From assembly GCA_041178345.1 (NCBI GenBank), contig JBEGVQ010000093.1:14496-78495 (forward strand): 64,000 bases of DNA, read 5' to 3'. The position numbers and the translations under genes are program-made. Below are positions 1 to 64,000 of the stretch, piece by piece. How positions within the stretch are numbered: the stretch's first letter is position 1; the number at the start of each line of letters is the position of its first letter. Below the pieces are notes generated by a model. It was not told the origin of the DNA and did no database searches. It saw only the letters and a program-made list of their open reading frames with translations. The DNA comes from Acidobacteriota bacterium. GTDB taxonomy: Bacteria; Acidobacteriota; Vicinamibacteria; Vicinamibacterales; UBA2999.

Positions 1-998
1 GCGAGGTCCGCACGCTGCGGGCGCGCCAGGCTCAGCCCTACGGCCCCGGCAGCATTGTCGGCGAGAGCGCGCCGATCGTCGCCGTGCGGTCGATGCTCGA
101 GAAGATTGGCGTCAGCCCCGCGTCGACGGTGCTGCTGACCGGTGAGAGCGGCACGGGCAAGGACCTGGCCGCCAAGGTCATTCACTACAGCAGCAACCGC
201 GCGGCGCGGCCGTTCATGAACATCACCTGCTCGGCGCTGCCCGAAACGCTGCTCGAAAGCGAGCTGTTCGGCCACGAACGCGGGGCGTTCACGGGCGCCG
301 ATCGGCAGAAGCACGGCCTGCTCGAATCGGCCGACGGGGGCACGGTGTTTCTCGACGAGATCGGCGAGATGGTGCCGCTGCTGCAGGCGAAGCTGCTGCG
401 CTTCCTGGAGGAGAAGTCGTTCAAGCGCGTCGGCGGCTCGGCCGACATCAAGGTGGACGTGCGGGTGATCGCCGCTACCAACCGCTCGCTGCAGGACGAG
501 GTCCGGAAGGGGCGCTTCCGCGAGGACCTGTTCTACCGCTTGAACGTGATGGCGGTGCCGCTGCCGCCGCTGCGTGATCGGCGCGACGACATCCCGCGGC
601 TGCTGCGGCACTACATCGACCTCTTCAACACCGAGTTCCGGAAGAAGATCTCGGGCGTGTCGCCCGGCGCCATGAAGATGCTGCAGGCTTACGCCTGGCC
701 CGGCAACGTCCGCGAGTTGCGCAATGCCGTCGAGCGGGCCATGCTGCTGACCGAGAGCGCCGAGCTGTCCGAGGCGCAGTTCGCCATGCTCGTGTCGGGG
801 GACGCGGAGTTGTCGGCGGGCATGGGACTGCCGGCCGGCGGCATCAATCTCGAGGAGCTCGAGCGGTCGCTGGTGGTCCAGGCCCTCGAGCGCAGCGGCT
901 GGAATCAGACCAAGGCGGCGACGCTGCTCGGCCTCAACCGCGACCAGATCCGCTATCGAATCGAGAAGTTCAAGCTGGAGAAGGCAACTCCACGGTAA
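1..998 (+). CDS. sigma-54-dependent transcriptional activator (NtrC/Fis family); 5' end lies outside the window
   Basis: Frame stays open to base 3 (..IVGESAPIVAVRSM..). AAA+ Walker A GESGTGKD, GAFTGA loop (ESELFGHERGAFTGA), C-terminal Fis-type HTH (QTKAATLLGLNRDQIRYRI). Confidence 0.93.
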   Translation, partial: EVRTLRARQAQPYGPGSIVGESAPIVAVRSMLEKIGVSPASTVLLTGESGTGKDLAAKVIHYSSNRAARPFMNITCSALPETLLESELFGHERGAFTGADRQKHGLLESADGGTVFLDEIGEMVPLLQAKLLRFLEEKSFKRVGGSADIKVDVRVIAATNRSLQDEVRKGRFREDLFYRLNVMAVPLPPLRDRRDDIPRLLRHYIDLFNTEFRKKISGVSPGAMKMLQAYAWPGNVRELRNAVERAMLLTESAELSEAQFAMLVSGDAELSAGMGLPAGGINLEELERSLVVQALERSGWNQTKAATLLGLNRDQIRYRIEKFKLEKATPR

Positions 999-2055
999 CG
1001 ATCGTGCCGCCGCCCGGCGGACAGGTCACGTGGATGCGGCCCTCGTGCAGTTCGACCAGCCGCTTGGCCGTGGCCATGCCCAGGCCGGTGCCCCGCGCCT
1101 TGGTCGTCTTGAACGGACGAAACAGCGCCGCGCGGATCTCGGGGTGAATGCCGGGACCATGGTCGGCGACCGCCACCCGCAGCCAGCCGTCCGCCGGCGT
1201 CATCGACACCGTAATCGCGCCCTTGCCGTGCATTGCCTGCGCCGAGTTGATTAACAGATTCTGGAACACGATGGTCATCAGCGACGGATCGAGCAGCAGG
1301 GCCGGCGCCTCGCCGGCAATGGTGACCTCGAGACCGTGAAAGGCCGGATCGGCCTTCATCAGGTCGGCCAATCTCGACAGCAGGGCGCGCACGTCGGTCG
1401 CCGACAGCTTGGGTTGAGGCGGCCGCGCGAACACCAGCAGGTCCTGGATCAGGATATTGAGCGCGTCGATGCGGGCGATGATCTCCTTGATGATCGCACC
1501 GTCGCCGGACTCGCCCTTCATGCGCGAGCCAATCACCTGGATGGCGCCGCGCACGGCGGCCAGCGGGTTCTTCACTTCGTGCGCAATCACCGCGGCCATC
1601 TCGCCCAGGCGGGCCATGGCGCTCGCCTCGCGCAGGCGATCCTCGAGGTCGGCCCGGCTCGACAGGTCGTGCAGGATGCCGGTGAAGTGCGGCTCGCCGT
1701 CAATCTCCATCCGGCCGACTGACAGGTGCAGCGGGAAGGTGTGGCCATCCTTGCGGCGGCCGGTGACCGCCCGGCCAATGCCGATGACCTTGCGCTCGCC
1801 GGTCCGGAGGTGGTTCTCCAGGTAGCCGTCGTGTTGCGAGCGATCCGGTTCGGGCATCAGGAGTCTGACGTTCCGGCCGATCGCCTCTGCCTCGCTGTAG
1901 CCAAACATCTGCTGGGCCGCGGCGTTGAACACCTCGACCGTGCCCTTCGCGTCAATCACGATGATGCCGTCGACGGCGGCGTCGACCACCGCGCGCCAGC
2001 GCGCCTCGGCAATGCGACCGGCGTCCATCAACTTGTGCGGTTCGGTGTCATTCAT
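970..2055 (-). CDS. PAS-domain sensor histidine kinase
   Basis: N-terminal PAS fold, H-box HEVKNPLAAV, HATPase_c boxes (DHGPGI, GTGLGM). Its 3' end overlaps the activator gene convergently by 29 nt. Confidence 0.9.
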   Translation of the reverse strand: MNDTEPHKLMDAGRIAEARWRAVVDAAVDGIIVIDAKGTVEVFNAAAQQMFGYSEAEAIGRNVRLLMPEPDRSQHDGYLENHLRTGERKVIGIGRAVTGRRKDGHTFPLHLSVGRMEIDGEPHFTGILHDLSSRADLEDRLREASAMARLGEMAAVIAHEVKNPLAAVRGAIQVIGSRMKGESGDGAIIKEIIARIDALNILIQDLLVFARPPQPKLSATDVRALLSRLADLMKADPAFHGLEVTIAGEAPALLLDPSLMTIVFQNLLINSAQAMHGKGAITVSMTPADGWLRVAVADHGPGIHPEIRAALFRPFKTTKARGTGLGMATAKRLVELHEGRIHVTCPPGGGTIVTVELPSPA

Positions 2056-2099
2056 GCGTGCCGCACAACGAATAGCAGATTATGGCGGGTTTGTACCGG

Positions 2100-2570
2100 C
2101 TATTTCTTCAGCCGCGCGCGCAGGCGCGGCAGGGCGTGGTGATAGGCCGCGGGGTCCCCGTAGCCGGCAAACGCTGCGTAGCGGTCGTGGGGCTGGCGGG
2201 TTCGCCTGGCGTGACGAATGGGGCACCAGTACTGCTCGGTGCGCGCCGCCACTTCACGAACGTAGGCAATCAGACCATTGGCGTAGCTGCAGAACAGGCA
2301 GTTCAGCTTCTCGACGCCGTTCAAATAGGCAAGCAGATGGCGATCGAACGCAAAGAACGCCCGCCGTCCCACCGGGGTGATGCCCCAGGCGCGAAAGCAG
2401 ATCGCCTGGAACAGCCAGACCCACGCATCGAGCAGGGCGAAGGGCAGCGCCAGCGTGTAAACGACTGGCGCGGTCAACCGCGTCGGCAGGTCGCCGCGCC
2501 AGCAATAGGACCACAGTCCCGTGCGGAACCGCCGGTGTGCGGCTCGCACCTTCGCGTTGCGTTGAGCCAT
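2100..2570 (-). CDS. hypothetical protein with a hydrophobic segment and conserved cysteines (family not recognised)
   Basis: Started at ATG 2570 (MAQRNAKVR..). The ORF track extends to ATG 2717, but that extension runs through a REP-like hairpin. Contains CLFCSY..CPIRH. Confidence 0.5.
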   Translation of the reverse strand: MAQRNAKVRAAHRRFRTGLWSYCWRGDLPTRLTAPVVYTLALPFALLDAWVWLFQAICFRAWGITPVGRRAFFAFDRHLLAYLNGVEKLNCLFCSYANGLIAYVREVAARTEQYWCPIRHARRTRQPHDRYAAFAGYGDPAAYHHALPRLRARLKK

Positions 2571-2625
2571 CCGCCGCACGTCACGCGTCGGTCTACGGTG
2601 TTCGCGCGGTGACTGGCGATCAACG

Positions 2626-2643
2626 GTCCGGCTGAAGCCGGAC
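2626..2643. repeat. REP-like palindromic hairpin GTCCGGC-TGAA-GCCGGAC
   Basis: Perfect 7-bp stem with a 4-nt loop. Related copies at 4192..4209 and 16750..16767; all lie between genes. Confidence 0.55.
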
Positions 2644-2713
2644 GCCACATTGGCAGCGAGCGGGGCTGCCGCCAACGCGCGTCGCTGGGGGCGAGGGACT
2701 GTGGCGAGGCCGG

Positions 2714-3157
2714 TCATTCCACCTCCGATTCGACCCAGTCCTCCTGTCCGCGGGCCTTGCGCACCTCGCGGTTGGACCGGTGTTCGGGCTTGCGGGCGAG
2801 CAGTTCAAGCAGGTCCGAAACGGTCACGATGCCCGCCACCTTGCCGTTGGCCGAGGTCACGACCAGCGATCCGACCGAGCGGCCCTTCATCAGGCTCGCC
2901 GCCCGCCGCACCGGGGTCCGCGTCGTCACCGTCAGCACCGGGCTCGTCATCAGGTCGCCCACCGTCCACTTGCCCAGGACCTTGGGCAGCTTGGCGCCGC
3001 CGAGATCGCGATCCGACACGATGCCCTGCAGCTCGGCGCCGTCGGTCACCACCAGGTGATGGATCTTCTTTTGCCGCATGCGAGTCTTGGCCTCCGACGC
3101 GGCCACCTTCGGCTTGACGGTTTCGACGGCCTTGCTCATCACTTCGTAGACTCTCAT
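2714..3157 (-). CDS. CBS domain pair protein
   Basis: Two CBS repeats (..HHLVVTDGAELQGIVSDRDL.. and ..GSLVVTSANGKVAGIVTVSDLL..). Confidence 0.9.
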   Translation of the reverse strand: MRVYEVMSKAVETVKPKVAASEAKTRMRQKKIHHLVVTDGAELQGIVSDRDLGGAKLPKVLGKWTVGDLMTSPVLTVTTRTPVRRAASLMKGRSVGSLVVTSANGKVAGIVTVSDLLELLARKPEHRSNREVRKARGQEDWVESEVE

Positions 3158-3327
3158 CGCGACTCTCCTCGATTAGGGTGTCTGCCGGGAAAAGCTGCAA
3201 AGTCGCTGCCGCCGGGCTCGCCGGGGTGAGCGGCCGGTGCCGGTTGGTGGAGCGAGGAATACTCCCCAAGCTGGGGGTTTTTCCCTGACGTCGGCGTCAT
3301 CTGCAGGGCTGCAGCCCGTATCTGCGT

Positions 3328-3343
3328 TGGCACGAGGGATGCT
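3328..3343 (+). promoter_or_regulatory. candidate sigma-54 (-24/-12) promoter TGGCACGAGGGATGCT
   Basis: GG-N10-GC spacing; TGGCAC is perfect and the -12 element is ATGCT. Lies 26 nt upstream of ATG 3369. Confidence 0.5.
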
Positions 3344-3368
3344 CTGTCCGGCTGAAGAGGGAGGCGTC

Positions 3369-3617
3369 ATGGCGGTCCACATGAACGAGCCTTGCACCGT
3401 GCATGTGTTCCAGCGAACGCCGTTGCGCGAACTGGAGCTCCGCATTCGCGGCGAGTACCGCGAGATGCCGGGCCTGCGCCTTCGGCCCGAACAGGCCAGG
3501 CGCCTGTGGGCGGTCGATGGCGCTACCTGCCAACAGGCCCTCGACGACCTGGTCAGGGAAGGTTTTCTGCAGCGCGACGAAACGGGCCGCTACGCGCGTG
3601 CCAACGGCGGCTATTGA
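3369..3617 (+). CDS. small hypothetical protein (83 aa), possibly winged-helix-like
   Basis: GGGAGG Shine-Dalgarno about 7 nt before ATG 3369. C-terminal LDDLVREGFLQRDETGRYAR. No family recognised. Confidence 0.45.
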   Translation: MAVHMNEPCTVHVFQRTPLRELELRIRGEYREMPGLRLRPEQARRLWAVDGATCQQALDDLVREGFLQRDETGRYARANGGY

Positions 3618-3634
3618 TCACATTGGAGAACGTC

Positions 3635-4189
3635 ATGCGCACCCTCACTGCCCTTGCCGCCGCCGTGGCCCTCGCGGTCACCGCGGCCTGCGCCACCATG
3701 AACGTCAGCGCTCACCTCGAGCGCGGCGTGAACTTTGCCGAGTTCGTGACCTACGAATGGGGCCCGCCCGACAACCTGCCGGTCGGCGATCCGCGGCTGG
3801 ACAACAACCCGTTCTTCAACGATTACCTGCAGGGCGCCGTCGAGAAGCAGATGACGGCCAAGGGCTTTGCCCGCGCGGCCGAAGGCCGGCCGGCCGAGCT
3901 GCTGGTTCACTACCACGCCAGCGTCAACCAGCGACTCGACGTGTACGGCGTCGACAACGCGGCCGGGTACTGCTACGGCGACTGCCAGCCGCAAGTGGTC
4001 GACTTCGAACAGGGCACCCTGGTAATCGACATCGTCGACGTCAAGACCAAGAAGGTGATTTGGCGCGGCTGGGCGCAGGACACCATGACCGGCATCATCG
4101 ACAACCAGGACCGGTTGCAGAAGCAGGTGGACGAGGGCGTGACGAAGATGTTCCAGTTGCTGCCGCGCGGCGGGGCGGCGCTCCGCTAA
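3635..4189 (+). CDS. lipoprotein, DUF4136-like
   Basis: Signal peptide ending in a lipobox-like LAVTAAC. Core ..LVIDIVDVKTKKVIWRGWA.. resembles the DUF4136 family (from memory). Confidence 0.7.
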   Translation: MRTLTALAAAVALAVTAACATMNVSAHLERGVNFAEFVTYEWGPPDNLPVGDPRLDNNPFFNDYLQGAVEKQMTAKGFARAAEGRPAELLVHYHASVNQRLDVYGVDNAAGYCYGDCQPQVVDFEQGTLVIDIVDVKTKKVIWRGWAQDTMTGIIDNQDRLQKQVDEGVTKMFQLLPRGGAALR

Positions 4190-4191
4190 AG

Positions 4192-4209
4192 GTCCGGCTG
4201 AAGGCGGAC
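4192..4209. repeat. REP-like hairpin copy GTCCGGCTGAAGGCGGAC
   Basis: 17 of 18 identical to 2626..2643. Sits between two convergent genes. Confidence 0.5.
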
Positions 4210-4222
4210 CCTGCCGAGACGA

Positions 4223-6031
4223 TCAAAAGTCGTGCATGGTCGCTGGTGGAAACGCGGCCCGCAACGCGTTCAGTACCGCGACCACGTCAATCGCCTCCTG
4301 CAGCAGGGCGCCGCCGACCGGAGTCAGGTAGCCGGCGGCCGCGAAGCCCATGCCAATCATGCTGAGCGCCATGCCGCCGACCGCGCTCTGCAGCGCAATG
4401 ACCCGCATCCGCCGCGCGATGTGCAGGAACTCATCCACCTTCTTCAGGGTGTTGTCGAGGGCAATCACGCCGGCCGCTTCGGCGGTCACGTCGCTGTGCT
4501 CGCCGATGGCCATGCCCACGGTCGCGGCCATCATCGCCGGCGCGTCGTTGATGCCGTCGCCGACATACAGTGTCGGCGCCAGCGCCGTTTCGGCGCGGAC
4601 GAGCGTCAGCTTCTGCTCGGGACTCTGTCCGGCGTGCACCTCGGTCACGCCGACCTTGTCGGCGAGGTACCGCACTTCAGACTCGCGGTCGCCCGACACG
4701 ATCAGCGTCTTTCGGAAGCCATGCTTCACGCCGAGGTGCTGCACGAACGATCGGCTGTCGGGGCGCGGCGCATCGCGGAACCGCAGGGTCGCGGCGTAGC
4801 GATGGTCGAGGGCCACCACGCACTCGAGGCCGCCGGCCGCCGGCGGCAGCTGACCCGCCGCGGACGGGTCGCGCGCAAGCAGTTGCGACCGGCCGGTCAC
4901 CATGACCTCGCGACCGAGCACGCTGCCGCGCAGGCCGGCGCCGGGCGGTTCGGTCACTTCGGCCGCTTCCGCCAGCCGGACCGCCTCGGCGCTGGCGGCG
5001 CCGAGCACCGCTCGCGCCAGCGGGTGCTTCGAGTAACGCTCGAGGCTGGCGACCAGCTTCAGGACTTCCTCCCTCGAGGAGCCGTCGGCCACCAGGATCT
5101 CCGTGAGGGTGGGCTCGCCGTAGGTCAGCGTTCCGGTCTTGTCGAAGATCGCCGTGCGGCAGGTCGCGATCGACTCCAGCACCGCCGGGCTCTTGACGAT
5201 GATCGCCCGGCGCGCGCAGAGCGAGATCGACCCGACAATGGCCACGGGAATGGCGATCAGCAGGGGGCACGGCGTGGCGATGACCAGCACGGCCAGGAAG
5301 CGCGTGGCGTCGCCGGTCGCCGCCCACGCGGCGAATGCGACGGCCAGCGCCACCGGCGTGTAGATCGCGCCAAGCTGGTCGCCCAGCCGGCGCAGCCGCG
5401 GCCGGGTGGCTTCCGAGTCGCGCATCACGTCCATGATCCGGGCGTAGCGCGAGTCGGCGGCCCGGCGCGTGGTCCGGATGACGAGCACGGCGTTGCCGTT
5501 GATCGCACCCGAGATCACCTGCGAGCCTCGCGTCTTGGTGATTTCGAACGGCTCGCCGGTGAGATAGGACTCGTCCATCACGCCGTGGCCCTCGAGGACT
5601 TGGCCATCGACCGGGCAGATCTCATGGGGGTGAATCACCAGGGTGTCGCCCACCGCGATGTCGCCAAGCGCGACCTCGGCCGTGGCCCCGTCCGTGCGGC
5701 GATGGGCCACGAGCGGCACGCGGCGGGCCAGCGCGTCAAGCACGGAGGAGGCGCTGCGCAGGGCGTAGCTCTCGAGGGCCGCGCCGCCGGCCAGCATCAG
5801 CACGATGATCGACCCGGCGAGATACTCGCCCAGCCAGAGCGAGGTCAGGATTGACATGCCGCCAAGCAGGTCGGCCCCGAACTCGCGGCGCAGGACCTTG
5901 CGGAACAGGTCCAGAAGCAAAGGCGCGCCGCCGAGCACGATGACTACCAACAAAGGCAGGTTCGAGGCCGCCACGGGAGCGCCCAGGCCGTATCGCAGGG
6001 CCAGGTGAGTCCCGATAGCCGCGAGACACAT
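4223..6031 (-). CDS. heavy-metal P1B-type ATPase with TPCP motif and no N-terminal metal-binding domain
   Basis: [29 protein letters not shown]4 motif ATPCPL, TM6 motif QEAID. Start set at ATG 6031; the upstream 119 codons of the ORF are His/Arg-rich and unlikely to be coding. Confidence 0.9.
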
Positions 6032-6253
6032 TAGCGCGATCGTCGTCGAAAGGCGCGGCGGCCGGGAGGTCTTCAAATGGGAATTCTTCCGCACGACTCG
6101 GGGGAAATCCCCGATTTCAGGCTGATTATGCGCCTTTTTGAGACGAAAAGCCGGGCGAGAGTCTTGCACTGGAGACTGGTAGGCCGGTGTTGTCGTGCAA
6201 TGCGGTGCGCGGACGGAACGGCCGGTCGGTGTCGTTTGCTGAGCGAGGTAGCG

Positions 6254-6601
6254 ATGGTTGCGATGATTCGAGTGGGTGTAGTGATGATGACGGTGATGTT
6301 CGGCTTGGCGGCGACCGTGTCGGCGCAGGCCGCGGCCGTGGAGAGAGGTGCGGCGGTCTACGCCGCCCAGAAGTGTTCCATGTGCCACGCCCTGGATGGA
6401 AAGGGACCGGCCAAAGGCCCCCTTGACGGCGTTGGCTCGAAGCTTTCCGCCGCCGAGATCCGAGAGTGGATCGTCAACCCGGCGGAGATGACCAAGAAGG
6501 CCAACGCCACGCGCAAACCAGCGATGCGCGCCTATCCCAACCTGCCGAAGGAAGACCTCGACGCCCTGGTGGCGTTCATGGTTTCAAAGAAGAAGGGTTA
6601 G
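6254..6601 (+). CDS. monoheme class I c-type cytochrome
   Basis: Signal peptide, CSMCH heme site, distal Met in PAMRAYP. GAGGT Shine-Dalgarno before ATG 6254. Confidence 0.88.
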
Positions 6602-6607
6602 ACGCCT

Positions 6608-6946
6608 ATGACCATCATCGGCCGCATCGCTTTGTTTGCCGGGGTCGCGCTGGTCGTGCCGGTCGTGACTGCCGCGGGGCAGACCCTGGAGCGGGGCGCG
6701 GCGGTGTTTGCCGCGCAGAAGTGCTCCCTTTGTCACGCCCTCGACGGCAAGGGCAATGCCAAGGGTCCACTGGACGCTATCGGCTCCAAGCTAAAGGCCG
6801 AGGAGATACGCAGTTGGATCGTCACACCGGCCGAGATGACCGCCAAGGTCAAGGCCGAGCGTAAACCGGCGATGAAGGCGTTCCCCAATCTGGCGAAAGA
6901 CGAGCTTGACGCGCTCGTCGCTTTCCTCGCCGCGAAGAAAAAATAG
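6608..6946 (+). CDS. monoheme class I c-type cytochrome, tandem paralogue of the previous gene
   Basis: CSLCH and PAMKAFP. About 70 percent identical by eye to the 6254..6601 product. Confidence 0.9.
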   Translation: MTIIGRIALFAGVALVVPVVTAAGQTLERGAAVFAAQKCSLCHALDGKGNAKGPLDAIGSKLKAEEIRSWIVTPAEMTAKVKAERKPAMKAFPNLAKDELDALVAFLAAKKK

Positions 6947-6961
6947 CCGTCCGGGACCGAT

Positions 6962-8314
6962 ATGCGCTTTGACTTGCCCTCAGCCGCCCGCAACCCTGTC
7001 AGCTTGATTGGAACCGCCGTGGCCACGGCGATGGCGGTGATCTTTTTCGTCCTGCTCGCCCTCGAGATGGGCGGCCAGCTCCAAAACCCGTACCTGGGCT
7101 TGCTGCTGTTCGTGGCGGTGCCCGCCGTCTTCCTGGTCGGCATGCTGCTCGTGCCCCTCGGGGCCTGGCGGCAGCGCCGGCGCGTCGCGGCCGGCAAGGT
7201 CACCGACGAATGGCCGGTCATCGACTTGCGCCTGCCGCGAACCCGCACGGTGGTCTTCACCGTCGCGATGATCACGCTCTTCAATGTGCTGGTCTTCTCA
7301 CTGGCCGCCTACGGCGCGGTCCATCACATGGAGTCGGCCGAGTTCTGTGGCTCGACCTGCCACACGGTCATGGAGCCGGAGTACGCCGCTTACCAGGTCA
7401 GCCCGCATTCGAAAGTCGGCTGCGTGGCCTGCCATGTCGGGCCCGGCGCGGGCGCGCTGATCGAATCCAAGATCGCCGGCACCCGGCAGCTCTGGCAGCT
7501 GTTCGCGGGCGGCTACCCCGCACCCATCCACTCGCCGGTCAAGACCATGCGGCCGGCGCGCGAGACGTGCGAGACCTGCCACTGGTCCGAGAAATCGCAT
7601 GGCGACAAGCTCCGACAGATTCGTGAATTCGCCGACGACGAGCAGAGCTCCGAGTCGGTGACGACGCTGCAGTTGCACGTCGGCGGCGGGCGCGCCGTCA
7701 ACGGCAACGGCTCCGGCATCCACTGGCACATGAACATCGACAACAAGGTCGAGTTCATCACCACCGACGCGCAGCGCCAGGTCATTCCGTGGGTGAAGTT
7801 CACCGACCACACCGGCAAGGTCACCGAGTACACGGTCGACGGCACGACCGCCGAGGAATTAGCCAAGGGCGAGTACCGCACCATGGACTGCATGGACTGC
7901 CACAACCGTCCCGCGCACACGTTCGAGCCGTCGGCCGAGCGGGCCGTCGACAATGCGATTGCCGCCGGGATCATTCCGCGCGAGCTGCCGTTTGCCAGGC
8001 GCGAGGCGGTGGCCGCGCTCAAGACCGATTTCCCCTCTCGGCAGGAGGCCTTTGCCGGCATCGAGGCGAAATTGCTCGAGACCTACCGGCCCCAGACGAC
8101 CGACGCCGCGGCAGTGGCGCGAATCATCGCCGGCGTGCAGGACCTCTACGGACAAAACGTGTTCCCGGCCATGAAAGTCGGGTGGGGCACCTATCCCAAC
8201 AACATCGGCCACCTGACGTCGCCGGGCTGCTTCCGTTGCCACGACGACAACCACAAGGCCCCCAGTGGGAAGACCATCGCGCAGGACTGCGAATCGTGCC
8301 ACAAGATGCCGTAG
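6962..8314 (+). CDS. membrane-anchored multiheme cytochrome c with a NapC/NirT/CymA-like N-terminal part
   Basis: Two N-terminal TM helices. Heme motifs CGSTCH (CX3CH), CVACH, CETCH, CMDCH, CFRCH, CESCH. Confidence 0.75.
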   Translation: MRFDLPSAARNPVSLIGTAVATAMAVIFFVLLALEMGGQLQNPYLGLLLFVAVPAVFLVGMLLVPLGAWRQRRRVAAGKVTDEWPVIDLRLPRTRTVVFTVAMITLFNVLVFSLAAYGAVHHMESAEFCGSTCHTVMEPEYAAYQVSPHSKVGCVACHVGPGAGALIESKIAGTRQLWQLFAGGYPAPIHSPVKTMRPARETCETCHWSEKSHGDKLRQIREFADDEQSSESVTTLQLHVGGGRAVNGNGSGIHWHMNIDNKVEFITTDAQRQVIPWVKFTDHTGKVTEYTVDGTTAEELAKGEYRTMDCMDCHNRPAHTFEPSAERAVDNAIAAGIIPRELPFARREAVAALKTDFPSRQEAFAGIEAKLLETYRPQTTDAAAVARIIAGVQDLYGQNVFPAMKVGWGTYPNNIGHLTSPGCFRCHDDNHKAPSGKTIAQDCESCHKMP

Positions 8315-8378
8315 GAAGTTGCAGGGCGAATGTCGACCAGTGCACTTGCAGTGACCGTTCGAGAGAAGAGAGGATGAC

Positions 8379-9401
8379 GTGAGAATACGTCCAATCGTGT
8401 TCATGAACATCGCCGCCACGCTGCTGTTCTCGGGCGTGCTGGTGGCCACGGTAGCGCAGACCGCGCCGGTGGCCGCGTCCCCGGCGCCTGCCGCAGCCTT
8501 TGCAGACCCGACCGCCAGTCCGGCGGCGCCGGTCACGGCCGAACCGGCCGAACCGGCGCCCCAGGCGGCGCCTTCCACACCCCAGGCCGGCTATGTCGGC
8601 GCGGAAGCCTGCGCGACCTGCCACGAGGGGTACGACGCCTCGATCAAATCGTCCAAGCACGGCCAGGTGAAGGACGCCCGGACGCCGGCGGCGGCACAGG
8701 GGTGCGAATCGTGCCACGGCCCCGGCGAGGCCCATGCCAACAACCCGGAGAAGGTCAAGCCGCGGCAGTTCGACAAGCTGTCGGCCAAGGCGGTGACCGA
8801 CACCTGTGCGACCTGCCACAACCGCGGTCCGCACGCGCTGTGGCAAGGCAGTCAGCACGAAGCGCGCAACGTCTCGTGCGTGAGCTGCCACAGCATTCAC
8901 CAGCCGAAATCGGCCAAGGCCCAGCTGAAGACCGCCAATCAGCAGATGCAGTGCATGTCGTGCCATCGCGACAAGGTGGCGAAGCTCGATCGCTCGGGCC
9001 ATATGCCGGTGCGCGAGGGCAAGATGGAATGCACGTCATGCCACAACCCGCACGGTTCGACCAACGTGCGCCTGCTGAAGACGGGCACGTCGATCAACGA
9101 GTCGTGCTCCAGCTGTCACACGGAGAAGCGCGGCCCGTTCCTGTTCGAGCATGCGGGCATCAGCGGCGACAGCTGCGCCACCTGCCACGACCCGCACGGC
9201 TCGAACAACGACCGCATGCTGGTGGCGAAACTCCCGTTCCTGTGTCAGCGCTGCCACAACCACACGCGGCATCCGTCGACCATTTACGACAACCGGGTTC
9301 TGGGAACCAGCAACCGGCTCTACAGCCGCAGCTGTGTCTCCTGCCACTCAGCCATTCATGGTTCGAACCATCCGGCCGGTTCGACGTTCTTGCGGCAGTA
9401 G
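8379..9401 (+). CDS. periplasmic decaheme c-type cytochrome, DmsE/MtrA/PioA family
   Basis: Ten CxxCH motifs. C-terminal CVSCHSAIHGSNHP is typical of the family. Signal peptide followed by an Ala/Pro-rich linker. Confidence 0.88.
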   Translation: MRIRPIVFMNIAATLLFSGVLVATVAQTAPVAASPAPAAAFADPTASPAAPVTAEPAEPAPQAAPSTPQAGYVGAEACATCHEGYDASIKSSKHGQVKDARTPAAAQGCESCHGPGEAHANNPEKVKPRQFDKLSAKAVTDTCATCHNRGPHALWQGSQHEARNVSCVSCHSIHQPKSAKAQLKTANQQMQCMSCHRDKVAKLDRSGHMPVREGKMECTSCHNPHGSTNVRLLKTGTSINESCSSCHTEKRGPFLFEHAGISGDSCATCHDPHGSNNDRMLVAKLPFLCQRCHNHTRHPSTIYDNRVLGTSNRLYSRSCVSCHSAIHGSNHPAGSTFLRQ

Positions 9402-9413
9402 CGGAGGCCAATC

Positions 9414-11606
9414 ATGCGAAACAGAATATGGATGGCGGCGGCCCTGACCCTGGCGATGACCGGGTCGGCGGTCGCACAGAACCCGCCGACGCTTCCCGCT
9501 CTGACCGATCCGGTCGACGTGGCGCGCAGCCAGACGACCGGGAAGGTCTACGGCTCGATTGACTTTGGCGGCCGCATTACGCAGGTCGACGGCGACGAAG
9601 CGCGGTTCCAGCGCTACCGCGACCTGCGCGGCGGCATTTACGGCACCAACATGCTGCTCGGGCGCCGGACCGACGACTGGAACTTCGAAGTCCAGGGCTG
9701 GAACGCCGGGTATCGCGATCAGCGCTACCTGCTCAACTTCCAGCGGGTCGGCCGCCTCACGGCGAGCTTCCTGTGGGATCAGATACCGATGTTCATCAGC
9801 CGCGACACGCGGACCCTGTACACGCAGACCGCGCCGGGCGTGTTCCGCATCGAGGATGCGATCCAGCAGGAGATTCAAGCGGGCGCCCGCAACCTGCGCA
9901 ACTTCGAAAGCCAGGCGGTACGCTTCGACATGAAGACGGAGCGGCAGATCGGCCAGGCCGACGTCAAGTTCGCGTTCGACCGCTCCACCGACATCACGCT
10001 GCTGGTACGCAACACCACCCGCGATGGCGCCATCCCGTTTGGCGGTACTTTCGGATTCAACAACGCCGTCGAACTGCCGGTGCCGGTCGACTGGCGCCAC
10101 ACCGAGCTGCAGTCGGCACTCGAGTGGGGCAACGACACCGGCATGCTGCGCATCGGCTGGGACGGTTCGACCTTCGACAACAACGTCGAGAGCGTGACCT
10201 GGGACAACCCCCTGCGCTTCGGTCCCGACGCGGCCGGTCAGCCGTCGCAGGGCCGCATGTCGCTCTGGCCCGGCAACACCCTGACCTACCTGCACGGCAC
10301 CGGCGCCGTCAGCCTGCCGGCCCGCACCCGTCTGACTGCCTACGTCGCGTTGGGACAGGGCCGCAGCAACGAAGAACTGCTGCCGTTCACCATCAACACG
10401 GCGATTGCACCGATTGCGCTGGCGCGTTCGACCGCGCTGGCCGAAAACCAGATGACGATCGCGCAGTTCACGCTGGCGTCGCGGCCGTCGCGGGTGGTGT
10501 CCGTCAACGCCAAGTACCGCTATTCCAACGTCGACGTCCAGACGCCGGTCTTCGATCGGCCGCTGGGAGATGTGGCCTACGACACGACCTTCAGGCCAGC
10601 CGCGGCCGCGTCATCCGAGTACCACTCGGTCAAGCGCGCGACTTTCGACGCCGACGCGGCGTTCCAGCTGGTGCCGACCACCTCGCTTCGGGTCGGCTAC
10701 AGCCATCTCGCCTCTGACTACACCTATCGGATCTGGGAGCAGACCGCCGAGGACGTGTTCCGGGTCTCGCTCGACACGACCGGTAACCAGTACTTCATGT
10801 TCCGCGGCGTTTACGAGAACCGCACGCGCGAAGGCGAGCAGTTCGACGCCCACGTGCTGGCAGAGGTCGGCGAGCTGGCCGACATGCGCCACTACGATGT
10901 CGCCAACCGCGATCGGCAGCGGTTCACGCTGATCGCCAACGTCATGCCCGGCGGCATCTTCGGGCTGACCGCGTCGGCCGGTGTCGGCCGCGACGAGTAT
11001 CGCGACAGCGGCGCGGGCCTGCAGTCGTTCGACTCGGATCAGTACTCGGCGGGCTTCTCCGTGTCGCCCGACGACCGCTACAACCTGACCGCCAGCTACG
11101 GGTGGGAACGCTACGAGTCGCTGCAGCTGTCGCGCGGCGCCAACAACGCCGCAGACCAGGCCAACCCGCTGCGCAACTGGACCACCAACTACACCGGCAA
11201 GGTCAACTTCCTCGAGGCCGGGTTCGACATCGATGCGATCGAACGCACCGCGGTCCGGCTGTCGGCCGACTGGAACCGCTCGAACGACACCTATCTCTAC
11301 GGACTGGTCACCGGCTCGCCGCTGGTTGCGCCCGAGCAACTGCCGCCCGTGAAGAACGAGTTGCTGCGCGGCGAGATTGACGTGACTTACGAGCTGACCC
11401 GCAACCTGCGCTTCGGCGTGGCCTACTGGTACGACGACTACGACGTGCAGGACTTCGCGCTGGGGCCGACCACCTTGAGCGGCCTTGCCTTGCCGGCGGT
11501 CCAGGAGGGACAGCCGGTGGTCGCCACCAACGCGCTGCTGCTCGGTTACCTGTATCGGCCTTACACCGCCCATGCCGGTTTCGTGAAGTTCACCTACCTC
11601 TGGTAG
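9414..11606 (+). CDS. MtrB/PioB-family decaheme-associated outer-membrane beta-barrel protein
   Basis: 730 aa with a signal peptide. N-terminal ..ARFQRYRDLRGG.. block, alternating beta-strand pattern, aromatic C-terminus ..FVKFTYLW. Starts 12 nt after the decaheme gene. Confidence 0.8.
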   Translation: MRNRIWMAAALTLAMTGSAVAQNPPTLPALTDPVDVARSQTTGKVYGSIDFGGRITQVDGDEARFQRYRDLRGGIYGTNMLLGRRTDDWNFEVQGWNAGYRDQRYLLNFQRVGRLTASFLWDQIPMFISRDTRTLYTQTAPGVFRIEDAIQQEIQAGARNLRNFESQAVRFDMKTERQIGQADVKFAFDRSTDITLLVRNTTRDGAIPFGGTFGFNNAVELPVPVDWRHTELQSALEWGNDTGMLRIGWDGSTFDNNVESVTWDNPLRFGPDAAGQPSQGRMSLWPGNTLTYLHGTGAVSLPARTRLTAYVALGQGRSNEELLPFTINTAIAPIALARSTALAENQMTIAQFTLASRPSRVVSVNAKYRYSNVDVQTPVFDRPLGDVAYDTTFRPAAAASSEYHSVKRATFDADAAFQLVPTTSLRVGYSHLASDYTYRIWEQTAEDVFRVSLDTTGNQYFMFRGVYENRTREGEQFDAHVLAEVGELADMRHYDVANRDRQRFTLIANVMPGGIFGLTASAGVGRDEYRDSGAGLQSFDSDQYSAGFSVSPDDRYNLTASYGWERYESLQLSRGANNAADQANPLRNWTTNYTGKVNFLEAGFDIDAIERTAVRLSADWNRSNDTYLYGLVTGSPLVAPEQLPPVKNELLRGEIDVTYELTRNLRFGVAYWYDDYDVQDFALGPTTLSGLALPAVQEGQPVVATNALLLGYLYRPYTAHAGFVKFTYLW

Positions 11607-11637
11607 GTGGGCTCACAATCACCACAGGAGACATGCA

Positions 11638-12081
11638 GTGAACGAGGTACCCCGGCGACTGTTTCTTGACACAGTACTCGGACTTGGATTTGTGTCGACG
11701 GCCATCGCCATCCTCTATCCGGTTTGGCGTTACGTCATCCCACCGGCGTCGGCTGAACCGGCGACCGACAGCGTGGTTGCAGGCAAGGTGTCGGAATTCA
11801 GACCAAACTCGGGAGCGGTCCTGAAGTTCGGCACCAAGCCCGCGCTTCTGGTGCGGACCAGCGACGGCCAGTTCAAGGCTTTCAACGCCGTGTGCACGCA
11901 TCTCGACTGCACGGTGCAATACAAGTCGGACACCTCGCAGATCTGGTGCCCGTGTCACAACGGCTTCTACGACCTCTCCGGCGCGGTCGTGTCGGGCCCG
12001 CCGCCGCGCCCGCTCGAGAGCTTCCAGGTGAACCTGCGCGGCGAGCCCGGGCAGGAAGACGTCGTCATCTCACGCACGTGA
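11638..12081 (+). CDS. Rieske [2Fe-2S] subunit of a cytochrome bc-type complex
   Basis: RR motif (VPRRLFL) plus TM helix; [14 protein letters not shown] cluster boxes. Confidence 0.9.
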
Positions 12082-12100
12082 CCCAGGAGAAAGTGGCGCC

Positions 12101-13180
12101 GTGACCCAGCAGGTGTTGGCGTGGCTCGACGAGCGGCTCGACCTGAGCGCGCTACGCGCCTTTGTGGCCGAGAAGACCGTGCCGAAACATCGGCACAGCG
12201 TCTGGTACTACATGGGCGGCATCACCTTGTTCCTGGTGGGCGTCCAGGTGGCCACTGGCATCTTGCTGCTGCTCTACTACCGCCCCAGCGCGAGCGAGGC
12301 CTACGAGAGCGTCCAGTTCATCGTCAGCCAGGTGCAGTTTGGCTGGTTGATCCGCAACCTCCATGCCTGGTCGGCCAACCTGCTGATCCTGATGGCGTTC
12401 GTGCACCTGTTCAGCACGTTCTTCCTGCGCGCCTACCGCAAGCCGCGCGAACTGACCTGGGTGACCGGTGTCCTGTTGCTCTTCATCATGCTGGCTTTCG
12501 GCTTCAGCGGCTACCTGCTGCCGTGGAATGAGCTGGCGTTTTTCGCCACCAAGGTCGGCACCGGCAGCGCCGGCGCCGTCCCGGTGGTCGGCGACTTCAT
12601 CGTTCGCTTCCTGCGTGGTGGTGACGATGTGACCGGCGCGACGCTGACGCGGTTCTACGGCATCCACGTCGCCATCCTGCCCGCCATCACCACCGTGTTG
12701 CTCGGAGCGCACCTGCTGTTCATCCAGCGGCAGGGCATGAGCGTGCCCTTGAGCGTGGAGAAGCGGGAAAAGGCTGGCGAGAAGATCCCCCAGGAGCCGT
12801 TCTTCCCAAACTATGTCCTGCACGACGTGATGTGGTGGTACGTCGCGCTGGCAGTGCTCGCCGCGCTGTCGCTGTTCCTGCCGTGGGAGTTGGGCACGAA
12901 AGCGGATGCGTTTGCGTCGGTGCCGGCGGGCATTCGCCCCGAGTGGTATTTCCTCGCCATGTTCCAGACGCTGAAGCTGATCCCCAGCCACGTGATGGGA
13001 CTCGAAGGCGAGATGCTGGGCGTGCTCGGCTTCAGTGTCGCAGCCGGGCTGCTGCTGGTGATGCCGTTTCTCGATCGCCACGCGGCCGACGGCCGGCCTA
13101 GCAAACTGATCACCGCCGCGGGAATCCTCGCGGTCATTTACCTGGTCGTGTTCACCATATATGGCTACCTGGCTGCGTAA
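12101..13180 (+). CDS. cytochrome b subunit (b6 plus subunit IV-like fusion)
   Basis: Typical N-terminus ..[20 protein letters not shown].., heme-ligand His pairs in TM helices, PEWYFL motif. Confidence 0.92.
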
Positions 13181-14429
13181 CCTCACCTTCGTCGTGGCTG
13201 TGGTGCTGGCGCTGGCGGCGCCGGCCGCGGCCCAGCCCGCCCAGACTTCGGGATGCGAGACGTGCCACAAGGAGCATCCGCAACCGGCGCTGTCCACGCC
13301 GGCCCGCGACTTCTTGGCCACCGATGTCCATCGCGAGCGCGGCTTTACGTGCGTCGATTGCCACGGCGGGAACCCGAACGAAACCGACCAGGTGCGAGCC
13401 AAGGCGCCCGCCACCGGGTTCAAGGGCAAGCCCTCCCCCCAAGGGGTGACGGCCGTCTGCGCCCGGTGCCACAGCGACGCCGCGTTCATGCGCAAGTACG
13501 CGCCCAAGCAGCGGGTCGATCAGGAAGCCGAGTACGCGACCAGCGTGCACGGGCAGCAACTGGCCAAGGGCGACACCAAGGTCGCGACCTGCATCAGTTG
13601 CCATGGCGCGCACGGCGTGCGCCTGGTCAGCGATGCCAAGTCGCCGGTGTATCCGGTCAACGTCGCGGCGACCTGCACCACGTGCCACGCCGACACCGAG
13701 CGCATGAAGGGCTACAAACTGCCCGACGGATCGCCGCTGCCCACCGACCAGCGCGTCAAGTACGAGAAGAGCGTGCACTACACCGCCATGACGCAGCGCA
13801 GCGACTTGTCAGCGCCAACCTGCAACGACTGCCATGGCAACCACGGCGCCGCCCCACCGGGCGTCGGCGCCGTCACCAACGTCTGCGGCACCTGCCACGG
13901 CGTGTTCGCGACCAAGTTTGCGCTGAGCACCCATCGCCAGATCTTCGACCGTGGCTGCGTCGAGTGCCACAGCAACCACGAGATCATTGAGCCGACCGAC
14001 GCGATGCTCGGCACCGACAAGTCCAGCATGTGCATCACCTGCCACAGCGACGGCGACAACGGCTTCAAGGCCGCCGCCGGCATGCGGGCAGAGATCGACA
14101 AGCTGAAGGCGGCGATCGACCGCTCGCACGCGCTGGTGTCCAGCGCGGAGAACGCCGGCATGGCGATGGACGAGCAGAGCCTGGCGTTGCGTGAGGCGGC
14201 CAACCACCTGACCCTCGCCCGGACCGAGATGCACGCCTTCGAGCCCAAGGCGGTCACGACGGTCCTCGAAGCGGGCCTGGGTATCACCGCCAAGGTGGAT
14301 GCCGAGGGGCAAGCCGCGCTGGAAGAAGTGTCGTTCCGCAAGACCGGCCTGGCGGTGTCGCTCGGCGCCATTCTGCTGGTGGTGGTCGCGCTGTGGCTGA
14401 AGATTCGCAGCCTCAGGGCGACCGATTGA
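13161..14429 (+). CDS. nonaheme c-type cytochrome with a C-terminal membrane anchor
   Basis: Nine CxxCH motifs, signal peptide, C-terminal TM ([17 protein letters not shown]). Overlaps the cyt b gene by 20 nt. Confidence 0.85.
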
Positions 14430-14444
14430 ACGCAGATTAGCGCC

Positions 14445-14460
14445 GGGCACGGCGATTGCT
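14445..14460 (+). promoter_or_regulatory. candidate sigma-54 (-24/-12) promoter GGGCACGGCGATTGCT
   Basis: GGCACG-N4-TTGCT with correct GG-N10-GC spacing, about 20 nt upstream of the usp GTG. Confidence 0.55.
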
Positions 14461-14481
14461 TCACCCTCGGATGGAGCCACC

Positions 14482-15420
14482 GTGTCGTTACCAACCCCCG
14501 TCATTATCTCGCGCATCCTCTGCCCAATCGACTTTTCGGAACCATCGCACCGGGCACTGCACCACGCCACGGCGATTGCGCGCTGGTACGGCGCCCACCT
14601 GCGGGTCCTCCACGTGTTCGTGCTGACGCCGCCGGTCGGCATCCTGCCGTTGCTGGCCAGTCCTCCCAAGACGTTCACGCTGGCACCCGGCGACCGCGAG
14701 ACGATTGCCGGGCACATGCGCCAGATCGCCACCGCGGCCGGTGCCGAGACCACGGCCGACATGGTCGTCGCCGAGTCGCCGAGCGTTACCGCCGAGATCC
14801 TCGACCAGGCGCTGACCTGGCCGGCCGACCTGGTGGTCATGGGCAACCACGGTCACGGCGGGCTGACGCGGCTGGTGCTGGGATCGGTCGCCGAACGGGT
14901 GCTCCGGCTGGCACCCTGCCCCGTGCTGATCGTGCCGCACGGCACGGACCACGCCGTGCCGCCGGGCAACGTCGAGTTCGACCGCATCCTGTGCGCGGTG
15001 GACTTCTCGGAAAGCTCGCGCGACGCCCTCGGCTACGCGCTGTCGCTCGGCGCCGAGGCCGGCGCGCACGTCACCATCCTGAACGCCATCGAAGTGCCAC
15101 TCGAGCTGCGGGAGCCACCCGCCTCGTACGACTACAACCTCGAGGACTTGAAGATCCGGGCCGAGGAATCACAACTGCTTCGCCTCGAAGCCCTGATCCC
15201 ATTCGCGGTGCGCGACTACTGCACCGTGGAGGCGGCGGTGGTCGAAGGCAAGGCGTCGCGGGAGGTGCTGCGCATGGCGGCCGCCAGGAAGGTCGACCTG
15301 ATTGTGATGGGGGTGCACGGGCGCAACGCCGTCAGCCGCGCCGTGTTCGGCTCGAACGTCCAGGACGTTATTCGTCACGCGACGTGTCCGGTGTTGATCG
15401 TGCATTCACAGCATTCGTAG
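14482..15420 (+). CDS. tandem-domain universal stress protein
   Basis: Two UspA domains (..VMGNHGHGGLTRLVLGSVAERV.. and ..VMGVHGRNAVSRAVFGSNVQDV..). Confidence 0.9.
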   Translation: MSLPTPVIISRILCPIDFSEPSHRALHHATAIARWYGAHLRVLHVFVLTPPVGILPLLASPPKTFTLAPGDRETIAGHMRQIATAAGAETTADMVVAESPSVTAEILDQALTWPADLVVMGNHGHGGLTRLVLGSVAERVLRLAPCPVLIVPHGTDHAVPPGNVEFDRILCAVDFSESSRDALGYALSLGAEAGAHVTILNAIEVPLELREPPASYDYNLEDLKIRAEESQLLRLEALIPFAVRDYCTVEAAVVEGKASREVLRMAAARKVDLIVMGVHGRNAVSRAVFGSNVQDVIRHATCPVLIVHSQHS

Positions 15421-15510
15421 GTAAATTTCAGCATCCCCCCTGAAAAAGCCCGCAGCGGTCACCCCGCTCCCGCGAGGCGCCCTGATTTCGGCCATATTTC
15501 GCCTGCCGCC

Positions 15511-15526
15511 GGGCACGCGGATTGCT
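15511..15526 (+). promoter_or_regulatory. candidate sigma-54 (-24/-12) promoter GGGCACGCGGATTGCT
   Basis: Differs from the 14445 element at two positions inside the N4 spacer. Lies 59 nt upstream of the hsp20 ATG. TTTCAG-N8-CTGAAA inverted repeat at 15426..15445, about 85 nt upstream. Confidence 0.55.
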
Positions 15527-15584
15527 GTCTTCCTTGTGTTGCCTCCCCGCCATTCCGGCGGAGCGCACATCGGAGGTGTAAGTC

Positions 15585-16094
15585 ATGTTCCGCAACAGAG
15601 AAACCACCCTGGCCCGGACCGGACGCGATCCATTTGCCCTGCTTCGCCAGATGACCACCGACTTCGATCGGCTGTTCGGCGAAGCGGGATGGCCGGCGCT
15701 GCGGTCGCAGCGATTCGCTGACGCGGCCGCGTGGAACCCGCGAATTGACGTGTTCGAGAAGGACAACCGCCTGGTGACGAAGGTCGACCTGCCCGGCCTG
15801 AAGAAGGACGACGTCAAGGTCGAAGTGACTGACGGACAGCTCGCCATTTCGGGTGAACGCAAGAGCGAAACCGAGGAAAAGAAGGACGACTTCTATCGCT
15901 GCGAGCGCGAGTACGGCAGCTTCTACCGCGCCGTGCCGCTGCCCGAGGGCGTGAAGCTCGAAGACGTGAAGGCGAGCTTCGCCGATGGCGTGCTCGAAGT
16001 CAGTGTGCCGATGCCGGCCAAGACCGTCGCCCCAGCCGCCCGCAAGGTCGAGATCCAGGACGGCGCCAAGGCCATCAAGGCGGCTGCCGCCTAG
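15585..16094 (+). CDS. Hsp20/alpha-crystallin small heat-shock protein
   Basis: Alpha-crystallin domain ..PRIDVFEKDNRLVTKVDLPGLKKDDVKVEV..GVLEVSVP. Confidence 0.93.
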   Translation: MFRNRETTLARTGRDPFALLRQMTTDFDRLFGEAGWPALRSQRFADAAAWNPRIDVFEKDNRLVTKVDLPGLKKDDVKVEVTDGQLAISGERKSETEEKKDDFYRCEREYGSFYRAVPLPEGVKLEDVKASFADGVLEVSVPMPAKTVAPAARKVEIQDGAKAIKAAAA

Positions 16095-16144
16095 CAGGCT
16101 CGCCGTGTAGCGCCCCACGCGGCGGCGCAGTAGGAGATCCTGGC

Positions 16145-16742
16145 ATGCGCTGGATCGTCGTCGGCGTATTGGCGCTACACGGCCTCATTCACGCGATGGG
16201 GTTCGCGAAGGCGTTCGGCCTGGCTGAACTGCCACAACTGGTCCAGCCCATCTCGCGCGCGATGGGCGTGGCGTGGCTGCTGGCCGGCGGGAGTGCGCTC
16301 CGAATGCGCCCGGTTCGGTGCCATTCCGATCGCGGACGCCAGGGGTGACGAAATGGACCGCTCTGAAGCGGTCACGTTGCTCAACGACATGTGCCTGCTG
16401 GCGCCTAGCACATTGCTCGATCCGGCCATCCGCTGGCAACCAGGCGACGGGCCGACGGCGCGCGCGCAGTTCACGAGCGGCGCACACACCATCTCGGCCG
16501 TGCTCGAGTTTGGCGAGGATGGGCTCTTGTCCAACTTCGTGTCCGATGACCGGTCGCGCTCGTCACCGGACGGCAAGTCGTTTACGCCGCTGCGATTCTC
16601 CACGCCGGTCCGCAACTACCGCGCCTTCGGTCCCGCGCGGTTGATGGGCTTCGGCGAAGCACGGTGGCTACTACCCGAGGGGGAGTTCGTCTATGGGGAG
16701 TTCGAACTGCAGGACGTGACCATGAACCGACGGCCGCGCTAG
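16145..16742 (+). pseudogene. decayed gene: N-terminal TM segment and C-terminal domain of one family, joined out of frame with the middle missing
   Basis: ORFs 16145..16348 (MRWIVVGVLALHGLIHAMGFAKAFGLAELPQLVQPISR..) and 16293..16742 (..EMDRSEAVTLLNDMCLLAPSTLLDPAIRW..) lie in different frames. The span is 598 nt, not a multiple of 3. Confidence 0.6.
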
Positions 16743-16749
16743 TGGCGTT

Positions 16750-16767
16750 ATCCGGCTAAAGCCGGAT
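16750..16767. repeat. REP-like hairpin copy ATCCGGC-TAAA-GCCGGAT
   Basis: Same architecture as 2626..2643 and the same 3' flank (GCSACA). Intergenic. Confidence 0.5.
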
Positions 16768-16830
16768 GCGACACGGTGCGTGCAATGAAGCACAGCATGA
16801 GACCCGGACATCACCGACAATGGAGGTAAC

Positions 16831-17427
16831 GTGAGCGTGAACCTGCGCCTCGCCTTCGCGGCCCTCCTGCCCTGCGCCTTGCTGGCGTCGGTCGCCTTGG
16901 CGCAGGCTCCCGCGACCCCGCCCCCCGCAAAGCCCGCGGCCGCGGTTGACGGCGTGATCGTCGCCGATTTCACCGCCCGCATTACCGCTTACGCTGAACT
17001 GCGGCGAACGCTCGAGGCAGGCCTGCCCGGACTGGTCGTGACCGCCAACAGCAACGAGATTCGGCGCGCCGAAGAAGCGCTGGCCAGGCGCATCCGGCTG
17101 GCGCGCGAGCGCGCCAAGCAGGGCGACATCTTCACGCCGGAGATCAACGCGGCGTTCAAGCAGCTGTTGATGGGGGTGACGAAGCCCGGCATCTGCGCGG
17201 CCATCCTCGAGGACAATCCCGGCAACATCCCGTTCCGCCCCAGCGCCCCGTACCCGCGGGACTCATCGCTCTCGACAGTTCCGCCGAGCGTGCTGGGCGT
17301 GCTGCCGACCCTGCCGGACGACGTCCAGTATCGGTTTCTCGATCGCGACCTGATCCTCTACGACACGCGCGCCAACATGATGCTCGATCGGATCCCGTCG
17401 GCGATTCGCTGCACGCCGATCCGCTGA
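16831..17427 (+). CDS. secreted hypothetical protein
   Basis: GGAGG Shine-Dalgarno before GTG 16831; signal peptide ..LASVALAQA. No family recognised. Confidence 0.6.
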   Translation: MSVNLRLAFAALLPCALLASVALAQAPATPPPAKPAAAVDGVIVADFTARITAYAELRRTLEAGLPGLVVTANSNEIRRAEEALARRIRLARERAKQGDIFTPEINAAFKQLLMGVTKPGICAAILEDNPGNIPFRPSAPYPRDSSLSTVPPSVLGVLPTLPDDVQYRFLDRDLILYDTRANMMLDRIPSAIRCTPIR

Positions 17428-17444
17428 TCGGCGCGGCCGGCAGG

Positions 17445-18653
17445 TCACGACTCGCGTGACGCGCGGACCTCCACCAACGCGCCGTCCACCACCCGGTCAT
17501 TGGGGTGGACCACCACCTGCGCGCCCGCCTCGAGGCCGGATTGAATCTCGGCCTCTTCGGCGTTGCGCTGGCCGACCGCGACCGTGACGCGGCGAATCCG
17601 ATCACCGTCCACCACGAACACCGCCCACTGGTCGCCCTGCCGCACCAGCGCGCTGGTCGGCACCTTTACCACGTCGGCCGCCTCCCAGATCACGATCCGC
17701 ACTTCCACGCGGTAGCCATCGCCCAGTGCGTTCCAGGCTCCGGCGGGGTCCTCGAAGTCCATCACCACGTTGACCCGCTGCTCTTCGACACCGAGCGCAG
17801 AGATCTTCGTGAAGCCCGACGGCTCCACTCGCCGCACCGTCGCCGTCAGCACCCGGTCGCCGCCCCACTGCTCGATGCGGACCTTCGCGCCGGGTTTCAC
17901 GCGCACCGCGTCGGTCGACAACAGGTCCGACACGATCTCGAGGTCTTCGTCAGGGTTGCCGATCTCGAGCAGCGGCTCGCCGGCCGCGACCACGCTCTCG
18001 CTCTCGCGCAGGCGCTTCAGCACGACGCCGTCGGCCGGCGCGGTGACCGTCAGGACGCGGCCGCTGGCCTCCAGGGTCGGCGCCATCAGCCGCGCGGTGG
18101 CCTGGTCGAACTGCGAGCGGGCCCCGGCGACGGCGAACTCAGCCGCGCGCACGGCTTCTTCGGCGGCGTTGGCGTTGGTTTCGGCTGCGTCGACGGCCTG
18201 CCGGGTCGTCAGCTGCGCGGCCGCCAGGTCGCGCTGGCGCCCGAGGTCGGCGCGCGCCAGGCCGGCCGCGGCCGTGGCCCGGCGCAGCTCGGCCTCGGCG
18301 CGGCCCAGGGCGGCGCGCGCGACGGCCACCGCGGCGTCGGCCTCGGCGCGGCTGCGCGCGTCCATCAACGCCGGCGCTTCGGCGCGAACCCGCGCCACCA
18401 CCGTCGTCCCACGGATAACGGGATCCCCCGTCTCGAGCTCGCTGCGCAGGACCCGTCCGGTCAGCGGCGCCGAGACGACGTAACGATGCCGGACCCGGGT
18501 CTCGCCCTCGTCATCCACGGTGACGGTCAACGGGCCGCGGGTGCTGGGCATGACGTCGACCGGCACCGGCGCCGGCCAGATCGCGACCGCCACCACGGCG
18601 CCGACGACCAGCACAACGAGCAACCAACGCCAATAACGGCTCATGGCGATCAC
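17445..18653 (-). CDS. efflux periplasmic adaptor subunit (HlyD/MacA-like)
   Basis: N-terminal TM helix, long Ala/Arg-rich coiled-coil hairpin, C-terminal beta-barrel part. Starts 2 nt downstream of the permease gene. Confidence 0.85.
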   Translation of the reverse strand: MIAMSRYWRWLLVVLVVGAVVAVAIWPAPVPVDVMPSTRGPLTVTVDDEGETRVRHRYVVSAPLTGRVLRSELETGDPVIRGTTVVARVRAEAPALMDARSRAEADAAVAVARAALGRAEAELRRATAAAGLARADLGRQRDLAAAQLTTRQAVDAAETNANAAEEAVRAAEFAVAGARSQFDQATARLMAPTLEASGRVLTVTAPADGVVLKRLRESESVVAAGEPLLEIGNPDEDLEIVSDLLSTDAVRVKPGAKVRIEQWGGDRVLTATVRRVEPSGFTKISALGVEEQRVNVVMDFEDPAGAWNALGDGYRVEVRIVIWEAADVVKVPTSALVRQGDQWAVFVVDGDRIRRVTVAVGQRNAEEAEIQSGLEAGAQVVVHPNDRVVDGALVEVRASRES

Positions 18654-18654
18654 C

Positions 18655-21029
18655 TTACTCCCTCGACTTCAAGACCGCGACCAGATCGAGCCGATCCAGC
18701 CGCCGCCGCACGGCCAGCGCCGAGAGCGCCGCCGCGCCGATGATGGTCAGCCAGCCCCACGCCACGGTGGCCGGGGTCACGATGAACGGGATGCGGAACA
18801 CCTCGTTCTGGAACAGGGTCATGATGAACAGGCCGAGCCCGTAACCGATCAGCGTGCCGCACGGCAGCGACACCAGCACCAGGATCGCCAGCTCGCCGAG
18901 CAGGATCGACGAGATCTCGCCGCGCGTGAATCCGAGCACGCGCAGGCTGGCCAGCTCGCGCTCCCGTTCCGACAGCGAGATCCGGGCCGCGTTGTAGACC
19001 ACGCCGATGGCGATGATCGCGGCGAAGATCACGTTGATGCCGATGGTCAGGTTCATGTTCTGCGCCATCACGTCGCGGAAGTTGCGCAGCGCCGTCTCGC
19101 GAATCGCGACCCCGGCCACCGACGGCGTTAACTTCAGTTTCGCGTAGAGCGGCTCGAGCTGCGCCGGGTCGACCTGGAGATAGGCGCCCGACACCGTGCC
19201 GCCCTCGCGCATCAGCCGCCCGAGCGCGGCAATGTCCAGGTAGGCCTGCAGGCCCATGATGTCGTCGATGACGCCGGCCACCCGCACCTGCCGCACCGGC
19301 CGGCGCCCTTCGAGCACTTCGACCTGCACCAGGTCGCCGGGCTCGAGGTCCAGGACCGTCGCCAGCGCGATCGACAGCACCATGCCCTCGGGAGGCAGCG
19401 TCCGCGGCCGGCCTTGCTGATCGACGACGCGATTGAGGTCGGGGTCGGGATTGAGCCCGGTCAGCGCCAGGGTCCGCGAACGCGGGCCGGCCCTGAGCCG
19501 CGCCGGCACCATCCGCATGGGCTCAACCGACATCACGCCGGGCAGTCCCGCGACGGCATGCATGGCCGCCGACGACCGCGGCTCGACGAAGCTGACCGTC
19601 ACGTCCTGCCGCATGCCGTCGTTGAACTGCCGCGCGATCAGCATCTCAATGGCATCGATGAAGCCAAAGCCGATCAGCAGGATGGCGCCGCCGAAGGCAA
19701 TCCCGATCACCGACGCGAACGCGCGCAAGGGCTGGCGCTCGAGGCTGCGCAGCACCATGCGCGCGCCCTGCGGCAACAGGCGCTGAATGCGGACCGTCTC
19801 GATCACGCTGGCGCGATAGCGGGCCGGCGACTCGGGCCGCATCGCCTCGGCCGGCGGCACCTTCACCGCCCGCCTCACCGCCGTGACCGAGCCAATGACC
19901 GCCGAAACCAGCGCCAGGGCCAGGGCGGTCAGCGCTACTTCGGCCGACAGCCGGTAGTCCAGTGACGGGAAGCGGAAGTACAGGTTGTAGAGCTCGATCA
20001 TCTGCGAGCCCAGCCAGGCGCCGACGATCACGCCGGTCACGGCCCCGAGCAACGCGATGGCGAGGGCCCACTTGAAGTAGTGCCACGCCAGCTGGCGGTT
20101 CGAGTAGCCGAGCGCCTTGAGCGCGGCCAGTTGCGGCCGCTGCAACGCCAGCGCCCGCGCCAGCGCCACGTTGAGCACGAACGCCGCCACCGCCAGGAAG
20201 ATCGCCGGGATGATGAACCCGAACGTGCTCAACTGCGCCAGTTCGTTGTCGAGCGTCCACGCTGATTGCTGCAGCCGCCGCGGCACCGCGCCCAGGCCGC
20301 CGAACGGCTCGAGCGCGCGGTCGAGGCCGGCGATGGCTTCGTCGGCCGAGGCGCCCGGCATCAGCCGCAGGCTGACGTCGTTGAAGCCGCCCTCCATGTC
20401 GAACGCGCTCGCCAGCGCCCGCCGCTCCATCCACAGCAGCCCGAAACGGCGGTTGTCGGGAATCATCTCGCCGGGACGGATGCTGAAGACGTACTCCGGC
20501 GACAGCGCCACGCCGACGATGGTCAGCCGCCTCCGCCGGCCGTTGATGATGGCGGTGACCGGGTCGCCCGGCGCCATGCCGTTGGCCTCGGTGAAGACCT
20601 CGCTCGCCAGCACCTCGTCGGGCCGCCCGGGTTCGGGCCAGCGCCCCGACCGCAGGAACACGTCGTTCAGCAGCGGCCGCCCGCGCGACGGCACCGAGAT
20701 CAGCCGGCCGGTCGCCGGCTCGAGCAGGCCCGGCACGTCGAGCGTCACGTCCGCGACGACGCGGGTGTCGAGGACGGCGACGCCGGGGATCGCCCGCAGG
20801 TCCGCCTCGAGACTGGTCGGCGCCCGCTTGAGCATGGCGAAGACATCGGCAAACCGCTGCCGCTCGTAGTACGTGTCGACCGTCCGCTGCAGGGAATCGA
20901 AGTTCGACAGGTAGGTGACAAACATGACCACGCCGGCGGCCATGACCGCGCCGATCGCAAGCGCCTGGCTGCGCATCTCCCACAGATCGCGCAGCAGCTT
21001 GCGATCGAGCGCGGCGATCGGCAGGCGGC

Positions 21030-21036
<7 letters not shown>
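18655..21036 (-). CDS. ABC transporter permease with two FtsX/MacB-type domains
   Basis: Start set at GTG 21036, overlapping the ATPase stop (GTGGTAG). Reads ..[20 protein letters not shown].., then large periplasmic loops and 4-TM bundles twice. Confidence 0.85.
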
Positions 21037-21755
<719 letters not shown>

Positions 21756-21764
21756 GGCAGCCGA

Positions 21765-23201
21765 TTATGGCTTCTTGTGCACGTGGCCGGATGGTTTTCC
21801 GTCGCCGACCAGGACCGTGCCCATCAACCCGCCCTCGGCGTGATCGAGGATGTGGCAGTGGATCATCCACTCCCCCGGCCGCTCGTCGAACGTCACCAGC
21901 AACCGCACCGTCGTCTTCATCGGCACGTTGACCGTGTCCTTCAGCGCCAGCGGCCGCACCGGCTGGCCCTGGTCGTCGATGACCTGGAAGAAATATCCGT
22001 GAAGATGGTACGGGTGGTCCCAGTCGCTGTCGTTCTTGACGGTCCAGAGCTGCGTTTCCCCGAGCCGGGCCCGAAAGGGCTCCGCCTTCCAGAAGGGCAC
22101 GCCGTTGATGCGGAACTCGGACTTGCCATTCTCCATGGGCGGCAGCGTCAGTACCATCTCCACCGGTGTCGCGCCTTCGACCGTTGGCACCGGGAGGGCG
22201 CGCTTCACGCGCACCGGCGGCGCGGTCACCGCCGGCTCCTTCGTGAACTCGATCGTCAACACGTCCTCGACGCCGCGATACTGCACGCTGCCGTATCCGC
22301 GGTTGTAGAGCATCGCGCGCAAGGTCAGCGGTGTGCCCGCCGTGCCCTTCGGCGTGACGATCACGTCGAAGCGCTCGCCTGGCGTGATCAGCAGGATGTC
22401 GGTCGTCACCGGCCGCTCCTGCAGCCCGCCGTCGGCGCCGATGACCGTGAACATCTGGCCGTCGAGATCGAGATAGAAGAACCGGCTCCTGGCGGCGTTG
22501 ACGATGCGCCAGCGTTGCGGAGCGCCGGGACGGGCGCGCAGCACCGGGTGGGTGCGGCCGTTCACCAGCACGTAGTCGCCCTCGCGGCCAAACACCATGC
22601 CGGCCGAGCCGCCACTGTCGGCGGGCTCGAGCCGGCCCCCGGCGTCGAAGCCGATGTCGCTCAACACCAGCGTCACCTGGTCGGCCACGCCGACGCCGTC
22701 ATTGGGATCCTCGACGAGCAGCGCGCCGTAGAGGCCAAAGCCGACCTGCGCCGCGGACCTGACGTGCGGGTGATACCAGTAGAGTCCCGCGTCGCGCACG
22801 ATGAAGTCGTAGACGAACGACTCGCCCTGATTGACCTCAGGCTGCGAGATGCCGGGGACGCCGTCCATCTCGATCGGCACGCGCAGGCCATGCCAGTGAA
22901 CCGTGGTCGGCTCTCTCAGTTCGTTCTTGAAGTGCACGATCAGCCGATCGCCGATGCGCGTCTTGATGAGCGGCCCGGGCAACCCGCCGTCGTAGGTCCA
23001 CGCCTGCGCGCGTTTACCCGGAGCGACCTCGACCTCGGCCAGCCGGGCCGTCAGGGTGATCTCCACCACTTTCGGATCGGGATTGGTGTCAATCGACTCC
23101 TTGAGCTTGAGGCCCGCGTCCCAGCCGGGCGGCGCCATCGGCTGAGCCGCAGCCGATAAGGGCAGGAGAAGACACATTACGAGCAAGCTCAGCATCGCCA
23201 T
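21765..23201 (-). CDS. three-domain multicopper oxidase (CopA/CueO-like)
   Basis: HWHGLRVP, WYHPHV, HCHILDHAEGGLMG copper sites. Signal peptide from ATG 23201 (MAMLSLLVMCLLLPLSAAAQ). Confidence 0.9.
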   Translation of the reverse strand: MAMLSLLVMCLLLPLSAAAQPMAPPGWDAGLKLKESIDTNPDPKVVEITLTARLAEVEVAPGKRAQAWTYDGGLPGPLIKTRIGDRLIVHFKNELREPTTVHWHGLRVPIEMDGVPGISQPEVNQGESFVYDFIVRDAGLYWYHPHVRSAAQVGFGLYGALLVEDPNDGVGVADQVTLVLSDIGFDAGGRLEPADSGGSAGMVFGREGDYVLVNGRTHPVLRARPGAPQRWRIVNAARSRFFYLDLDGQMFTVIGADGGLQERPVTTDILLITPGERFDVIVTPKGTAGTPLTLRAMLYNRGYGSVQYRGVEDVLTIEFTKEPAVTAPPVRVKRALPVPTVEGATPVEMVLTLPPMENGKSEFRINGVPFWKAEPFRARLGETQLWTVKNDSDWDHPYHLHGYFFQVIDDQGQPVRPLALKDTVNVPMKTTVRLLVTFDERPGEWMIHCHILDHAEGGLMGTVLVGDGKPSGHVHKKP

Positions 23202-23377
23202 GGCAGGACACCAGTGCAAAATGCAGTCCTGTGATCGTCGCCGAAAATGGGCGGAGATCCGGGTGGAATTCCTCCCCGGGCGGGGGAATATCCCCGGCCC
23301 GCTCGCGGATCTTCGCGCCCGGCGCGCCGGTGCCACTGGCATGGTCTGTGCTCCCCGATCCGGGCAGGGAGCTCGAC

Positions 23378-23944
23378 ATGGCCACCATGACGCAATCCGC
23401 AAGCGGAACCACGACGCAGTTCGTCAGGCGCTTCATGGGCGCGCTGGCTCTCGATCCGACAACGTTTGAAGACGTCGAGTCCGACCGCGCCGCGGGCGGC
23501 CAGGCCGCCCTCGTGGTGTTGCTGACGTGCCTGGCGGGCGGCTTCGCGGTCGCCGGCAGTTCGCAGCTGAACGTCACCATGTTCATCGCCGGCCTGACCG
23601 CGACGCTCGGCGCGTGGGTGGTGTGGGCGCTCCTGATTACCACCATCGGCACGCTGGTCCTTCCGGAGCCGGCCACCAGCAGCCGGCCGGCAGAGTTGTT
23701 GCGCACGATGGGGTTTGCCGCCGCGCCCGGTGTCTTCCTCGCCTTTGGCGCCATGCGGGCGGTCGCGCCCATTGTCGTGGCGCTGGCGACGCTCTGGGTG
23801 GTTGCCGCGACGGTGCTCGCCGTGCGGCAGGCGCTCGACTATCGCAGCCTCGCCAGGGCGGCGGTCGTGTGCGTCGCGGCCGGGCTGGTAGCGTTTGGCA
23901 TGGTCGCCGCCGTGGGCCTGATGTTCGCCAGGCCGGTCAGCTGA
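23378..23944 (+). CDS. Yip1-like polytopic membrane protein
   Basis: Start at ATG 23378 (AGGGAG Shine-Dalgarno). ..FMGALALDPTTFEDVE.. followed by five hydrophobic helices. Confidence 0.6.
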   Translation: MATMTQSASGTTTQFVRRFMGALALDPTTFEDVESDRAAGGQAALVVLLTCLAGGFAVAGSSQLNVTMFIAGLTATLGAWVVWALLITTIGTLVLPEPATSSRPAELLRTMGFAAAPGVFLAFGAMRAVAPIVVALATLWVVAATVLAVRQALDYRSLARAAVVCVAAGLVAFGMVAAVGLMFARPVS

Positions 23945-23986
23945 TCGACGGTTCTCACGAACGAGGGATTGGGGTAGCATCGAGCA

Positions 23987-24472
23987 ATGCGAATCAAATA
24001 CACGGCGGCGGCCCTGGTGGGACTGGTGGTGGCAGGCTTCAGCCTGGTCGCGCTAGCTCAGCAGAAGCCGGCCGCGACAGCGAAGACCGCCACGGCAAAC
24101 TCGGTCGTGGTGTACAAGTCCCCGACTTGAGGGTGCTGCAGTGCCTGGATGAAGCATCTCCAGGCGCAAGGCTTCCAGGTGGAAGCCAACGACGTCAGTG
24201 ATCCTCAAGTGCAAGCGGTCGGCAAGCAGGCCGGCATGACCGACGAGTTGTCGTCGTGCCACGTGGCGAAAATCGGCGGCTACACCATCGTCGGCCACGT
24301 CCCGGCCGAAGACATCAAGCGGTTGCTGAAAGAGAAGCCGGCCATTGCCGGAATCTCGGCGCCCGGCATGCCGATGGGATCGCCCGGCATGGAGCAGGGC
24401 GGCATGAAGGAGTCGTACAACGTGATGGCGTTCACGAAGGACGGCAAGAAGTACGTCTTCGCGAAGCACTAA
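23987..24472 (+). CDS. DUF411/CopG-family periplasmic metal-binding protein interrupted by an in-frame TGA at codon 48 (candidate selenocysteine, or nonsense)
   Basis: Signal peptide MRIKYTAAALVGLVVAGFSLVALAQQ, then VVVYKSPT-TGA-GCCSAW.., SCHV, GMPMGSPGME. The TGA (24128..24130) replaces the first Cys of the family CxCC motif. The ORF track only sees the 3' part (24149..24472). Confidence 0.7.
24141..24167 (+). other. SECIS-like hairpin downstream of the in-frame TGA
   Basis: 9-bp stem GUGCCUGGA/UCCAGGCGC (one G-U pair), 9-nt loop UGAAGCAUC. The stem starts 10 nt after the TGA and the loop 19 nt after it. Confidence 0.4.
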
Positions 24473-24639
24473 CAGCGCCTGGCGCGAGGGCGGCCACCAT
24501 CTTCACCTCGTCAACGCCGAGATGGCGGCGTTGCCCATCCGTAGCGCGTCGGTCGACTTCATCGTCGCGCCCGGCACCTGGAATCTGGCGGGCTCGGTCA
24601 TTTACGAGGGTGCCTTCCGCCTTGGGTGAGGAACCACTG

Positions 24640-24990
24640 ATGACGACGGCCCCAGGCACCATTCCGGCTTCCGAGGCGCTGCCGCTCGAGAGCCTCATCG
24701 CGTTGACCGCCGGCGGCATTGCCAGCCGCGTGCTGGCCAAGAACGGCGGCGGCAACCTGACGCTGTTTGCGTTTGATCGAGGGCAGGGGCTGAGCGAGCA
24801 CACGACGCCGTTCGACGCGCTCGTGATGGTGCTCGATGGCGAGCTGGCGCTCACCATTGGCGGCACGGCCGTCACCGCGACGCCCGGCACCATCGTCCGC
24901 ATGCCGGCGAACGTGCCGCACGCGGTCGAGGCGACGGTCGCGTCGCGCATGCTGCTGATCATGCTGCGGGAGCCAAAGCCCGCGGCCTAG
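24640..24990 (+). CDS. cupin domain protein
   Basis: Cupin_2 signature ..GLSEHTTPFDALVMVLDGELALTIGG..PANVPHAV.. Confidence 0.8.
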   Translation: MTTAPGTIPASEALPLESLIALTAGGIASRVLAKNGGGNLTLFAFDRGQGLSEHTTPFDALVMVLDGELALTIGGTAVTATPGTIVRMPANVPHAVEATVASRMLLIMLREPKPAA

Positions 24991-25224
24991 TCCGGGCCGG
25001 TGCGTCGGCCAGGCATCGGAAAGAATGTAGCGATGGAAAACTGGGTCGGAATGGCCGCGTTTCTCGTGATCTGGGTGGCGCTCCAAGTGTGGGTGCTGCC
25101 GAAACTCGGCGTGCCCACTTGAGCGGTGTCAGCACCGCGCCGGCCGGCGCGGGACGACCGGGGATCCGCCGACACTACGCCTCGCGAACGAACCGACGGT
25201 AGTTGAAGTTCTGAACGGCCCGGT

Positions 25225-26244
25225 TTATCGCGGGTGTGAAAAGGAGGCGGCGTTCGGGATCAACTGGAAGAACACCTCTTCGGGCGTGTTCCCGTGCCAG
25301 TGGCCGGCGAGCCTGGCGTAGCCGACCAGCGCCAGGAAGATCGCCGCCACCCCGATGGCGATCCGCGGCGCGGTGACCCGGCGACGGGTCCCGAGCGTCC
25401 GCATCTCCAGGGCGTCCTTCACCGGGCACGCGGTCACGCAGGTCAGGCAGCCGTTGCACTCGGGCGTGCGCACGGTCATCAGCCGGTCCACGGGAATCAA
25501 TGAGGGGCACGCCTTGGCGCACTTGCCGCAATCGATGCACGAGATCGGATCGCGCGTGATGCGCGTCGGGCTCAGCATCGAGACCAGGCCCATCAGCGCG
25601 CCGTACGGGCACAGGTACCGGCACCAGAAGTTCTTGGTCACCACCGACAACAGCACCAGGACGAGGCAGACCTGGATGGTCAGCCGGCCGGCGTCGCGGA
25701 AGAAATCGAGCATCTTCACGTCGGCGACCAGCCCGTAGGGGCTGGAGAGAAACGCGCTCAACGCCGGGACGGGCATGCTCACGACGGCATAGGCGAACAG
25801 GGCCAGGAGGATGTACTTCAGGCTGCGCAGCGGCAGGTCGGCCCAGCGCGGGAGCGTGAAGTTGCGGCCGAACATCTCGCGCCCGCCTTGCCAGAGCCAC
25901 TCGGAGATCGTGCCGATCGGGCACAGCCAACTGCAGAACGCCTTGCGGAACACCAGCGACATGGCCAGGAACGCCAGCAGCAGGAACAAGCCGGCGGGAT
26001 GCACCTCGGGAACGCTGGCGGTCAGCAGGAGGTACTTCAGGTTCATCAGGGAGGCCACCGGCAGCCAGCCCTCAACCCCGGGCGGGCGCGGGACGTAGAC
26101 GGTGGCCCCGGCTGTTTCGTAGAAACGAACCCAGAGGTAGAACCGCACGCCGATCCAGAGATTCAGGAGCAGGAACGCCACCTGCACGCTGTGCCGGACT
26201 AGCAGCGTCTGTTCAAGCGGGCGTTTGTCGTAGGCTCGGGCCAT
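25225..26244 (-). CDS. NapH/NosH/MauN-family membrane 4Fe-4S ferredoxin-type protein
   Basis: CSWLCPIGT and FWCRYLCPYGA membrane motifs, plus CIDCGKCAKACP and CNGCLTCVTACP clusters. Confidence 0.82.
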   Translation of the reverse strand: MARAYDKRPLEQTLLVRHSVQVAFLLLNLWIGVRFYLWVRFYETAGATVYVPRPPGVEGWLPVASLMNLKYLLLTASVPEVHPAGLFLLLAFLAMSLVFRKAFCSWLCPIGTISEWLWQGGREMFGRNFTLPRWADLPLRSLKYILLALFAYAVVSMPVPALSAFLSSPYGLVADVKMLDFFRDAGRLTIQVCLVLVLLSVVTKNFWCRYLCPYGALMGLVSMLSPTRITRDPISCIDCGKCAKACPSLIPVDRLMTVRTPECNGCLTCVTACPVKDALEMRTLGTRRRVTAPRIAIGVAAIFLALVGYARLAGHWHGNTPEEVFFQLIPNAASFSHPR

Positions 26245-26291
26245 CCCCCCGCATCTCCAGGACCACGATATCGGGCTCCTGGCGCCTGGCC

Positions 26292-26307
26292 TATGACACC
26301 GGTCATA
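26292..26307. promoter_or_regulatory. TATGAC-N4-GTCATA palindrome (Crp/Fnr-type operator candidate), copy 1
   Basis: TATGACACCGGTCATA, centred about 55 nt upstream of the NosH-like start codon. Confidence 0.55.
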
Positions 26308-26340
26308 TCGGCGAACGGACCGGCGGCGACGTGCCCTCGA

Positions 26341-29253
26341 CTACTTGAACCGTCGCTCGACGTGCCGGCGGATCGCGTCTTCGAACTCCGCGTCATGGTC
26401 TGCCTGGTAGACCATTGATGAACCGATTTCCGCCGCCAGGATCGCCGAGCGATACTTCGGCGACAGGTTCTGGTATCGGGTATTGAAGCGGGGGTCCTCA
26501 CGCAGGAGCGCCGGCAGGTGGCTCAGGATGACCTTGTCGAAGATCGGCTGGCTGGCGACGCCGGGGTTGGCCTGGAAGAACTCGAACAGGCGCTGGTAAT
26601 TCCGATTGATCTCGACCGAGATGTCGTCGGAGATCTCGGTCCAGGGCTTCCTGCTCGCGGCATGGCGCCGCACCAGCAAACGGGCCTCCTCCTCGGCACG
26701 CCGCTTCAGGATCGCCAGCACGTCGGCGACGTATTTCGGCTTGTTCTGGAGGAACTCCTCCTCGGTGAGCAGCAGGTTGGCGATGATCTCGTAGGACGAG
26801 GAGATCACGCCGCACTTGTTCGCCGAGGCGTCGCGCATGAGGAGGACGCCCTTCTTCTGCAGTTCCAGGCGGGCCGCCGGCGTGATGAACGAGTTGGCGC
26901 CTTCGATGATGACCTTCGCAGACGGGCTGCCGTCGGGCAGCAGGAAGCGCTGCCAGTTCTCGTCGTTGATCGTCTCGGGGCGGCCGCCGCCGGGAATGAA
27001 CAGGTCGGCCGGCACCGAGAACGGGAGTTCCCCGAACTGTCGCGACAGGTCGTCGATCGAGATCCACTCTTCGACCAGCCCCGCGGCGCTGCGCGTGACC
27101 TTGCGATACAGCACGCGCAGCCCGTCTTCCTTCGGCGAGCCCCGGAACAGCATGAACCCGCCGGGGTGCAGCGCCTCGGGACTGAATCCGTCAACGTCCT
27201 GCTCGAGCAGGATGCGCCGCAGTTGCGTGGGATCGGCGCCCGCCGGATCGAACAGCACCCCGGCGCCGTCCAGGATCAGCCGGATCTGCATCTTCGGGCA
27301 GAGGTCCAGCATGATCCGCATCGCGTTGCCGGCGACATCCCCATTCGGCCCGCCGGTGAACTTCACTGAGAAGGCGTCGCGCGTGATGTCGATGCCGATC
27401 TCGCGCATCGCGATCTCGGCGAACTTGACCACGCCGGTCGAGGTCACGCCGTACTCTTTGTGATTGATGCCGATGGTCTTCGACGACATCACGCCGGTGC
27501 CGAGAATGTAGCCCCGGCGCTTCGAGGTCAGGGCGATGTCCTCGATCATGTCATCGTGCATGTTCTCGTCGGGGCCGAGTTCGATCGGCTCGTCCTGCCG
27601 GTAGTAGTCCACGACCGCCGGGTTCTTCGCGACGCCCCCCTCGGTGACGAAGATGTCGAGGAAGGCGCTGAAGACATCGCGCTGCTTCTTGCGCAGCAGG
27701 CGATCGAGCACCGACCGCGGCTCCTTCGACACCGCCGAGGCATCCAGCAGCACCACGAGCTTCGACCCGCCTTCGTAGATGTCCTTGTTCTTCAAGTGCT
27801 GCGTGTGCGCCAGCACGAAGTTCTCCTTGAACAGCGTCGAGGCGTTAGTGAGGAAGTCATCCTGGGTGCGGCAGATCACCGTGCGCCAGCCGCCGCGCGC
27901 GATGTCGGAGAACCCGATGTGATACCCGAACGCGTGGCCGCCGAAGAAGAAGGTCACGCGGAAGGGCGTGCCGGACGGCAGGTCGGCGGTCGACACCTGC
28001 CCGAGGTCGGCGAGGTAGGCCGGGTCGAGCCGGAACGCGAGCGCCTGCTTCTCCTTCACGAAGAAATTGGTCTTCAGCGTGTGCTCGATGAAGGTCAGGC
28101 AGCAGTGAAACACGGTCCGGCGAATGGCATCGAGATGGGCGTGGCCGGTATCGTAGTCGGCCACGGCCTTGACGACGGTCGCCCGCAGCGCCGCGTAGGC
28201 CGCCTCGCGCCCCGCCACCGCCGGATCGAAGCGCAGTCGGAACAGGGCGACACACTGCGCCAGCAGTGGCGTGTTGGCGTAGATCGCGCCCTGCACTTCC
28301 TTCCAGTCGTAGCGATCGGGCTGCGCGTGCGCCAACTGCGTGTGGCAGAACGCCACGAACGCGCGGGTCAGCGAGGCGTCGTCGCCGCTCATCTGCCCGG
28401 TCGTCACGAACTCGCGATACTCAGGGGAAGTGGCGGTCAGGATCTGGGTGTTGAACAGTTCGCTCTGCAGCCGGTCGCGGAGGACGGCGGCGGTCTCCTG
28501 AATCTGGCCCTTGCGCTGCCGCACCGACATCGCAAACAGCGCATACGGCTGCGCGCCGGTCGAGACGTCGAACACGTCGGCGCTGCGGATGCCCACGTCA
28601 AAGCGGTGCAGCACCTCCACCACCTGCGCGACGTAGCCGGTGTGGGGCGGATTCGCGATCGCAAACAGCAGGCGCGCCTCGTTCGACCCGTCGGCGGCCG
28701 GCGTGAGATCGAAGTACAGACCATTCTGTGCCTCGCAGAGGTGCAGCATCCGGAGCGCTTCGACCACCCGGTCGCCCGGCGACACGCTCAGGTAGTCGGC
28801 GTGATTGAGCCAGAGGATGGACAGCAGCCGGTCAAACTCGGCGGGCGGGAATGACGGGTCGGACGCCAGCAGGGCTCTCGCCGGATCCTTCACGGCGCCG
28901 GGAATCTTCACGCCCGCCGCGAGCCCCGCCTGGATCTCCGCGTCGCTCTTGCACTTGAACGCGAACCGCTGGATTTCAAGCGTCTGCTCCAGGCCGGGCA
29001 TCGGCGCCGATGAATGCGCAAACATCGCGTAGGAGATCGGGCGCCCCACTCTCGCGCTTTTCGTCAGTCCCTCGTACAGGGACCCCGGCAAACTCCGCGT
29101 CGCCAGAATCAAGGTGTCCGGGCGGTCGGCCAGAATCAGATTCTGATTCGTCCGCAGCGTCTCGACCTCGCGCTCGAGGATGGCGATCGCGTCCGGCTCA
29201 CCGGCCATCGCCTTGAAGAAAGAATCGGCCATCGAATCTCGAAGCCACGTCAT
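26341..29253 (-). CDS. large NAD-specific glutamate dehydrogenase family protein
   Basis: About 970 aa. Catalytic block ..IARGGWRTV..HTQHLKNKDIYEGGSKLVV.., Rossmann KFTGGPNGDVAGN. Start at ATG 29253 avoids overlapping the upstream gene. Confidence 0.75.
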   Translation of the reverse strand: MTWLRDSMADSFFKAMAGEPDAIAILEREVETLRTNQNLILADRPDTLILATRSLPGSLYEGLTKSARVGRPISYAMFAHSSAPMPGLEQTLEIQRFAFKCKSDAEIQAGLAAGVKIPGAVKDPARALLASDPSFPPAEFDRLLSILWLNHADYLSVSPGDRVVEALRMLHLCEAQNGLYFDLTPAADGSNEARLLFAIANPPHTGYVAQVVEVLHRFDVGIRSADVFDVSTGAQPYALFAMSVRQRKGQIQETAAVLRDRLQSELFNTQILTATSPEYREFVTTGQMSGDDASLTRAFVAFCHTQLAHAQPDRYDWKEVQGAIYANTPLLAQCVALFRLRFDPAVAGREAAYAALRATVVKAVADYDTGHAHLDAIRRTVFHCCLTFIEHTLKTNFFVKEKQALAFRLDPAYLADLGQVSTADLPSGTPFRVTFFFGGHAFGYHIGFSDIARGGWRTVICRTQDDFLTNASTLFKENFVLAHTQHLKNKDIYEGGSKLVVLLDASAVSKEPRSVLDRLLRKKQRDVFSAFLDIFVTEGGVAKNPAVVDYYRQDEPIELGPDENMHDDMIEDIALTSKRRGYILGTGVMSSKTIGINHKEYGVTSTGVVKFAEIAMREIGIDITRDAFSVKFTGGPNGDVAGNAMRIMLDLCPKMQIRLILDGAGVLFDPAGADPTQLRRILLEQDVDGFSPEALHPGGFMLFRGSPKEDGLRVLYRKVTRSAAGLVEEWISIDDLSRQFGELPFSVPADLFIPGGGRPETINDENWQRFLLPDGSPSAKVIIEGANSFITPAARLELQKKGVLLMRDASANKCGVISSSYEIIANLLLTEEEFLQNKPKYVADVLAILKRRAEEEARLLVRRHAASRKPWTEISDDISVEINRNYQRLFEFFQANPGVASQPIFDKVILSHLPALLREDPRFNTRYQNLSPKYRSAILAAEIGSSMVYQADHDAEFEDAIRRHVERRFK

Positions 29254-29320
29254 GGCGGTATCCGTTCGCTGAAAGACTGCGTTGTATTCGTGTTGGGCGG
29301 GTGCTGGCCAACCACGAGCG

Positions 29321-31021
29321 TTAGCGCGAGTAGGCCACCTTGCCGCCAACGATGGTGTAGATCGCCCGCGTCGACGGGATCTCGTCCTCGGGCACGGTCA
29401 TGATGTCTTTCGACAGCACGGTGATGTCGGCCAGCTTGCCTACCGCCAGCGAGCCCTTGAGCGCTTCTTCCTTCGCGGCGTACGCGCCGTTCCAGGTGTA
29501 GGACTTGAGCGCTTCGGCGCGCGTCATCTTCTGGTCGCCGTAGAACACCGCGCCGTCGGTGGTCTTGCGGCTGACCGAGGCGTAGAAACTCGCCATCGGG
29601 TTGATCCGTTCCACCGGGACGTCGGTGCCGTTGGCGATGATCGCGCCGCTCTTGATCAGCTTCTGCCACACGTAGGCGCCTTCTTCCGCGCGCCCGGCGC
29701 CCAGCCGCGCCGGCACATACGGCGCGTCCGAGGTGGCGTGAATGCCCTGCATCACCGGGATCACGCCAAGCTGGCCAAAGCGCGGGATGTCGGCCGCGCT
29801 GATGTGCTGGGCGTGCTCGACGCGCCAGCGCAGGTCCTTCTGGTTCGGCCGCGACTTGAAGGCGCGCTCGTAGACATTGAGCACTTCGCGATTGGCGCGA
29901 TCGCCAATCGCGTGCACGCACAGCTGCACGTCGTGTTCGAGCGCGATCTGCGACGTCTCGGCGATGCTCTCGGGCGAGTTGGTCGGCAGCCCGACGCTCG
30001 CCGGCGAATCGCTGTACGGCGCGAGCATCCAGGCGCCGCGCGAACCAAGCGCGCCGTCGGCGGTGACCTTGATCGCGGCGATCGTCAGGTGGTGGTTGTT
30101 GAGGCCCACGGCGCGGTATTGCCCGAGCTTCGCGCGCAGGTTGTCGTTGCTGTCGCGCACCATCACCCACAACCGGATGCCCAGCGCGCCCTCGGACGCG
30201 GCTTGCTTGAGGAGATCGATGGTGGTGAAGTTCGCGCCGGCATCCTGGAAGCTCGTGATGCCGTGCTCGAGGCTGCCCTGCACCGCCAGCTGGATCTGCC
30301 GGCGCGCATCGGCGTCGCGTTCCGCGGCGGTCCTGGCGGAGCGCCACTGCTCGAGGGCGCCGCCAACGAGGCCCGACGCGGTTTCGCGCAACAGCCCGGT
30401 GGGACGGCCGGCCGCGTCCTTCAGGATCTCGCCGCCGCTCGGATTCATGGTTGCGCGCGTCAGGCCCGCGGCCGCCATGGCGTTCGCATTCACGAAGCTG
30501 GCGTGGCCGCTGGCATGCGTCAGCATCACCGGGTTGTTCGGTGAGACCTTGCTCAGCGCATCGTGGAGCGGAAAGCCTTCGACGTTCGGCTGCGGCACGC
30601 TCGCCCACTTCTCCTGGTGCCAGCCGCGCCCGAGAATCCAATCGCCCGGCTTCGCCTGCTTCGCGGCCTCGGCGACCATCGACACGATCTGGTCCCAGTC
30701 CCTGACGTCCATCAGGTCGAGCGTCATTTTCGACAGGCCGAAGCCCATGAAGTGGCCGTGGCTCTCGACCAGCCCGGGAATGGCCAGCTGGCCGCGCAGG
30801 TCGATGACCTGCGTGGCGGGGCCGACATACTGCTCGATGGCCTGGTTGGTGCCAACCGCGACAATGCGATCGCCACGGACGGCAATCGCCTGCGCCTCGG
30901 GCAGCGCGGCCTCGACGGTCACGATTTTACCGTTCTGCAGCACCAGGGCGGCCGGAGCGGGCCGACTCTGCCCGGAAAGGACCACGGTCGACACGGCCAA
31001 CAGGACGGCTAGATGTTTCAC
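29321..31021 (-). CDS. secreted amidohydrolase-family metallohydrolase (Amidohydro_3-like)
   Basis: Signal peptide, GLVESHGHF metal site, ..WRVEHAQH.., ..NGTDVPVE.. Confidence 0.85.
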   Translation of the reverse strand: MKHLAVLLAVSTVVLSGQSRPAPAALVLQNGKIVTVEAALPEAQAIAVRGDRIVAVGTNQAIEQYVGPATQVIDLRGQLAIPGLVESHGHFMGFGLSKMTLDLMDVRDWDQIVSMVAEAAKQAKPGDWILGRGWHQEKWASVPQPNVEGFPLHDALSKVSPNNPVMLTHASGHASFVNANAMAAAGLTRATMNPSGGEILKDAAGRPTGLLRETASGLVGGALEQWRSARTAAERDADARRQIQLAVQGSLEHGITSFQDAGANFTTIDLLKQAASEGALGIRLWVMVRDSNDNLRAKLGQYRAVGLNNHHLTIAAIKVTADGALGSRGAWMLAPYSDSPASVGLPTNSPESIAETSQIALEHDVQLCVHAIGDRANREVLNVYERAFKSRPNQKDLRWRVEHAQHISAADIPRFGQLGVIPVMQGIHATSDAPYVPARLGAGRAEEGAYVWQKLIKSGAIIANGTDVPVERINPMASFYASVSRKTTDGAVFYGDQKMTRAEALKSYTWNGAYAAKEEALKGSLAVGKLADITVLSKDIMTVPEDEIPSTRAIYTIVGGKVAYSR

Positions 31022-31079
31022 AACTGCTCCGAATCTGGTTCAGGTGAGGGTGCGATCAGTCTTCATGATAATGGAAAAA

Positions 31080-31095
31080 ATGACCGGCCAGTCAT
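31080..31095. promoter_or_regulatory. ATGAC-N6-GTCAT variant palindrome
   Basis: ATGACCGGCCAGTCAT, 10 nt upstream of copy 2. The spacing differs, so it is weaker. Confidence 0.3.
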
Positions 31096-31104
31096 CGAGG
31101 GCGT

Positions 31105-31120
31105 TATGACGGCGGTCATA
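31105..31120. promoter_or_regulatory. TATGAC-N4-GTCATA palindrome, copy 2
   Basis: TATGACGGCGGTCATA followed by CCC. Lies in the divergent region between the amidohydrolase and fasciclin genes, centred about 57 nt before the fasciclin ATG. Confidence 0.55.
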
Positions 31121-31169
31121 CCCAACGCCCTGCACATGACCTAGCGTGACGTGCTGAAGGAGGCGAGCC

Positions 31170-31664
31170 ATGAGGCAGCCACTGTCACGTACGAGTGCCG
31201 CTCTCGGAACCGCGGCCCTGATCGCCCTGCTGGTTCTCGTCCCCGTCCGCGCGCAAGGCACCAAGGACATCGTCGATGTCGCGGTCGCCGCCGGCTCGTT
31301 CAAGACGCTGGTCGCCGCCGTCCAGGCGGCCAACCTGGTGGACGTGCTCAAGCGGCCGGGACCGCTCACCGTGCTCGCCCCGACCGACGAGGCGTTCGCG
31401 AAGATCCCCAAGGCCGACCTTGATGCGCTGATGAAGGACAAGGTCAAACTGGCGGCCGTGCTGCAGTACCACGTGCTCGTCGGCAACGTCAGCGCCGCCG
31501 ACCTGAAAATGATGAAGGACTTCGGCACGGCGCAGGGCCAGCGCGTCCAGATTTCGAGCGTCGGCGCGGCACTCAAGATCAACCACGCCACCATCATCAA
31601 GGCCGACATCTCCGCCAGTAATGGCGTGATTCACGTCATCGACTCGGTGCTGCTGCCTAAGTAG
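31170..31664 (+). CDS. fasciclin (FAS1) domain protein, secreted
   Basis: ..DIVDVAVAAGSFKTLVAAVQAANLVDVL..LTVLAPTDEAFAK..NGVIHVIDSVLLP. Confidence 0.92.
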   Translation: MRQPLSRTSAALGTAALIALLVLVPVRAQGTKDIVDVAVAAGSFKTLVAAVQAANLVDVLKRPGPLTVLAPTDEAFAKIPKADLDALMKDKVKLAAVLQYHVLVGNVSAADLKMMKDFGTAQGQRVQISSVGAALKINHATIIKADISASNGVIHVIDSVLLPK

Positions 31665-31695
31665 CGGCAATCGCGATCGCGGCAAGTCCGCTGGA

Positions 31696-31711
31696 TATGA
31701 CGCCGGTCATA
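31696..31711. promoter_or_regulatory. TATGAC-N4-GTCATA palindrome, copy 3 (nos operon promoter region)
   Basis: TATGACGCCGGTCATA followed by CCC; 18 of 20 identical to copy 2 with flanks. Centred about 50 nt before ATG 31754. Confidence 0.6.
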
Positions 31712-31753
31712 CCCCCCTGCGACGGAATGCCGCACTCTGCGCAAGAGGGGTGA

Positions 31754-33706
31754 ATGGGCATTCGCACGGCGTTGCCGGATCTCGCGCACTGGAAGGCCCA
31801 GGTCAAGTGCCAGGCCGGATGTCCCGTGGCCACCGACGCCGGCCGCTATGTCCAGCTGATCGCCGACGGCCGGCCTGAAGAAGCCTTCCTGGTGGCGCGC
31901 GCGCCCAACCCGTTTGCCTCTGTGTGCGGCCGCGTCTGCGCCGCTCCGTGCGAAGACGCGTGCCGCCGCGGCGTGATCGACGCGCCGGTGTCCATTCGCG
32001 CCCTCAAGCGGCACGTCACCGAGCAGTTCGGCGTCGAGTCGATCCGGCCCGACACCCAGGCGCAACTGCTCACCACCGATACCCACGAGGGCAACCGTTA
32101 CACCGGCCACTTGCCGCTGCCGTTCTACCGGTCGGCCGAGGCCGTTGCGGCCGGCACGGCCCCTCGTTCGGGCCCGCGCCGCCGCATCGCGGTGATTGGC
32201 GCCGGGCCGGCGGGCATGGCGGCCGCGCACGACCTGGCGCTGCTCAATTACGACGTGACGGTGTTCGAGGCCGCCGCCGAGCCGGGTGGCATGATGCGGT
32301 TCGGCATTCCCGAATACCGGCTGCCCCGCACGCTGCTGCGCGCCGAGATCGACCGCATCGTCTCGCTCGGCGTGGACCTGCGGCTGAACACGCCGCTCTC
32401 GGCCGAGTTCGGCGTCGCCCAGCTGCGCGCGCAGGGCTTCGAGGCCGTGTTCCTGTCGGTGGGCGTGTCGCGTGGCCGCGACCTGCAGGCGCCAGGTGTT
32501 GAACTCGATGGCGTCATCAAGGCGGTGGACTACCTGCTCAACGTCAACCGCGGCTACCGCCTGGATCTTGGCCGCAAGGTGGTGGTCATCGGCGGCGGCT
32601 TCGTCGCCTTCGATGCGGCCCGCACCGCCCTGCGCGCCGGCCGCGACGAAGCGGCGCCCGCCGATCACGCCGAAACCGATGCGCGCGTGAAGGAAGCGCT
32701 GGATTCGGCGCGCGCCGCCATCCGCGGTGGCGCCACCGAAGTCACGGTGGTGTCACTCGAAGACTTCTCGGAGATGCCGGTGCTGCGCACCACGCAGGGC
32801 CACGAGGAGTTCGAGGAAGCCAAGCGCGAGGGCGTGCGGTTCATTACCCGCCGCGGCCCCAAGGAATTCAAGGGGACGTCTCACCTCGAGACCATTGCCC
32901 TGCGCGCCGTCACCTCGGTGTTCGACGCCAATGGCCGATTCGCCCCGCAGTTCGTGGATGAAGACATTCTCGATCTCGAGGCCGACACCTGCATTCTCGC
33001 GATCGGGCAGAACGCCGACCTGTCGTTCCTCACTGACGCCGACGGCGTGGCCCTGACGCCCGGCGGCACGATCAAGATCGATCCGCTCACGCTGGCCACA
33101 TCGGCACCCGGCCTCTACGCCGGTGGCGATGTCGCCTTCGGCCCCCGCAACCTGATCGAGGCGGTCGCCAACGGCAAGCGCGCCGCGCGCTCGATCCACG
33201 AATTCCTGGCGGGCCAGGAGGCCCGCATCGAAACGCACCTCGAGGTTGAAGCGCTCGTCACGTCGCGTTACCGGATGGTAGCGGGCTTCGAGCGCTTCGA
33301 CCGCGAGGCGCCTCCCACGCTCGACGTCGGGCGCCGCACCGGCATCACCGAGGTCGAAACCGGCTACGACGCCGCGGCCGCGCGCACGCAGGCGGCGCGG
33401 TGCCTGGTGTGCCACGTGCAGACCATCTACGACCCGGAACAGTGCGTGCTGTGCAACCGCTGTGTCGATATCTGTCCGGAGTACTGCCTGGCGTTCGTGC
33501 CGATCGACGCGCTCGACCTGCCAGCCGCGGAACGGGCCGCCGTCGAAGAGCGGGCGCAAGCCGGCGGCTTTCCGCTCGCCGCGTTGATCAAGGACGACGA
33601 CCGCTGCATCCGTTGCGGCCTGTGCGCCATCCGGTGCCCGACCGAGGCCATGACGATGGAGCGCTTCACCATCACCGAACGCTGGAACGGGAGTACGGCG
33701 TCATGA
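31754..33706 (+). CDS. GltD-like NAD(P)H-dependent FAD/FeS oxidoreductase with a C-terminal 2x[4Fe-4S] ferredoxin domain
   Basis: N-terminal Cys cluster (CQAGCP..CGRVCAAPCEDAC), dinucleotide folds IAVIGAGPAGMAAA and VVVIGGGFVAFDAA, then CVLCNRCVDICP and CIRCGLCAIRCP. Its stop overlaps the next start (ATGA). Confidence 0.85.
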   Translation: MGIRTALPDLAHWKAQVKCQAGCPVATDAGRYVQLIADGRPEEAFLVARAPNPFASVCGRVCAAPCEDACRRGVIDAPVSIRALKRHVTEQFGVESIRPDTQAQLLTTDTHEGNRYTGHLPLPFYRSAEAVAAGTAPRSGPRRRIAVIGAGPAGMAAAHDLALLNYDVTVFEAAAEPGGMMRFGIPEYRLPRTLLRAEIDRIVSLGVDLRLNTPLSAEFGVAQLRAQGFEAVFLSVGVSRGRDLQAPGVELDGVIKAVDYLLNVNRGYRLDLGRKVVVIGGGFVAFDAARTALRAGRDEAAPADHAETDARVKEALDSARAAIRGGATEVTVVSLEDFSEMPVLRTTQGHEEFEEAKREGVRFITRRGPKEFKGTSHLETIALRAVTSVFDANGRFAPQFVDEDILDLEADTCILAIGQNADLSFLTDADGVALTPGGTIKIDPLTLATSAPGLYAGGDVAFGPRNLIEAVANGKRAARSIHEFLAGQEARIETHLEVEALVTSRYRMVAGFERFDREAPPTLDVGRRTGITEVETGYDAAAARTQAARCLVCHVQTIYDPEQCVLCNRCVDICPEYCLAFVPIDALDLPAAERAAVEERAQAGGFPLAALIKDDDRCIRCGLCAIRCPTEAMTMERFTITERWNGSTAS

Positions 33707-34218
33707 GCGATGACAAGAAACCAACCGATCGACGCGACTTTCTGCTCAAGCTAGGCGCCGGCGCGGGCGTGGCCGCCATCACCGTCCAGGCCGGGGCGTC
33801 GCTGCGCTCGCTCGTGCCGAACGTGTCGTACGACGCGCCGACCACCGTGAAGCTCGGTCCACCGTCCGACTTCCCCGATGGCCTCAAGTTCCTCCCGGAC
33901 GAACGCGTGCTCGTGTTCCGCGAAGGCAACACGTTCCACGCTATTTCGGCCGTCTGCACGCACCTCGGATGCACCGTCCGGGCGGAGGCGTTGGCTTCCC
34001 CCCAATCCGTCGACGCCGGCGGTGCCTCCATCCGCCTGACCCATCGCTTCCTCTGTCCGTGTCACGGCTCTGAATACAAGGGCGACGGCACCAACGTGTC
34101 CGGCCCCGCGCCGAAGCCGCTGGCCTGGTACCGCCTGCTGCTCGCGCCCGACGATGGGCAACTGGTGATTGACCTCGCGGACGAAGTGGGCCGCGACTTC
34201 CGCCTGACGGTGGGGTGA
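33703..34218 (+). CDS. Rieske [2Fe-2S] protein with a Tat signal
   Basis: DRRDFLLKLGAGAG Tat motif. CTHLGCTV..CPCHGSEY with an insertion between the boxes. Confidence 0.9.
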   Translation: MSDDKKPTDRRDFLLKLGAGAGVAAITVQAGASLRSLVPNVSYDAPTTVKLGPPSDFPDGLKFLPDERVLVFREGNTFHAISAVCTHLGCTVRAEALASPQSVDAGGASIRLTHRFLCPCHGSEYKGDGTNVSGPAPKPLAWYRLLLAPDDGQLVIDLADEVGRDFRLTVG

Positions 34219-35567
34219 CTGTGATGCGCCTGCCCTCCTTGACCCGCACCAAGCCCGAGGCTCCCAACGTGCATGCGGAGCCGCTGTGGAGTTTGCGCCC
34301 CCAGTCGGACCGTGAAGCCGGCGATGCGGTGGTGTCGAACTTCATGCTGCACTGGTTCCCCGCCAAGATCAGCAAGGCGTCGATGGCGTGGAACTACTCG
34401 TTCTGGCTCGGCACCATTTCCGGGGCGCTCTTCTTCCTGACGATTCTGTCGGGCCTGCCGCTGCTGTTTCTCTACGTGCCGTCGGTGGAGCGCGCCTACC
34501 AGTCGGTCAAGGACATCGAGTTCGTGATCACGTTCGGTTCGTGGATTCGCGCGGTGCACCGCATCTCGGCGCACCTGATGGTGATCGTCGTCGCCTTGCA
34601 CCTGGTCCGCGTGTTCCTGACCGGCGCCTACAAGAACGGCGTCGGCCGCGGGCAGCAGCGCGAAATCAACTGGGTGATCGGCGTCGTGATGTTCCTCACC
34701 ACGCTGTTCCTCTCGTTCACCGGTTACCTGCTGCCCTGGGACCAACTGGCCTTCTGGGCGGTTACGGTCGGCACCAACATCGCCTCCTCCATTCCCGCGA
34801 TTGGCCCGGCCGTCCGCGAACTGATGATCGGCGGCCGCAACATCGACCAGGCGACGCTGATCCGCTTCTACGTGTTGCACGTCGTCTTCCTGCCCGGCCT
34901 GCTGGCGGTGCTGTTCGCGTATCACATGTGGCGCGTGCGCAAGGACGGCGGCCTGGCCCGCGCCGACCACGAGACCGTGCTGGAAGAGCTGCGCACCACC
35001 GAGGTGGTGCCGACCAAGACCTACACCTTGCTGGGCGTCGCCCGCGGCACGGCGCCGACGGTGACGGCGCGGACGCTCGAGGCGGCCAACACCACCGTCA
35101 ACGCCGTGCCGGACCTGACGCGCCGCGCGCTGATTGCCGTCCTCGGCACCATTGCCGTCGTCAGCATCATGTCGGTGTTCATCGCCTCGCCGCTCGAGGA
35201 GCCGGCCAACGCGCTGATCACGCCCAACCCGGCGAAGGCGCCGTGGTACTTCCTGTGGCTCCAGGAAATCGTCACCGACACCACCATTCGGATCGGTTCG
35301 TTCACGCTGAACGGGGCGTTCGTGGGCGGCGTGATCCTGCCCGGGCTGCTGGTCGGACTCATGACCTTCTGGCCGTGGCTCGATCGTTCGTCCCATCTGG
35401 CGGCCGGCGTCTGGCTGCCGCGCGACCGCCGCCGGCAGAACATCGTGTTCCTGCTGATCGTGCTGTTCGTGCTGGTGCTGACGTTCGTCGGCATGGTCCT
35501 GCGCGGGCCGTATTGGTACTTCTACTGGCCGTGGGAGGCCTGGCCCGAGATTCCCGGAAGGATCTGA
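34215..35567 (+). CDS. cytochrome b subunit (long form, 450 aa)
   Basis: GTGA overlap with the Rieske stop. Typical b-type helices with His pairs; APWYFLWLQE motif. Confidence 0.9.
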   Translation: MTVMRLPSLTRTKPEAPNVHAEPLWSLRPQSDREAGDAVVSNFMLHWFPAKISKASMAWNYSFWLGTISGALFFLTILSGLPLLFLYVPSVERAYQSVKDIEFVITFGSWIRAVHRISAHLMVIVVALHLVRVFLTGAYKNGVGRGQQREINWVIGVVMFLTTLFLSFTGYLLPWDQLAFWAVTVGTNIASSIPAIGPAVRELMIGGRNIDQATLIRFYVLHVVFLPGLLAVLFAYHMWRVRKDGGLARADHETVLEELRTTEVVPTKTYTLLGVARGTAPTVTARTLEAANTTVNAVPDLTRRALIAVLGTIAVVSIMSVFIASPLEEPANALITPNPAKAPWYFLWLQEIVTDTTIRIGSFTLNGAFVGGVILPGLLVGLMTFWPWLDRSSHLAAGVWLPRDRRRQNIVFLLIVLFVLVLTFVGMVLRGPYWYFYWPWEAWPEIPGRI

Positions 35568-35568
35568 G

Positions 35569-36792
35569 ATGGAGAACCGCACCTCATCTCCGTATCCGCG
35601 GATCGACCGGTTGGTGCTGGCGCTCGTCGGCGTCACGCTGGTAATCGGCACCGCGCTGTTCATGTGGAGCGACCGCGCCCACGACTGGCGCTACTACCAG
35701 GCCGAGTTCCGGCGGATGGTGGCCGAGAAGTTTGGGGATGACAAGGCGGCGCTTCTCCCGTCGGGCGTGCGGCAGGTCTGGGCGGCCGAGCTGGCGCGCG
35801 CCGATCGCTGCATCACCTGCCACGAGGCGATCGCCTACAAGGGCTTCGAGGAGGCCGAGCATCCCTACCGCACGCATCCGCTCGAACCCCTGCAGCTTCA
35901 CCCGGTCGAAGCTTACGGCTGCACCTCGTGCCACGGCGGCCAGGGCTGGGCCATCGACACGGCGGCGGCGCACGGCGAGGTCGCGCACTGGGAGGAGCCG
36001 CTGCTGAGCCGGACCTTGGGCGAGGAATACACGCTCGCCGGCAACAAGAACGCGTTGATGCAGATGAACTGCAACACCTGCCACCGCTACGACCGCGAGA
36101 CCAAGGGCGCCGAGGCCATCAACCTGGCCAAGCGGCTGATCAACGACAAGGGCTGCCGGGCCTGTCACGTGATCAACGGGTTCGGCGGCACGATTGGCCC
36201 CGACCTCACGACCGTCGGCGAGAAGGCGCCCGAACAGTACGACATGAGCCGGTTGTCGGGCCAGCGCACCGCGTTTGCGTGGCACATGGCGCACTTCAAG
36301 GACCCGCGCGCGCTCAGCGAGGGCACCGTCATGCCGAACTTCAACTTCAGCACCGAACAGGCGCAGGCGCTGTCGATGCTGATGCTGTCGTGGCGGCGGC
36401 ACGAGGTGCCGGCGCGGTTTGTCTCGGGCGCGCCCCGCACGGACCCCCGCAGCGCCGAGGAGCTGAAGGCCGAGGCGGACATGCGGACCGGCCCTGGCGG
36501 GTGGTTCGTGCAGACCGGTTGTTTCGTGTGCCACTCGATCTCGGCGCTCGGGGTCAGGAGCCCGGCGCAGATCGGGCCCGACCTGTCGAATGCCGTCGAG
36601 GACGTGCAAAGCCGGTTCGGCGTGACGATCGACGCGTTCATCGCCAACCCCACCGGCACGATGAGCGTGGTGCTGTCGCGCCAGATCATCCTGACACCCG
36701 AGCAGAAGGAAGTGGCGATCCAGAAGTTGCGCGAGGCGTTTGCGGAGTACCAGCGCCAGCGTGAAACGGCCGCGGCCGCGATTTCCAAATAG
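35569..36792 (+). CDS. membrane-anchored pentaheme c-type cytochrome
   Basis: N-terminal TM helix. CITCH, CTSCH, CNTCH, CRACH, CFVCH. Starts 1 nt after the cyt b stop. Confidence 0.85.
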   Translation: MENRTSSPYPRIDRLVLALVGVTLVIGTALFMWSDRAHDWRYYQAEFRRMVAEKFGDDKAALLPSGVRQVWAAELARADRCITCHEAIAYKGFEEAEHPYRTHPLEPLQLHPVEAYGCTSCHGGQGWAIDTAAAHGEVAHWEEPLLSRTLGEEYTLAGNKNALMQMNCNTCHRYDRETKGAEAINLAKRLINDKGCRACHVINGFGGTIGPDLTTVGEKAPEQYDMSRLSGQRTAFAWHMAHFKDPRALSEGTVMPNFNFSTEQAQALSMLMLSWRRHEVPARFVSGAPRTDPRSAEELKAEADMRTGPGGWFVQTGCFVCHSISALGVRSPAQIGPDLSNAVEDVQSRFGVTIDAFIANPTGTMSVVLSRQIILTPEQKEVAIQKLREAFAEYQRQRETAAAAISK

Positions 36793-36807
36793 TGAGGAGG
36801 CAGTCTT

Positions 36808-38661
36808 ATGGACCGAACGAATCGTGTGGCGTGGTCGAGGGCATCCGCCCTGTTGGTGCTGGCGCTCGTCGCCAGCCAGTGCACGCCGAGCCAGCCCGCC
36901 TCGCGGCGCGGCGGCAGCGGCGTGCAGTCGGACGCCGCCGTGGCGGCGCTCAAGACCTACGTGGCCCCGGGTGACCTCGACGAGTACTACATGTTCTCGT
37001 CGGGCGGGCATTCCGGCCAGATTTACGTCTACGGATTGCCCTCGATGCGGCACCTCTCGACCATCCCCGTCTACACCCCCTACCCGGCGACCGGCTACGG
37101 TTTCGATGATGACAGCAAGAAGATGCTGGGCGACCTGACGTGGGGTGACGCGCATCACCCGGCGCTGTCGGAAACCAAGGGCGACTACGACGGCCGCTGG
37201 CTGTTCATCAACGAGATGAACGGGCGCATTGCCCGCATCGATCTGCGCGACTTCAAGACCAAGCAGATCCTGGGGCCGGTGCCGAACCTGCATGGCAACC
37301 ACGCCTCGTCGTTCGTCACCCCGAACACCGAGTACGCGATGATGGCCACCCGCTTCTCCCGGCCCGTGCCGAACCGGGTCGTCGGCATCGACAAGTACGC
37401 GACCGAGTACAAGGGCATCATCGCCGGCGTCAAGATCGAACCGGCCTCGGGCGAGATGTCGCTGGCGTGGCAGATCCTGATGCCGCCGTTCGACTACGAC
37501 CTGGGCGACGCCGGCAAGCTGGCGTCCGACGGCTGGATGTTCTTCACCTCGTACAACACCGAGCGGGCCACCGGCAAGCTCGAGGTCACCGCCTCGCAAC
37601 GCGACCAGGACTACATTGCCGCGGTTGACTGGCGCGCCGCGGAGAAGGCGATCGCCGAGGGCAAGTTCGACACCATCGGCGGCGTCAAGGTGATCGACCC
37701 CAAGAAGGTGCCCGGCATCGTCTACCTGCTGCCCTGCGGCAAGTCGCCGCACGGCGTCGACGTCTCGCCCGACGGCAAGTGGATCATCGGCTCGGGCAAG
37801 CTCCAGGGCGTCACCACCGCGTTCAACTTCGAGAAGATCCAGACCGCGATTCGCAACAAGGACTTCATCGGCGAAGAAGACGGCATCCCGGTGCTGAAGT
37901 ACGAGTCGATCAAGGACGCCGAGGTCGCGGTCGGCCTGGGCCCGCTGCACACGCAGTTCGGCCCCGATGGCTGGGCCTACACCTCGCTGTTCGTCGACAG
38001 CGCGATCGCGAAATGGAAGCTCGGCACGTGGGAAGTCGTCGACAAGGCGCCGATGTCGTACTCGATCGGCCACCTGGCCGCGGCCGAAGGCGACACCGTC
38101 AGCCCTGACGGCAACTACCTGGTCGGCCTCAACAAGCTGTCGCACGGCCGCCACCTGAGCGTCGGGCCGTCGCAGCCCGAGTCGTCACAGCTGCTCGACA
38201 TCACCGAAGAGAAGATGAAGCTGCTCTACGACGCCTTCACCGAACCCGAGCCGCACTACGCGCAGATCATCAAGGCCGACAAGATCAAGGCCATCGAGGT
38301 CTATCCGAAAGAGGAAAACAAGCACCCCATGGCGGTGTGGGATCTCAAGGACGCCGGGGTGACCCGCAATGGCAAGAACGTGCTGGTCAAGATGATCGCC
38401 GTGCGCTCGACGCTGACGCCGACCTCGTTCGAGGTGACCGCGGGCGACCAGGTCACGGTGGCCGTGACCAACATCGAGCAGACCACCGACGAACTGCACG
38501 GCTTCGGGCTGCTCGACTACAACATCAACCTGGTCATCGACCCGGGTGAAACCAAGACCGTCACCTTCACCGCGAAGAAGAGCGGCGTGTTCGCCTACTA
38601 CTGCACCAACTTCTGTTCGGCGCTTCACCAGGAGATGCAGGGCTACATGATCGTCAAGTGA
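36808..38661 (+). CDS. nosZ: nitrous oxide reductase, clade II (Sec-type) form
   Basis: GDAHHP CuZ region, beta-propeller body, C-terminal CuA site YYCTNFCSALHQEMQGYM. The N-terminal signal has no twin-arginine motif. nosB follows. Confidence 0.95.
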   Translation: MDRTNRVAWSRASALLVLALVASQCTPSQPASRRGGSGVQSDAAVAALKTYVAPGDLDEYYMFSSGGHSGQIYVYGLPSMRHLSTIPVYTPYPATGYGFDDDSKKMLGDLTWGDAHHPALSETKGDYDGRWLFINEMNGRIARIDLRDFKTKQILGPVPNLHGNHASSFVTPNTEYAMMATRFSRPVPNRVVGIDKYATEYKGIIAGVKIEPASGEMSLAWQILMPPFDYDLGDAGKLASDGWMFFTSYNTERATGKLEVTASQRDQDYIAAVDWRAAEKAIAEGKFDTIGGVKVIDPKKVPGIVYLLPCGKSPHGVDVSPDGKWIIGSGKLQGVTTAFNFEKIQTAIRNKDFIGEEDGIPVLKYESIKDAEVAVGLGPLHTQFGPDGWAYTSLFVDSAIAKWKLGTWEVVDKAPMSYSIGHLAAAEGDTVSPDGNYLVGLNKLSHGRHLSVGPSQPESSQLLDITEEKMKLLYDAFTEPEPHYAQIIKADKIKAIEVYPKEENKHPMAVWDLKDAGVTRNGKNVLVKMIAVRSTLTPTSFEVTAGDQVTVAVTNIEQTTDELHGFGLLDYNINLVIDPGETKTVTFTAKKSGVFAYYCTNFCSALHQEMQGYMIVK

Positions 38662-38703
38662 TTTGAGCGGTGACAGTTGAAGAGTTGACAGTTGGCAGTT
38701 TAG

Positions 38704-39363
38704 GTGGTCACGATGCAGGCGTTCCTCCAACGCGCGAATCGGTTCTTGGACATGCCGATCGGTCTTCCGGCGAGAATCATGCTCCTTGCCGCGACGGCTC
38801 TGATCGTGGCCACCTATTTCTTCCCCCTCTGGAACCTGACGATGTTCGCACCGCAGTATCCAGAGGGGCTTCGCCTCGACATCTACTCCTACACGCTGGT
38901 CGGCGGCAACAACGGCCAGGACGTGAAAGAGATCAACGTGCTCAACCACTACATCGGCATGCAGGACCTGGTGAACGAATCGTTCACCGAGTTCCAGTGG
39001 ATGCCGTTCGTGATCGGCGCGCTCGGCCTGCTGGTGCTGCGGGCCGCCGTCCACGGCACGGTCGTCGCGCTGGTCGACGTCACCATGCTGTTCGTCTACT
39101 TCGGCGCCTTCTCGCTGTGGTCGTTCGGCTACAAGCTGTATCGCTACGGCCACGACCTGTCGCCGGAAGCGGCGGTGCAGGTGCCGCCGTTCATGCCGCC
39201 GATGTTCGGCGGCGCGCAGATCGCCAACTTCGAGGTCTATTCCTATCCGCGGCCCGCGACCTACGCGATGGCCGGCGTGATCGCCCTGTTGCTGGCGGCG
39301 CTGTTCCTGACCTGGTGGCAACGGCCCACCGGCGAGCTCCCGGTCGCGGCGGATCGGGGATGA
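38704..39363 (+). CDS. nosB: NosB-like integral membrane protein of clade II nos clusters
   Basis: Polytopic membrane protein directly after nosZ and before nosD. The start may instead be ATG 38713. Confidence 0.7.
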   Translation: MVTMQAFLQRANRFLDMPIGLPARIMLLAATALIVATYFFPLWNLTMFAPQYPEGLRLDIYSYTLVGGNNGQDVKEINVLNHYIGMQDLVNESFTEFQWMPFVIGALGLLVLRAAVHGTVVALVDVTMLFVYFGAFSLWSFGYKLYRYGHDLSPEAAVQVPPFMPPMFGGAQIANFEVYSYPRPATYAMAGVIALLLAALFLTWWQRPTGELPVAADRG

Positions 39364-39367
39364 CGCC

Positions 39368-40747
39368 GTGACAGCCGTCGCCGTGATGCTGCTGTTGGGC
39401 CTGCTGCAGGTCACAGATGCTATGCCGCCAGGCGCCGGCGTCGAGGGGCGGCCGGCCGCGGCGCACGCCTCGCCCCTCCAGGCCCTGGTCGACCGCGCAC
39501 AACCCGGCGACCGCGTCGTGGTGCCGGCGGGCACGTACGACGGAGACCTGCTGATCGATCGCCCGATCACCCTGCGCGGCACGGGTCGTCCGACCCTGCG
39601 CGGGTCGGGCACCGGCAGCGTGGTCCGCGTGCGTGCCCCCGGCGTCATCATCGAGGGCTTCGACATCGACGGGCGCGGCCAGGGCGACCTGGGCCGCGAC
39701 ACCTCGGGCATTCACGTGGCCGCGCCGCGCGTCACGATCCGTGATTGCCGCATCCGTCAGGCCTTGTTCGGCATCTACCTGCGCGAGGCGGATGACGCGG
39801 TGGTCGAGACCACGACGGTGACCGGCATTCCCGGCCGCGATCCCGGCGAGAACGGCAGCGGCATCCACGTCTGGAACAGCCAGCGCTTCCGCCTGGCCGG
39901 CAACACCATCGCCGGCGCCCGCGACGGCTTCTACATCCAGTCGTCATCGCACGGCCTGGTGCGCGGCAACCGCGCCAGCGATCTCCGTTACGGCCTCCAC
40001 TACATGTTCTCGGACGACAATGTCTTCGAAGACAACGTGTTCGCGCGCGGCGCCGCCGGCGCGGCGCTGATGTACTCGAACCGCATGACGTTCCGGCGCA
40101 ACCAGTTCGTGCACAACCGCGGCTTTGCCTCGGTGGGCCTCCTGTTGAAGGCATGCGATGACGTGGTGGCCGAAGACAACCTGATCGCCGACAACGCGCG
40201 CGGGGTCTTTCTCGAAGGTTCGTATCGGAATCGGTTCCGTCGCAACCTGGTGGCGATGTCGGACATGGCGCTGGTGATCTACGACTCGAGCGGCGCCAAC
40301 CACTTCGCGGGCAACGCCTTCGTCGGCAACCTGACGCCGCTGTCGCTGTCGGGCAAGCGCACTGATACCGTCTTCGACGGCAACTACTGGTCCGACCACG
40401 GCGTGCCCGATCTCGATGGCGACGGCGTGAGCGACCGGCCGTACCGGCTGTCGAATGTCTTCGATCACCTGCGTGGCAACCTGACCGCCGCCGACCTGTT
40501 CTCGCGTAGTGTCGCGGCGTCGGCGTTGGGCGCGGCGGAACGGGCCTTTCCCATCCTCGACCCCATTCCGGTGATCGACGCGCATCCGCTGGTGCGCCCG
40601 CCGGTCCTCGACGCGGTGCCGATGCCGGCGTCGGTCGCTTCGTCGCAATCGGTCGCCAGCACCGCCCCGCCCCTGCTGCTCCTGCTGGTCGGCGGCGGCG
40701 TGCTTGCGGCAGGCGGGCGCTCCTGGGTGAAAGGCAGGCGATCGTGA
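39368..40747 (+). CDS. nosD: nitrous oxide reductase maturation protein NosD (parallel beta-helix)
   Basis: Repeated beta-helix units (..GIHVW..GNTI..GFYIQ..GNRA..YGLHYMFS..N.F..). Position in the nos operon. Confidence 0.9.
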   Translation: MTAVAVMLLLGLLQVTDAMPPGAGVEGRPAAAHASPLQALVDRAQPGDRVVVPAGTYDGDLLIDRPITLRGTGRPTLRGSGTGSVVRVRAPGVIIEGFDIDGRGQGDLGRDTSGIHVAAPRVTIRDCRIRQALFGIYLREADDAVVETTTVTGIPGRDPGENGSGIHVWNSQRFRLAGNTIAGARDGFYIQSSSHGLVRGNRASDLRYGLHYMFSDDNVFEDNVFARGAAGAALMYSNRMTFRRNQFVHNRGFASVGLLLKACDDVVAEDNLIADNARGVFLEGSYRNRFRRNLVAMSDMALVIYDSSGANHFAGNAFVGNLTPLSLSGKRTDTVFDGNYWSDHGVPDLDGDGVSDRPYRLSNVFDHLRGNLTAADLFSRSVAASALGAAERAFPILDPIPVIDAHPLVRPPVLDAVPMPASVASSQSVASTAPPLLLLLVGGGVLAAGGRSWVKGRRS

Positions 40748-41643
40748 TCGAATACCGCGCCTTCACGAAACGCTATGACGGCAGGACCGCGGTCGATGCC
40801 CTGACGCTGCTCGTGCCGCCCGGATCGGTCGTGGCATTGCTCGGCCCGAACGGATCCGGCAAGACCACGTCGATCAAGGCGGCGGCCGGCCTGATTCGGC
40901 CCGACGCCGGCGAGGTGATGCTGGGCCACGATCGCATCAGCGCCCTCGACCCGCGCGGACGCCGGTCGTGCTCGTTCCTGCCGCAGCGCGTGTCGTTTCC
41001 CGAGACGCTCACCGGCCGCGAGGTGGTCGAGTTCTACCGGCGCCTGCGCGAAGCGCCGGTTGGCGCCGCCGATCGCGTCTTGAAGTTCGCGTCGCTCAAC
41101 GGCGCCGGCGCGCGGGCCGTCGGCACCTACTCCGGCGGCATGGTGCAGCGGCTCGGGCTCGCGGTGGCCACCCTGGGCACGACGGAAGTGTTGTTGCTCG
41201 ACGAACCTACGGCCGCGCTCGATCCGGAAGGACTGAGCGCCTTCTACGAACTGGTCGAGACGCGCCGGAGATCTGGCGGCACGGTCTTCTTCAGCTCGCA
41301 CCAGCTTGGCGACATCGAACGCCTCGCCGACGCCGTGGCGGTGATGGTCGCCGGCAAGCTCGTGGCGCAGTTTACCGAACGCGACCTGGCGGCGCGGCTG
41401 GCCGACCGGGGCGTCATGCGCGTGCGGCTGGCGGCGCCCATTGCCGGGCTGCTCGAGCGCGTCAGCGAGCGCGCACCCGGGGCCAGGTGGGCCGGCGACG
41501 AGCTGACCGTGCCCGGCTCGGCCGCCATGCGGCCGCTGATCCTCGACCTGGTTCGCGAGGCCGGCGCCGAGATTCGCGGCCTCACGGCGGAAGAGGGCCG
41601 GCTCGATGAGTTCTACCGCGAGCTGATCGGAGTGCCGTCATGA
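40744..41643 (+). CDS. nosF: NosF ABC transporter ATP-binding protein
   Basis: GPNGSGKTT, YSGGMVQRLGLA, LLLDEPTAALD. Overlaps the nosD stop. Confidence 0.9.
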   Translation: MIEYRAFTKRYDGRTAVDALTLLVPPGSVVALLGPNGSGKTTSIKAAAGLIRPDAGEVMLGHDRISALDPRGRRSCSFLPQRVSFPETLTGREVVEFYRRLREAPVGAADRVLKFASLNGAGARAVGTYSGGMVQRLGLAVATLGTTEVLLLDEPTAALDPEGLSAFYELVETRRRSGGTVFFSSHQLGDIERLADAVAVMVAGKLVAQFTERDLAARLADRGVMRVRLAAPIAGLLERVSERAPGARWAGDELTVPGSAAMRPLILDLVREAGAEIRGLTAEEGRLDEFYRELIGVPS

Positions 41644-42047
41644 CGAAGTGGGTGCTGGCGGCGGCCCTGGTCATGGGCGGGTGTGCCGGCGGTCCGCCGG
41701 GACCGGCCGCCGTCGGACTGGGCGAAGACGCCTGCGCGGGCTGCCGCATGACGATCGTGTCGCGCGCGACGGCCGCGCAGATCGTCCGCGCCGGCGACGA
41801 GGCGGTGTTCTTCGACGACCTCGGGTGCCTGCGCGACTACCTGCGCCAGCGACCGCTGCCTGGCGACGCCGTGGTCTACGTCGCCGACCATCGCTCGGGC
41901 GGGTGGGTGAACGCGCGCGCGGCGCTGTTTACCAGGACCACTGCGTCCACGCCCATGGCGTCGGGCCTGCTCGCCCATGCCGACACGACCTCTCGAGATG
42001 CCGACCCGGCGGCGGCCGGCGGCAGCCAGGCGACGGTGATGCCATGA
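41640..42047 (+). CDS. nosL: NosL copper-chaperone lipoprotein
   Basis: Lipobox LVMGGC; DACAGCRM metal motif. Confidence 0.85.
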   Translation: MTKWVLAAALVMGGCAGGPPGPAAVGLGEDACAGCRMTIVSRATAAQIVRAGDEAVFFDDLGCLRDYLRQRPLPGDAVVYVADHRSGGWVNARAALFTRTTASTPMASGLLAHADTTSRDADPAAAGGSQATVMP

Positions 42048-42883
42048 CCTCGCTGCGATCGGTGCTCTGGCTCTGCGCGCGGTACGAACTGGTGCTGGCC
42101 GTGCGATCGCGCTGGCTGCAATTGTTCGCCGTGGTCTTCGCCGCCCTGGCGCTGGCCGTGTCGGGCGCCGGCTACATCCTTTCGGGCGGTCATGGCGTCC
42201 AGGACTTCTCCCGTACCGCCGTCTCGCTGATCCAGATCGTGCTGCTGTTGGTGCCTCTGGCGTCGCTGGTGTTTGGCGGGCTGGCCCTCACGCCGGAACG
42301 CGGCGCTGCGGAACTGCTGTACTCGCAACCCGTCTCTCGCGGCGCCATCCTGTTGGGGCGGATGCTCGGCGTGTGGCTCGCGCTGGCCGCCGCCGAGGCC
42401 ATCGGCTTCGGCATCGCCGGCGTGTTCATGCAGCACCAGGCCGGGCCGGACGGGCTGTGGCGCTACGGCGCGCTGGTGGTGACCGCGGTGGCCATCACCG
42501 GTGTCTTCCTAGCCATCGCCACCCTGCTGGCCAGCATCAACGCCGGCCGCCGCACGCGCGTGCTGGCCGCCGCCCTGGTGGTCTGGTTCGCTACGGTGGT
42601 GATGTTCGACGTCGCCGTGCTCGGCATTGCGTCGCTGCTGCGATCGGGCTCGGCGTCGCGCCTGCTGATCATCGCTACGCTGATTAATCCAGTGGACGCG
42701 GCCCGCACCGGTTCGCTGCTCGCCATCGAGGGCACGGCCGCGTTCGGCGCGGCATCACTGGCGCTGTTGCGCTTCACGGGTGGCGCCGGCATGGCGGCAG
42801 CGCTGGTGGCGCTGTCTTTGGTGGCCTGGCTGATCGCGCCGCTGGCGGCCGCCATGCGCGCGCTCTCGCGCGCCGACATCTGA
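42044..42883 (+). CDS. nosY: NosY ABC-2-type permease
   Basis: ATGA overlap with the nosL stop; six hydrophobic helices. The gene order here is D-F-L-Y. Confidence 0.85.
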   Translation: MTSLRSVLWLCARYELVLAVRSRWLQLFAVVFAALALAVSGAGYILSGGHGVQDFSRTAVSLIQIVLLLVPLASLVFGGLALTPERGAAELLYSQPVSRGAILLGRMLGVWLALAAAEAIGFGIAGVFMQHQAGPDGLWRYGALVVTAVAITGVFLAIATLLASINAGRRTRVLAAALVVWFATVVMFDVAVLGIASLLRSGSASRLLIIATLINPVDAARTGSLLAIEGTAAFGAASLALLRFTGGAGMAAALVALSLVAWLIAPLAAAMRALSRADI

Positions 42884-42963
42884 AATGCCTGACAGAAGAT
42901 CAAGCGATCAAGAGATGGGTCCTCGCCACTCCTGTGCTCATGACCTCCTGGTCTCCGGTTCGT

Positions 42964-43674
42964 TCAAGACGCCGACGCCTCGTCCAGTGCGTGCCGATGG
43001 ATCACCACGAAGCCGTCCTTCTCCGTGTGCAGCACGTCTTCTTTGTGCCAGCGACTCATGATGCGAATCGTCGTTTCGATGGTGGTTCCGGTCAAATCCG
43101 CCAGCTCCTGCCGAGACAGCGGCATCGCCACGAACGTCCCGCCGCGCTCCGGGCGGCCGATCTGATCGCAGAGCTTCAGGAACAGGCGCGCGAAGCGGGC
43201 CTCGACCCGCGCGCCGGTCAGCTCCGCGAGACGGCGCGTCAGCTCCGCCAGGCGAATGGTCAGGCCCGATAACAGGCCGCGCACAATCTCCGGATCTTGT
43301 TCCAGCAGGCGAAAGAAAGCCGCCTGATCGATGCGCACGCACTGGGTGGACTCCAGCGCCAGCGCGGACGCCGGAAACGGCGCGCGCTCGTAGACCGCCA
43401 CGGCGCCGAGCGGATCGCCGTCACCGAAGATCTCGAGGATGATTTCCTTGCCGGCCGGCGTCGACTTGAACACCTTGACCCGCCCGGTGACGATGGCGAT
43501 GAAGACATCGCCGGCGTCGCCTTCGGAAAAGATCAGGTCGCCGCGGTCGTAGGACCGCAGGTGCGCCACCGCTGCGACCCGCGCGCGCGCGTCGGGCGCC
43601 AGGCGCCGGAACAGCGAGATACGGCGAAGCAGGTCGTCGTCCGGAGGGGTGGACACGAGGGGATGATACGCCAC
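42964..43674 (-). CDS. Crp/Fnr-family transcriptional regulator without an FNR Cys cluster (DNR/NnrR/HcpR-like)
   Basis: cNMP-binding-type beta-roll (..GDLIFSEGDAGDVFIAIVTGRVKV..), C-terminal HTH ..RQELADLTGTTIETTIRIMSRW... Confidence 0.9.
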   Translation of the reverse strand: MAYHPLVSTPPDDDLLRRISLFRRLAPDARARVAAVAHLRSYDRGDLIFSEGDAGDVFIAIVTGRVKVFKSTPAGKEIILEIFGDGDPLGAVAVYERAPFPASALALESTQCVRIDQAAFFRLLEQDPEIVRGLLSGLTIRLAELTRRLAELTGARVEARFARLFLKLCDQIGRPERGGTFVAMPLSRQELADLTGTTIETTIRIMSRWHKEDVLHTEKDGFVVIHRHALDEASAS

Positions 43675-43681
43675 GCTGCGG

Positions 43682-44212
43682 CTAGGGCAGGCGCCGTTCG
43701 AGTTCCAGCGCGCGCGGGAACAATTCTTCGTTCTCGGTGCGGTGATGCTCGCGCAGGTCGGCGTCGAGCTGCGCCAGCTGGGTCAGGCAATGCCGCCACG
43801 CCACCGTGGCGTCGTCCTCAGGCGCAAACCCGCGCGTCAGGGCGCGCAAGCGCGCCATCACGGCCTCGATCCGGGCGTGCTCGGTCTCCATCATGCGAAT
43901 GGGGTGGAGGACGGTCGGAAACGGCAGCGCCGGACGTCTCGCGCCTTCGCGCTCCGCCTGTGCCAGCGCCGAGAGGGCCGGGAACAGGAGGTTCTCTTCC
44001 TTTGAAAGGTGACTCTTCAGTTGTTGCACGAGATCGGCGACCACCGTCCGCGTCTCGGCCAACACCCCCGCGGCGCAGTCGTCGTCGGCCAGGCGGCCGA
44101 GGTCTTCCTGGATGATCGGCAAGGCGCGATGGAGGTAAGCGTGGTGCCCCAAAACGATGCTCGCGCACATTTCGTCGATCGGCGGTGCCGCGTCGTGATT
44201 ACCTTCGCGCAT
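43682..44212 (-). CDS. hemerythrin-like di-iron domain protein (RIC/YtfE C-terminal-domain-like)
   Basis: Start at ATG 44212 (MREGNHD..). H..YLH, ..HLSKEENLLFP.., ..METEHARI.., ..HHRTENEELFP.. His/Glu motifs. Ends 7 nt upstream of the Crp/Fnr gene. Confidence 0.8.
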   Translation of the reverse strand: MREGNHDAAPPIDEMCASIVLGHHAYLHRALPIIQEDLGRLADDDCAAGVLAETRTVVADLVQQLKSHLSKEENLLFPALSALAQAEREGARRPALPFPTVLHPIRMMETEHARIEAVMARLRALTRGFAPEDDATVAWRHCLTQLAQLDADLREHHRTENEELFPRALELERRLP

Positions 44213-44286
44213 CCGGTGTCCTTCGCGGGCGGGTCCCCCAGGCGTTCGCGCCTGACCCGATGCTAGCCGACGGTCGGAACGGGTAA

Positions 44287-44302
44287 CATGATCGACGTCA
44301 TA
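44287..44302. promoter_or_regulatory. degenerate copy of the palindrome (CATGAT-N4-GTCATA), copy 4
   Basis: Right half perfect, left half with 2 mismatches. Same 3' flank (TCGG) as copy 1. About 80 nt upstream of the hemerythrin-Crp operon start. Confidence 0.4.
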
Positions 44303-44461
44303 TCGGCCCCGGGGGCCGTCCTTATGCCCTTCGACTGTTCTTATCGTGCGCGCCACGGAGCCAATGCGTGCCTGACCGCGTGCCCCACCACGGCCGAGGT
44401 CGGTGGCTTCCAGTTCGCGCGCGTTGAACAGGGCAGCGGCGCGCCACCGGCCGATTCCCGC

Positions 44462-45460
44462 GTGATTGATGTGGCCATGTTGGACATGCATCACGGGTGG
44501 CCCAACCTGGGCCACGAGGCGCTGGTTCATGTCCTGCAGAACGCCGTCTGCGACCTGCGCGAGCCGCTGCTCCGGGCGCGGCTCAACGTGCGCGTCATCT
44601 CGTATGACGTGCGCCGGGGCCAGGCGCTGCCCGAAGCCCCCGGCGGCCGCCACACGGTCTACATTGGCACCGGCGGCCCGGGCCATCTCGACCCGGCCGT
44701 CAACGACGGGCGAGAAGGCTCACAAGGCATTGTCGAAAACCCGGCCTGGGAACCACGCCTGTTCGCACTATTTGATGCCATCCGCGCCGACCCGGGCGCC
44801 TCGTTGTTTGCCGTCTGTCATACCTTCGGCGTGATGTGCCGTTGGCTGGGTGTCGCCGATGCGGTGCTGCGGGGCCCTGAGAAGGGCGGCAAGAGCGTGG
44901 GTGTCCGGCACAACGTGCTCAGCCCCGAGGGGCAAGGACACCCGTGGTTCACGCCCTTTGCCAGGACCCTGGGTGCCGCCGGGCGCTTTCCGGTACTCGA
45001 CAACCGGCTCTACGATCTCGTCGCTCGCGGCGCAGCCCCAGCCGGCGTGAAACTGTTGGCCCTTGATTGCCGCGACGACGGGACGCCGGGCGACGCCGTC
45101 ACCATGGTCGAGGTTTCGGATGACCCGGCCGCGGTCATCCCGCGAATCCTCGGCGTCAACCACCATCCCGAGATCGTGAACCGGCAGCGCCAGCTCGTGC
45201 TCCTTGAAAAGAAGCGCGCGCGCGGCGACGTCAATCAGCAATGGGTGGCCGAGCGCATGGCCGCACTCACCGAGCCGGTCGGCGCCGATACCAACGATCA
45301 CGCCCTGTACCTGACCTCCAGCTACACGCTGATGGGACCGCTGCGCTTTGCCGTCTACCGCGCGATCCGCCTGCGCGCAGAGGCCGTCGGCATCGACCCC
45401 GGTTTTCACGAGCGAGACCTGCCGCTGGTCTACGGCCTCGCTCACGCGGTGACGACCTAG
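44462..45460 (+). CDS. class I glutamine amidotransferase-like protein
   Basis: Start moved to GTG 44462 (VIDVAMLDMHHGWPNLG.., the typical N-terminus). Nucleophile elbow FAVCHTFG; HHPE near the C-terminus. The track start at 44288 lies on the palindrome. Confidence 0.55.
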   Translation: MIDVAMLDMHHGWPNLGHEALVHVLQNAVCDLREPLLRARLNVRVISYDVRRGQALPEAPGGRHTVYIGTGGPGHLDPAVNDGREGSQGIVENPAWEPRLFALFDAIRADPGASLFAVCHTFGVMCRWLGVADAVLRGPEKGGKSVGVRHNVLSPEGQGHPWFTPFARTLGAAGRFPVLDNRLYDLVARGAAPAGVKLLALDCRDDGTPGDAVTMVEVSDDPAAVIPRILGVNHHPEIVNRQRQLVLLEKKRARGDVNQQWVAERMAALTEPVGADTNDHALYLTSSYTLMGPLRFAVYRAIRLRAEAVGIDPGFHERDLPLVYGLAHAVTT

Positions 45461-45480
45461 CTGCCTGTCCCTTCCCCTCC

Positions 45481-46845
45481 TCACGGCTCGTACCGCATCA
45501 TGGTCATGAAACCCATGTCCATGTGGAACTGGTGGTGGCAGTGAAACAGGGACAGTCCGGGCTGGGTGGTCGGGACGTCGATCTCCACTTGTTGCCAGGC
45601 GGGCACGACCACCACGTCTTTCCAGATGCCCGAGACGCGTTGCCCCGCGTACTTGACCAGCTCGAAGGTATGCCGATGCAGGTGGATCGGGTGCGCGTCG
45701 GCGCTCTGGTTGTCGAGCAGCCAGCGGTAGCGACGGTTGGCGCGGACGACGATCGGATCGATACGCGGGTGTGACTGGCCGTTGATGGTCCAGCTGTGCC
45801 CATCGCCCTTGGGCTTGAACACCATCGTCAACCGGCCGTCCGGTTCGGCCACTTCGGCGGCCGCGCCGAATCTCAGGTAGTTCCAGCCACCGGTCGCCGC
45901 CGGCGCCCAGCGCGGCGGTCCCGGCTGCCCGGCGTACTCGATGGCAATGCCCAGACCGGCCTCGCGCTGGGCAGTCCTGGTTTCGCCCAGGACCCACACC
46001 CCGGGCCGGTTCATCTCGACAATCGCGTCGATGCGCTCACCCGGACCCAGTTCCACCATAGGCACGCTCGCCGGCGCGGGCACGGCGTTGCCGTCGAGGG
46101 CGATGACGTGGAACAGGTGCCCCGGCAGGGCCAGGTGGTGATGCAGGGTGGCGCTCGCATTGACCATGCGGAACAGCACGCGTTGACCCTCGCGGACGCG
46201 GATCGGTTCACCGCCGCCGAGCATCTTGCCGTTGATCGAGTGATAGCGGTAGGTGACGTCGGCCGGGTTGGCGCTCGTCACCCGCGGCTCCCATTCGTGA
46301 AGCAGGATCGGGACCTCCTGATCGTAGGCGCCCGGCTCGTCGCCGCTCTCGACCACGAGCATGCCGAACTGGCCGGTGTAGGTGCCCTTCTTGAAGTCGC
46401 GGCCGGCCATGTGGTGGCTGTGGTACCAGCGGGTGCCGGCCGGGTCGGGCGTAAACAGGTATCGCTGGCGTCCCCGCGGCGGCACGCCCGGCGTGCCCTG
46501 TTCATACACGCCATCGACCTCCGACGGAATGTGAAGGCCGTGCCAATGGACGATGTCCATTTCCCGGGTGTCGTTCCAGACGTCGACGATCACCGGCCGT
46601 CCCCGGCGCGCGCGCAGGATCGGGCCGGGCACCTGGCCGTTGTAGGCCAGGGTCTTCACCGTGCGGCCGGGCTTCAGCTCGAGCGACACCTCACCAATGC
46701 GAAGGGTGATGTCGGCGGGTTCCGTGAACGACTGCGGCTGGGTGGAGGGTTTGGGGAGCGGCATCCCCATGTGCTGGGCACGCCCCATGGCGGCCAGCGA
46801 CGACCAGCCACACGCGACGGCGAGGAGTTCACGACGGGTCATCAC
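45481..46845 (-). CDS. multicopper oxidase with a Tat signal
   Basis: MMTRRELLAV.. Tat signal. HWHGLHIP, WYHSHH, HCHHQFHMDMGFM. Confidence 0.87.
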   Translation of the reverse strand: MMTRRELLAVACGWSSLAAMGRAQHMGMPLPKPSTQPQSFTEPADITLRIGEVSLELKPGRTVKTLAYNGQVPGPILRARRGRPVIVDVWNDTREMDIVHWHGLHIPSEVDGVYEQGTPGVPPRGRQRYLFTPDPAGTRWYHSHHMAGRDFKKGTYTGQFGMLVVESGDEPGAYDQEVPILLHEWEPRVTSANPADVTYRYHSINGKMLGGGEPIRVREGQRVLFRMVNASATLHHHLALPGHLFHVIALDGNAVPAPASVPMVELGPGERIDAIVEMNRPGVWVLGETRTAQREAGLGIAIEYAGQPGPPRWAPAATGGWNYLRFGAAAEVAEPDGRLTMVFKPKGDGHSWTINGQSHPRIDPIVVRANRRYRWLLDNQSADAHPIHLHRHTFELVKYAGQRVSGIWKDVVVVPAWQQVEIDVPTTQPGLSLFHCHHQFHMDMGFMTMMRYEP

Positions 46846-46861
46846 GGCAAGCTAACACGGC

Positions 46862-46891
46862 CGCGAGGCGAGGGCGACCCCCCGCCTCGCG
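46862..46891 (-). other. GC-rich intercistronic hairpin between the cytochrome c and multicopper oxidase genes
   Basis: CGCGAGGCG..CGCCTCGCG 9-bp stem plus 3 further pairs; no T-tract. Confidence 0.4.
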
Positions 46892-46910
46892 ATAGTGCTG
46901 GATCCGCAGG

Positions 46911-47324
46911 CTAAGGCACCTGCATTCCCTTGATGTAGTCCGCCAGCGCGGCGATGCGCAGTTGGGCGGTATCGCGATTCAACGAGTTGAACAGGCTGCC
47001 CCACATGGGCATGTCGCGCGAGCCGTGGGCGGCGATTTCGTCCAGACCCTCGATGTAACGGCGGACCCTCGTATCCGGGAAGGTACCCTTGTTACGAGCG
47101 CTGACCCTCGTCAAATCGGCTGGCGCCTTGGCCAAGGCCGACGCGGCCGGCCCCATGCCCTTGCCGTCCGTGCCGTGGCACACGGCGCAGTAGCTGGCGA
47201 ACATCCCCTTGGCATCTGTCGCGTTGACGTTCTTGATTGGTCCATGCTCGATCTTCGCCTGGGCGAACGCCGAGCCGGCCGAGAGCGCGAGAGCGACGAG
47301 TGCGATGAAGGCAAATCGGATCAT
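46911..47324 (-). CDS. monoheme c-type cytochrome
   Basis: Start at ATG 47324 (MIRFAFIALVALALSAGSAFA). CAVCH; distal Met in DMPMWG. Confidence 0.87.
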   Translation of the reverse strand: MIRFAFIALVALALSAGSAFAQAKIEHGPIKNVNATDAKGMFASYCAVCHGTDGKGMGPAASALAKAPADLTRVSARNKGTFPDTRVRRYIEGLDEIAAHGSRDMPMWGSLFNSLNRDTAQLRIAALADYIKGMQVP

Positions 47325-47407
47325 CAGGCTCCTCCTTCTTACTGAAAGACCAATACCTGACGGCTCTAGCATCAGGTGTGCCAAGCGCGCACGCGGTGGG
47401 ATAGGCG

Positions 47408-47450
47408 AAAAAAGGGGTCCGCGGCCGTGAGTCCGCCGGCCACGGACCCC
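47408..47450 (-). terminator. Rho-independent terminator after the MgtC/DUF4010 gene
   Basis: GGGGTCCG..CGGACCCC stem (8+5 bp). On the minus strand it is followed by TTTTTT (A-run 47408..47413). Confidence 0.7.
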
Positions 47451-47497
47451 GAAAACGGGGAATATCCCGCAGTGCCCGGAGGCCCGGGCCGGTGTCC

Positions 47498-48739
47498 CTA
47501 GCGAATCAGCATTACGGCGCCGGCGACCGCCATCGCCAGCAGCGACCCCGCCGTCTGCCACGCAAATCGGCGCTCGCCGATCACGATCGCGACGGCCGCC
47601 TTCATCAGGCAGTTGGCGATCACGCCCATGAGGATCGCCCGGCAGGCGAGGTCCGCCGAGGTGCCGGTCGTGACGCTCCGGGTCATGGCGAGCGTCAGCG
47701 CATCGACGTCAGTCAGGCCCAGCAGGAAGCCGCCGGCCAGCAGGCCGCCCTCCCCCAGCCACGAGCGCGCATAGTGCACGCCGTACAACACCACCTGGAA
47801 GAGCGCCGCCATTTCCAGCGCCGCGCGGAACTGGAGCGGGTTGCGCAATTGCGATGGCGCTGCCCTCGGACCATCCATCTGCCGCCAGGCCAGTGCCAGC
47901 GCGGCGAGGCCGGCGACCAACGGCGGCCACAGGTACCACGCCAGCGTCTGCACCAACGCCGCATTGAGGACCGCCACCGCCACGAGCACGCGCAGGAACA
48001 GGATGGTGCTCGCCGCCACCGCGCCGGTCGAGAGCGGCGCCGCCTGGGCGCGATGCGCGCGGCTCAGGCGCGAGAAGGTCAGCGTCACGCTGGTCGATGA
48101 CACCAGCCCGCCAAGCAAGCCGGTGATGGGATAGCCGGCGGCGCCCGCGAGCCGCTCGGCAATGAACCCGGCGAAGCTGAGACCCGAGAACAGCAGCACC
48201 AGGATCCACAACTCGCGCGGGCGGATGCCAGGCGCCGGACCAAACGGGCCTTCGGGCAGCAGCGGCAGGATCACCACCGACATCACCGCCACGCGGGCCG
48301 CCGCCAGCAGCATGGTGTCGTCCAGACGGTCCACGAACTTGTGCAGGCCCTGCTTCTCGGCCAGCAGCAGCACGGTCATGGTCGTCAGCGCCGCCGAAAA
48401 GCGCAGTTCGCCGAGGCCGCTCAGTACGCCGGCGCCGAGCACCACCAGCGCCGCGACCTCGGTCGTGGCATCGATGTCGTGCCTGCTGGCGCGAACGTAG
48501 CCGGCCACGATCAGGGCGAGGGCGCCAGACACGAGCAGCCCGGCCGCCAGTGCGGAATCGGCCGCGGTGAGCAGTCCGGCGATGCCGGCGACCGCGCCGA
48601 GGAGGGTAAAGGTCCTGACCCCGCCGAGGCGCGCGTCGGGTCCGGACGCGTGGCCCGATCGCTGGCGCTCGACACCTACGGCGGCGCCGCCGAGGATGGC
48701 GACGATCAGGCCGGCAATGGCGTCGAGGCCGAGGTTCAC
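47498..48739 (-). CDS. MgtC/SapB-family plus DUF4010 membrane protein
   Basis: N-terminal ..ILGGAAVGVERQ.. MgtC-type motif, then about 10 hydrophobic helices. Confidence 0.75.
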   Translation of the reverse strand: MNLGLDAIAGLIVAILGGAAVGVERQRSGHASGPDARLGGVRTFTLLGAVAGIAGLLTAADSALAAGLLVSGALALIVAGYVRASRHDIDATTEVAALVVLGAGVLSGLGELRFSAALTTMTVLLLAEKQGLHKFVDRLDDTMLLAAARVAVMSVVILPLLPEGPFGPAPGIRPRELWILVLLFSGLSFAGFIAERLAGAAGYPITGLLGGLVSSTSVTLTFSRLSRAHRAQAAPLSTGAVAASTILFLRVLVAVAVLNAALVQTLAWYLWPPLVAGLAALALAWRQMDGPRAAPSQLRNPLQFRAALEMAALFQVVLYGVHYARSWLGEGGLLAGGFLLGLTDVDALTLAMTRSVTTGTSADLACRAILMGVIANCLMKAAVAIVIGERRFAWQTAGSLLAMAVAGAVMLIR

Positions 48740-48863
48740 GTCTCAGGATACCGCCGCCTGAAGCGGCGCGGGGGGTGGGCGCACGGCGAACCGGGCGATC
48801 TCGCGGCTGCCGGCGGCAGCGTGCGAGATCACCCGGTTCCCGGGTCACGGGCTTATTCGCGGA

Positions 48864-51629
48864 TTAGAAACGATAGACGAGCGAGAAGCGGTAGCGGCGC
48901 GGCTGCAGGAACGAGCCGCGCGCGCTCGCCTTGCCGAAGTTGTTGACCGCGGTCGTGCAGGCGGCCGTGGCGGTATTGCCGCACCAGGTCACGTTGTTGC
49001 TGGCGATCTTCTCTTCATTGCTGAAGAGATTGAAGGCCTCCGCCCGCACCGCGGCCTGTTGGCGTCCGGCGATCCGCCACGTCAGCTCGGTTGAGAAATC
49101 GGTAACGTTCACCATCCCGTCGAGGGCATCCTCGCCCAGGGCGTTGTAGAAGTAGGTCACGGTCGGTCCGGCATTGTTCTGCGTCCCGGGCGTGAGCACG
49201 TTGACCGTCCGCTGCTTCTGGTAGCGCGCTTTCGAGATGAACTCCGTCAGCACGCCGACGGTCAGGTTGATCGGCCCCACGGGCCGGACGTAGGCGCCGT
49301 TCACCTTGATGTTGTGCGGCCGGTCGTAGCTCGGCGCGCCGTACTTGTTGGCGCCGTTGTTGACTTCAGCGCAGGGGATGACACCGCCGCTCCCGACGGT
49401 GGTGTCGGCGGTGGTGCGGCACTGTGCGTCCAGGTAATCGCCGAGGTCCGTGAAGTTGTTGGCAAAGTGGTTGCCGCGGGTCTGCGAGTAGGTGTAGCTG
49501 CCCTGGGCGTTCCAGTTGTTCGAGAACCGCTTCTCGAAGGTGAACTGCAGGCCGTTGTACTTGCGCTCGGCGGCGTCGTAATTGACGACCTGCCGCTGAA
49601 TCGTGTTGTCGGGGTTGAAGGTGCGGATGTCGTCGATCAGGTTGCCCCACCGGCGGTTGATGTAGCGCGCGCCGATGGCAATCGACTGGCCGAACTGCCG
49701 CTGGACGCCGATCGTCCCCTCGTCCATGTGATACGGCTTGAGGTCGGTGTTCGGACGGAAGGTCGAGCCGCTCAGCTGCACGCGGTTCGAGAACACGAAG
49801 GCGCTGCCGTTCCAGATGTAGTTGTCGTAATTGGTCTGCTGCGGCACGCTGGCAAAGGCGTCCGAGAAGCCCTGGATGATGCTTGAGTAGTAGCGGCCGT
49901 AGCTGCCCACCACCAGCGTCCTGCCGTCACCGCTGATGTCGTAGGTGCCAGAGAAGCGGGGCGTGAAGACGCTGGTATCGACCGTGTCAGTGCCGACGTC
50001 GCTGGTGCCGGTTTGCTTCTCCCACCGGATGCCGGCCTCGAGCGAGATCCGGTCGCTCACTTCGAACTTGTCGCGCGCGAAGACCGCGTGGATCTTGCCG
50101 GTCGAGGTCGAGGGCCCGGCATCGAAGTCGCGCCGCGACTGTGGAACGATGGCGCCGGTGGCCTGGACGTAAGAGTCGGCAAAATACAGCTGCCGGTTCG
50201 GATAGTCGAACTGCGAGCTCGACTCGAGGTTCTGGAAGTCGTAGCCGACCTTGATGTTATGCGAACGGCCGCCGGGCGACAGGTACCAGTTGCTGGCCAG
50301 ATTGAACTGCTGGCGAGGGCGCTCGACGAAGCCGTTGAAAGTTGCGCCGTTGTAATACTTGCTTTCGGCCACGTTGAAGACCGGCGCATTCGACAGCCGG
50401 CCGCTCGGCTCGAACGTGTCGACGGTGATCAACGAGGCGTAGTCAGCAAACGCGCCCTCCATCGACCAGTTGCTGCGGATTACGCCGCTCCACTGCGCCG
50501 CCCAGTTCGAGGCGCTCTGGCTCTGCCCGGTCAGCGCCTCGCGCTCAGCGGACGCGCCCCAGTAGTCGATCACGAACCCGTCGGACGGCGACCGGTAGTA
50601 CTTCGCCCAGACGGTGTGGCCTTCGGCCAACTGCACGGTGCCACGAACGTTGAGGAACTTGTCCTCGCGGACCTGCTGATAGTCTTCGGGAACCTGGCCG
50701 ACGGTCTGCCGCTGCGGCGAGGTGCTCTGGGTAAGCTCGTAGGTACTAAAGAACCAGGCGCGGTTCCTCCAGATCGGCCCGCCCCCAGTGAACGAGTAGG
50801 TGGGGTTGACCTGGTCGAATTTCACCCGTTCGAGGGAGGCGCTGGTCACCTCGCTCTTGGTGGTGTTCTGCGCATCCCAGTCGTCGTTCAGGAACAGGTA
50901 CTTGGCCGAGCCTTCGAACCGGTTGGTGCCCGACTTGGTCACCACGTTGACAATCGCGCCCTGCGCCCGGCCGTACTCCACTCCAGCCGCCGACGTGAGG
51001 ACGGCAACTTCCTGGATCGCCTCGAAGTTGAGGTTGGTGCCAAAGGTGCCGGTGGTCGGGTCGGTCGTGTCCACGGCATCGATGATGAACAGGTTATTGC
51101 TCGCCAGCGCGCCGAGGGCGTTGACATTGCCGGAGCCCACGACGCCCGGCGCCGCGCCGATCAGCGCCTGGTAGCTTCGGCCGACCGGCAGCTTGTCGAA
51201 TTCCTCGCGCCGCAGGGTGGTGCTGGCGGCCGCCGTGGTCGTGTCAACGATCGGCACGATGCCGCTGACAACGACCGTGTCGGTAAGCGAGCCGATCTTC
51301 ATCGTAAACGGGATGCTGGTGGTCTTGTCGGTCTCGACGAGGTTGCCAGCGGCCTCGGCAGCCTCGAAGCCCTGCAGCGTGGCGACCACCGTGTACTGGC
51401 CAATGGGGACGGCCGGGAAGACGTAACGGCCGTTGGCGTCCGTTACCACGGTGCGGACGAACCCGCGGTCCTGGCTGGTCGCAGTCATTGTCACGCCGGG
51501 CAACACTCCGCCGGTGGCATCCAGCACGGCTCCTGAGATCGTGCCGGTCTGGGCCGGTTGCGCATGAACATTTGCGCTGGCCAGCAGGATCACTGCCGCC
51601 AGCACGCATCGAATCGACAGGCTCAACAT
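48864..51629 (-). CDS. TonB-dependent receptor with an N-terminal CarboxypepD_reg-like domain
   Basis: Signal peptide, ..GTISGAVLDATGGVLPGVTMTA.., plug and 22-strand barrel pattern, C-terminal ..RFSLVYRF. Confidence 0.9.
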   Translation of the reverse strand: MLSLSIRCVLAAVILLASANVHAQPAQTGTISGAVLDATGGVLPGVTMTATSQDRGFVRTVVTDANGRYVFPAVPIGQYTVVATLQGFEAAEAAGNLVETDKTTSIPFTMKIGSLTDTVVVSGIVPIVDTTTAAASTTLRREEFDKLPVGRSYQALIGAAPGVVGSGNVNALGALASNNLFIIDAVDTTDPTTGTFGTNLNFEAIQEVAVLTSAAGVEYGRAQGAIVNVVTKSGTNRFEGSAKYLFLNDDWDAQNTTKSEVTSASLERVKFDQVNPTYSFTGGGPIWRNRAWFFSTYELTQSTSPQRQTVGQVPEDYQQVREDKFLNVRGTVQLAEGHTVWAKYYRSPSDGFVIDYWGASAEREALTGQSQSASNWAAQWSGVIRSNWSMEGAFADYASLITVDTFEPSGRLSNAPVFNVAESKYYNGATFNGFVERPRQQFNLASNWYLSPGGRSHNIKVGYDFQNLESSSQFDYPNRQLYFADSYVQATGAIVPQSRRDFDAGPSTSTGKIHAVFARDKFEVSDRISLEAGIRWEKQTGTSDVGTDTVDTSVFTPRFSGTYDISGDGRTLVVGSYGRYYSSIIQGFSDAFASVPQQTNYDNYIWNGSAFVFSNRVQLSGSTFRPNTDLKPYHMDEGTIGVQRQFGQSIAIGARYINRRWGNLIDDIRTFNPDNTIQRQVVNYDAAERKYNGLQFTFEKRFSNNWNAQGSYTYSQTRGNHFANNFTDLGDYLDAQCRTTADTTVGSGGVIPCAEVNNGANKYGAPSYDRPHNIKVNGAYVRPVGPINLTVGVLTEFISKARYQKQRTVNVLTPGTQNNAGPTVTYFYNALGEDALDGMVNVTDFSTELTWRIAGRQQAAVRAEAFNLFSNEEKIASNNVTWCGNTATAACTTAVNNFGKASARGSFLQPRRYRFSLVYRF

Positions 51630-51786
51630 CAGGGGGTCCTTTCCATACTTATCGGTTGGTGAGTTGGCCCTCGGGGATGGCCAGCGGGTGTCATTCTAGC
51701 GTTAATGAGGTTCCAATGGCTCAGGCGGAGATCTGGGGATGCGCTGCCGCGGCGCAAAAGTGCGCAGTTGGGCGAAACAGCGGGCG

Positions 51787-52566
51787 TTACCGCGTTGGAA
51801 ACAACCAGGTCAGCATCGGCCCGACGCGCGAGGCCCACGCGCCTTCGCTGTGTGTGCCGCCCTCGAACTCGGCGTAGTGCAGGTCCACGCCCTCGAGATA
51901 TCCCGCTCCCACCAACGCTGCCTTGAGCAGCCGGGCATCGTCCAGGCCGCGGCGTCCCTCGGCCGTCCCCATGTCGACCCACAGGCGCAGCGCCGGGCGG
52001 GGACGCGCTTGCCGCACGGTCTTCAGGATCGCGCGGCGGTCCCACCACACCGACGGCGACAGCACGGCCAGGCGGCGGAAGACCTCGGGATAAGTGAAAC
52101 CAAGGTGCAGGGTCACCAATCCGCCAAGCGACGAGCCGCCGAGGCCGGTCTGGGCGGCGCCGGGCCAGGTGCGATAGGTGCGATCGATGAGCGGCTTCAC
52201 TTCCTCGACGATCAGGCGGCCGTACGCGCCGGCCAGCCCGCCGCCCAGCCGCGCGTCCTTCGTGGGGGTGTACTCGTGAATCCGCCCGTCGCCGGCGTTG
52301 TAGATGCCGACGATGATCAACGGGTGGAGCTCGCCGGCCGCGATCAGCCCGGCCGCGGTTTCGCCGACCCGCCAGTGCTCGCCCGGCTGAAAGGCCGTGT
52401 CGGGGTCGAACAGGTTCTGCCCGTCGTGCATGTAAAGCACGGGATAGCGCCGGCCTGGTTCGTCGGCATAGCCGGGCGGCAGCCAGACCAGCAGGTCGCG
52501 GTCGTCGGGCAGGAAGGCGGAATGGAACTGCTCGTGCCGTTGGAGCGTGGCGTTCGGAGGCTGCAT
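51787..52566 (-). CDS. esterase-family alpha/beta hydrolase (enterochelin-esterase-like)
   Basis: ..YPVLYMHDGQNLF.. and the nucleophile elbow GGSSLGG. Confidence 0.78.
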   Translation of the reverse strand: MQPPNATLQRHEQFHSAFLPDDRDLLVWLPPGYADEPGRRYPVLYMHDGQNLFDPDTAFQPGEHWRVGETAAGLIAAGELHPLIIVGIYNAGDGRIHEYTPTKDARLGGGLAGAYGRLIVEEVKPLIDRTYRTWPGAAQTGLGGSSLGGLVTLHLGFTYPEVFRRLAVLSPSVWWDRRAILKTVRQARPRPALRLWVDMGTAEGRRGLDDARLLKAALVGAGYLEGVDLHYAEFEGGTHSEGAWASRVGPMLTWLFPTR

Positions 52567-52599
52567 CGGGCCGCACGATCAGTATAGGCTTCAGGGTGC

Positions 52600-53310
52600 A
52601 TGACCCGCGACCACCACAAGTGGTTCTCGCGTTCGCTGAACCGCGACATGGAACTGCTGATCTTCGGGCAAGACGGCCCGCCGGTCATCGTGTTTCCCTC
52701 TTCCATGGGAGCGTTCTTCGAGTACGAGGACCGGGGAATGGTCGGCGCGCTGGCCGAGAAGCTGGAGCACGGCCGGCTGCGGTTGTTTTGCGTGTCGTCG
52801 GTCGACAGCGAAAGCTGGTACTGCAAGAAGGTTCACCCGCGCCACCGGGTCGAGCGGCACCTGCACTACGAGGACTACCTCCTGAACGAGGTCGTGCCGC
52901 TCGTGCGCCACCTCACTCGCCACGACAACCTCGGCGTGACCGGCTGCAGCTTTGGCGCCTATCACGCCATGGCGCTGGCGCTGCGGCACCCGTATACGTT
53001 CACGTCGTGCATCACCATGGGCGGCGCCTTCGACATTACCCAGTTCCTCGACGGGTACCACGACGAGGACTGCTACTTCCTCAACCCGCCGGCCTTCCTG
53101 CCGGGGCTGTCGGATCCGTACTACCTGGATCAGTTCCGGCGCAACAAGTGGGTGATCGTCACCGGCGACCACGACATCTGCCGGGCCCCCAACGAACAGT
53201 TCGCGGCGATCCTGCGCGCCAAGGGCATCCCGCACGCCCTGCACGTGTGGAACGATTCCAGACATGACTGGCCGTACTGGCGGCCGATGGCGCAAGCGTA
53301 CATTCCTTGA
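52600..53310 (+). CDS. esterase-family alpha/beta hydrolase
   Basis: Nucleophile elbow GCSFGAYHA; C-terminal ..HDW.. His. Divergent from the other esterase gene. Confidence 0.72.
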   Translation: MTRDHHKWFSRSLNRDMELLIFGQDGPPVIVFPSSMGAFFEYEDRGMVGALAEKLEHGRLRLFCVSSVDSESWYCKKVHPRHRVERHLHYEDYLLNEVVPLVRHLTRHDNLGVTGCSFGAYHAMALALRHPYTFTSCITMGGAFDITQFLDGYHDEDCYFLNPPAFLPGLSDPYYLDQFRRNKWVIVTGDHDICRAPNEQFAAILRAKGIPHALHVWNDSRHDWPYWRPMAQAYIP

Positions 53311-53311
53311 C

Positions 53312-53388
53312 GGGAGTCGGGAGTCGGAAGTCGGGAGTAAGCTGGTACTCATGGCGGCTCGATTCCTGGTTCCCGGTTCCCGACCCCC
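53312..53388 (+). other. structured leader: 4 x GGGAGTC heptad repeat pairing with a downstream GGTTCCC repeat
   Basis: GGGAGTC GGGAGTC GGAAGTC GGGAGTA (53312..53339). 53312..53332 can pair with 53368..53388 at 19 of 21 positions, including G-U pairs. Confidence 0.5.
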
Positions 53389-53400
53389 GGCAGGTGTCTT

Positions 53401-54330
53401 ATGAAGAAGATTGGCGTCCTGTTCGGAATGGAAAACACCTTCCCGGCCGCGCTCGTCAATCGTATCAACGGCCTGGGCGTGGCCGGCGTGGCGGCTGAAT
53501 TCGTGCACATCGCCGACGTGCGCATGGCCGAGCCATGCGGCTACGACGTCATCGTCGATCGCATCTCGCACGACATCCCCTACTACCGCTCGTACCTGAA
53601 GAACGCGGCGCTCTGTGGCGCGCAGATCATCAACAACCCGTTCTGGTGGAGCGCCGACGACAAGTTTTTCAACTACGCGCTGGCCACCAGGCTCGGGGTC
53701 GCCATTCCGCCGACCATCCTGCTGCCGCACAAGGAGCACCCGACCGGCACCACCGAGCGGTCGATGCGCAACCTCAAGTACCCGCTCGACTGGGACGCGA
53801 TCTTCGACTACGTCGGGTTTCCGGCTTTCCTGAAGCCGTTTGACGGCGGCGGCTGGCGCGACGTCTACAAGGTCAACAACCGCGAGGAGTTCTTCGCGGC
53901 CTACGACCAGACCAGGACCCTGTGCATGACGCTGCAGCGCGGCGTCGACTTCAAGGAGTACTTCCGCTGTTACGTGGTCGGGCAGGAACACGTGCGCATC
54001 ATGCCCTACGACCCGCGGGCGCCGTTCCACGAGCGCTACGTGCTGAACCCGCCCGAGTATCCGAAGGCGCTGCTGGAGCGCCTCGAGCGCGACGCCCGCA
54101 CGCTGTGCCAGGCCCTGGGCTACGACCTCAACACCGTGGAGTTCGCCGTCGAAGACGGCGTGCCCTATGCGATCGACTTCATGAATCCGGCGCCCGACGC
54201 CGACTTGCACTCGGTGGGCCAGGCCAACTTCGACTGGATCGTGAACGCCGTCGCGACGCTGGCGGTCAAGAAGGCGACGGAACCGGCGCCCCCGGCCGCG
54301 TATCGCTGGGACGCGCTGCTTCGGGGTTAG
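53401..54330 (+). CDS. ATP-grasp (RimK-like) ligase
   Basis: ..FPAFLKPFDGGGWRDVYKV.. ATP-grasp core; AGGTG Shine-Dalgarno. Confidence 0.75.
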   Translation: MKKIGVLFGMENTFPAALVNRINGLGVAGVAAEFVHIADVRMAEPCGYDVIVDRISHDIPYYRSYLKNAALCGAQIINNPFWWSADDKFFNYALATRLGVAIPPTILLPHKEHPTGTTERSMRNLKYPLDWDAIFDYVGFPAFLKPFDGGGWRDVYKVNNREEFFAAYDQTRTLCMTLQRGVDFKEYFRCYVVGQEHVRIMPYDPRAPFHERYVLNPPEYPKALLERLERDARTLCQALGYDLNTVEFAVEDGVPYAIDFMNPAPDADLHSVGQANFDWIVNAVATLAVKKATEPAPPAAYRWDALLRG

Positions 54331-54357
54331 CACGGCAGCACTTCAGCACCCGAGCAC

Positions 54358-55461
54358 ATGAAGCCCTCATTCAGCATCGGCATCGAAGAGGAATACCAGA
54401 CCATCGACCCGGTCACCTGCGACCTGCGATCGCACATCAACGCTGAGATCATCGCCAAGGGCAAGCGGCAGCTCGACGAGCGGATCAAGGCCGAGATGCA
54501 CCAGTCGGTGGTCGAAGTCGGCACCGGCGTCTGCCGCAACATGCAGGAGGCGCGCGCCGACATCGTCAACCTGCGGCGCGCCATGGTGAACCTGGCCCGG
54601 GAGAACGGCCTGCTGCTGTGCGCCGGCGCCACGCATCCGTTCGCCGACTGGCGCGCCCAGGACATCTATCCTGACGAGCGCTACCGCCAGGTCGTTGAAG
54701 ACATGCAGCTCGTCGCCCGCTCCAACCTGATCTTCGGGCTGCACGTGCACATCGGCATCGAAGACCGCGAGGTGGCCATCCACCTGATGAACCAGGTGCG
54801 TTACTTCCTGCCCCATTTGCTGGCGCTCTCGGCCAACTCGCCGTTCTGGATCGGCGACAACACCGGCCTCAAGTCGTATCGCTGCAAGGTGTTCGACAAG
54901 TTCCCGCGCACCAACATCCCCGACACCTACACGAGCTGGGCCGACTACGAAAGCTTCGTCAACCTGCTGATCAAGACCAACAGCATGGACAACGCCAAGA
55001 AGATCTGGTGGGACGTGCGGCCGCACCCGTTCTTCTCGACCGTCGAAGTGCGCATTTGCGACATCCCGATGCGCGTGGACGAGACGCTGGCGCTCGCCGC
55101 GCTGATCCAGGCGACCATGGCCAAGCTCTACAAGCTGCACTCGCGCAACCAGGGTTTCCGCATGTATAGCCGCGCGTTGATCATGGAGAACAAGTGGCGG
55201 GCGGCGCGCTACGGGCTCGAGGGCAAGCTGATCGACTTCGGCCAGGAGACCGAGGTCCCGGCCAGGGACCTGATGCTCGAATACCTCGATTTCGTGGACG
55301 ATGTGGTGGACGAACTGGGCAGCCGGAGCGAGATCGACTACGTCAGGACCATGCTCGAACACGGCAACGGCGCCGAACGCCAGCTCGCCGTCTTCGCCGA
55401 GACTCAGGATCTCAAGAAAGTGGTCGAGTACATGGTGTCAGAGACCCAGGCCGGGCTCTGA
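54358..55461 (+). CDS. carboxylate-amine ligase, GCS2/YbdK family
   Basis: N-terminal SIGIEEEYQ, ..GLHVHIG.., ..WWDVRPHP... The length also fits the family. Confidence 0.87.
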   Translation: MKPSFSIGIEEEYQTIDPVTCDLRSHINAEIIAKGKRQLDERIKAEMHQSVVEVGTGVCRNMQEARADIVNLRRAMVNLARENGLLLCAGATHPFADWRAQDIYPDERYRQVVEDMQLVARSNLIFGLHVHIGIEDREVAIHLMNQVRYFLPHLLALSANSPFWIGDNTGLKSYRCKVFDKFPRTNIPDTYTSWADYESFVNLLIKTNSMDNAKKIWWDVRPHPFFSTVEVRICDIPMRVDETLALAALIQATMAKLYKLHSRNQGFRMYSRALIMENKWRAARYGLEGKLIDFGQETEVPARDLMLEYLDFVDDVVDELGSRSEIDYVRTMLEHGNGAERQLAVFAETQDLKKVVEYMVSETQAGL

Positions 55462-55463
55462 AC

Positions 55464-55508
55464 AGGGACCTGCTTCGAGAAGACTTAAAATGGGAGCAGG
55501 TCCCTTTT
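55464..55508 (+). terminator. hairpin plus T-run after the GCS2 gene
   Basis: 11-bp perfect stem AGGGACCTGCT/AGCAGGTCCCT, 20-nt AT-rich loop, then TTTT. Confidence 0.4.
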
Positions 55509-56727
55509 GATTCCACGGTTACGCCGGTCGTTCAACGAGTCGTGGTCGGAGCTGCACCACCGCGACCTGATGGGCCGGCTCGAGACGCGCGTGGGGGGCG
55601 CGATTGGCTTCCCCATCAGCGAAACGCCCTGCTTCTTCCCTCGTTCGCTGATGGACGAACTGTCGGCGACCGGCCTCGAACTGGCCAGCCAGATTCTCGA
55701 TCGCCCCGACGCCCGCGCCGCCGCGCTCGCCGCGGTGCCCGAACGATTCAGGGGGCCGACCGCCGAGACGCATCCGACGTTCCTGCAGGTGGACTTCGGC
55801 CTGGTGCGCGGGCCCTCGGGCGCGATCGAGCCGAAGCTCGTCGAACTGCAGGCGTTCGCTTCGCTGTACGGGTTTCAACTGGCGGTGGCCGAGGCCTATC
55901 GCGGCGTGTTTGCGCTGGACCCGTCGCTCGGCATGTTCCTGGCGGGCCTGCAGGCGGCGCAGTACCACGACCTCGTCGGCCAGGCGTTGCTGAACGGCCA
56001 CGATCCGAAACACGTGGTGCTGATGGAGATCGAGCCGCGCAAGCAGAAGACCTGGCCCGACTTCGTCGTCACCGAACACCTGTGGGGCGTGCGCGCGGTG
56101 GACACGCCGGAGATTGAACGCGACGGCCGGCGCCTGTTCTACCGGCGCGATGGCCAGCGGACCCCGATCGCGCGGATCTACAACCGCGTCATTCCGGACG
56201 AGCTCGAACGCAAGAACGTGCCGCTGTCGTTCGACTACCGAGACGACCTCGAAGTGGAATGGGCCGGCCACCCGTCGTGGTACTTCCAGATCAGCAAGTT
56301 CTCCATTCCGTGGCTGAAGCACCGCTCGGTCCCCGAGACGACGTTCTTGCACCAGCTCGATCGACTGCCGGCCGATCGAGAGCGCTACCTGCTGAAGCCG
56401 CTGTTCTCGTTCGCTGGCGGCGGCATCATCTTCGCACCAACCGATGCGCAGGTTGCCGCCATCCCCGCTGAGCAACGTCAGAACTACATCCTGCAGGAAC
56501 GCATCCAGTTCGAGCCCGTGATCGACACGCCCGAGGGCCCGACCCAGGCCGAGATCCGGATCATGTATGTGCGTTCCCCTTCGACTTCGCCCAGGGCAGG
56601 CGGTGAGCGCTTTCAGCCGGTGCTGCCGTTGATCCGGATGGGGCGCGGCAAGATGATGGGCGTGGATCACAACAAGGGGTTGCGATGGGTTGGCGCCTCG
56701 GCCGGGCTGATCGCCAGCGGCCAGTAG
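55507..56727 (+). CDS. ATP-grasp-like protein (possibly circularly permuted type, glutathionylspermidine-synthase-like)
   Basis: ..FLQVDFGLVRGPSGAIEPKLVELQ.. and ..YLLKPLFSFAGGGI... The start is uncertain: TTG 55507 lies in the T-run, and ATG 55570 is an alternative. Confidence 0.4.
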   Translation: MIPRLRRSFNESWSELHHRDLMGRLETRVGGAIGFPISETPCFFPRSLMDELSATGLELASQILDRPDARAAALAAVPERFRGPTAETHPTFLQVDFGLVRGPSGAIEPKLVELQAFASLYGFQLAVAEAYRGVFALDPSLGMFLAGLQAAQYHDLVGQALLNGHDPKHVVLMEIEPRKQKTWPDFVVTEHLWGVRAVDTPEIERDGRRLFYRRDGQRTPIARIYNRVIPDELERKNVPLSFDYRDDLEVEWAGHPSWYFQISKFSIPWLKHRSVPETTFLHQLDRLPADRERYLLKPLFSFAGGGIIFAPTDAQVAAIPAEQRQNYILQERIQFEPVIDTPEGPTQAEIRIMYVRSPSTSPRAGGERFQPVLPLIRMGRGKMMGVDHNKGLRWVGASAGLIASGQ

Positions 56728-57139
56728 CGTTCAGTTCGTACGGCATCGCCGCGATTTCGGTGGCGGCGACCATTGGCGTGGGCCTGGCGATCCAGCCGTT
56801 CACGCCCACCAACCCGATCGCGTTCCTGCTGTTCGTGCCGCCGATCCTGGTCACGGCGATGTGGACCGACCTGCGCGCCAGCCTGGTGGCCACGTGGATG
56901 GGAGGGTTGGCGGCCGATGAAACGGCTGCTTCTCGATGCTTGCACGGCGACGCGCGCCAACGCCCAGGCGGCCAATCAACTCAAGGACGAGTTTCTCGCC
57001 TCGTTGTCGCACGAACTAAGAACACCACTCAACGCGTTGCTGGGCTGGATTCAACTGCTGCGGTCGGGCCACCAGCCTTCCCGGCGAGAGCGCCACGTTC
57101 ACCGTGCGGCTGCCGGCGAGCGCATCGTCGCATTCGTGA
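56685..57139 (+). pseudogene. remnant of a DUF4118-type sensor histidine kinase, split over three frames with the catalytic domain deleted
   Basis: Frame a: ..[34 protein letters not shown].. Frame b: ..[32 protein letters not shown] (H-box). Frame c: [18 protein letters not shown] (end of HATPase_c). Confidence 0.6.
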
Positions 57140-57785
57140 CCTGCCCGGCCTCGAGATGCAGCACGCGATCGGCAATCGCGGTGAGCTCGGCTTCGTCGTG
57201 CGTCACGTAGACGAGGGGCACGTGCAAGTCGCGGCGAATGCGCAGCACGTACGGCAGGATGCGATCGCGGCGCGCGCGATCGACGCCGGCCAGCGGTTCG
57301 TCCAGTAACAGCACCGCCGGCTGCGTCATCAGGGCGCGGGCAATGGCGACCCGCTGTTTTTCGCCCCCCGACAGCTTCTGCACCCGGCGCGTCAGTAACG
57401 GCCCCAGATCGAGGATCTCGACGAGCGCCGATCGCAGGCGCGGCTCGTCGTCGCCCGGCAGGTGACGGCGGCTGTGGCGGACGCCGTAGGTGATGTTGCC
57501 GGTGACGTCGAGGTGGGGGAACAGCAGCGCGTCCTGGGGCACGTAGCCGATCTGGCGATCCTGGGGCGGCCGGTTGATGCCGGCCGACGATGAGAACAGG
57601 ACGCGATCGCCAACGCGGATTTCTCCGGCATCGGGCGTGCGAAGGCCGGCAATGGCCTCGAGCAGGGTCGTCTTGCCGCTGCCCGACGGCCCGAACAGCC
57701 CGAGCACTTCGACCGACGAGGCGTCGCGAATCCGCAACTCGAAGGCCTGCTGGCGCAGCGTGACATCAAGGGTCAACTGGATCAC
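57099..57785 (-). CDS. modC: molybdate ABC transporter ATP-binding protein, short form without a TOBE domain
   Basis: GTG 57785 overlaps the modB stop (GTGA). [34 protein letters not shown]. 228 aa. Confidence 0.85.
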
Positions 57786-58444
57786 GGGCGCGCCGCCACC
57801 AGCCGGTTCGACAGATAGATGGCCCCAAACGCCAGCAGTGCCGACAGCAGCAATAACCCCCATGCCGCCTCTTCGCGCCCGGTCTCGACAAAGGTGTAGA
57901 TGCCCACCGCCAGCGTTTGGGTCTGTCCGGGAATGGCGCCGGCGACCATGATGGTGGCGCCGAATTCGCCGAGCGCGCGCGAGAAGCCGAGCACCGCGCC
58001 GGCAATGATCCCCTTCGAGGCGAGCGGCAGCGTGATGGTCCGCAGAATGCGGAAGCGGCCCGCGCCAAGCGTTGCGGCCAGGGCTTCGTACCGGCGATCC
58101 ACCTGCTCGATACCCGAGCGCACGCTGCGCGCGAACAGCGGGAAGCTCACGACCATCATCGCCAGTACCACCGCCTTCCACGTGAAGATCACCGCGATGC
58201 CCATCGCATCGAGCGCCTGGCCCACGGGGCTGCGGCGGCTGAGCAGCCACAACAGCAGCAAGCCCGTGGCCACCGGCGGCAGGACCAGCGGCAATGACAC
58301 CACCGTTTCGACCAGCGCCTTGCCGCGGAACGTCCCGCGCGCGAGCAGCCAGCCCGCCGCCACGGCAAAGGGCAGCGTCAGCGCGGTGGCGACCACTGCC
58401 ATCAGCACCGTGAACTGCGCGATCTGCCAGGTCTCAGCGCTCAA
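57782..58444 (-). CDS. modB: molybdate ABC transporter permease
   Basis: Start taken as TTG 58444 (..SAETWQIAQFTVLMAVVATALTLPFAV.., the typical ModB N-terminus). EAA-type loop ..ATLGAGRFRILRTITLP... Confidence 0.85.
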   Translation of the reverse strand: MSAETWQIAQFTVLMAVVATALTLPFAVAAGWLLARGTFRGKALVETVVSLPLVLPPVATGLLLLWLLSRRSPVGQALDAMGIAVIFTWKAVVLAMMVVSFPLFARSVRSGIEQVDRRYEALAATLGAGRFRILRTITLPLASKGIIAGAVLGFSRALGEFGATIMVAGAIPGQTQTLAVGIYTFVETGREEAAWGLLLLSALLAFGAIYLSNRLVAARP

Positions 58445-59213
58445 CCGTACCGAATCCTCTCCTCGCAAACACGGCGCGAGCGGCGGGGCCTTGCAGGAAT
58501 TGCAGGAAGCGGCGGCCTTCGGCTTCATCGGGTCCGGCAATCACCGCCGCCGGCTGCACGATGTTCAGGTAGGCGTGCTCCCTGGCCGGGACACGGCCGA
58601 CCACCCGCACGGCCGCTTCGCGCGCGTCGGTGGCGTAAACAATGCCGGCATCCACCCGGCCCGCTTCGACCGCCGCCAGCACCGCTCGAACAGTCGGGAA
58701 CGGAATCACCTTCGGCTGCAGCCGCGCCCACGCACCTTCATGCTCGAGCCAGCGGCGGCCGTAGACCCCCGCCGGGACGCTAGCCGTCTCACCCATTGCG
58801 AGCCGCGCCACGCCGCCCTGGAGCAGCTCAGCAAGACCGGCCGGGGCCGGACGATCGCTCGGGGCCACGACGGCCAGTTCGTTGGTGAGCAGGCGCGTGC
58901 GCGTGCCGGCCACCACGCGGCCGGCCTGCTCAACCACGTCCATCTGCGCCTCGTCTGCGCTGACGAACACCGCCGCCCGCGCGCCCGCGACAATCTGCCG
59001 GGCCAGCGTGTTCGAACCGCCGGTGTTGAGGGACACAGACACGCCCGTCGCCGCTCGGTACAAGCCGGCGATCTCGGCAAGCGCAGCATGCAGGCTCGCG
59101 GCGACCGACACGACCGGGCCGGGCGGCTGTGCCGCGACGGGCGCAAGGATCACGACTGTCACCCCGGCGACCAGCCAGCTCGTAATCACTTTCGTCGGGC
59201 GAAGAGTGCGCAC
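58434..59213 (-). CDS. modA: molybdate ABC transporter substrate-binding protein
   Basis: Signal peptide; ..GGSNTLARQI..VFVSAD..VYATDA.. ModA-type blocks. First gene of the modABC order. Confidence 0.88.
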   Translation of the reverse strand: MRTLRPTKVITSWLVAGVTVVILAPVAAQPPGPVVSVAASLHAALAEIAGLYRAATGVSVSLNTGGSNTLARQIVAGARAAVFVSADEAQMDVVEQAGRVVAGTRTRLLTNELAVVAPSDRPAPAGLAELLQGGVARLAMGETASVPAGVYGRRWLEHEGAWARLQPKVIPFPTVRAVLAAVEAGRVDAGIVYATDAREAAVRVVGRVPAREHAYLNIVQPAAVIAGPDEAEGRRFLQFLQGPAARAVFARRGFGTVER

Positions 59214-59270
59214 TGTCTAGGTAATTTAGTATGATTCAGAGCGATTTTTGCAACGACTTGGAGCGACTTC

Positions 59271-59720
59271 GTGATGCTGAGCAAAACCGCGCAGAGCCGC
59301 CTTCTCACCGTGCGCGCCGCGGCCGATCGGCTTGGCGTCGCGTACTCGACGCTCAAGCAGTGGATCTACGACGGCTCGGTCCGCACGACCCGCACCAACG
59401 GCGGCCACCATCGCATTGCCGAGTCCGAAGTGCTGCGTCTGCAGATGGCCCCGGCCGGCAGGGCCGTGAGCCGAGCGCCCAAGCCGTCGCCCGCCGCTCA
59501 CGGCGTGCTGGTGGCGCTCAGCGGCCGCAACCAGCTGCGCGGGATCGTCGATGAGGTCCGCAGCGACGGGCTGCTGTCGCAGGTGCGCCTGCGCATCGGC
59601 GACCAGGTCCTGACGGCGGTGATTACGCGCGATGCGGTGAACGAACTCAAGCTCAAGAAGGGCGACGAGGCGGTCGCGATCATCAAGTCCACCGAGGTGA
59701 TGATCGGGCGCCTGCGGTGA
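59271..59720 (+). CDS. HTH (excisionase/MerR-type) plus TOBE/Mop-domain regulator, likely molybdate-responsive
   Basis: ..LLTVRAAADRLGVAYSTLKQWIYDG.. HTH. C-terminal ..SGRNQLRGIVDEVRSDGLLSQVRLRIG..IIKSTEVMI TOBE fold. Divergent from modA. Confidence 0.82.
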   Translation: MMLSKTAQSRLLTVRAAADRLGVAYSTLKQWIYDGSVRTTRTNGGHHRIAESEVLRLQMAPAGRAVSRAPKPSPAAHGVLVALSGRNQLRGIVDEVRSDGLLSQVRLRIGDQVLTAVITRDAVNELKLKKGDEAVAIIKSTEVMIGRLR

Positions 59721-59751
59721 ACGCCGATTGACCGGCCCGGCCGGTCGGTGG

Positions 59752-60939
59752 CTACTGGTTGTGTGACGTGCGCGCTGCCTTGTCCATCAGGACCACCTCG
59801 TGCCCGTCAATCCGAAGGGCCGGCGGCGCCGCCGACCGGTCTCTCACCGCCTGCACCAGCTTCGCGCCCTCGCCCTCGCTCGGATCAAGCATGAAGACGT
59901 CGTTGTTGCCGTCGCGCGACACCGGCACGAACGACACGCGGACAATGCTCTTGCCTTCGATCACCACGCGGGCGACCAGACCGTCGACCGACTTCTCGTA
60001 ACCGGGCTGGTCGAAAGTCGAATGACCGATCGCATACAGGATCGGCTTGCCCGCGTACAGCTCCACGCCCTGGATGGTATGCGTGCCGTGGCCGAAGATC
60101 ATGTCGGCGCCGGCGTCGAGGGCCACGTGGGCGAATTGTCTCTGGTATTCCTCGGTCTTCGTTCGATCGCGGCCGGCGCTGGTGCCCTTCACGTCGCCGA
60201 ACTGCACCGGCGTGGAGCCGTCACGGTTGTGGTGCGAGACCACGACGATGTCGACCTGGGGCCGCAGTTTCTTCACATCGTTGCGGAGCCGTTCGAGATC
60301 ACCAGGATCGATGGTGATGCCGTCGAGCGACTTGATCCGGGCCACGCCCGCCTCGGTCGCGGTCGCGATCATGTCCTTGTCCTGGTACCACCGCGCGGTG
60401 TACTGCAGGAAGCCGATACGAACACCTTTGCGAACGATGATCGCGGGCTTGTGCGCTTCGTCGATGTTCTTGCCGGCGCCGGCGTGGAGAATGCCGTTGG
60501 CATCGAGCACACCCAGGCTCTTCAGGATGTTCGCGCGGCCGGAGGCGACGTTGTTGGCGACGCCGACCACGGCGATATTGGCGGCCTTGAGCGCCTTGAC
60601 GCCGTCAGGACCGGGATGCGTCCACTCCGGCTTGTCCGGAATGTCGATGGTCGTGCCGACCGACTTGACCAGCAGGCCTTCGAGGTTAGCGTAGACCAGG
60701 TCGGCCGCCTTCAACGTGTCGCGCATCCGGTTGAAGGCCGTCGTCGGATCGGCGCGCCGGGAGTGCACCTGGATGTCCCCCAGGATCAGCAGCTCGACCG
60801 CTTTGTCGCCGCGGCTGCCGGTCCACTTCCAGGGCGCGGCGGCGGCGAGACTGGCGGCTAACCCGAGCAGGACGATTACTGAGGCGACAGACGAGCGGCT
60901 GGTCATGGCAAGGGTCTCCTGCGAAAATGGTCGCCGCAT
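59752..60939 (-). CDS. CapA-family (PGA_cap) metallophosphatase-like protein
   Basis: Signal peptide; ..YANLEG.., ..VVVSHH.., ..FGHGTH.. blocks. Confidence 0.72.
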   Translation of the reverse strand: MRRPFSQETLAMTSRSSVASVIVLLGLAASLAAAAPWKWTGSRGDKAVELLILGDIQVHSRRADPTTAFNRMRDTLKAADLVYANLEGLLVKSVGTTIDIPDKPEWTHPGPDGVKALKAANIAVVGVANNVASGRANILKSLGVLDANGILHAGAGKNIDEAHKPAIIVRKGVRIGFLQYTARWYQDKDMIATATEAGVARIKSLDGITIDPGDLERLRNDVKKLRPQVDIVVVSHHNRDGSTPVQFGDVKGTSAGRDRTKTEEYQRQFAHVALDAGADMIFGHGTHTIQGVELYAGKPILYAIGHSTFDQPGYEKSVDGLVARVVIEGKSIVRVSFVPVSRDGNNDVFMLDPSEGEGAKLVQAVRDRSAAPPALRIDGHEVVLMDKAARTSHNQ

Positions 60940-60940
60940 C

Positions 60941-61648
60941 TTACTTCCGTTTCGACCCCTTGTACCGCGCCTGGTTCTCGGCGTTGGCCGGATACAACCC
61001 GGGTAGCGCGGCCCCGCTCTTGACCTCGTCCATGATCCAGCCCTCGAGATGTTCCTGCTCGACGGCCAGCGGGACGATTTCGTCGAAGAGCGCCGCCGGG
61101 ATCACCACTGCGCCGTCCCCATCGGCCACGATCACATCGCCGGGAAACACGGCGACACCGCCGCACCCGATCGGCTGCTGCCAGTCGACAAAGGTCAGGC
61201 CGGCCACCGACGGCGGCGCCGCGGTGCCGCTGGCCCACACCGGCAAGCCGGTGGACAGCACGCCGGCGAGATCGCGCACCGCGCCGTCGCTTACCAGCCC
61301 GGCCACGCCGCGCACGGCCATGCGCGCGCACAGGATGTCGCCCCAGAAACCCGCGTCCTTGACGCCGTTGGCGTCGATCACCGCCATGCAGCCGGCCGGC
61401 ATTTCTTCAATCGCGGCGCGCGTGGACTTGGGCGAGCTCCACGACGCGGGTGTGGCCAGATCTTCGCGCGCGGGGATGAAGCGGACCGTGAACGCGCGGC
61501 CGACGATGCGTGCCTGGCCATTGGTGAGCGGGAAGGCCCCGCGGATCCAGACGTTGCGGAGGCCCTTCTTGAGCAGGATCGTGGTGAGCGTCGCCGTGGT
61601 GACGTTCGCGAGGGCCGCGAAGGCCGCGGCATCGTTGGCGGTAGTCAT
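60941..61648 (-). CDS. RraA / 4-hydroxy-4-methyl-2-oxoglutarate aldolase family protein
   Basis: Start at ATG 61648. ..VFPGDVIVADGDGAVVIP.. signature. Confidence 0.85.
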   Translation of the reverse strand: MTTANDAAAFAALANVTTATLTTILLKKGLRNVWIRGAFPLTNGQARIVGRAFTVRFIPAREDLATPASWSSPKSTRAAIEEMPAGCMAVIDANGVKDAGFWGDILCARMAVRGVAGLVSDGAVRDLAGVLSTGLPVWASGTAAPPSVAGLTFVDWQQPIGCGGVAVFPGDVIVADGDGAVVIPAALFDEIVPLAVEQEHLEGWIMDEVKSGAALPGLYPANAENQARYKGSKRK

Positions 61649-61700
61649 GGGGTTCCTTTGAGGTCGCGCTAAGGATACCTGCTTGACCAGCGGGTTCACT

Positions 61701-61792
61701 AGTAATGATATCGTTCTTATGCGGACATTAAGTAACGTTTTCGTTCTTTACGTTTGACTTTAGGAACGAAATCGTTCTCAATGTAAGCACTT
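61701..61792 (+). promoter_or_regulatory. AT-rich promoter region with three TCGTTCT repeats and the palindrome GAACGA-AA-TCGTTC
   Basis: TCGTTCT at 61711, 61741 and 61772 (spacing 30 and 31 nt). Palindrome 61764..61777. TTGACT (61754) -N17- CTCAAT, then ATG 61793 with no Shine-Dalgarno. Confidence 0.5.
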
Positions 61793-62986
61793 ATGACCAT
61801 CCGTGTCACGGGGCGTTACGAACGGACGACCGTGGCCAGTGAAGAGGTGGCGGCCTTTGTACCTTTCCCGCTTCCTCCTGCCGAACCCGCGTTGGTTGTC
61901 GATGCCGCCCGCCTCGGGCGCCTGAAGAATGCGGAGCAGGCGTTGGCGCGGCTGGAACTCGCCGGCGAGATGGTGCCGTCGCTCGATTGGTTCATCTATG
62001 CGTTCGTCCGAAAAGAAGCGGTGCTGTCTTCGCAGATCGAAGGCACCCAGGCGACCCTGGTCGACCTCCTGACGTTCGAGGCCGAGGCGAGCGGGGCACC
62101 GAATGCCGACGTCGAGGAAGTCTGCAACTACCTCGATGCGCTGGGCTACGCGCGAAGCCAACTCGGCGATTCACGAGGGTTACCCCTCTCGATGCGGTTG
62201 CTCAACGCCACGCATCAGCGCCTGATGCGCGGAGTCCGTGGCGCCGACAAGCAGCCCGGCGAGGTGCGCCGGAGCCAGAACTGGATCGGCGGCACGCGTC
62301 CTGGCAACGCGGTCTATGTCCCGCCGCCCCCGCACCTGCTGGGCGATGTGCTGACTAGTTTCGAGAAGTACATGCACGACGACGACCGCACCCTGTCACC
62401 ACTCGTTCGGGCAGGGCTCCTGCACGTGCAATTCGAAACGATTCATCCGTACCTCGACGGCAACGGCCGCATCGGACGGCTGCTGGTCACCCTGCTCCTG
62501 GAACAGTGGCGGCTTCTGACCAAGCCGCTGCTCTACCTGAGCCTGTATTTCAAGCGGCATCGCGATGACTACTTCCGCCACTTGAGCGCGGTCCGCGTCA
62601 ACGGCGATTGGGAGGGGTGGACCGACTTCTTCCTCGACGGGGTGACGACCATCGCGGACGAGGGCGTGGCGTCGGCGCAGGAACTCTACGCCCTGGTCAG
62701 CGCCGACCGCACGCGCGTGCTCCAGCACAGCGCGACCTCGGTAGCAGCCGTTCGCTTGTTCGAGGTACTGCCGCGCCATCCGCTGGTGAGCATCGCCACG
62801 GTCGTGCGGCTTCTCGAGACGAGCAAGCCCACCGCCGCCCGCGCCATCGATACGCTCACCGCCGCCGGCGTGCTCATCGAGACCACCGGCAAGAAGCGCG
62901 ACCGTTGGTTCTCGTACAACGCTTACCTCGAGCGCCTTCGGGTCGGCACGGACCTTGACGTTCAGCGACGCTCAATCAGGTCATGA
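61793..62986 (+). CDS. Fic-family protein (class II, internal inhibitory helix) with a C-terminal winged-helix domain
   Basis: Fic motif HPYLDGNGRIGR. N-terminal inhibitory motif SSQIEG ([S/T]xxxE[G/N]). Confidence 0.9.
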   Translation: MTIRVTGRYERTTVASEEVAAFVPFPLPPAEPALVVDAARLGRLKNAEQALARLELAGEMVPSLDWFIYAFVRKEAVLSSQIEGTQATLVDLLTFEAEASGAPNADVEEVCNYLDALGYARSQLGDSRGLPLSMRLLNATHQRLMRGVRGADKQPGEVRRSQNWIGGTRPGNAVYVPPPPHLLGDVLTSFEKYMHDDDRTLSPLVRAGLLHVQFETIHPYLDGNGRIGRLLVTLLLEQWRLLTKPLLYLSLYFKRHRDDYFRHLSAVRVNGDWEGWTDFFLDGVTTIADEGVASAQELYALVSADRTRVLQHSATSVAAVRLFEVLPRHPLVSIATVVRLLETSKPTAARAIDTLTAAGVLIETTGKKRDRWFSYNAYLERLRVGTDLDVQRRSIRS

Positions 62987-64000
62987 CGGGACCGCGATTG
63001 TCACGCTGTCGAGCGCGCGGCAGAACCGCGCGTTGTCGTCGGGCAGCCGGACCGCCACGCGCAGGCGCGGCAGCGCCGGCCGCAAGCGGTATGAAGCATC
63101 CGCGACGCCAATGTTGTGCTGCGCCAGCAACTCGGTCTTGATCGCGCCGGCCATGGCGGGGTCGTTGCCCCGCAACGACGCCAGCAGGAAGTTCCCGCCG
63201 CCCTCGTGCACCCGCGCCACCACCGGCACCTTGGCGAGAATATCGGCAAAAGCCGCACGGTCGGCCTTGGTGGCGGTCAGCGACCGCTCGAAGTCGGCCC
63301 GGTGCGCCAGCATCAGCTCGAGAAAGAACGCCGCCGGTCCGCTCAGATTCCACATCGGAATCTCATCGTCCAACACGCGAATCACCTCGGGATTGAGGCA
63401 ATAGACATAGCCCAGGCCCAGGCCCGGAACGCCGAACGAGTGGCCCAGGCTCTTGATGACGATCACGTTCGAGACGGGATCGGCCTTCAGCCGCTCGACC
63501 ATCGGCGTCTCGTCGCAGAAGTCCGCCAACGATTCGTCGATCACAAACAGCGTATGCGGATGGCGCCGAACGCACTCGTCGACCCACGCGGTCGGCACGG
63601 TCGTGCCGGTTGGACTGTTGGGCGAGGCGATCACCACGACGCCGTCGCCGGGAATGGCGGCGTCGAACGCGGCGAGGTCGAAGCCGGCAAGGGCATCGGC
63701 GTACGTCTTCGCGCGCGGGAAGATCCGCGCGTACTCACCCAACGACGGTTCTGGCCGCAGCACCGGCCTGACGCCCACCAGTCGCTTCAAGATCGGAAAG
63801 ATCTGCGACGCGCCGTGCAGGACCTGCACATGCTCGGGTTCGCACAGCAGGTACCGCGCCAGCGTTCGATTGAGCTCTGCCTGGGTCGAACTGCGAGCCT
63901 GCGCCACGGCCGGTAGCGACAGCCGCATTGCCTCGACCATGGCATCGGTCGGAAAGTGATGGTTGCGCAGGGCGTCGAAGTCGGTGAATGCGAGGCTCGT
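62981..64000 (-). CDS. class I/II aminotransferase-fold protein; 5' end lies outside the window
   Basis: Frame stays open to base 64000. SPNSPTG, IDESLADF, ..VIKSLGHSFGVPGLGLGY.. blocks. His is found where the PLP lysine is expected. Confidence 0.72.
   Translation of the reverse strand, partial: TSLAFTDFDALRNHHFPTDAMVEAMRLSLPAVAQARSSTQAELNRTLARYLLCEPEHVQVLHGASQIFPILKRLVGVRPVLRPEPSLGEYARIFPRAKTYADALAGFDLAAFDAAIPGDGVVVIASPNSPTGTTVPTAWVDECVRRHPHTLFVIDESLADFCDETPMVERLKADPVSNVIVIKSLGHSFGVPGLGLGYVYCLNPEVIRVLDDEIPMWNLSGPAAFFLELMLAHRADFERSLTATKADRAAFADILAKVPVVARVHEGGGNFLLASLRGNDPAMAGAIKTELLAQHNIGVADASYRLRPALPRLRVAVRLPDDNARFCRALDSVTIAVPS

Follow-up and report, generated by a model that had tools for sequence, protein, structure and literature searches.

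The locus lies in a window of 64,000 nucleotides from the genome of a soil acidobacterium, and all coordinates below refer to that window. On the plus strand, positions 31754-36792 hold an operon for an NfnB/GltD-like FAD/NAD(H) protein, a TAT-type Rieske protein, a fused cytochrome b6/subunit IV, and an anchored pentahaem cytochrome c. Directly 3' of the pentahaem c gene is a clade II nosZ-B-D-F-L-Y cluster. The features are as follows.

25225-26244, minus strand: NapH/NosH-like membrane polyferredoxin gene; the third copy of the box (26293-26306) lies 49 nt upstream
31106-31119, plus strand: second copy of the box; a gene for a secreted fasciclin-domain protein (31170-31664) lies 3' of it
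31697-31710, no strand assigned: palindromic box ATGAC-GCCG-GTCAT, a candidate Crp/Fnr-type operator, 44 nt upstream of the flavoprotein start
31754-33706, plus strand: NfnB/GltD-like Fe-S flavoprotein P0001, 650 aa, cytoplasmic (Pfam, NCBIfam, and PDB matches)
33703-34218, plus strand: Rieske [2Fe-2S] protein P0002 with a TAT signal (Pfam/NCBIfam)
34215-35567, plus strand: cytochrome b P0003, 450 aa, b6 N-domain fused to a subunit IV/PetD-like C-domain (Pfam/NCBIfam)
35569-36792, plus strand: membrane-anchored pentahaem cytochrome c P0004 (five CxxCH motifs, one N-terminal hydrophobic segment)
36808-38661, plus strand: clade II, Sec-dependent NosZ P0005 (TIGR04246, 895 bits against a cut-off of 625)
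38704-39363, plus strand: NosB-like membrane protein, 219 aa, four hydrophobic segments
39368-40747, plus strand: nosD (Pfam NosD/Beta_helix)
40744-41643, plus strand: nosF (Pfam ABC_tran)
41640-42047, plus strand: nosL (Pfam NosL, weak)
42044-42883, plus strand: nosY (Pfam ABC2_membrane_2)
42964-43674, minus strand: Crp/Fnr-family regulator, convergent with nosY (cNMP_binding and HTH_Crp_2)
43682-44686, minus strand: hemerythrin-domain protein, directly upstream of the regulator (Pfam Hemerythrin, 2.8e-15)

The four open reading frames of the original prediction were all recovered on the plus strand where it had placed them, and so were their tight junctions: an ATGA overlap between the flavoprotein and Rieske genes (33703-33706), a GTGA overlap between the Rieske and cytochrome b genes (34215-34218), a 1-nt gap before the pentahaem c gene (35568), and a 15-nt gap, containing a GAGGAGG Shine-Dalgarno sequence, before nosZ at 36808. 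Cytochrome b has an alternative in-frame ATG start at 34224. A terminator search of the operon returned nothing above chance level. Pfam matches, junctions, and hydropathy agreed with the predicted accessory order nosD-F-L-Y, these four genes (39368-42883) being joined to one another by 4-nt overlaps. The second Rieske/cytochrome b/multihaem set expected in the window was found at 11638-14429.

The Sec-type NosZ, the nosB directly 3' of it, and the nosD/F/Y/L genes place the cluster in clade II, and no NosR-like gene lies between nosZ and nosY. For the NosB-like protein, the frame at 38704-39363 was chosen by its GC3 of 0.88 and its hydropathy. The overlapping open reading frame at 38670-39371 was rejected, having a GC3 of 0.41 and an Arg/Gly-rich nonsense translation. 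Pfam, searched with that wrong-frame ORF, gave no match for the gene in either frame.

The box upstream of the flavoprotein occurs as three perfect copies in the window, against 1.3 expected by chance (perfect or with one mismatch). At 53 of 83 related loci, a TGAC-N4-GTCA box with a variable spacer precedes the flavoprotein start by no more than 300 nt, mostly at -47 to -67. The genes near the other two copies are also retained, the fasciclin gene upstream in the closest relatives and the NapH/NosH-like gene near the operon in seven relatives. The Crp/Fnr regulator, in which an N-terminal Cys cluster is absent, is a candidate binder of the boxes; its homologues occur upstream or downstream of the operon in 26 of 85 nos-linked acidobacterial loci, and the hemerythrin-domain protein is possibly its O2/NO sensor partner. 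Together, the conserved box and the nearby Crp/Fnr gene mark the flavoprotein gene as the first of a putative regulated operon.

Properties of the four proteins

The first product had been described as GltD-like with a 2x[4Fe-4S] tail and without a transmembrane segment, and Pfam, NCBIfam, and hydropathy agreed. P0001 has an N-terminal two-cluster domain (Fer4_20, residues 17-92), an FAD fold and an NAD(H) fold (Pyr_redox_2, 144-474), and a C-terminal 2x[4Fe-4S] ferredoxin domain (558-636), and no hydrophobic segment was found in it by hydropathy. By both sequence and fold, its best PDB matches were NfnA of NfnABC (9n5u/9bov), StnC, NfnI, and NfnB. Invariant in the alignment were C19, C23, C58, C62, C66, E67, C70, C550, and C553, together with C564/567/570/574 and C618/621/624/628. 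The four Fe-S sites (six N-terminal cysteines with Glu67 and a C-terminal pair of CxxCxxCxxxCP motifs) do not vary between the nos and anammox types and would trace a path from FAD toward the membrane side. The C-terminal ferredoxin domain is poor in the AF2 monomer model (mean pLDDT of 63).

The motif after strand beta-2 of the dinucleotide fold is V-S-L-E-D, and S/C-L-E is found at this site in all 86 nos-linked and all 15 other acidobacterial homologues, whereas the Kuste4570 type and NfnA carry Y-R-R. By the general Rossmann-fold rule and the motifs of NADH-GOGAT, on which the assignment leans, the site looks moderately likely to be NADH type rather than NADPH type. The host genome encodes the same domain architecture in a soluble context as well, adjoining 2-oxoacid:ferredoxin oxidoreductase genes. 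We considered and rejected an NfnAB or glutamate synthase identity for P0001, since, although the fold and domains match, an NfnA/GltB partner gene is absent nearby and the neighbors, in the relatives as well, are the fasciclin and Rieske genes.

P0002 carries CTHLGC and CPCHGSEY, whose Ser and Tyr are of the high-potential type; the other Rieske protein in the window has CPCHNGFY. P0003 has seven hydrophobic segments and the N-terminal motif NFMLH46WFPAK. It contains no cysteine and therefore lacks haem cN, and W63 aligns with Cys35 of b6. A cytochrome b6f identity fails for this complex, given that b6 and subunit IV are fused, cysteines are missing, and cytochrome f is replaced by a pentahaem c. 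P0004, which keeps its position in all of the relatives examined, stands in for cytochrome f/c1 and likely serves as the wire to NosZ.

Conservation and relation to anammox complexes

Synteny of the GltD-like gene with the nos genes of relatives had been set beforehand as the refutation test of the original prediction. In our neighborhood survey, the gene was syntenic with the Rieske, cytochrome b, pentahaem c, and nosZ genes in every relative examined. The order flavoprotein-Rieske-cytochrome b-pentahaem c-NosZ-D-F-L was kept wherever the contig was long enough in three sets: 80 loci of species-level relatives (69-91% identity), 5 deeper acidobacterial lineages (52-59% identity), and 5 genomes from a second phylum (Anaeromyxobacter type). 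Given its recurrence in all 80 species-level relatives, as far as each contig reaches, the arrangement is far beyond chance. The same operon also occurs, it seems, in Anaeromyxobacter, which can be cultured and would allow functional tests.

In a 401-genome sample of the phylum, 18 of the 41 NosZ-bearing genomes had the module and 23 lacked the flavoprotein. The carriers were the genomes whose NosZ was at least 59% identical, with the exception of three at 60-61% that were without the module. More distant flavoprotein homologues (38-49% identity) stood beside or within 5 kb of a Rieske/cytochrome b/multihaem set in 15 of 15 cases, without nosZ, so that for acidobacterial loci at 38-59% identity the Rieske/cytochrome b linkage was 20/20, with nos genes missing from 15. 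Some of these nosZ-free loci carry a cbb3 oxidase or a molybdoenzyme instead, and in one clade the flavoprotein gene lies inside a Rieske-cytochrome b-cbb3 oxidase operon. The flavoprotein and cytochrome b trees recovered the same clades. Taken together, these results uphold the observations of the original prediction and only part of its interpretation: the synteny with nosZ stands, but the flavoprotein partners this Rieske/cytochrome b module family generally, including its cbb3 and molybdoenzyme clades, and not nosZ alone.

The parallel with anammox bacteria drawn in the original prediction turned out to be real homology. The best solved-structure matches of P0002 were the Kuenenia Rieske proteins 9rk3 and 9rk4 (Kustd1480 and Kuste4569). 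P0001 was 33-39% identical (E values of 1e-85 to 1e-112) to the flavoprotein of Kuste4569-type operons, that is, those with a Rieske protein sharing 80-85% identity with Kuste4569, which stand in for Kuenenia's own flavoprotein. For that flavoprotein, the anammox authors' match was the NfnABC entry that we also found for P0001 (PMC12954380). In their AF3 model, cytochrome b His43 and Arg247 and flavoprotein Arg511 frame an extra haem (PMC12954380). H46 and R242 of our cytochrome b align with His43 and Arg247 of the Kuste4571 orthologues, and R569 of P0001 aligns with Arg511 of the Kuste4570 orthologues. These residues of the modeled interface are conserved across phyla, and most anammox-type loci link the flavoprotein to Rieske/cytochrome b. 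Judged by sequence comparison, the module and the anammox Kuste4569-4573 complex are homologues.

H46 was invariant in 95 of 95 partnered cytochrome b sequences, and three unpartnered ones had the canonical W-x-x-ER N terminus in its place. Seven anammox-type loci that carry no flavoprotein gene nevertheless have the N-terminal His motif, which is therefore a trait of the clade and does not prove a partner. R242 sits in a motif that all b6 proteins share.

Possible electron paths

The explanation that we put first, tentatively, is a single respiratory complex dedicated to NosZ, in which quinol bifurcation would let N2O drive the reduction of NAD+. Menaquinol would be oxidized by a Rieske/cytochrome b6-type dimer, and one electron would pass from the high-potential Rieske cluster through the pentahaem cytochrome c to periplasmic NosZ. 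The NfnB-like flavoprotein would dock on the cytoplasmic face of the dimer. Its four Fe-S clusters would connect to the chain of low-potential b haems, probably by way of an additional haem b at the interface, bound by His46 from each cytochrome b copy. The drop from menaquinol (about -70 mV) to N2O (+1.36 V) would push each quinol's second electron uphill onto NAD+, a quinol-based electron bifurcation like that proposed for the anammox complexes. From the sequences, physical docking of the flavoprotein on the cytochrome b complex seems quite probable, and the direction from quinol to NAD+ would be a little short of an even call. The host genome carries a futalosine-pathway (menaquinone) marker. 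It also has complex I, including NuoD and NuoF, and NADH made by the complex could therefore re-enter the chain. The NADH-type site is equally compatible with NADH oxidation, and a heterotroph without an obvious need of quinol-derived NADH counts against bifurcation.

The docked complex might instead run in reverse, with NADH oxidized and electrons passed via the Fe-S chain and the n-side haems to the quinone-reduction side, whether as a non-pumping NADH entry built into a NosZ-specific bc complex or as a Q-cycle top-up. Such a flow would be downhill (-320 to about -70 mV) in a presumed heterotroph with plentiful NADH, and the Leu-Glu site, set against the Arg-Arg of NADPH-using relatives and the Kuste4570 type, suggests catabolic NADH. 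We nevertheless consider either variant rather unlikely. A non-pumping bypass wastes energy because the genome already has complex I, and once the b haems are reduced, quinol could no longer be oxidized at the Qo site. It has been argued that a high-potential Rieske protein with menaquinone lets the b-haem chain reach a very low potential (PMC12954380), and the Ser/Tyr Rieske with menaquinone found here is what would be expected if the chain must do so. The module also always goes with high-potential terminal enzymes (NosZ, cbb3, or a molybdoenzyme). Less likely again is a soluble flavoprotein that is coexpressed with nos but makes no contact with cytochrome b, for instance an NADH:ferredoxin-type oxidoreductase that provides reductant for the maturation or repair of Fe-S, haem, or copper centers during N2O respiration. 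This would fit the lack of a membrane segment in P0001, its paralogue of like architecture in a soluble context, and published nos-cluster diagrams in which upstream genes, perhaps this one among them, are labeled only "Fe-S protein" (PMC11096178). However, it sits poorly with the Rieske/cytochrome b linkage in all 20 acidobacterial loci at 38-59% identity, 15 of them without nos genes, and in most anammox-type loci, the codiversification of flavoprotein and cytochrome b, the gene's place inside a cbb3 oxidase operon, and the conserved interface residues.

NosZ requires a low-potential activating donor, and clade II is not known to have NosR. The module might play a NosR-like role, moving electrons of low potential from cytoplasmic NAD(H) through the b haems and across the membrane so as to keep CuZ of NosZ reduced and active, rather than to serve bulk respiration. 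The NosR of clade I is likewise a membrane protein with a flavin and 2x[4Fe-4S], and the nos operon begins with the flavoprotein gene. We nonetheless hold this role to be very improbable, given that the same flavoprotein/Rieske/cytochrome b unit occurs in operons of CuZ-free cbb3 oxidases and molybdoenzymes, that 23 of the 41 NosZ-bearing acidobacterial genomes do without the flavoprotein, and that a full Rieske/cytochrome b/pentahaem chain is a bulk electron path.

Comparison with known systems

Known clade II clusters share the Sec-type NosZ, the adjoining 3' nosB, the nosDFYL accessory genes, and quinol oxidation via Rieske/cytochrome b, but the accessory order here is D-F-L-Y. Hein and colleagues are said to have reported in 2017 that clade II nos of Wolinella succinogenes requires a Rieske/cytochrome bc complex. 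Unlike the present locus, Wolinella uses NosGH/C1/C2 and a housekeeping bc complex. Anaeromyxobacter-type clusters, whose diagrams show "Fe-S," Rieske, cy-b, and cy-c genes, have the same operon. Our literature search found only "iron-sulfur protein" labels for the upstream genes in drawings of nos clusters, none of which was named an NAD-binding flavoprotein or tied to anammox complexes.

P0001 shares the Fer4_20 domain and FAD/NAD(P) Rossmann folds of the NfnB/NfnABC NfnA/GltD family (PDB 4ylf, 5jca, 9n5u, 9bov, and 2vdc; about 30% identity, Foldseek E values of 1e-30 to 1e-38). It differs in its extra C-terminal 2x[4Fe-4S] domain, an insert of about 30 residues preceding strand beta-2 in the NAD fold, and L-E where the 2'-phosphate is otherwise bound by R-R. 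P0003, whose best matches are b6 (E value of 5e-39), resembles cytochrome b6f and Firmicute-type b6c in the helix D haem-ligand His spacing (counted by eye) and the subunit IV-like C-terminal domain. The haem cN cysteine and cytochrome f are absent here, however, and the N terminus differs, bearing the invariant His.

The closest parallels are the Kuenenia stuttgartiensis complexes Kuste4569-4574 and Kustd1480-1485, in which an NAD(P) oxidoreductase subunit accompanies Rieske/cytochrome b, as the account of Kartal et al. 2013 within PMC12954380 has it. In both systems, the genes for a multihaem c and a b6-type cytochrome b plus subunit IV share one operon with those for a Rieske protein and an NfnB-like flavoprotein bearing four Fe-S sites, and the Rieske is of high potential alongside menaquinone. 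The flavoprotein gene comes first here, whereas the Rieske gene does in the Kuste4569 type. Anammox-type loci keep TWCMGG for haem cN, where P0003 has W63 and no cysteine, and b6 and subunit IV are fused here. The cytochrome c carries five haems instead of six or eight, the HAO-like subunit is missing, and the dinucleotide site has L-E (NADH type) instead of the R-R of the Kuste4570 type. Unlike in anammox, the terminal partner is NosZ and the hosts are heterotrophic soil bacteria.

Gene content and candidate regulation of the nosZ operon

The source assembly of the window comprises 3.46 Mb in 210 contigs at 94% completeness, and the MAGs closest to it bear the labels Acidobacteriota, Vicinamibacterales, or Thermoanaerobaculia. 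The original prediction listed four open reading frames ahead of nosZ, and we found all of them as given there:

31754-33706: P0001, flavoprotein of 650 aa, in which a two-cluster Fer4_20 domain is followed by an FAD/NAD core (Pyr_redox_2) and, at the C terminus, by a 2x[4Fe-4S] domain
33703-34218: P0002, Rieske protein with a TAT signal
34215-35567: P0003, b6-type cytochrome b with a fused subunit IV-like domain
35569-36792: P0004, pentahaem cytochrome c with a single membrane anchor and five CxxCH motifs
from 36808: P0005, clade II NosZ, Sec-type (TIGR04246 match, 895 bits)

The predicted junctions were also borne out, with ATGA and GTGA overlaps, a 1-nt gap, and a 15-nt gap ahead of nosZ. 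Hydropathy analysis found no hydrophobic segment in P0001. The genes 3' of nosZ are nosB, nosD, nosF, nosL, and nosY, and domain matches, junctions, and hydropathy upheld the proposed nosD-F-L-Y order. The longest reading frame after nosZ (38670-39371) is a wrong frame, having a GC3 of 0.41 and an Arg/Gly-rich translation; nosB is the overlapping frame at 38704-39363 (GC3 0.88), which encodes a 219-aa NosB-like membrane protein.

The best sequence and fold matches of P0001 are NfnA of NfnABC (9n5u; 9bov, whose sequence is shared with 9bp5), StnC, NfnI, and NfnB. The AF2 monomer used has a mean pLDDT of 63, falling below 50 in the C-terminal ferredoxin domain, and was therefore usable for the core fold match only. 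An identity as glutamate synthase or Nfn was ruled out because the partner genes are absent. Residues 550 to 554 of P0001 (33401-33415), upstream of the ferredoxin motifs, hold an invariant RCLxC pair that here reads CLVCH. We dropped this as a haem c motif, because Asp or Asn stands in place of the His in the anammox type (the Rieske/cytochrome b complexes of the Kuenenia Kuste4569 and Kustd1480 type) and the protein is cytoplasmic.

Next, we examined candidate regulatory elements. The perfect palindrome ATGAC-N4-GTCAT occurs in three copies in the window, versus 1.3 perfect or near-perfect matches expected by chance, and a Crp/Fnr-family gene lies close to the operon:

26293-26306: palindrome copy, 49 nt upstream of a gene for a NapH/NosH-like polyferredoxin
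31106-31119: palindrome copy, before the upstream fasciclin gene
31697-31710: palindrome copy, 44 nt before the flavoprotein gene
42964-43674, minus strand: Crp/Fnr-family gene, just after nosY and convergent with it
42964-44686, minus strand: span of the Crp/Fnr gene together with the hemerythrin-domain gene that precedes it

Of 83 related loci, 53 have a TGAC-N4-GTCA box in the 300 nt ahead of the flavoprotein start, mostly at -47 to -67, and in these loci its half-sites are conserved and its spacer is variable. Homologues of the Crp/Fnr gene are found in 26 of 85 nos-linked acidobacterial loci, that is, those with nosZ downstream. The conserved box and the nearby Crp/Fnr gene point to a regulated promoter upstream of the flavoprotein gene, which places the flavoprotein within a putative nos regulon. 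A scan for terminator and promoter consensus sequences gave signals at chance level. Taken together, the three palindromes and the Crp/Fnr and hemerythrin genes look like a small N2O/anoxia regulon.

Conservation of the module in two phyla

A scan of one genome per species yielded 419 stretches encoding relatives, and we fetched the best 80 (69 to 91% identity). The order flavoprotein-Rieske-cytochrome b-pentahaem c-NosZ-NosD-F-L is kept in all of these best 80 of 419, as far as the contigs extend, so that the flavoprotein and its Rieske/cytochrome b/pentahaem c set head the nosZ operon in the relatives as had been proposed for the window. Among the matches listed for P0001, close relatives are 78 to 96% identical; distant ones were reached through surveys of genomes and a scan of metagenomes.

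In a phylum sample of 401 Acidobacteriota genomes, a P0001 homologue (E of 1e-60 or better) was found in 90 genomes and NosZ in 41. Both occur together in 18 genomes, and 17 of these have the flavoprotein gene and nosZ on one contig, the former about 3.2 kb upstream of the latter. These 18 genomes are those whose NosZ is at least 59% identical to P0005, except for three at 60 to 61% that have no flavoprotein. Such a flavoprotein is missing from 23 of the 41 NosZ-bearing genomes (NosZ identity, 39 to 61%). All 20 homologues fetched at 38 to 59% identity adjoin, or lie within 5 kb of, a Rieske/cytochrome b/multihaem c set, and nosZ is downstream only in the five at 52 to 59%. The flavoprotein and cytochrome b trees give the same clades, and in each tree the nos-linked sequences form a single clade (SH-aLRT support, 100%). 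The flavoprotein is therefore a heritable part of a Rieske/cytochrome b module family, one branch of which is the nos-linked form. Three genomes have a nos-linked flavoprotein gene that is split or contains a stop (G357:C2:1089619-1091534, G345:C51:8558-10525, and G043:C8:38637-39821, given as genome, contig, and positions), which could reflect decay or assembly error.

Other branches adjoin other enzymes. In locus L097 (1377-10500), the module is followed by a strongly matching molybdopterin oxidoreductase and a 4Fe-4S subunit, and in L100 (8556-17618) by a weaker molybdopterin oxidoreductase match. L098 (G103:C60, 7471-16772) has the module embedded in a cbb3 oxidase operon, Rieske-cytochrome b-cytochrome c-CcoN-CcoO-x-flavoprotein-CcoG-CcoI, and shares with L096, L104, and L105 the layout Rieske-cytochrome b-cytochrome c-gap-flavoprotein. 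A Crp/Fnr gene with 69 to 75% identity lies upstream in L100 and L101.

One of the best 80 loci is labelled Anaeromyxobacteraceae, and a flavoprotein with 69 to 73% identity is present in 9 of 151 genomes of the phylum to which that locus belongs. All five loci fetched from it (L188 to L192, from genomes G463, G537, G483, G488, and G422; GC, 69 to 76%) have the identical operon and the same sequence hallmarks; the TGAC-N4-GTCA box is absent from these five. Complete chromosomes of 5,029,329 and 5,277,990 bp carry two of these loci, and we take these chromosomes to be those of the cultured strains Anaeromyxobacter dehalogenans 2CP-1 and Anaeromyxobacter sp. Fw109-5. Because the Anaeromyxobacter-type module sequences nest within the acidobacterial nos clade, the tree suggests that the whole operon moved between phyla.

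Homology to the anammox complexes and predicted dinucleotide preference

Two Kuenenia Rieske/cytochrome b complexes carry a putative NAD(P) oxidoreductase, and their Rieske proteins have potentials of +303 and +335 mV alongside menaquinone-7 (PMC12954380). The original prediction had drawn a parallel to such complexes, and we found homology: the best solved-structure matches of P0002 are the two Kuenenia Rieske proteins, 9rk3 and 9rk4 (E of 5e-18, versus 2e-11 for b6f). A metagenome scan with a Kuste4569 fragment as the query gave 80 loci, the best of which have a Rieske protein 80 to 85% identical to Kuste4569 and the order Rieske-flavoprotein-b6-subunit IV-multihaem c. P0001 is 33 to 39% identical to the flavoprotein of these best loci (E of 1e-85 to 1e-112), and the family match reported for Kuste4570, the flavoprotein of the Kuste4569-type operon, is the same NfnABC/NfnB family (PMC12954380).

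[quoted passage not shown] In the anammox-type sequences, cytochrome b residue 43 (counted from Met) is the first His of NVWLHLHP and aligns with H46 of P0003, residue 247 is Arg and aligns with R242, and flavoprotein residue 511 is Arg and aligns with P0001 R569, within the first CxxCxRC cluster motif. All 95 cytochrome b sequences with a flavoprotein neighbor carry H46, and the three cytochrome b genes with no such neighbor have a canonical W-x-x-ER N terminus. One of these three belongs to the predicted second set in the window, which is indeed present (Rieske, 11638-12081; cytochrome b, 12101-13180; multihaem c, 13161-14429) with no flavoprotein attached; a 730-aa gene at 9414-11606, which the original prediction tied to an outer-membrane conduit, precedes it. 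Its Rieske motif is CPCHNGFY, with no potential-raising Ser, and that of P0002 is CPCHGSEY. A strict tie between the His motif and the flavoprotein was ruled out by seven anammox-type loci (L127, L146, L161, L170, L172, L176, and L186) that have the motif and, within the locus, no flavoprotein gene. The motif is therefore a clade trait and no proof of docking. In L127, the Rieske and cytochrome b genes flank precisely the site of the missing flavoprotein gene.

In NfnA and the Kuste4570 type, strand beta-2 of the NAD fold is followed by V-Y-R-R. P0001 and every one of the 86 nos-linked and 15 further acidobacterial homologues have V-S/C-L-E at this place, with an insert of about 30 residues ahead of it. 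As a general rule in Rossmann folds, an acidic residue at this point indicates NAD and arginines indicate NADP, and eukaryotic NADH-glutamate synthase presumably has L-E-L-L at the same position. On both grounds, we predict that the dinucleotide site of P0001 is of the NADH type.

Predicted role in N2O respiration

Gene content and conservation fit one complex that would join quinol oxidation, NosZ, and NAD(H). One electron of quinol oxidation would pass through the Rieske protein and the pentahaem cytochrome to NosZ, and within the same complex the cytoplasmic flavoprotein would join NAD(H) to the b-haem chain. Electrons might instead enter from NADH, oxidized by the flavoprotein and fed into the complex. 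The genome has a futalosine-pathway marker, a search of it for classical MenA found none, and it encodes NuoD and NuoF. The bifurcating direction, from quinol to NAD+, appears favored because a high-potential-type Rieske protein occurs in a menaquinone organism, because the module always accompanies high-potential terminal enzymes, and because complex I is present to reoxidize NADH.

Another reading makes the flavoprotein a soluble enzyme that is merely coexpressed with the nos genes. The genome encodes a paralogue of P0001 (L187, G000:C39, 566-5216; 29% identity, same domain order) that adjoins 2-oxoacid:ferredoxin oxidoreductase alpha and beta genes and probably represents a soluble enzyme of the NAD(P)H:ferredoxin type; domain architecture alone is therefore no proof of membrane docking. 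The shared clades of the flavoprotein and cytochrome b trees speak against the soluble reading. The complex could also have a NosR-like activating role.

Under the bifurcating direction, a tentative and rather doubtful extension is an "NAD loop" under N2O, in which each menaquinol would give up one electron to NosZ and one, uphill, to NAD+, and NADH would reenter via proton-pumping complex I. Electrons would then be recycled via complex I and not the Qi site, raising the H+/e- ratio above that of the Q cycle. If the loop is real, menaquinone bacteria would generally use it to exploit the large difference in potential to N2O, O2 (the cbb3-linked clade), and the substrates of molybdoenzymes. Yoon and colleagues in 2016 reportedly found higher growth yields for the clade II N2O respirer Anaeromyxobacter, and the loop, if true, could explain such yields on N2O.

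To our knowledge, NosZ is the only biological sink of N2O. Judged from gene content, the module feeds NosZ in about 44% of the sampled NosZ-bearing acidobacterial genomes, and their energy conservation from N2O would therefore hinge on the role of the flavoprotein. Among carriers of clade II nosZ in soil, Acidobacteriota, and Vicinamibacteria above all, are some of the most abundant (PMC13122619). In diagrams of nos clusters, upstream genes carry no labels beyond "Fe-S protein," Rieske, cy-b, and cy-c (PMC11096178, PMC13122619), and flavoprotein-bearing complexes have been treated as peculiar to Kuenenia (PMC12954380). In the full-text literature searched, which did not extend to Sanford et al. 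2012 and ten Brink et al. 2013, no nos-cluster gene was named as an NAD-binding flavoprotein or linked to the anammox complexes.

The nos-linked module is closely related to the anammox complexes and simpler than they are. We know of no pure culture of anammox bacteria and no means of manipulating them, so the quinol-to-NAD(P)H bifurcation proposed there is still untested. Because the same operon occurs in what we take to be cultured Anaeromyxobacter strains, the question of the flavoprotein becomes directly testable. Compared with the anammox type, b6 and subunit IV are fused here, and the cytochrome c is pentahaem. The anammox type keeps TWCMGG in cytochrome b, whereas P0003 is without any cysteine and has W63 at the position of the haem cN-binding Cys of b6.
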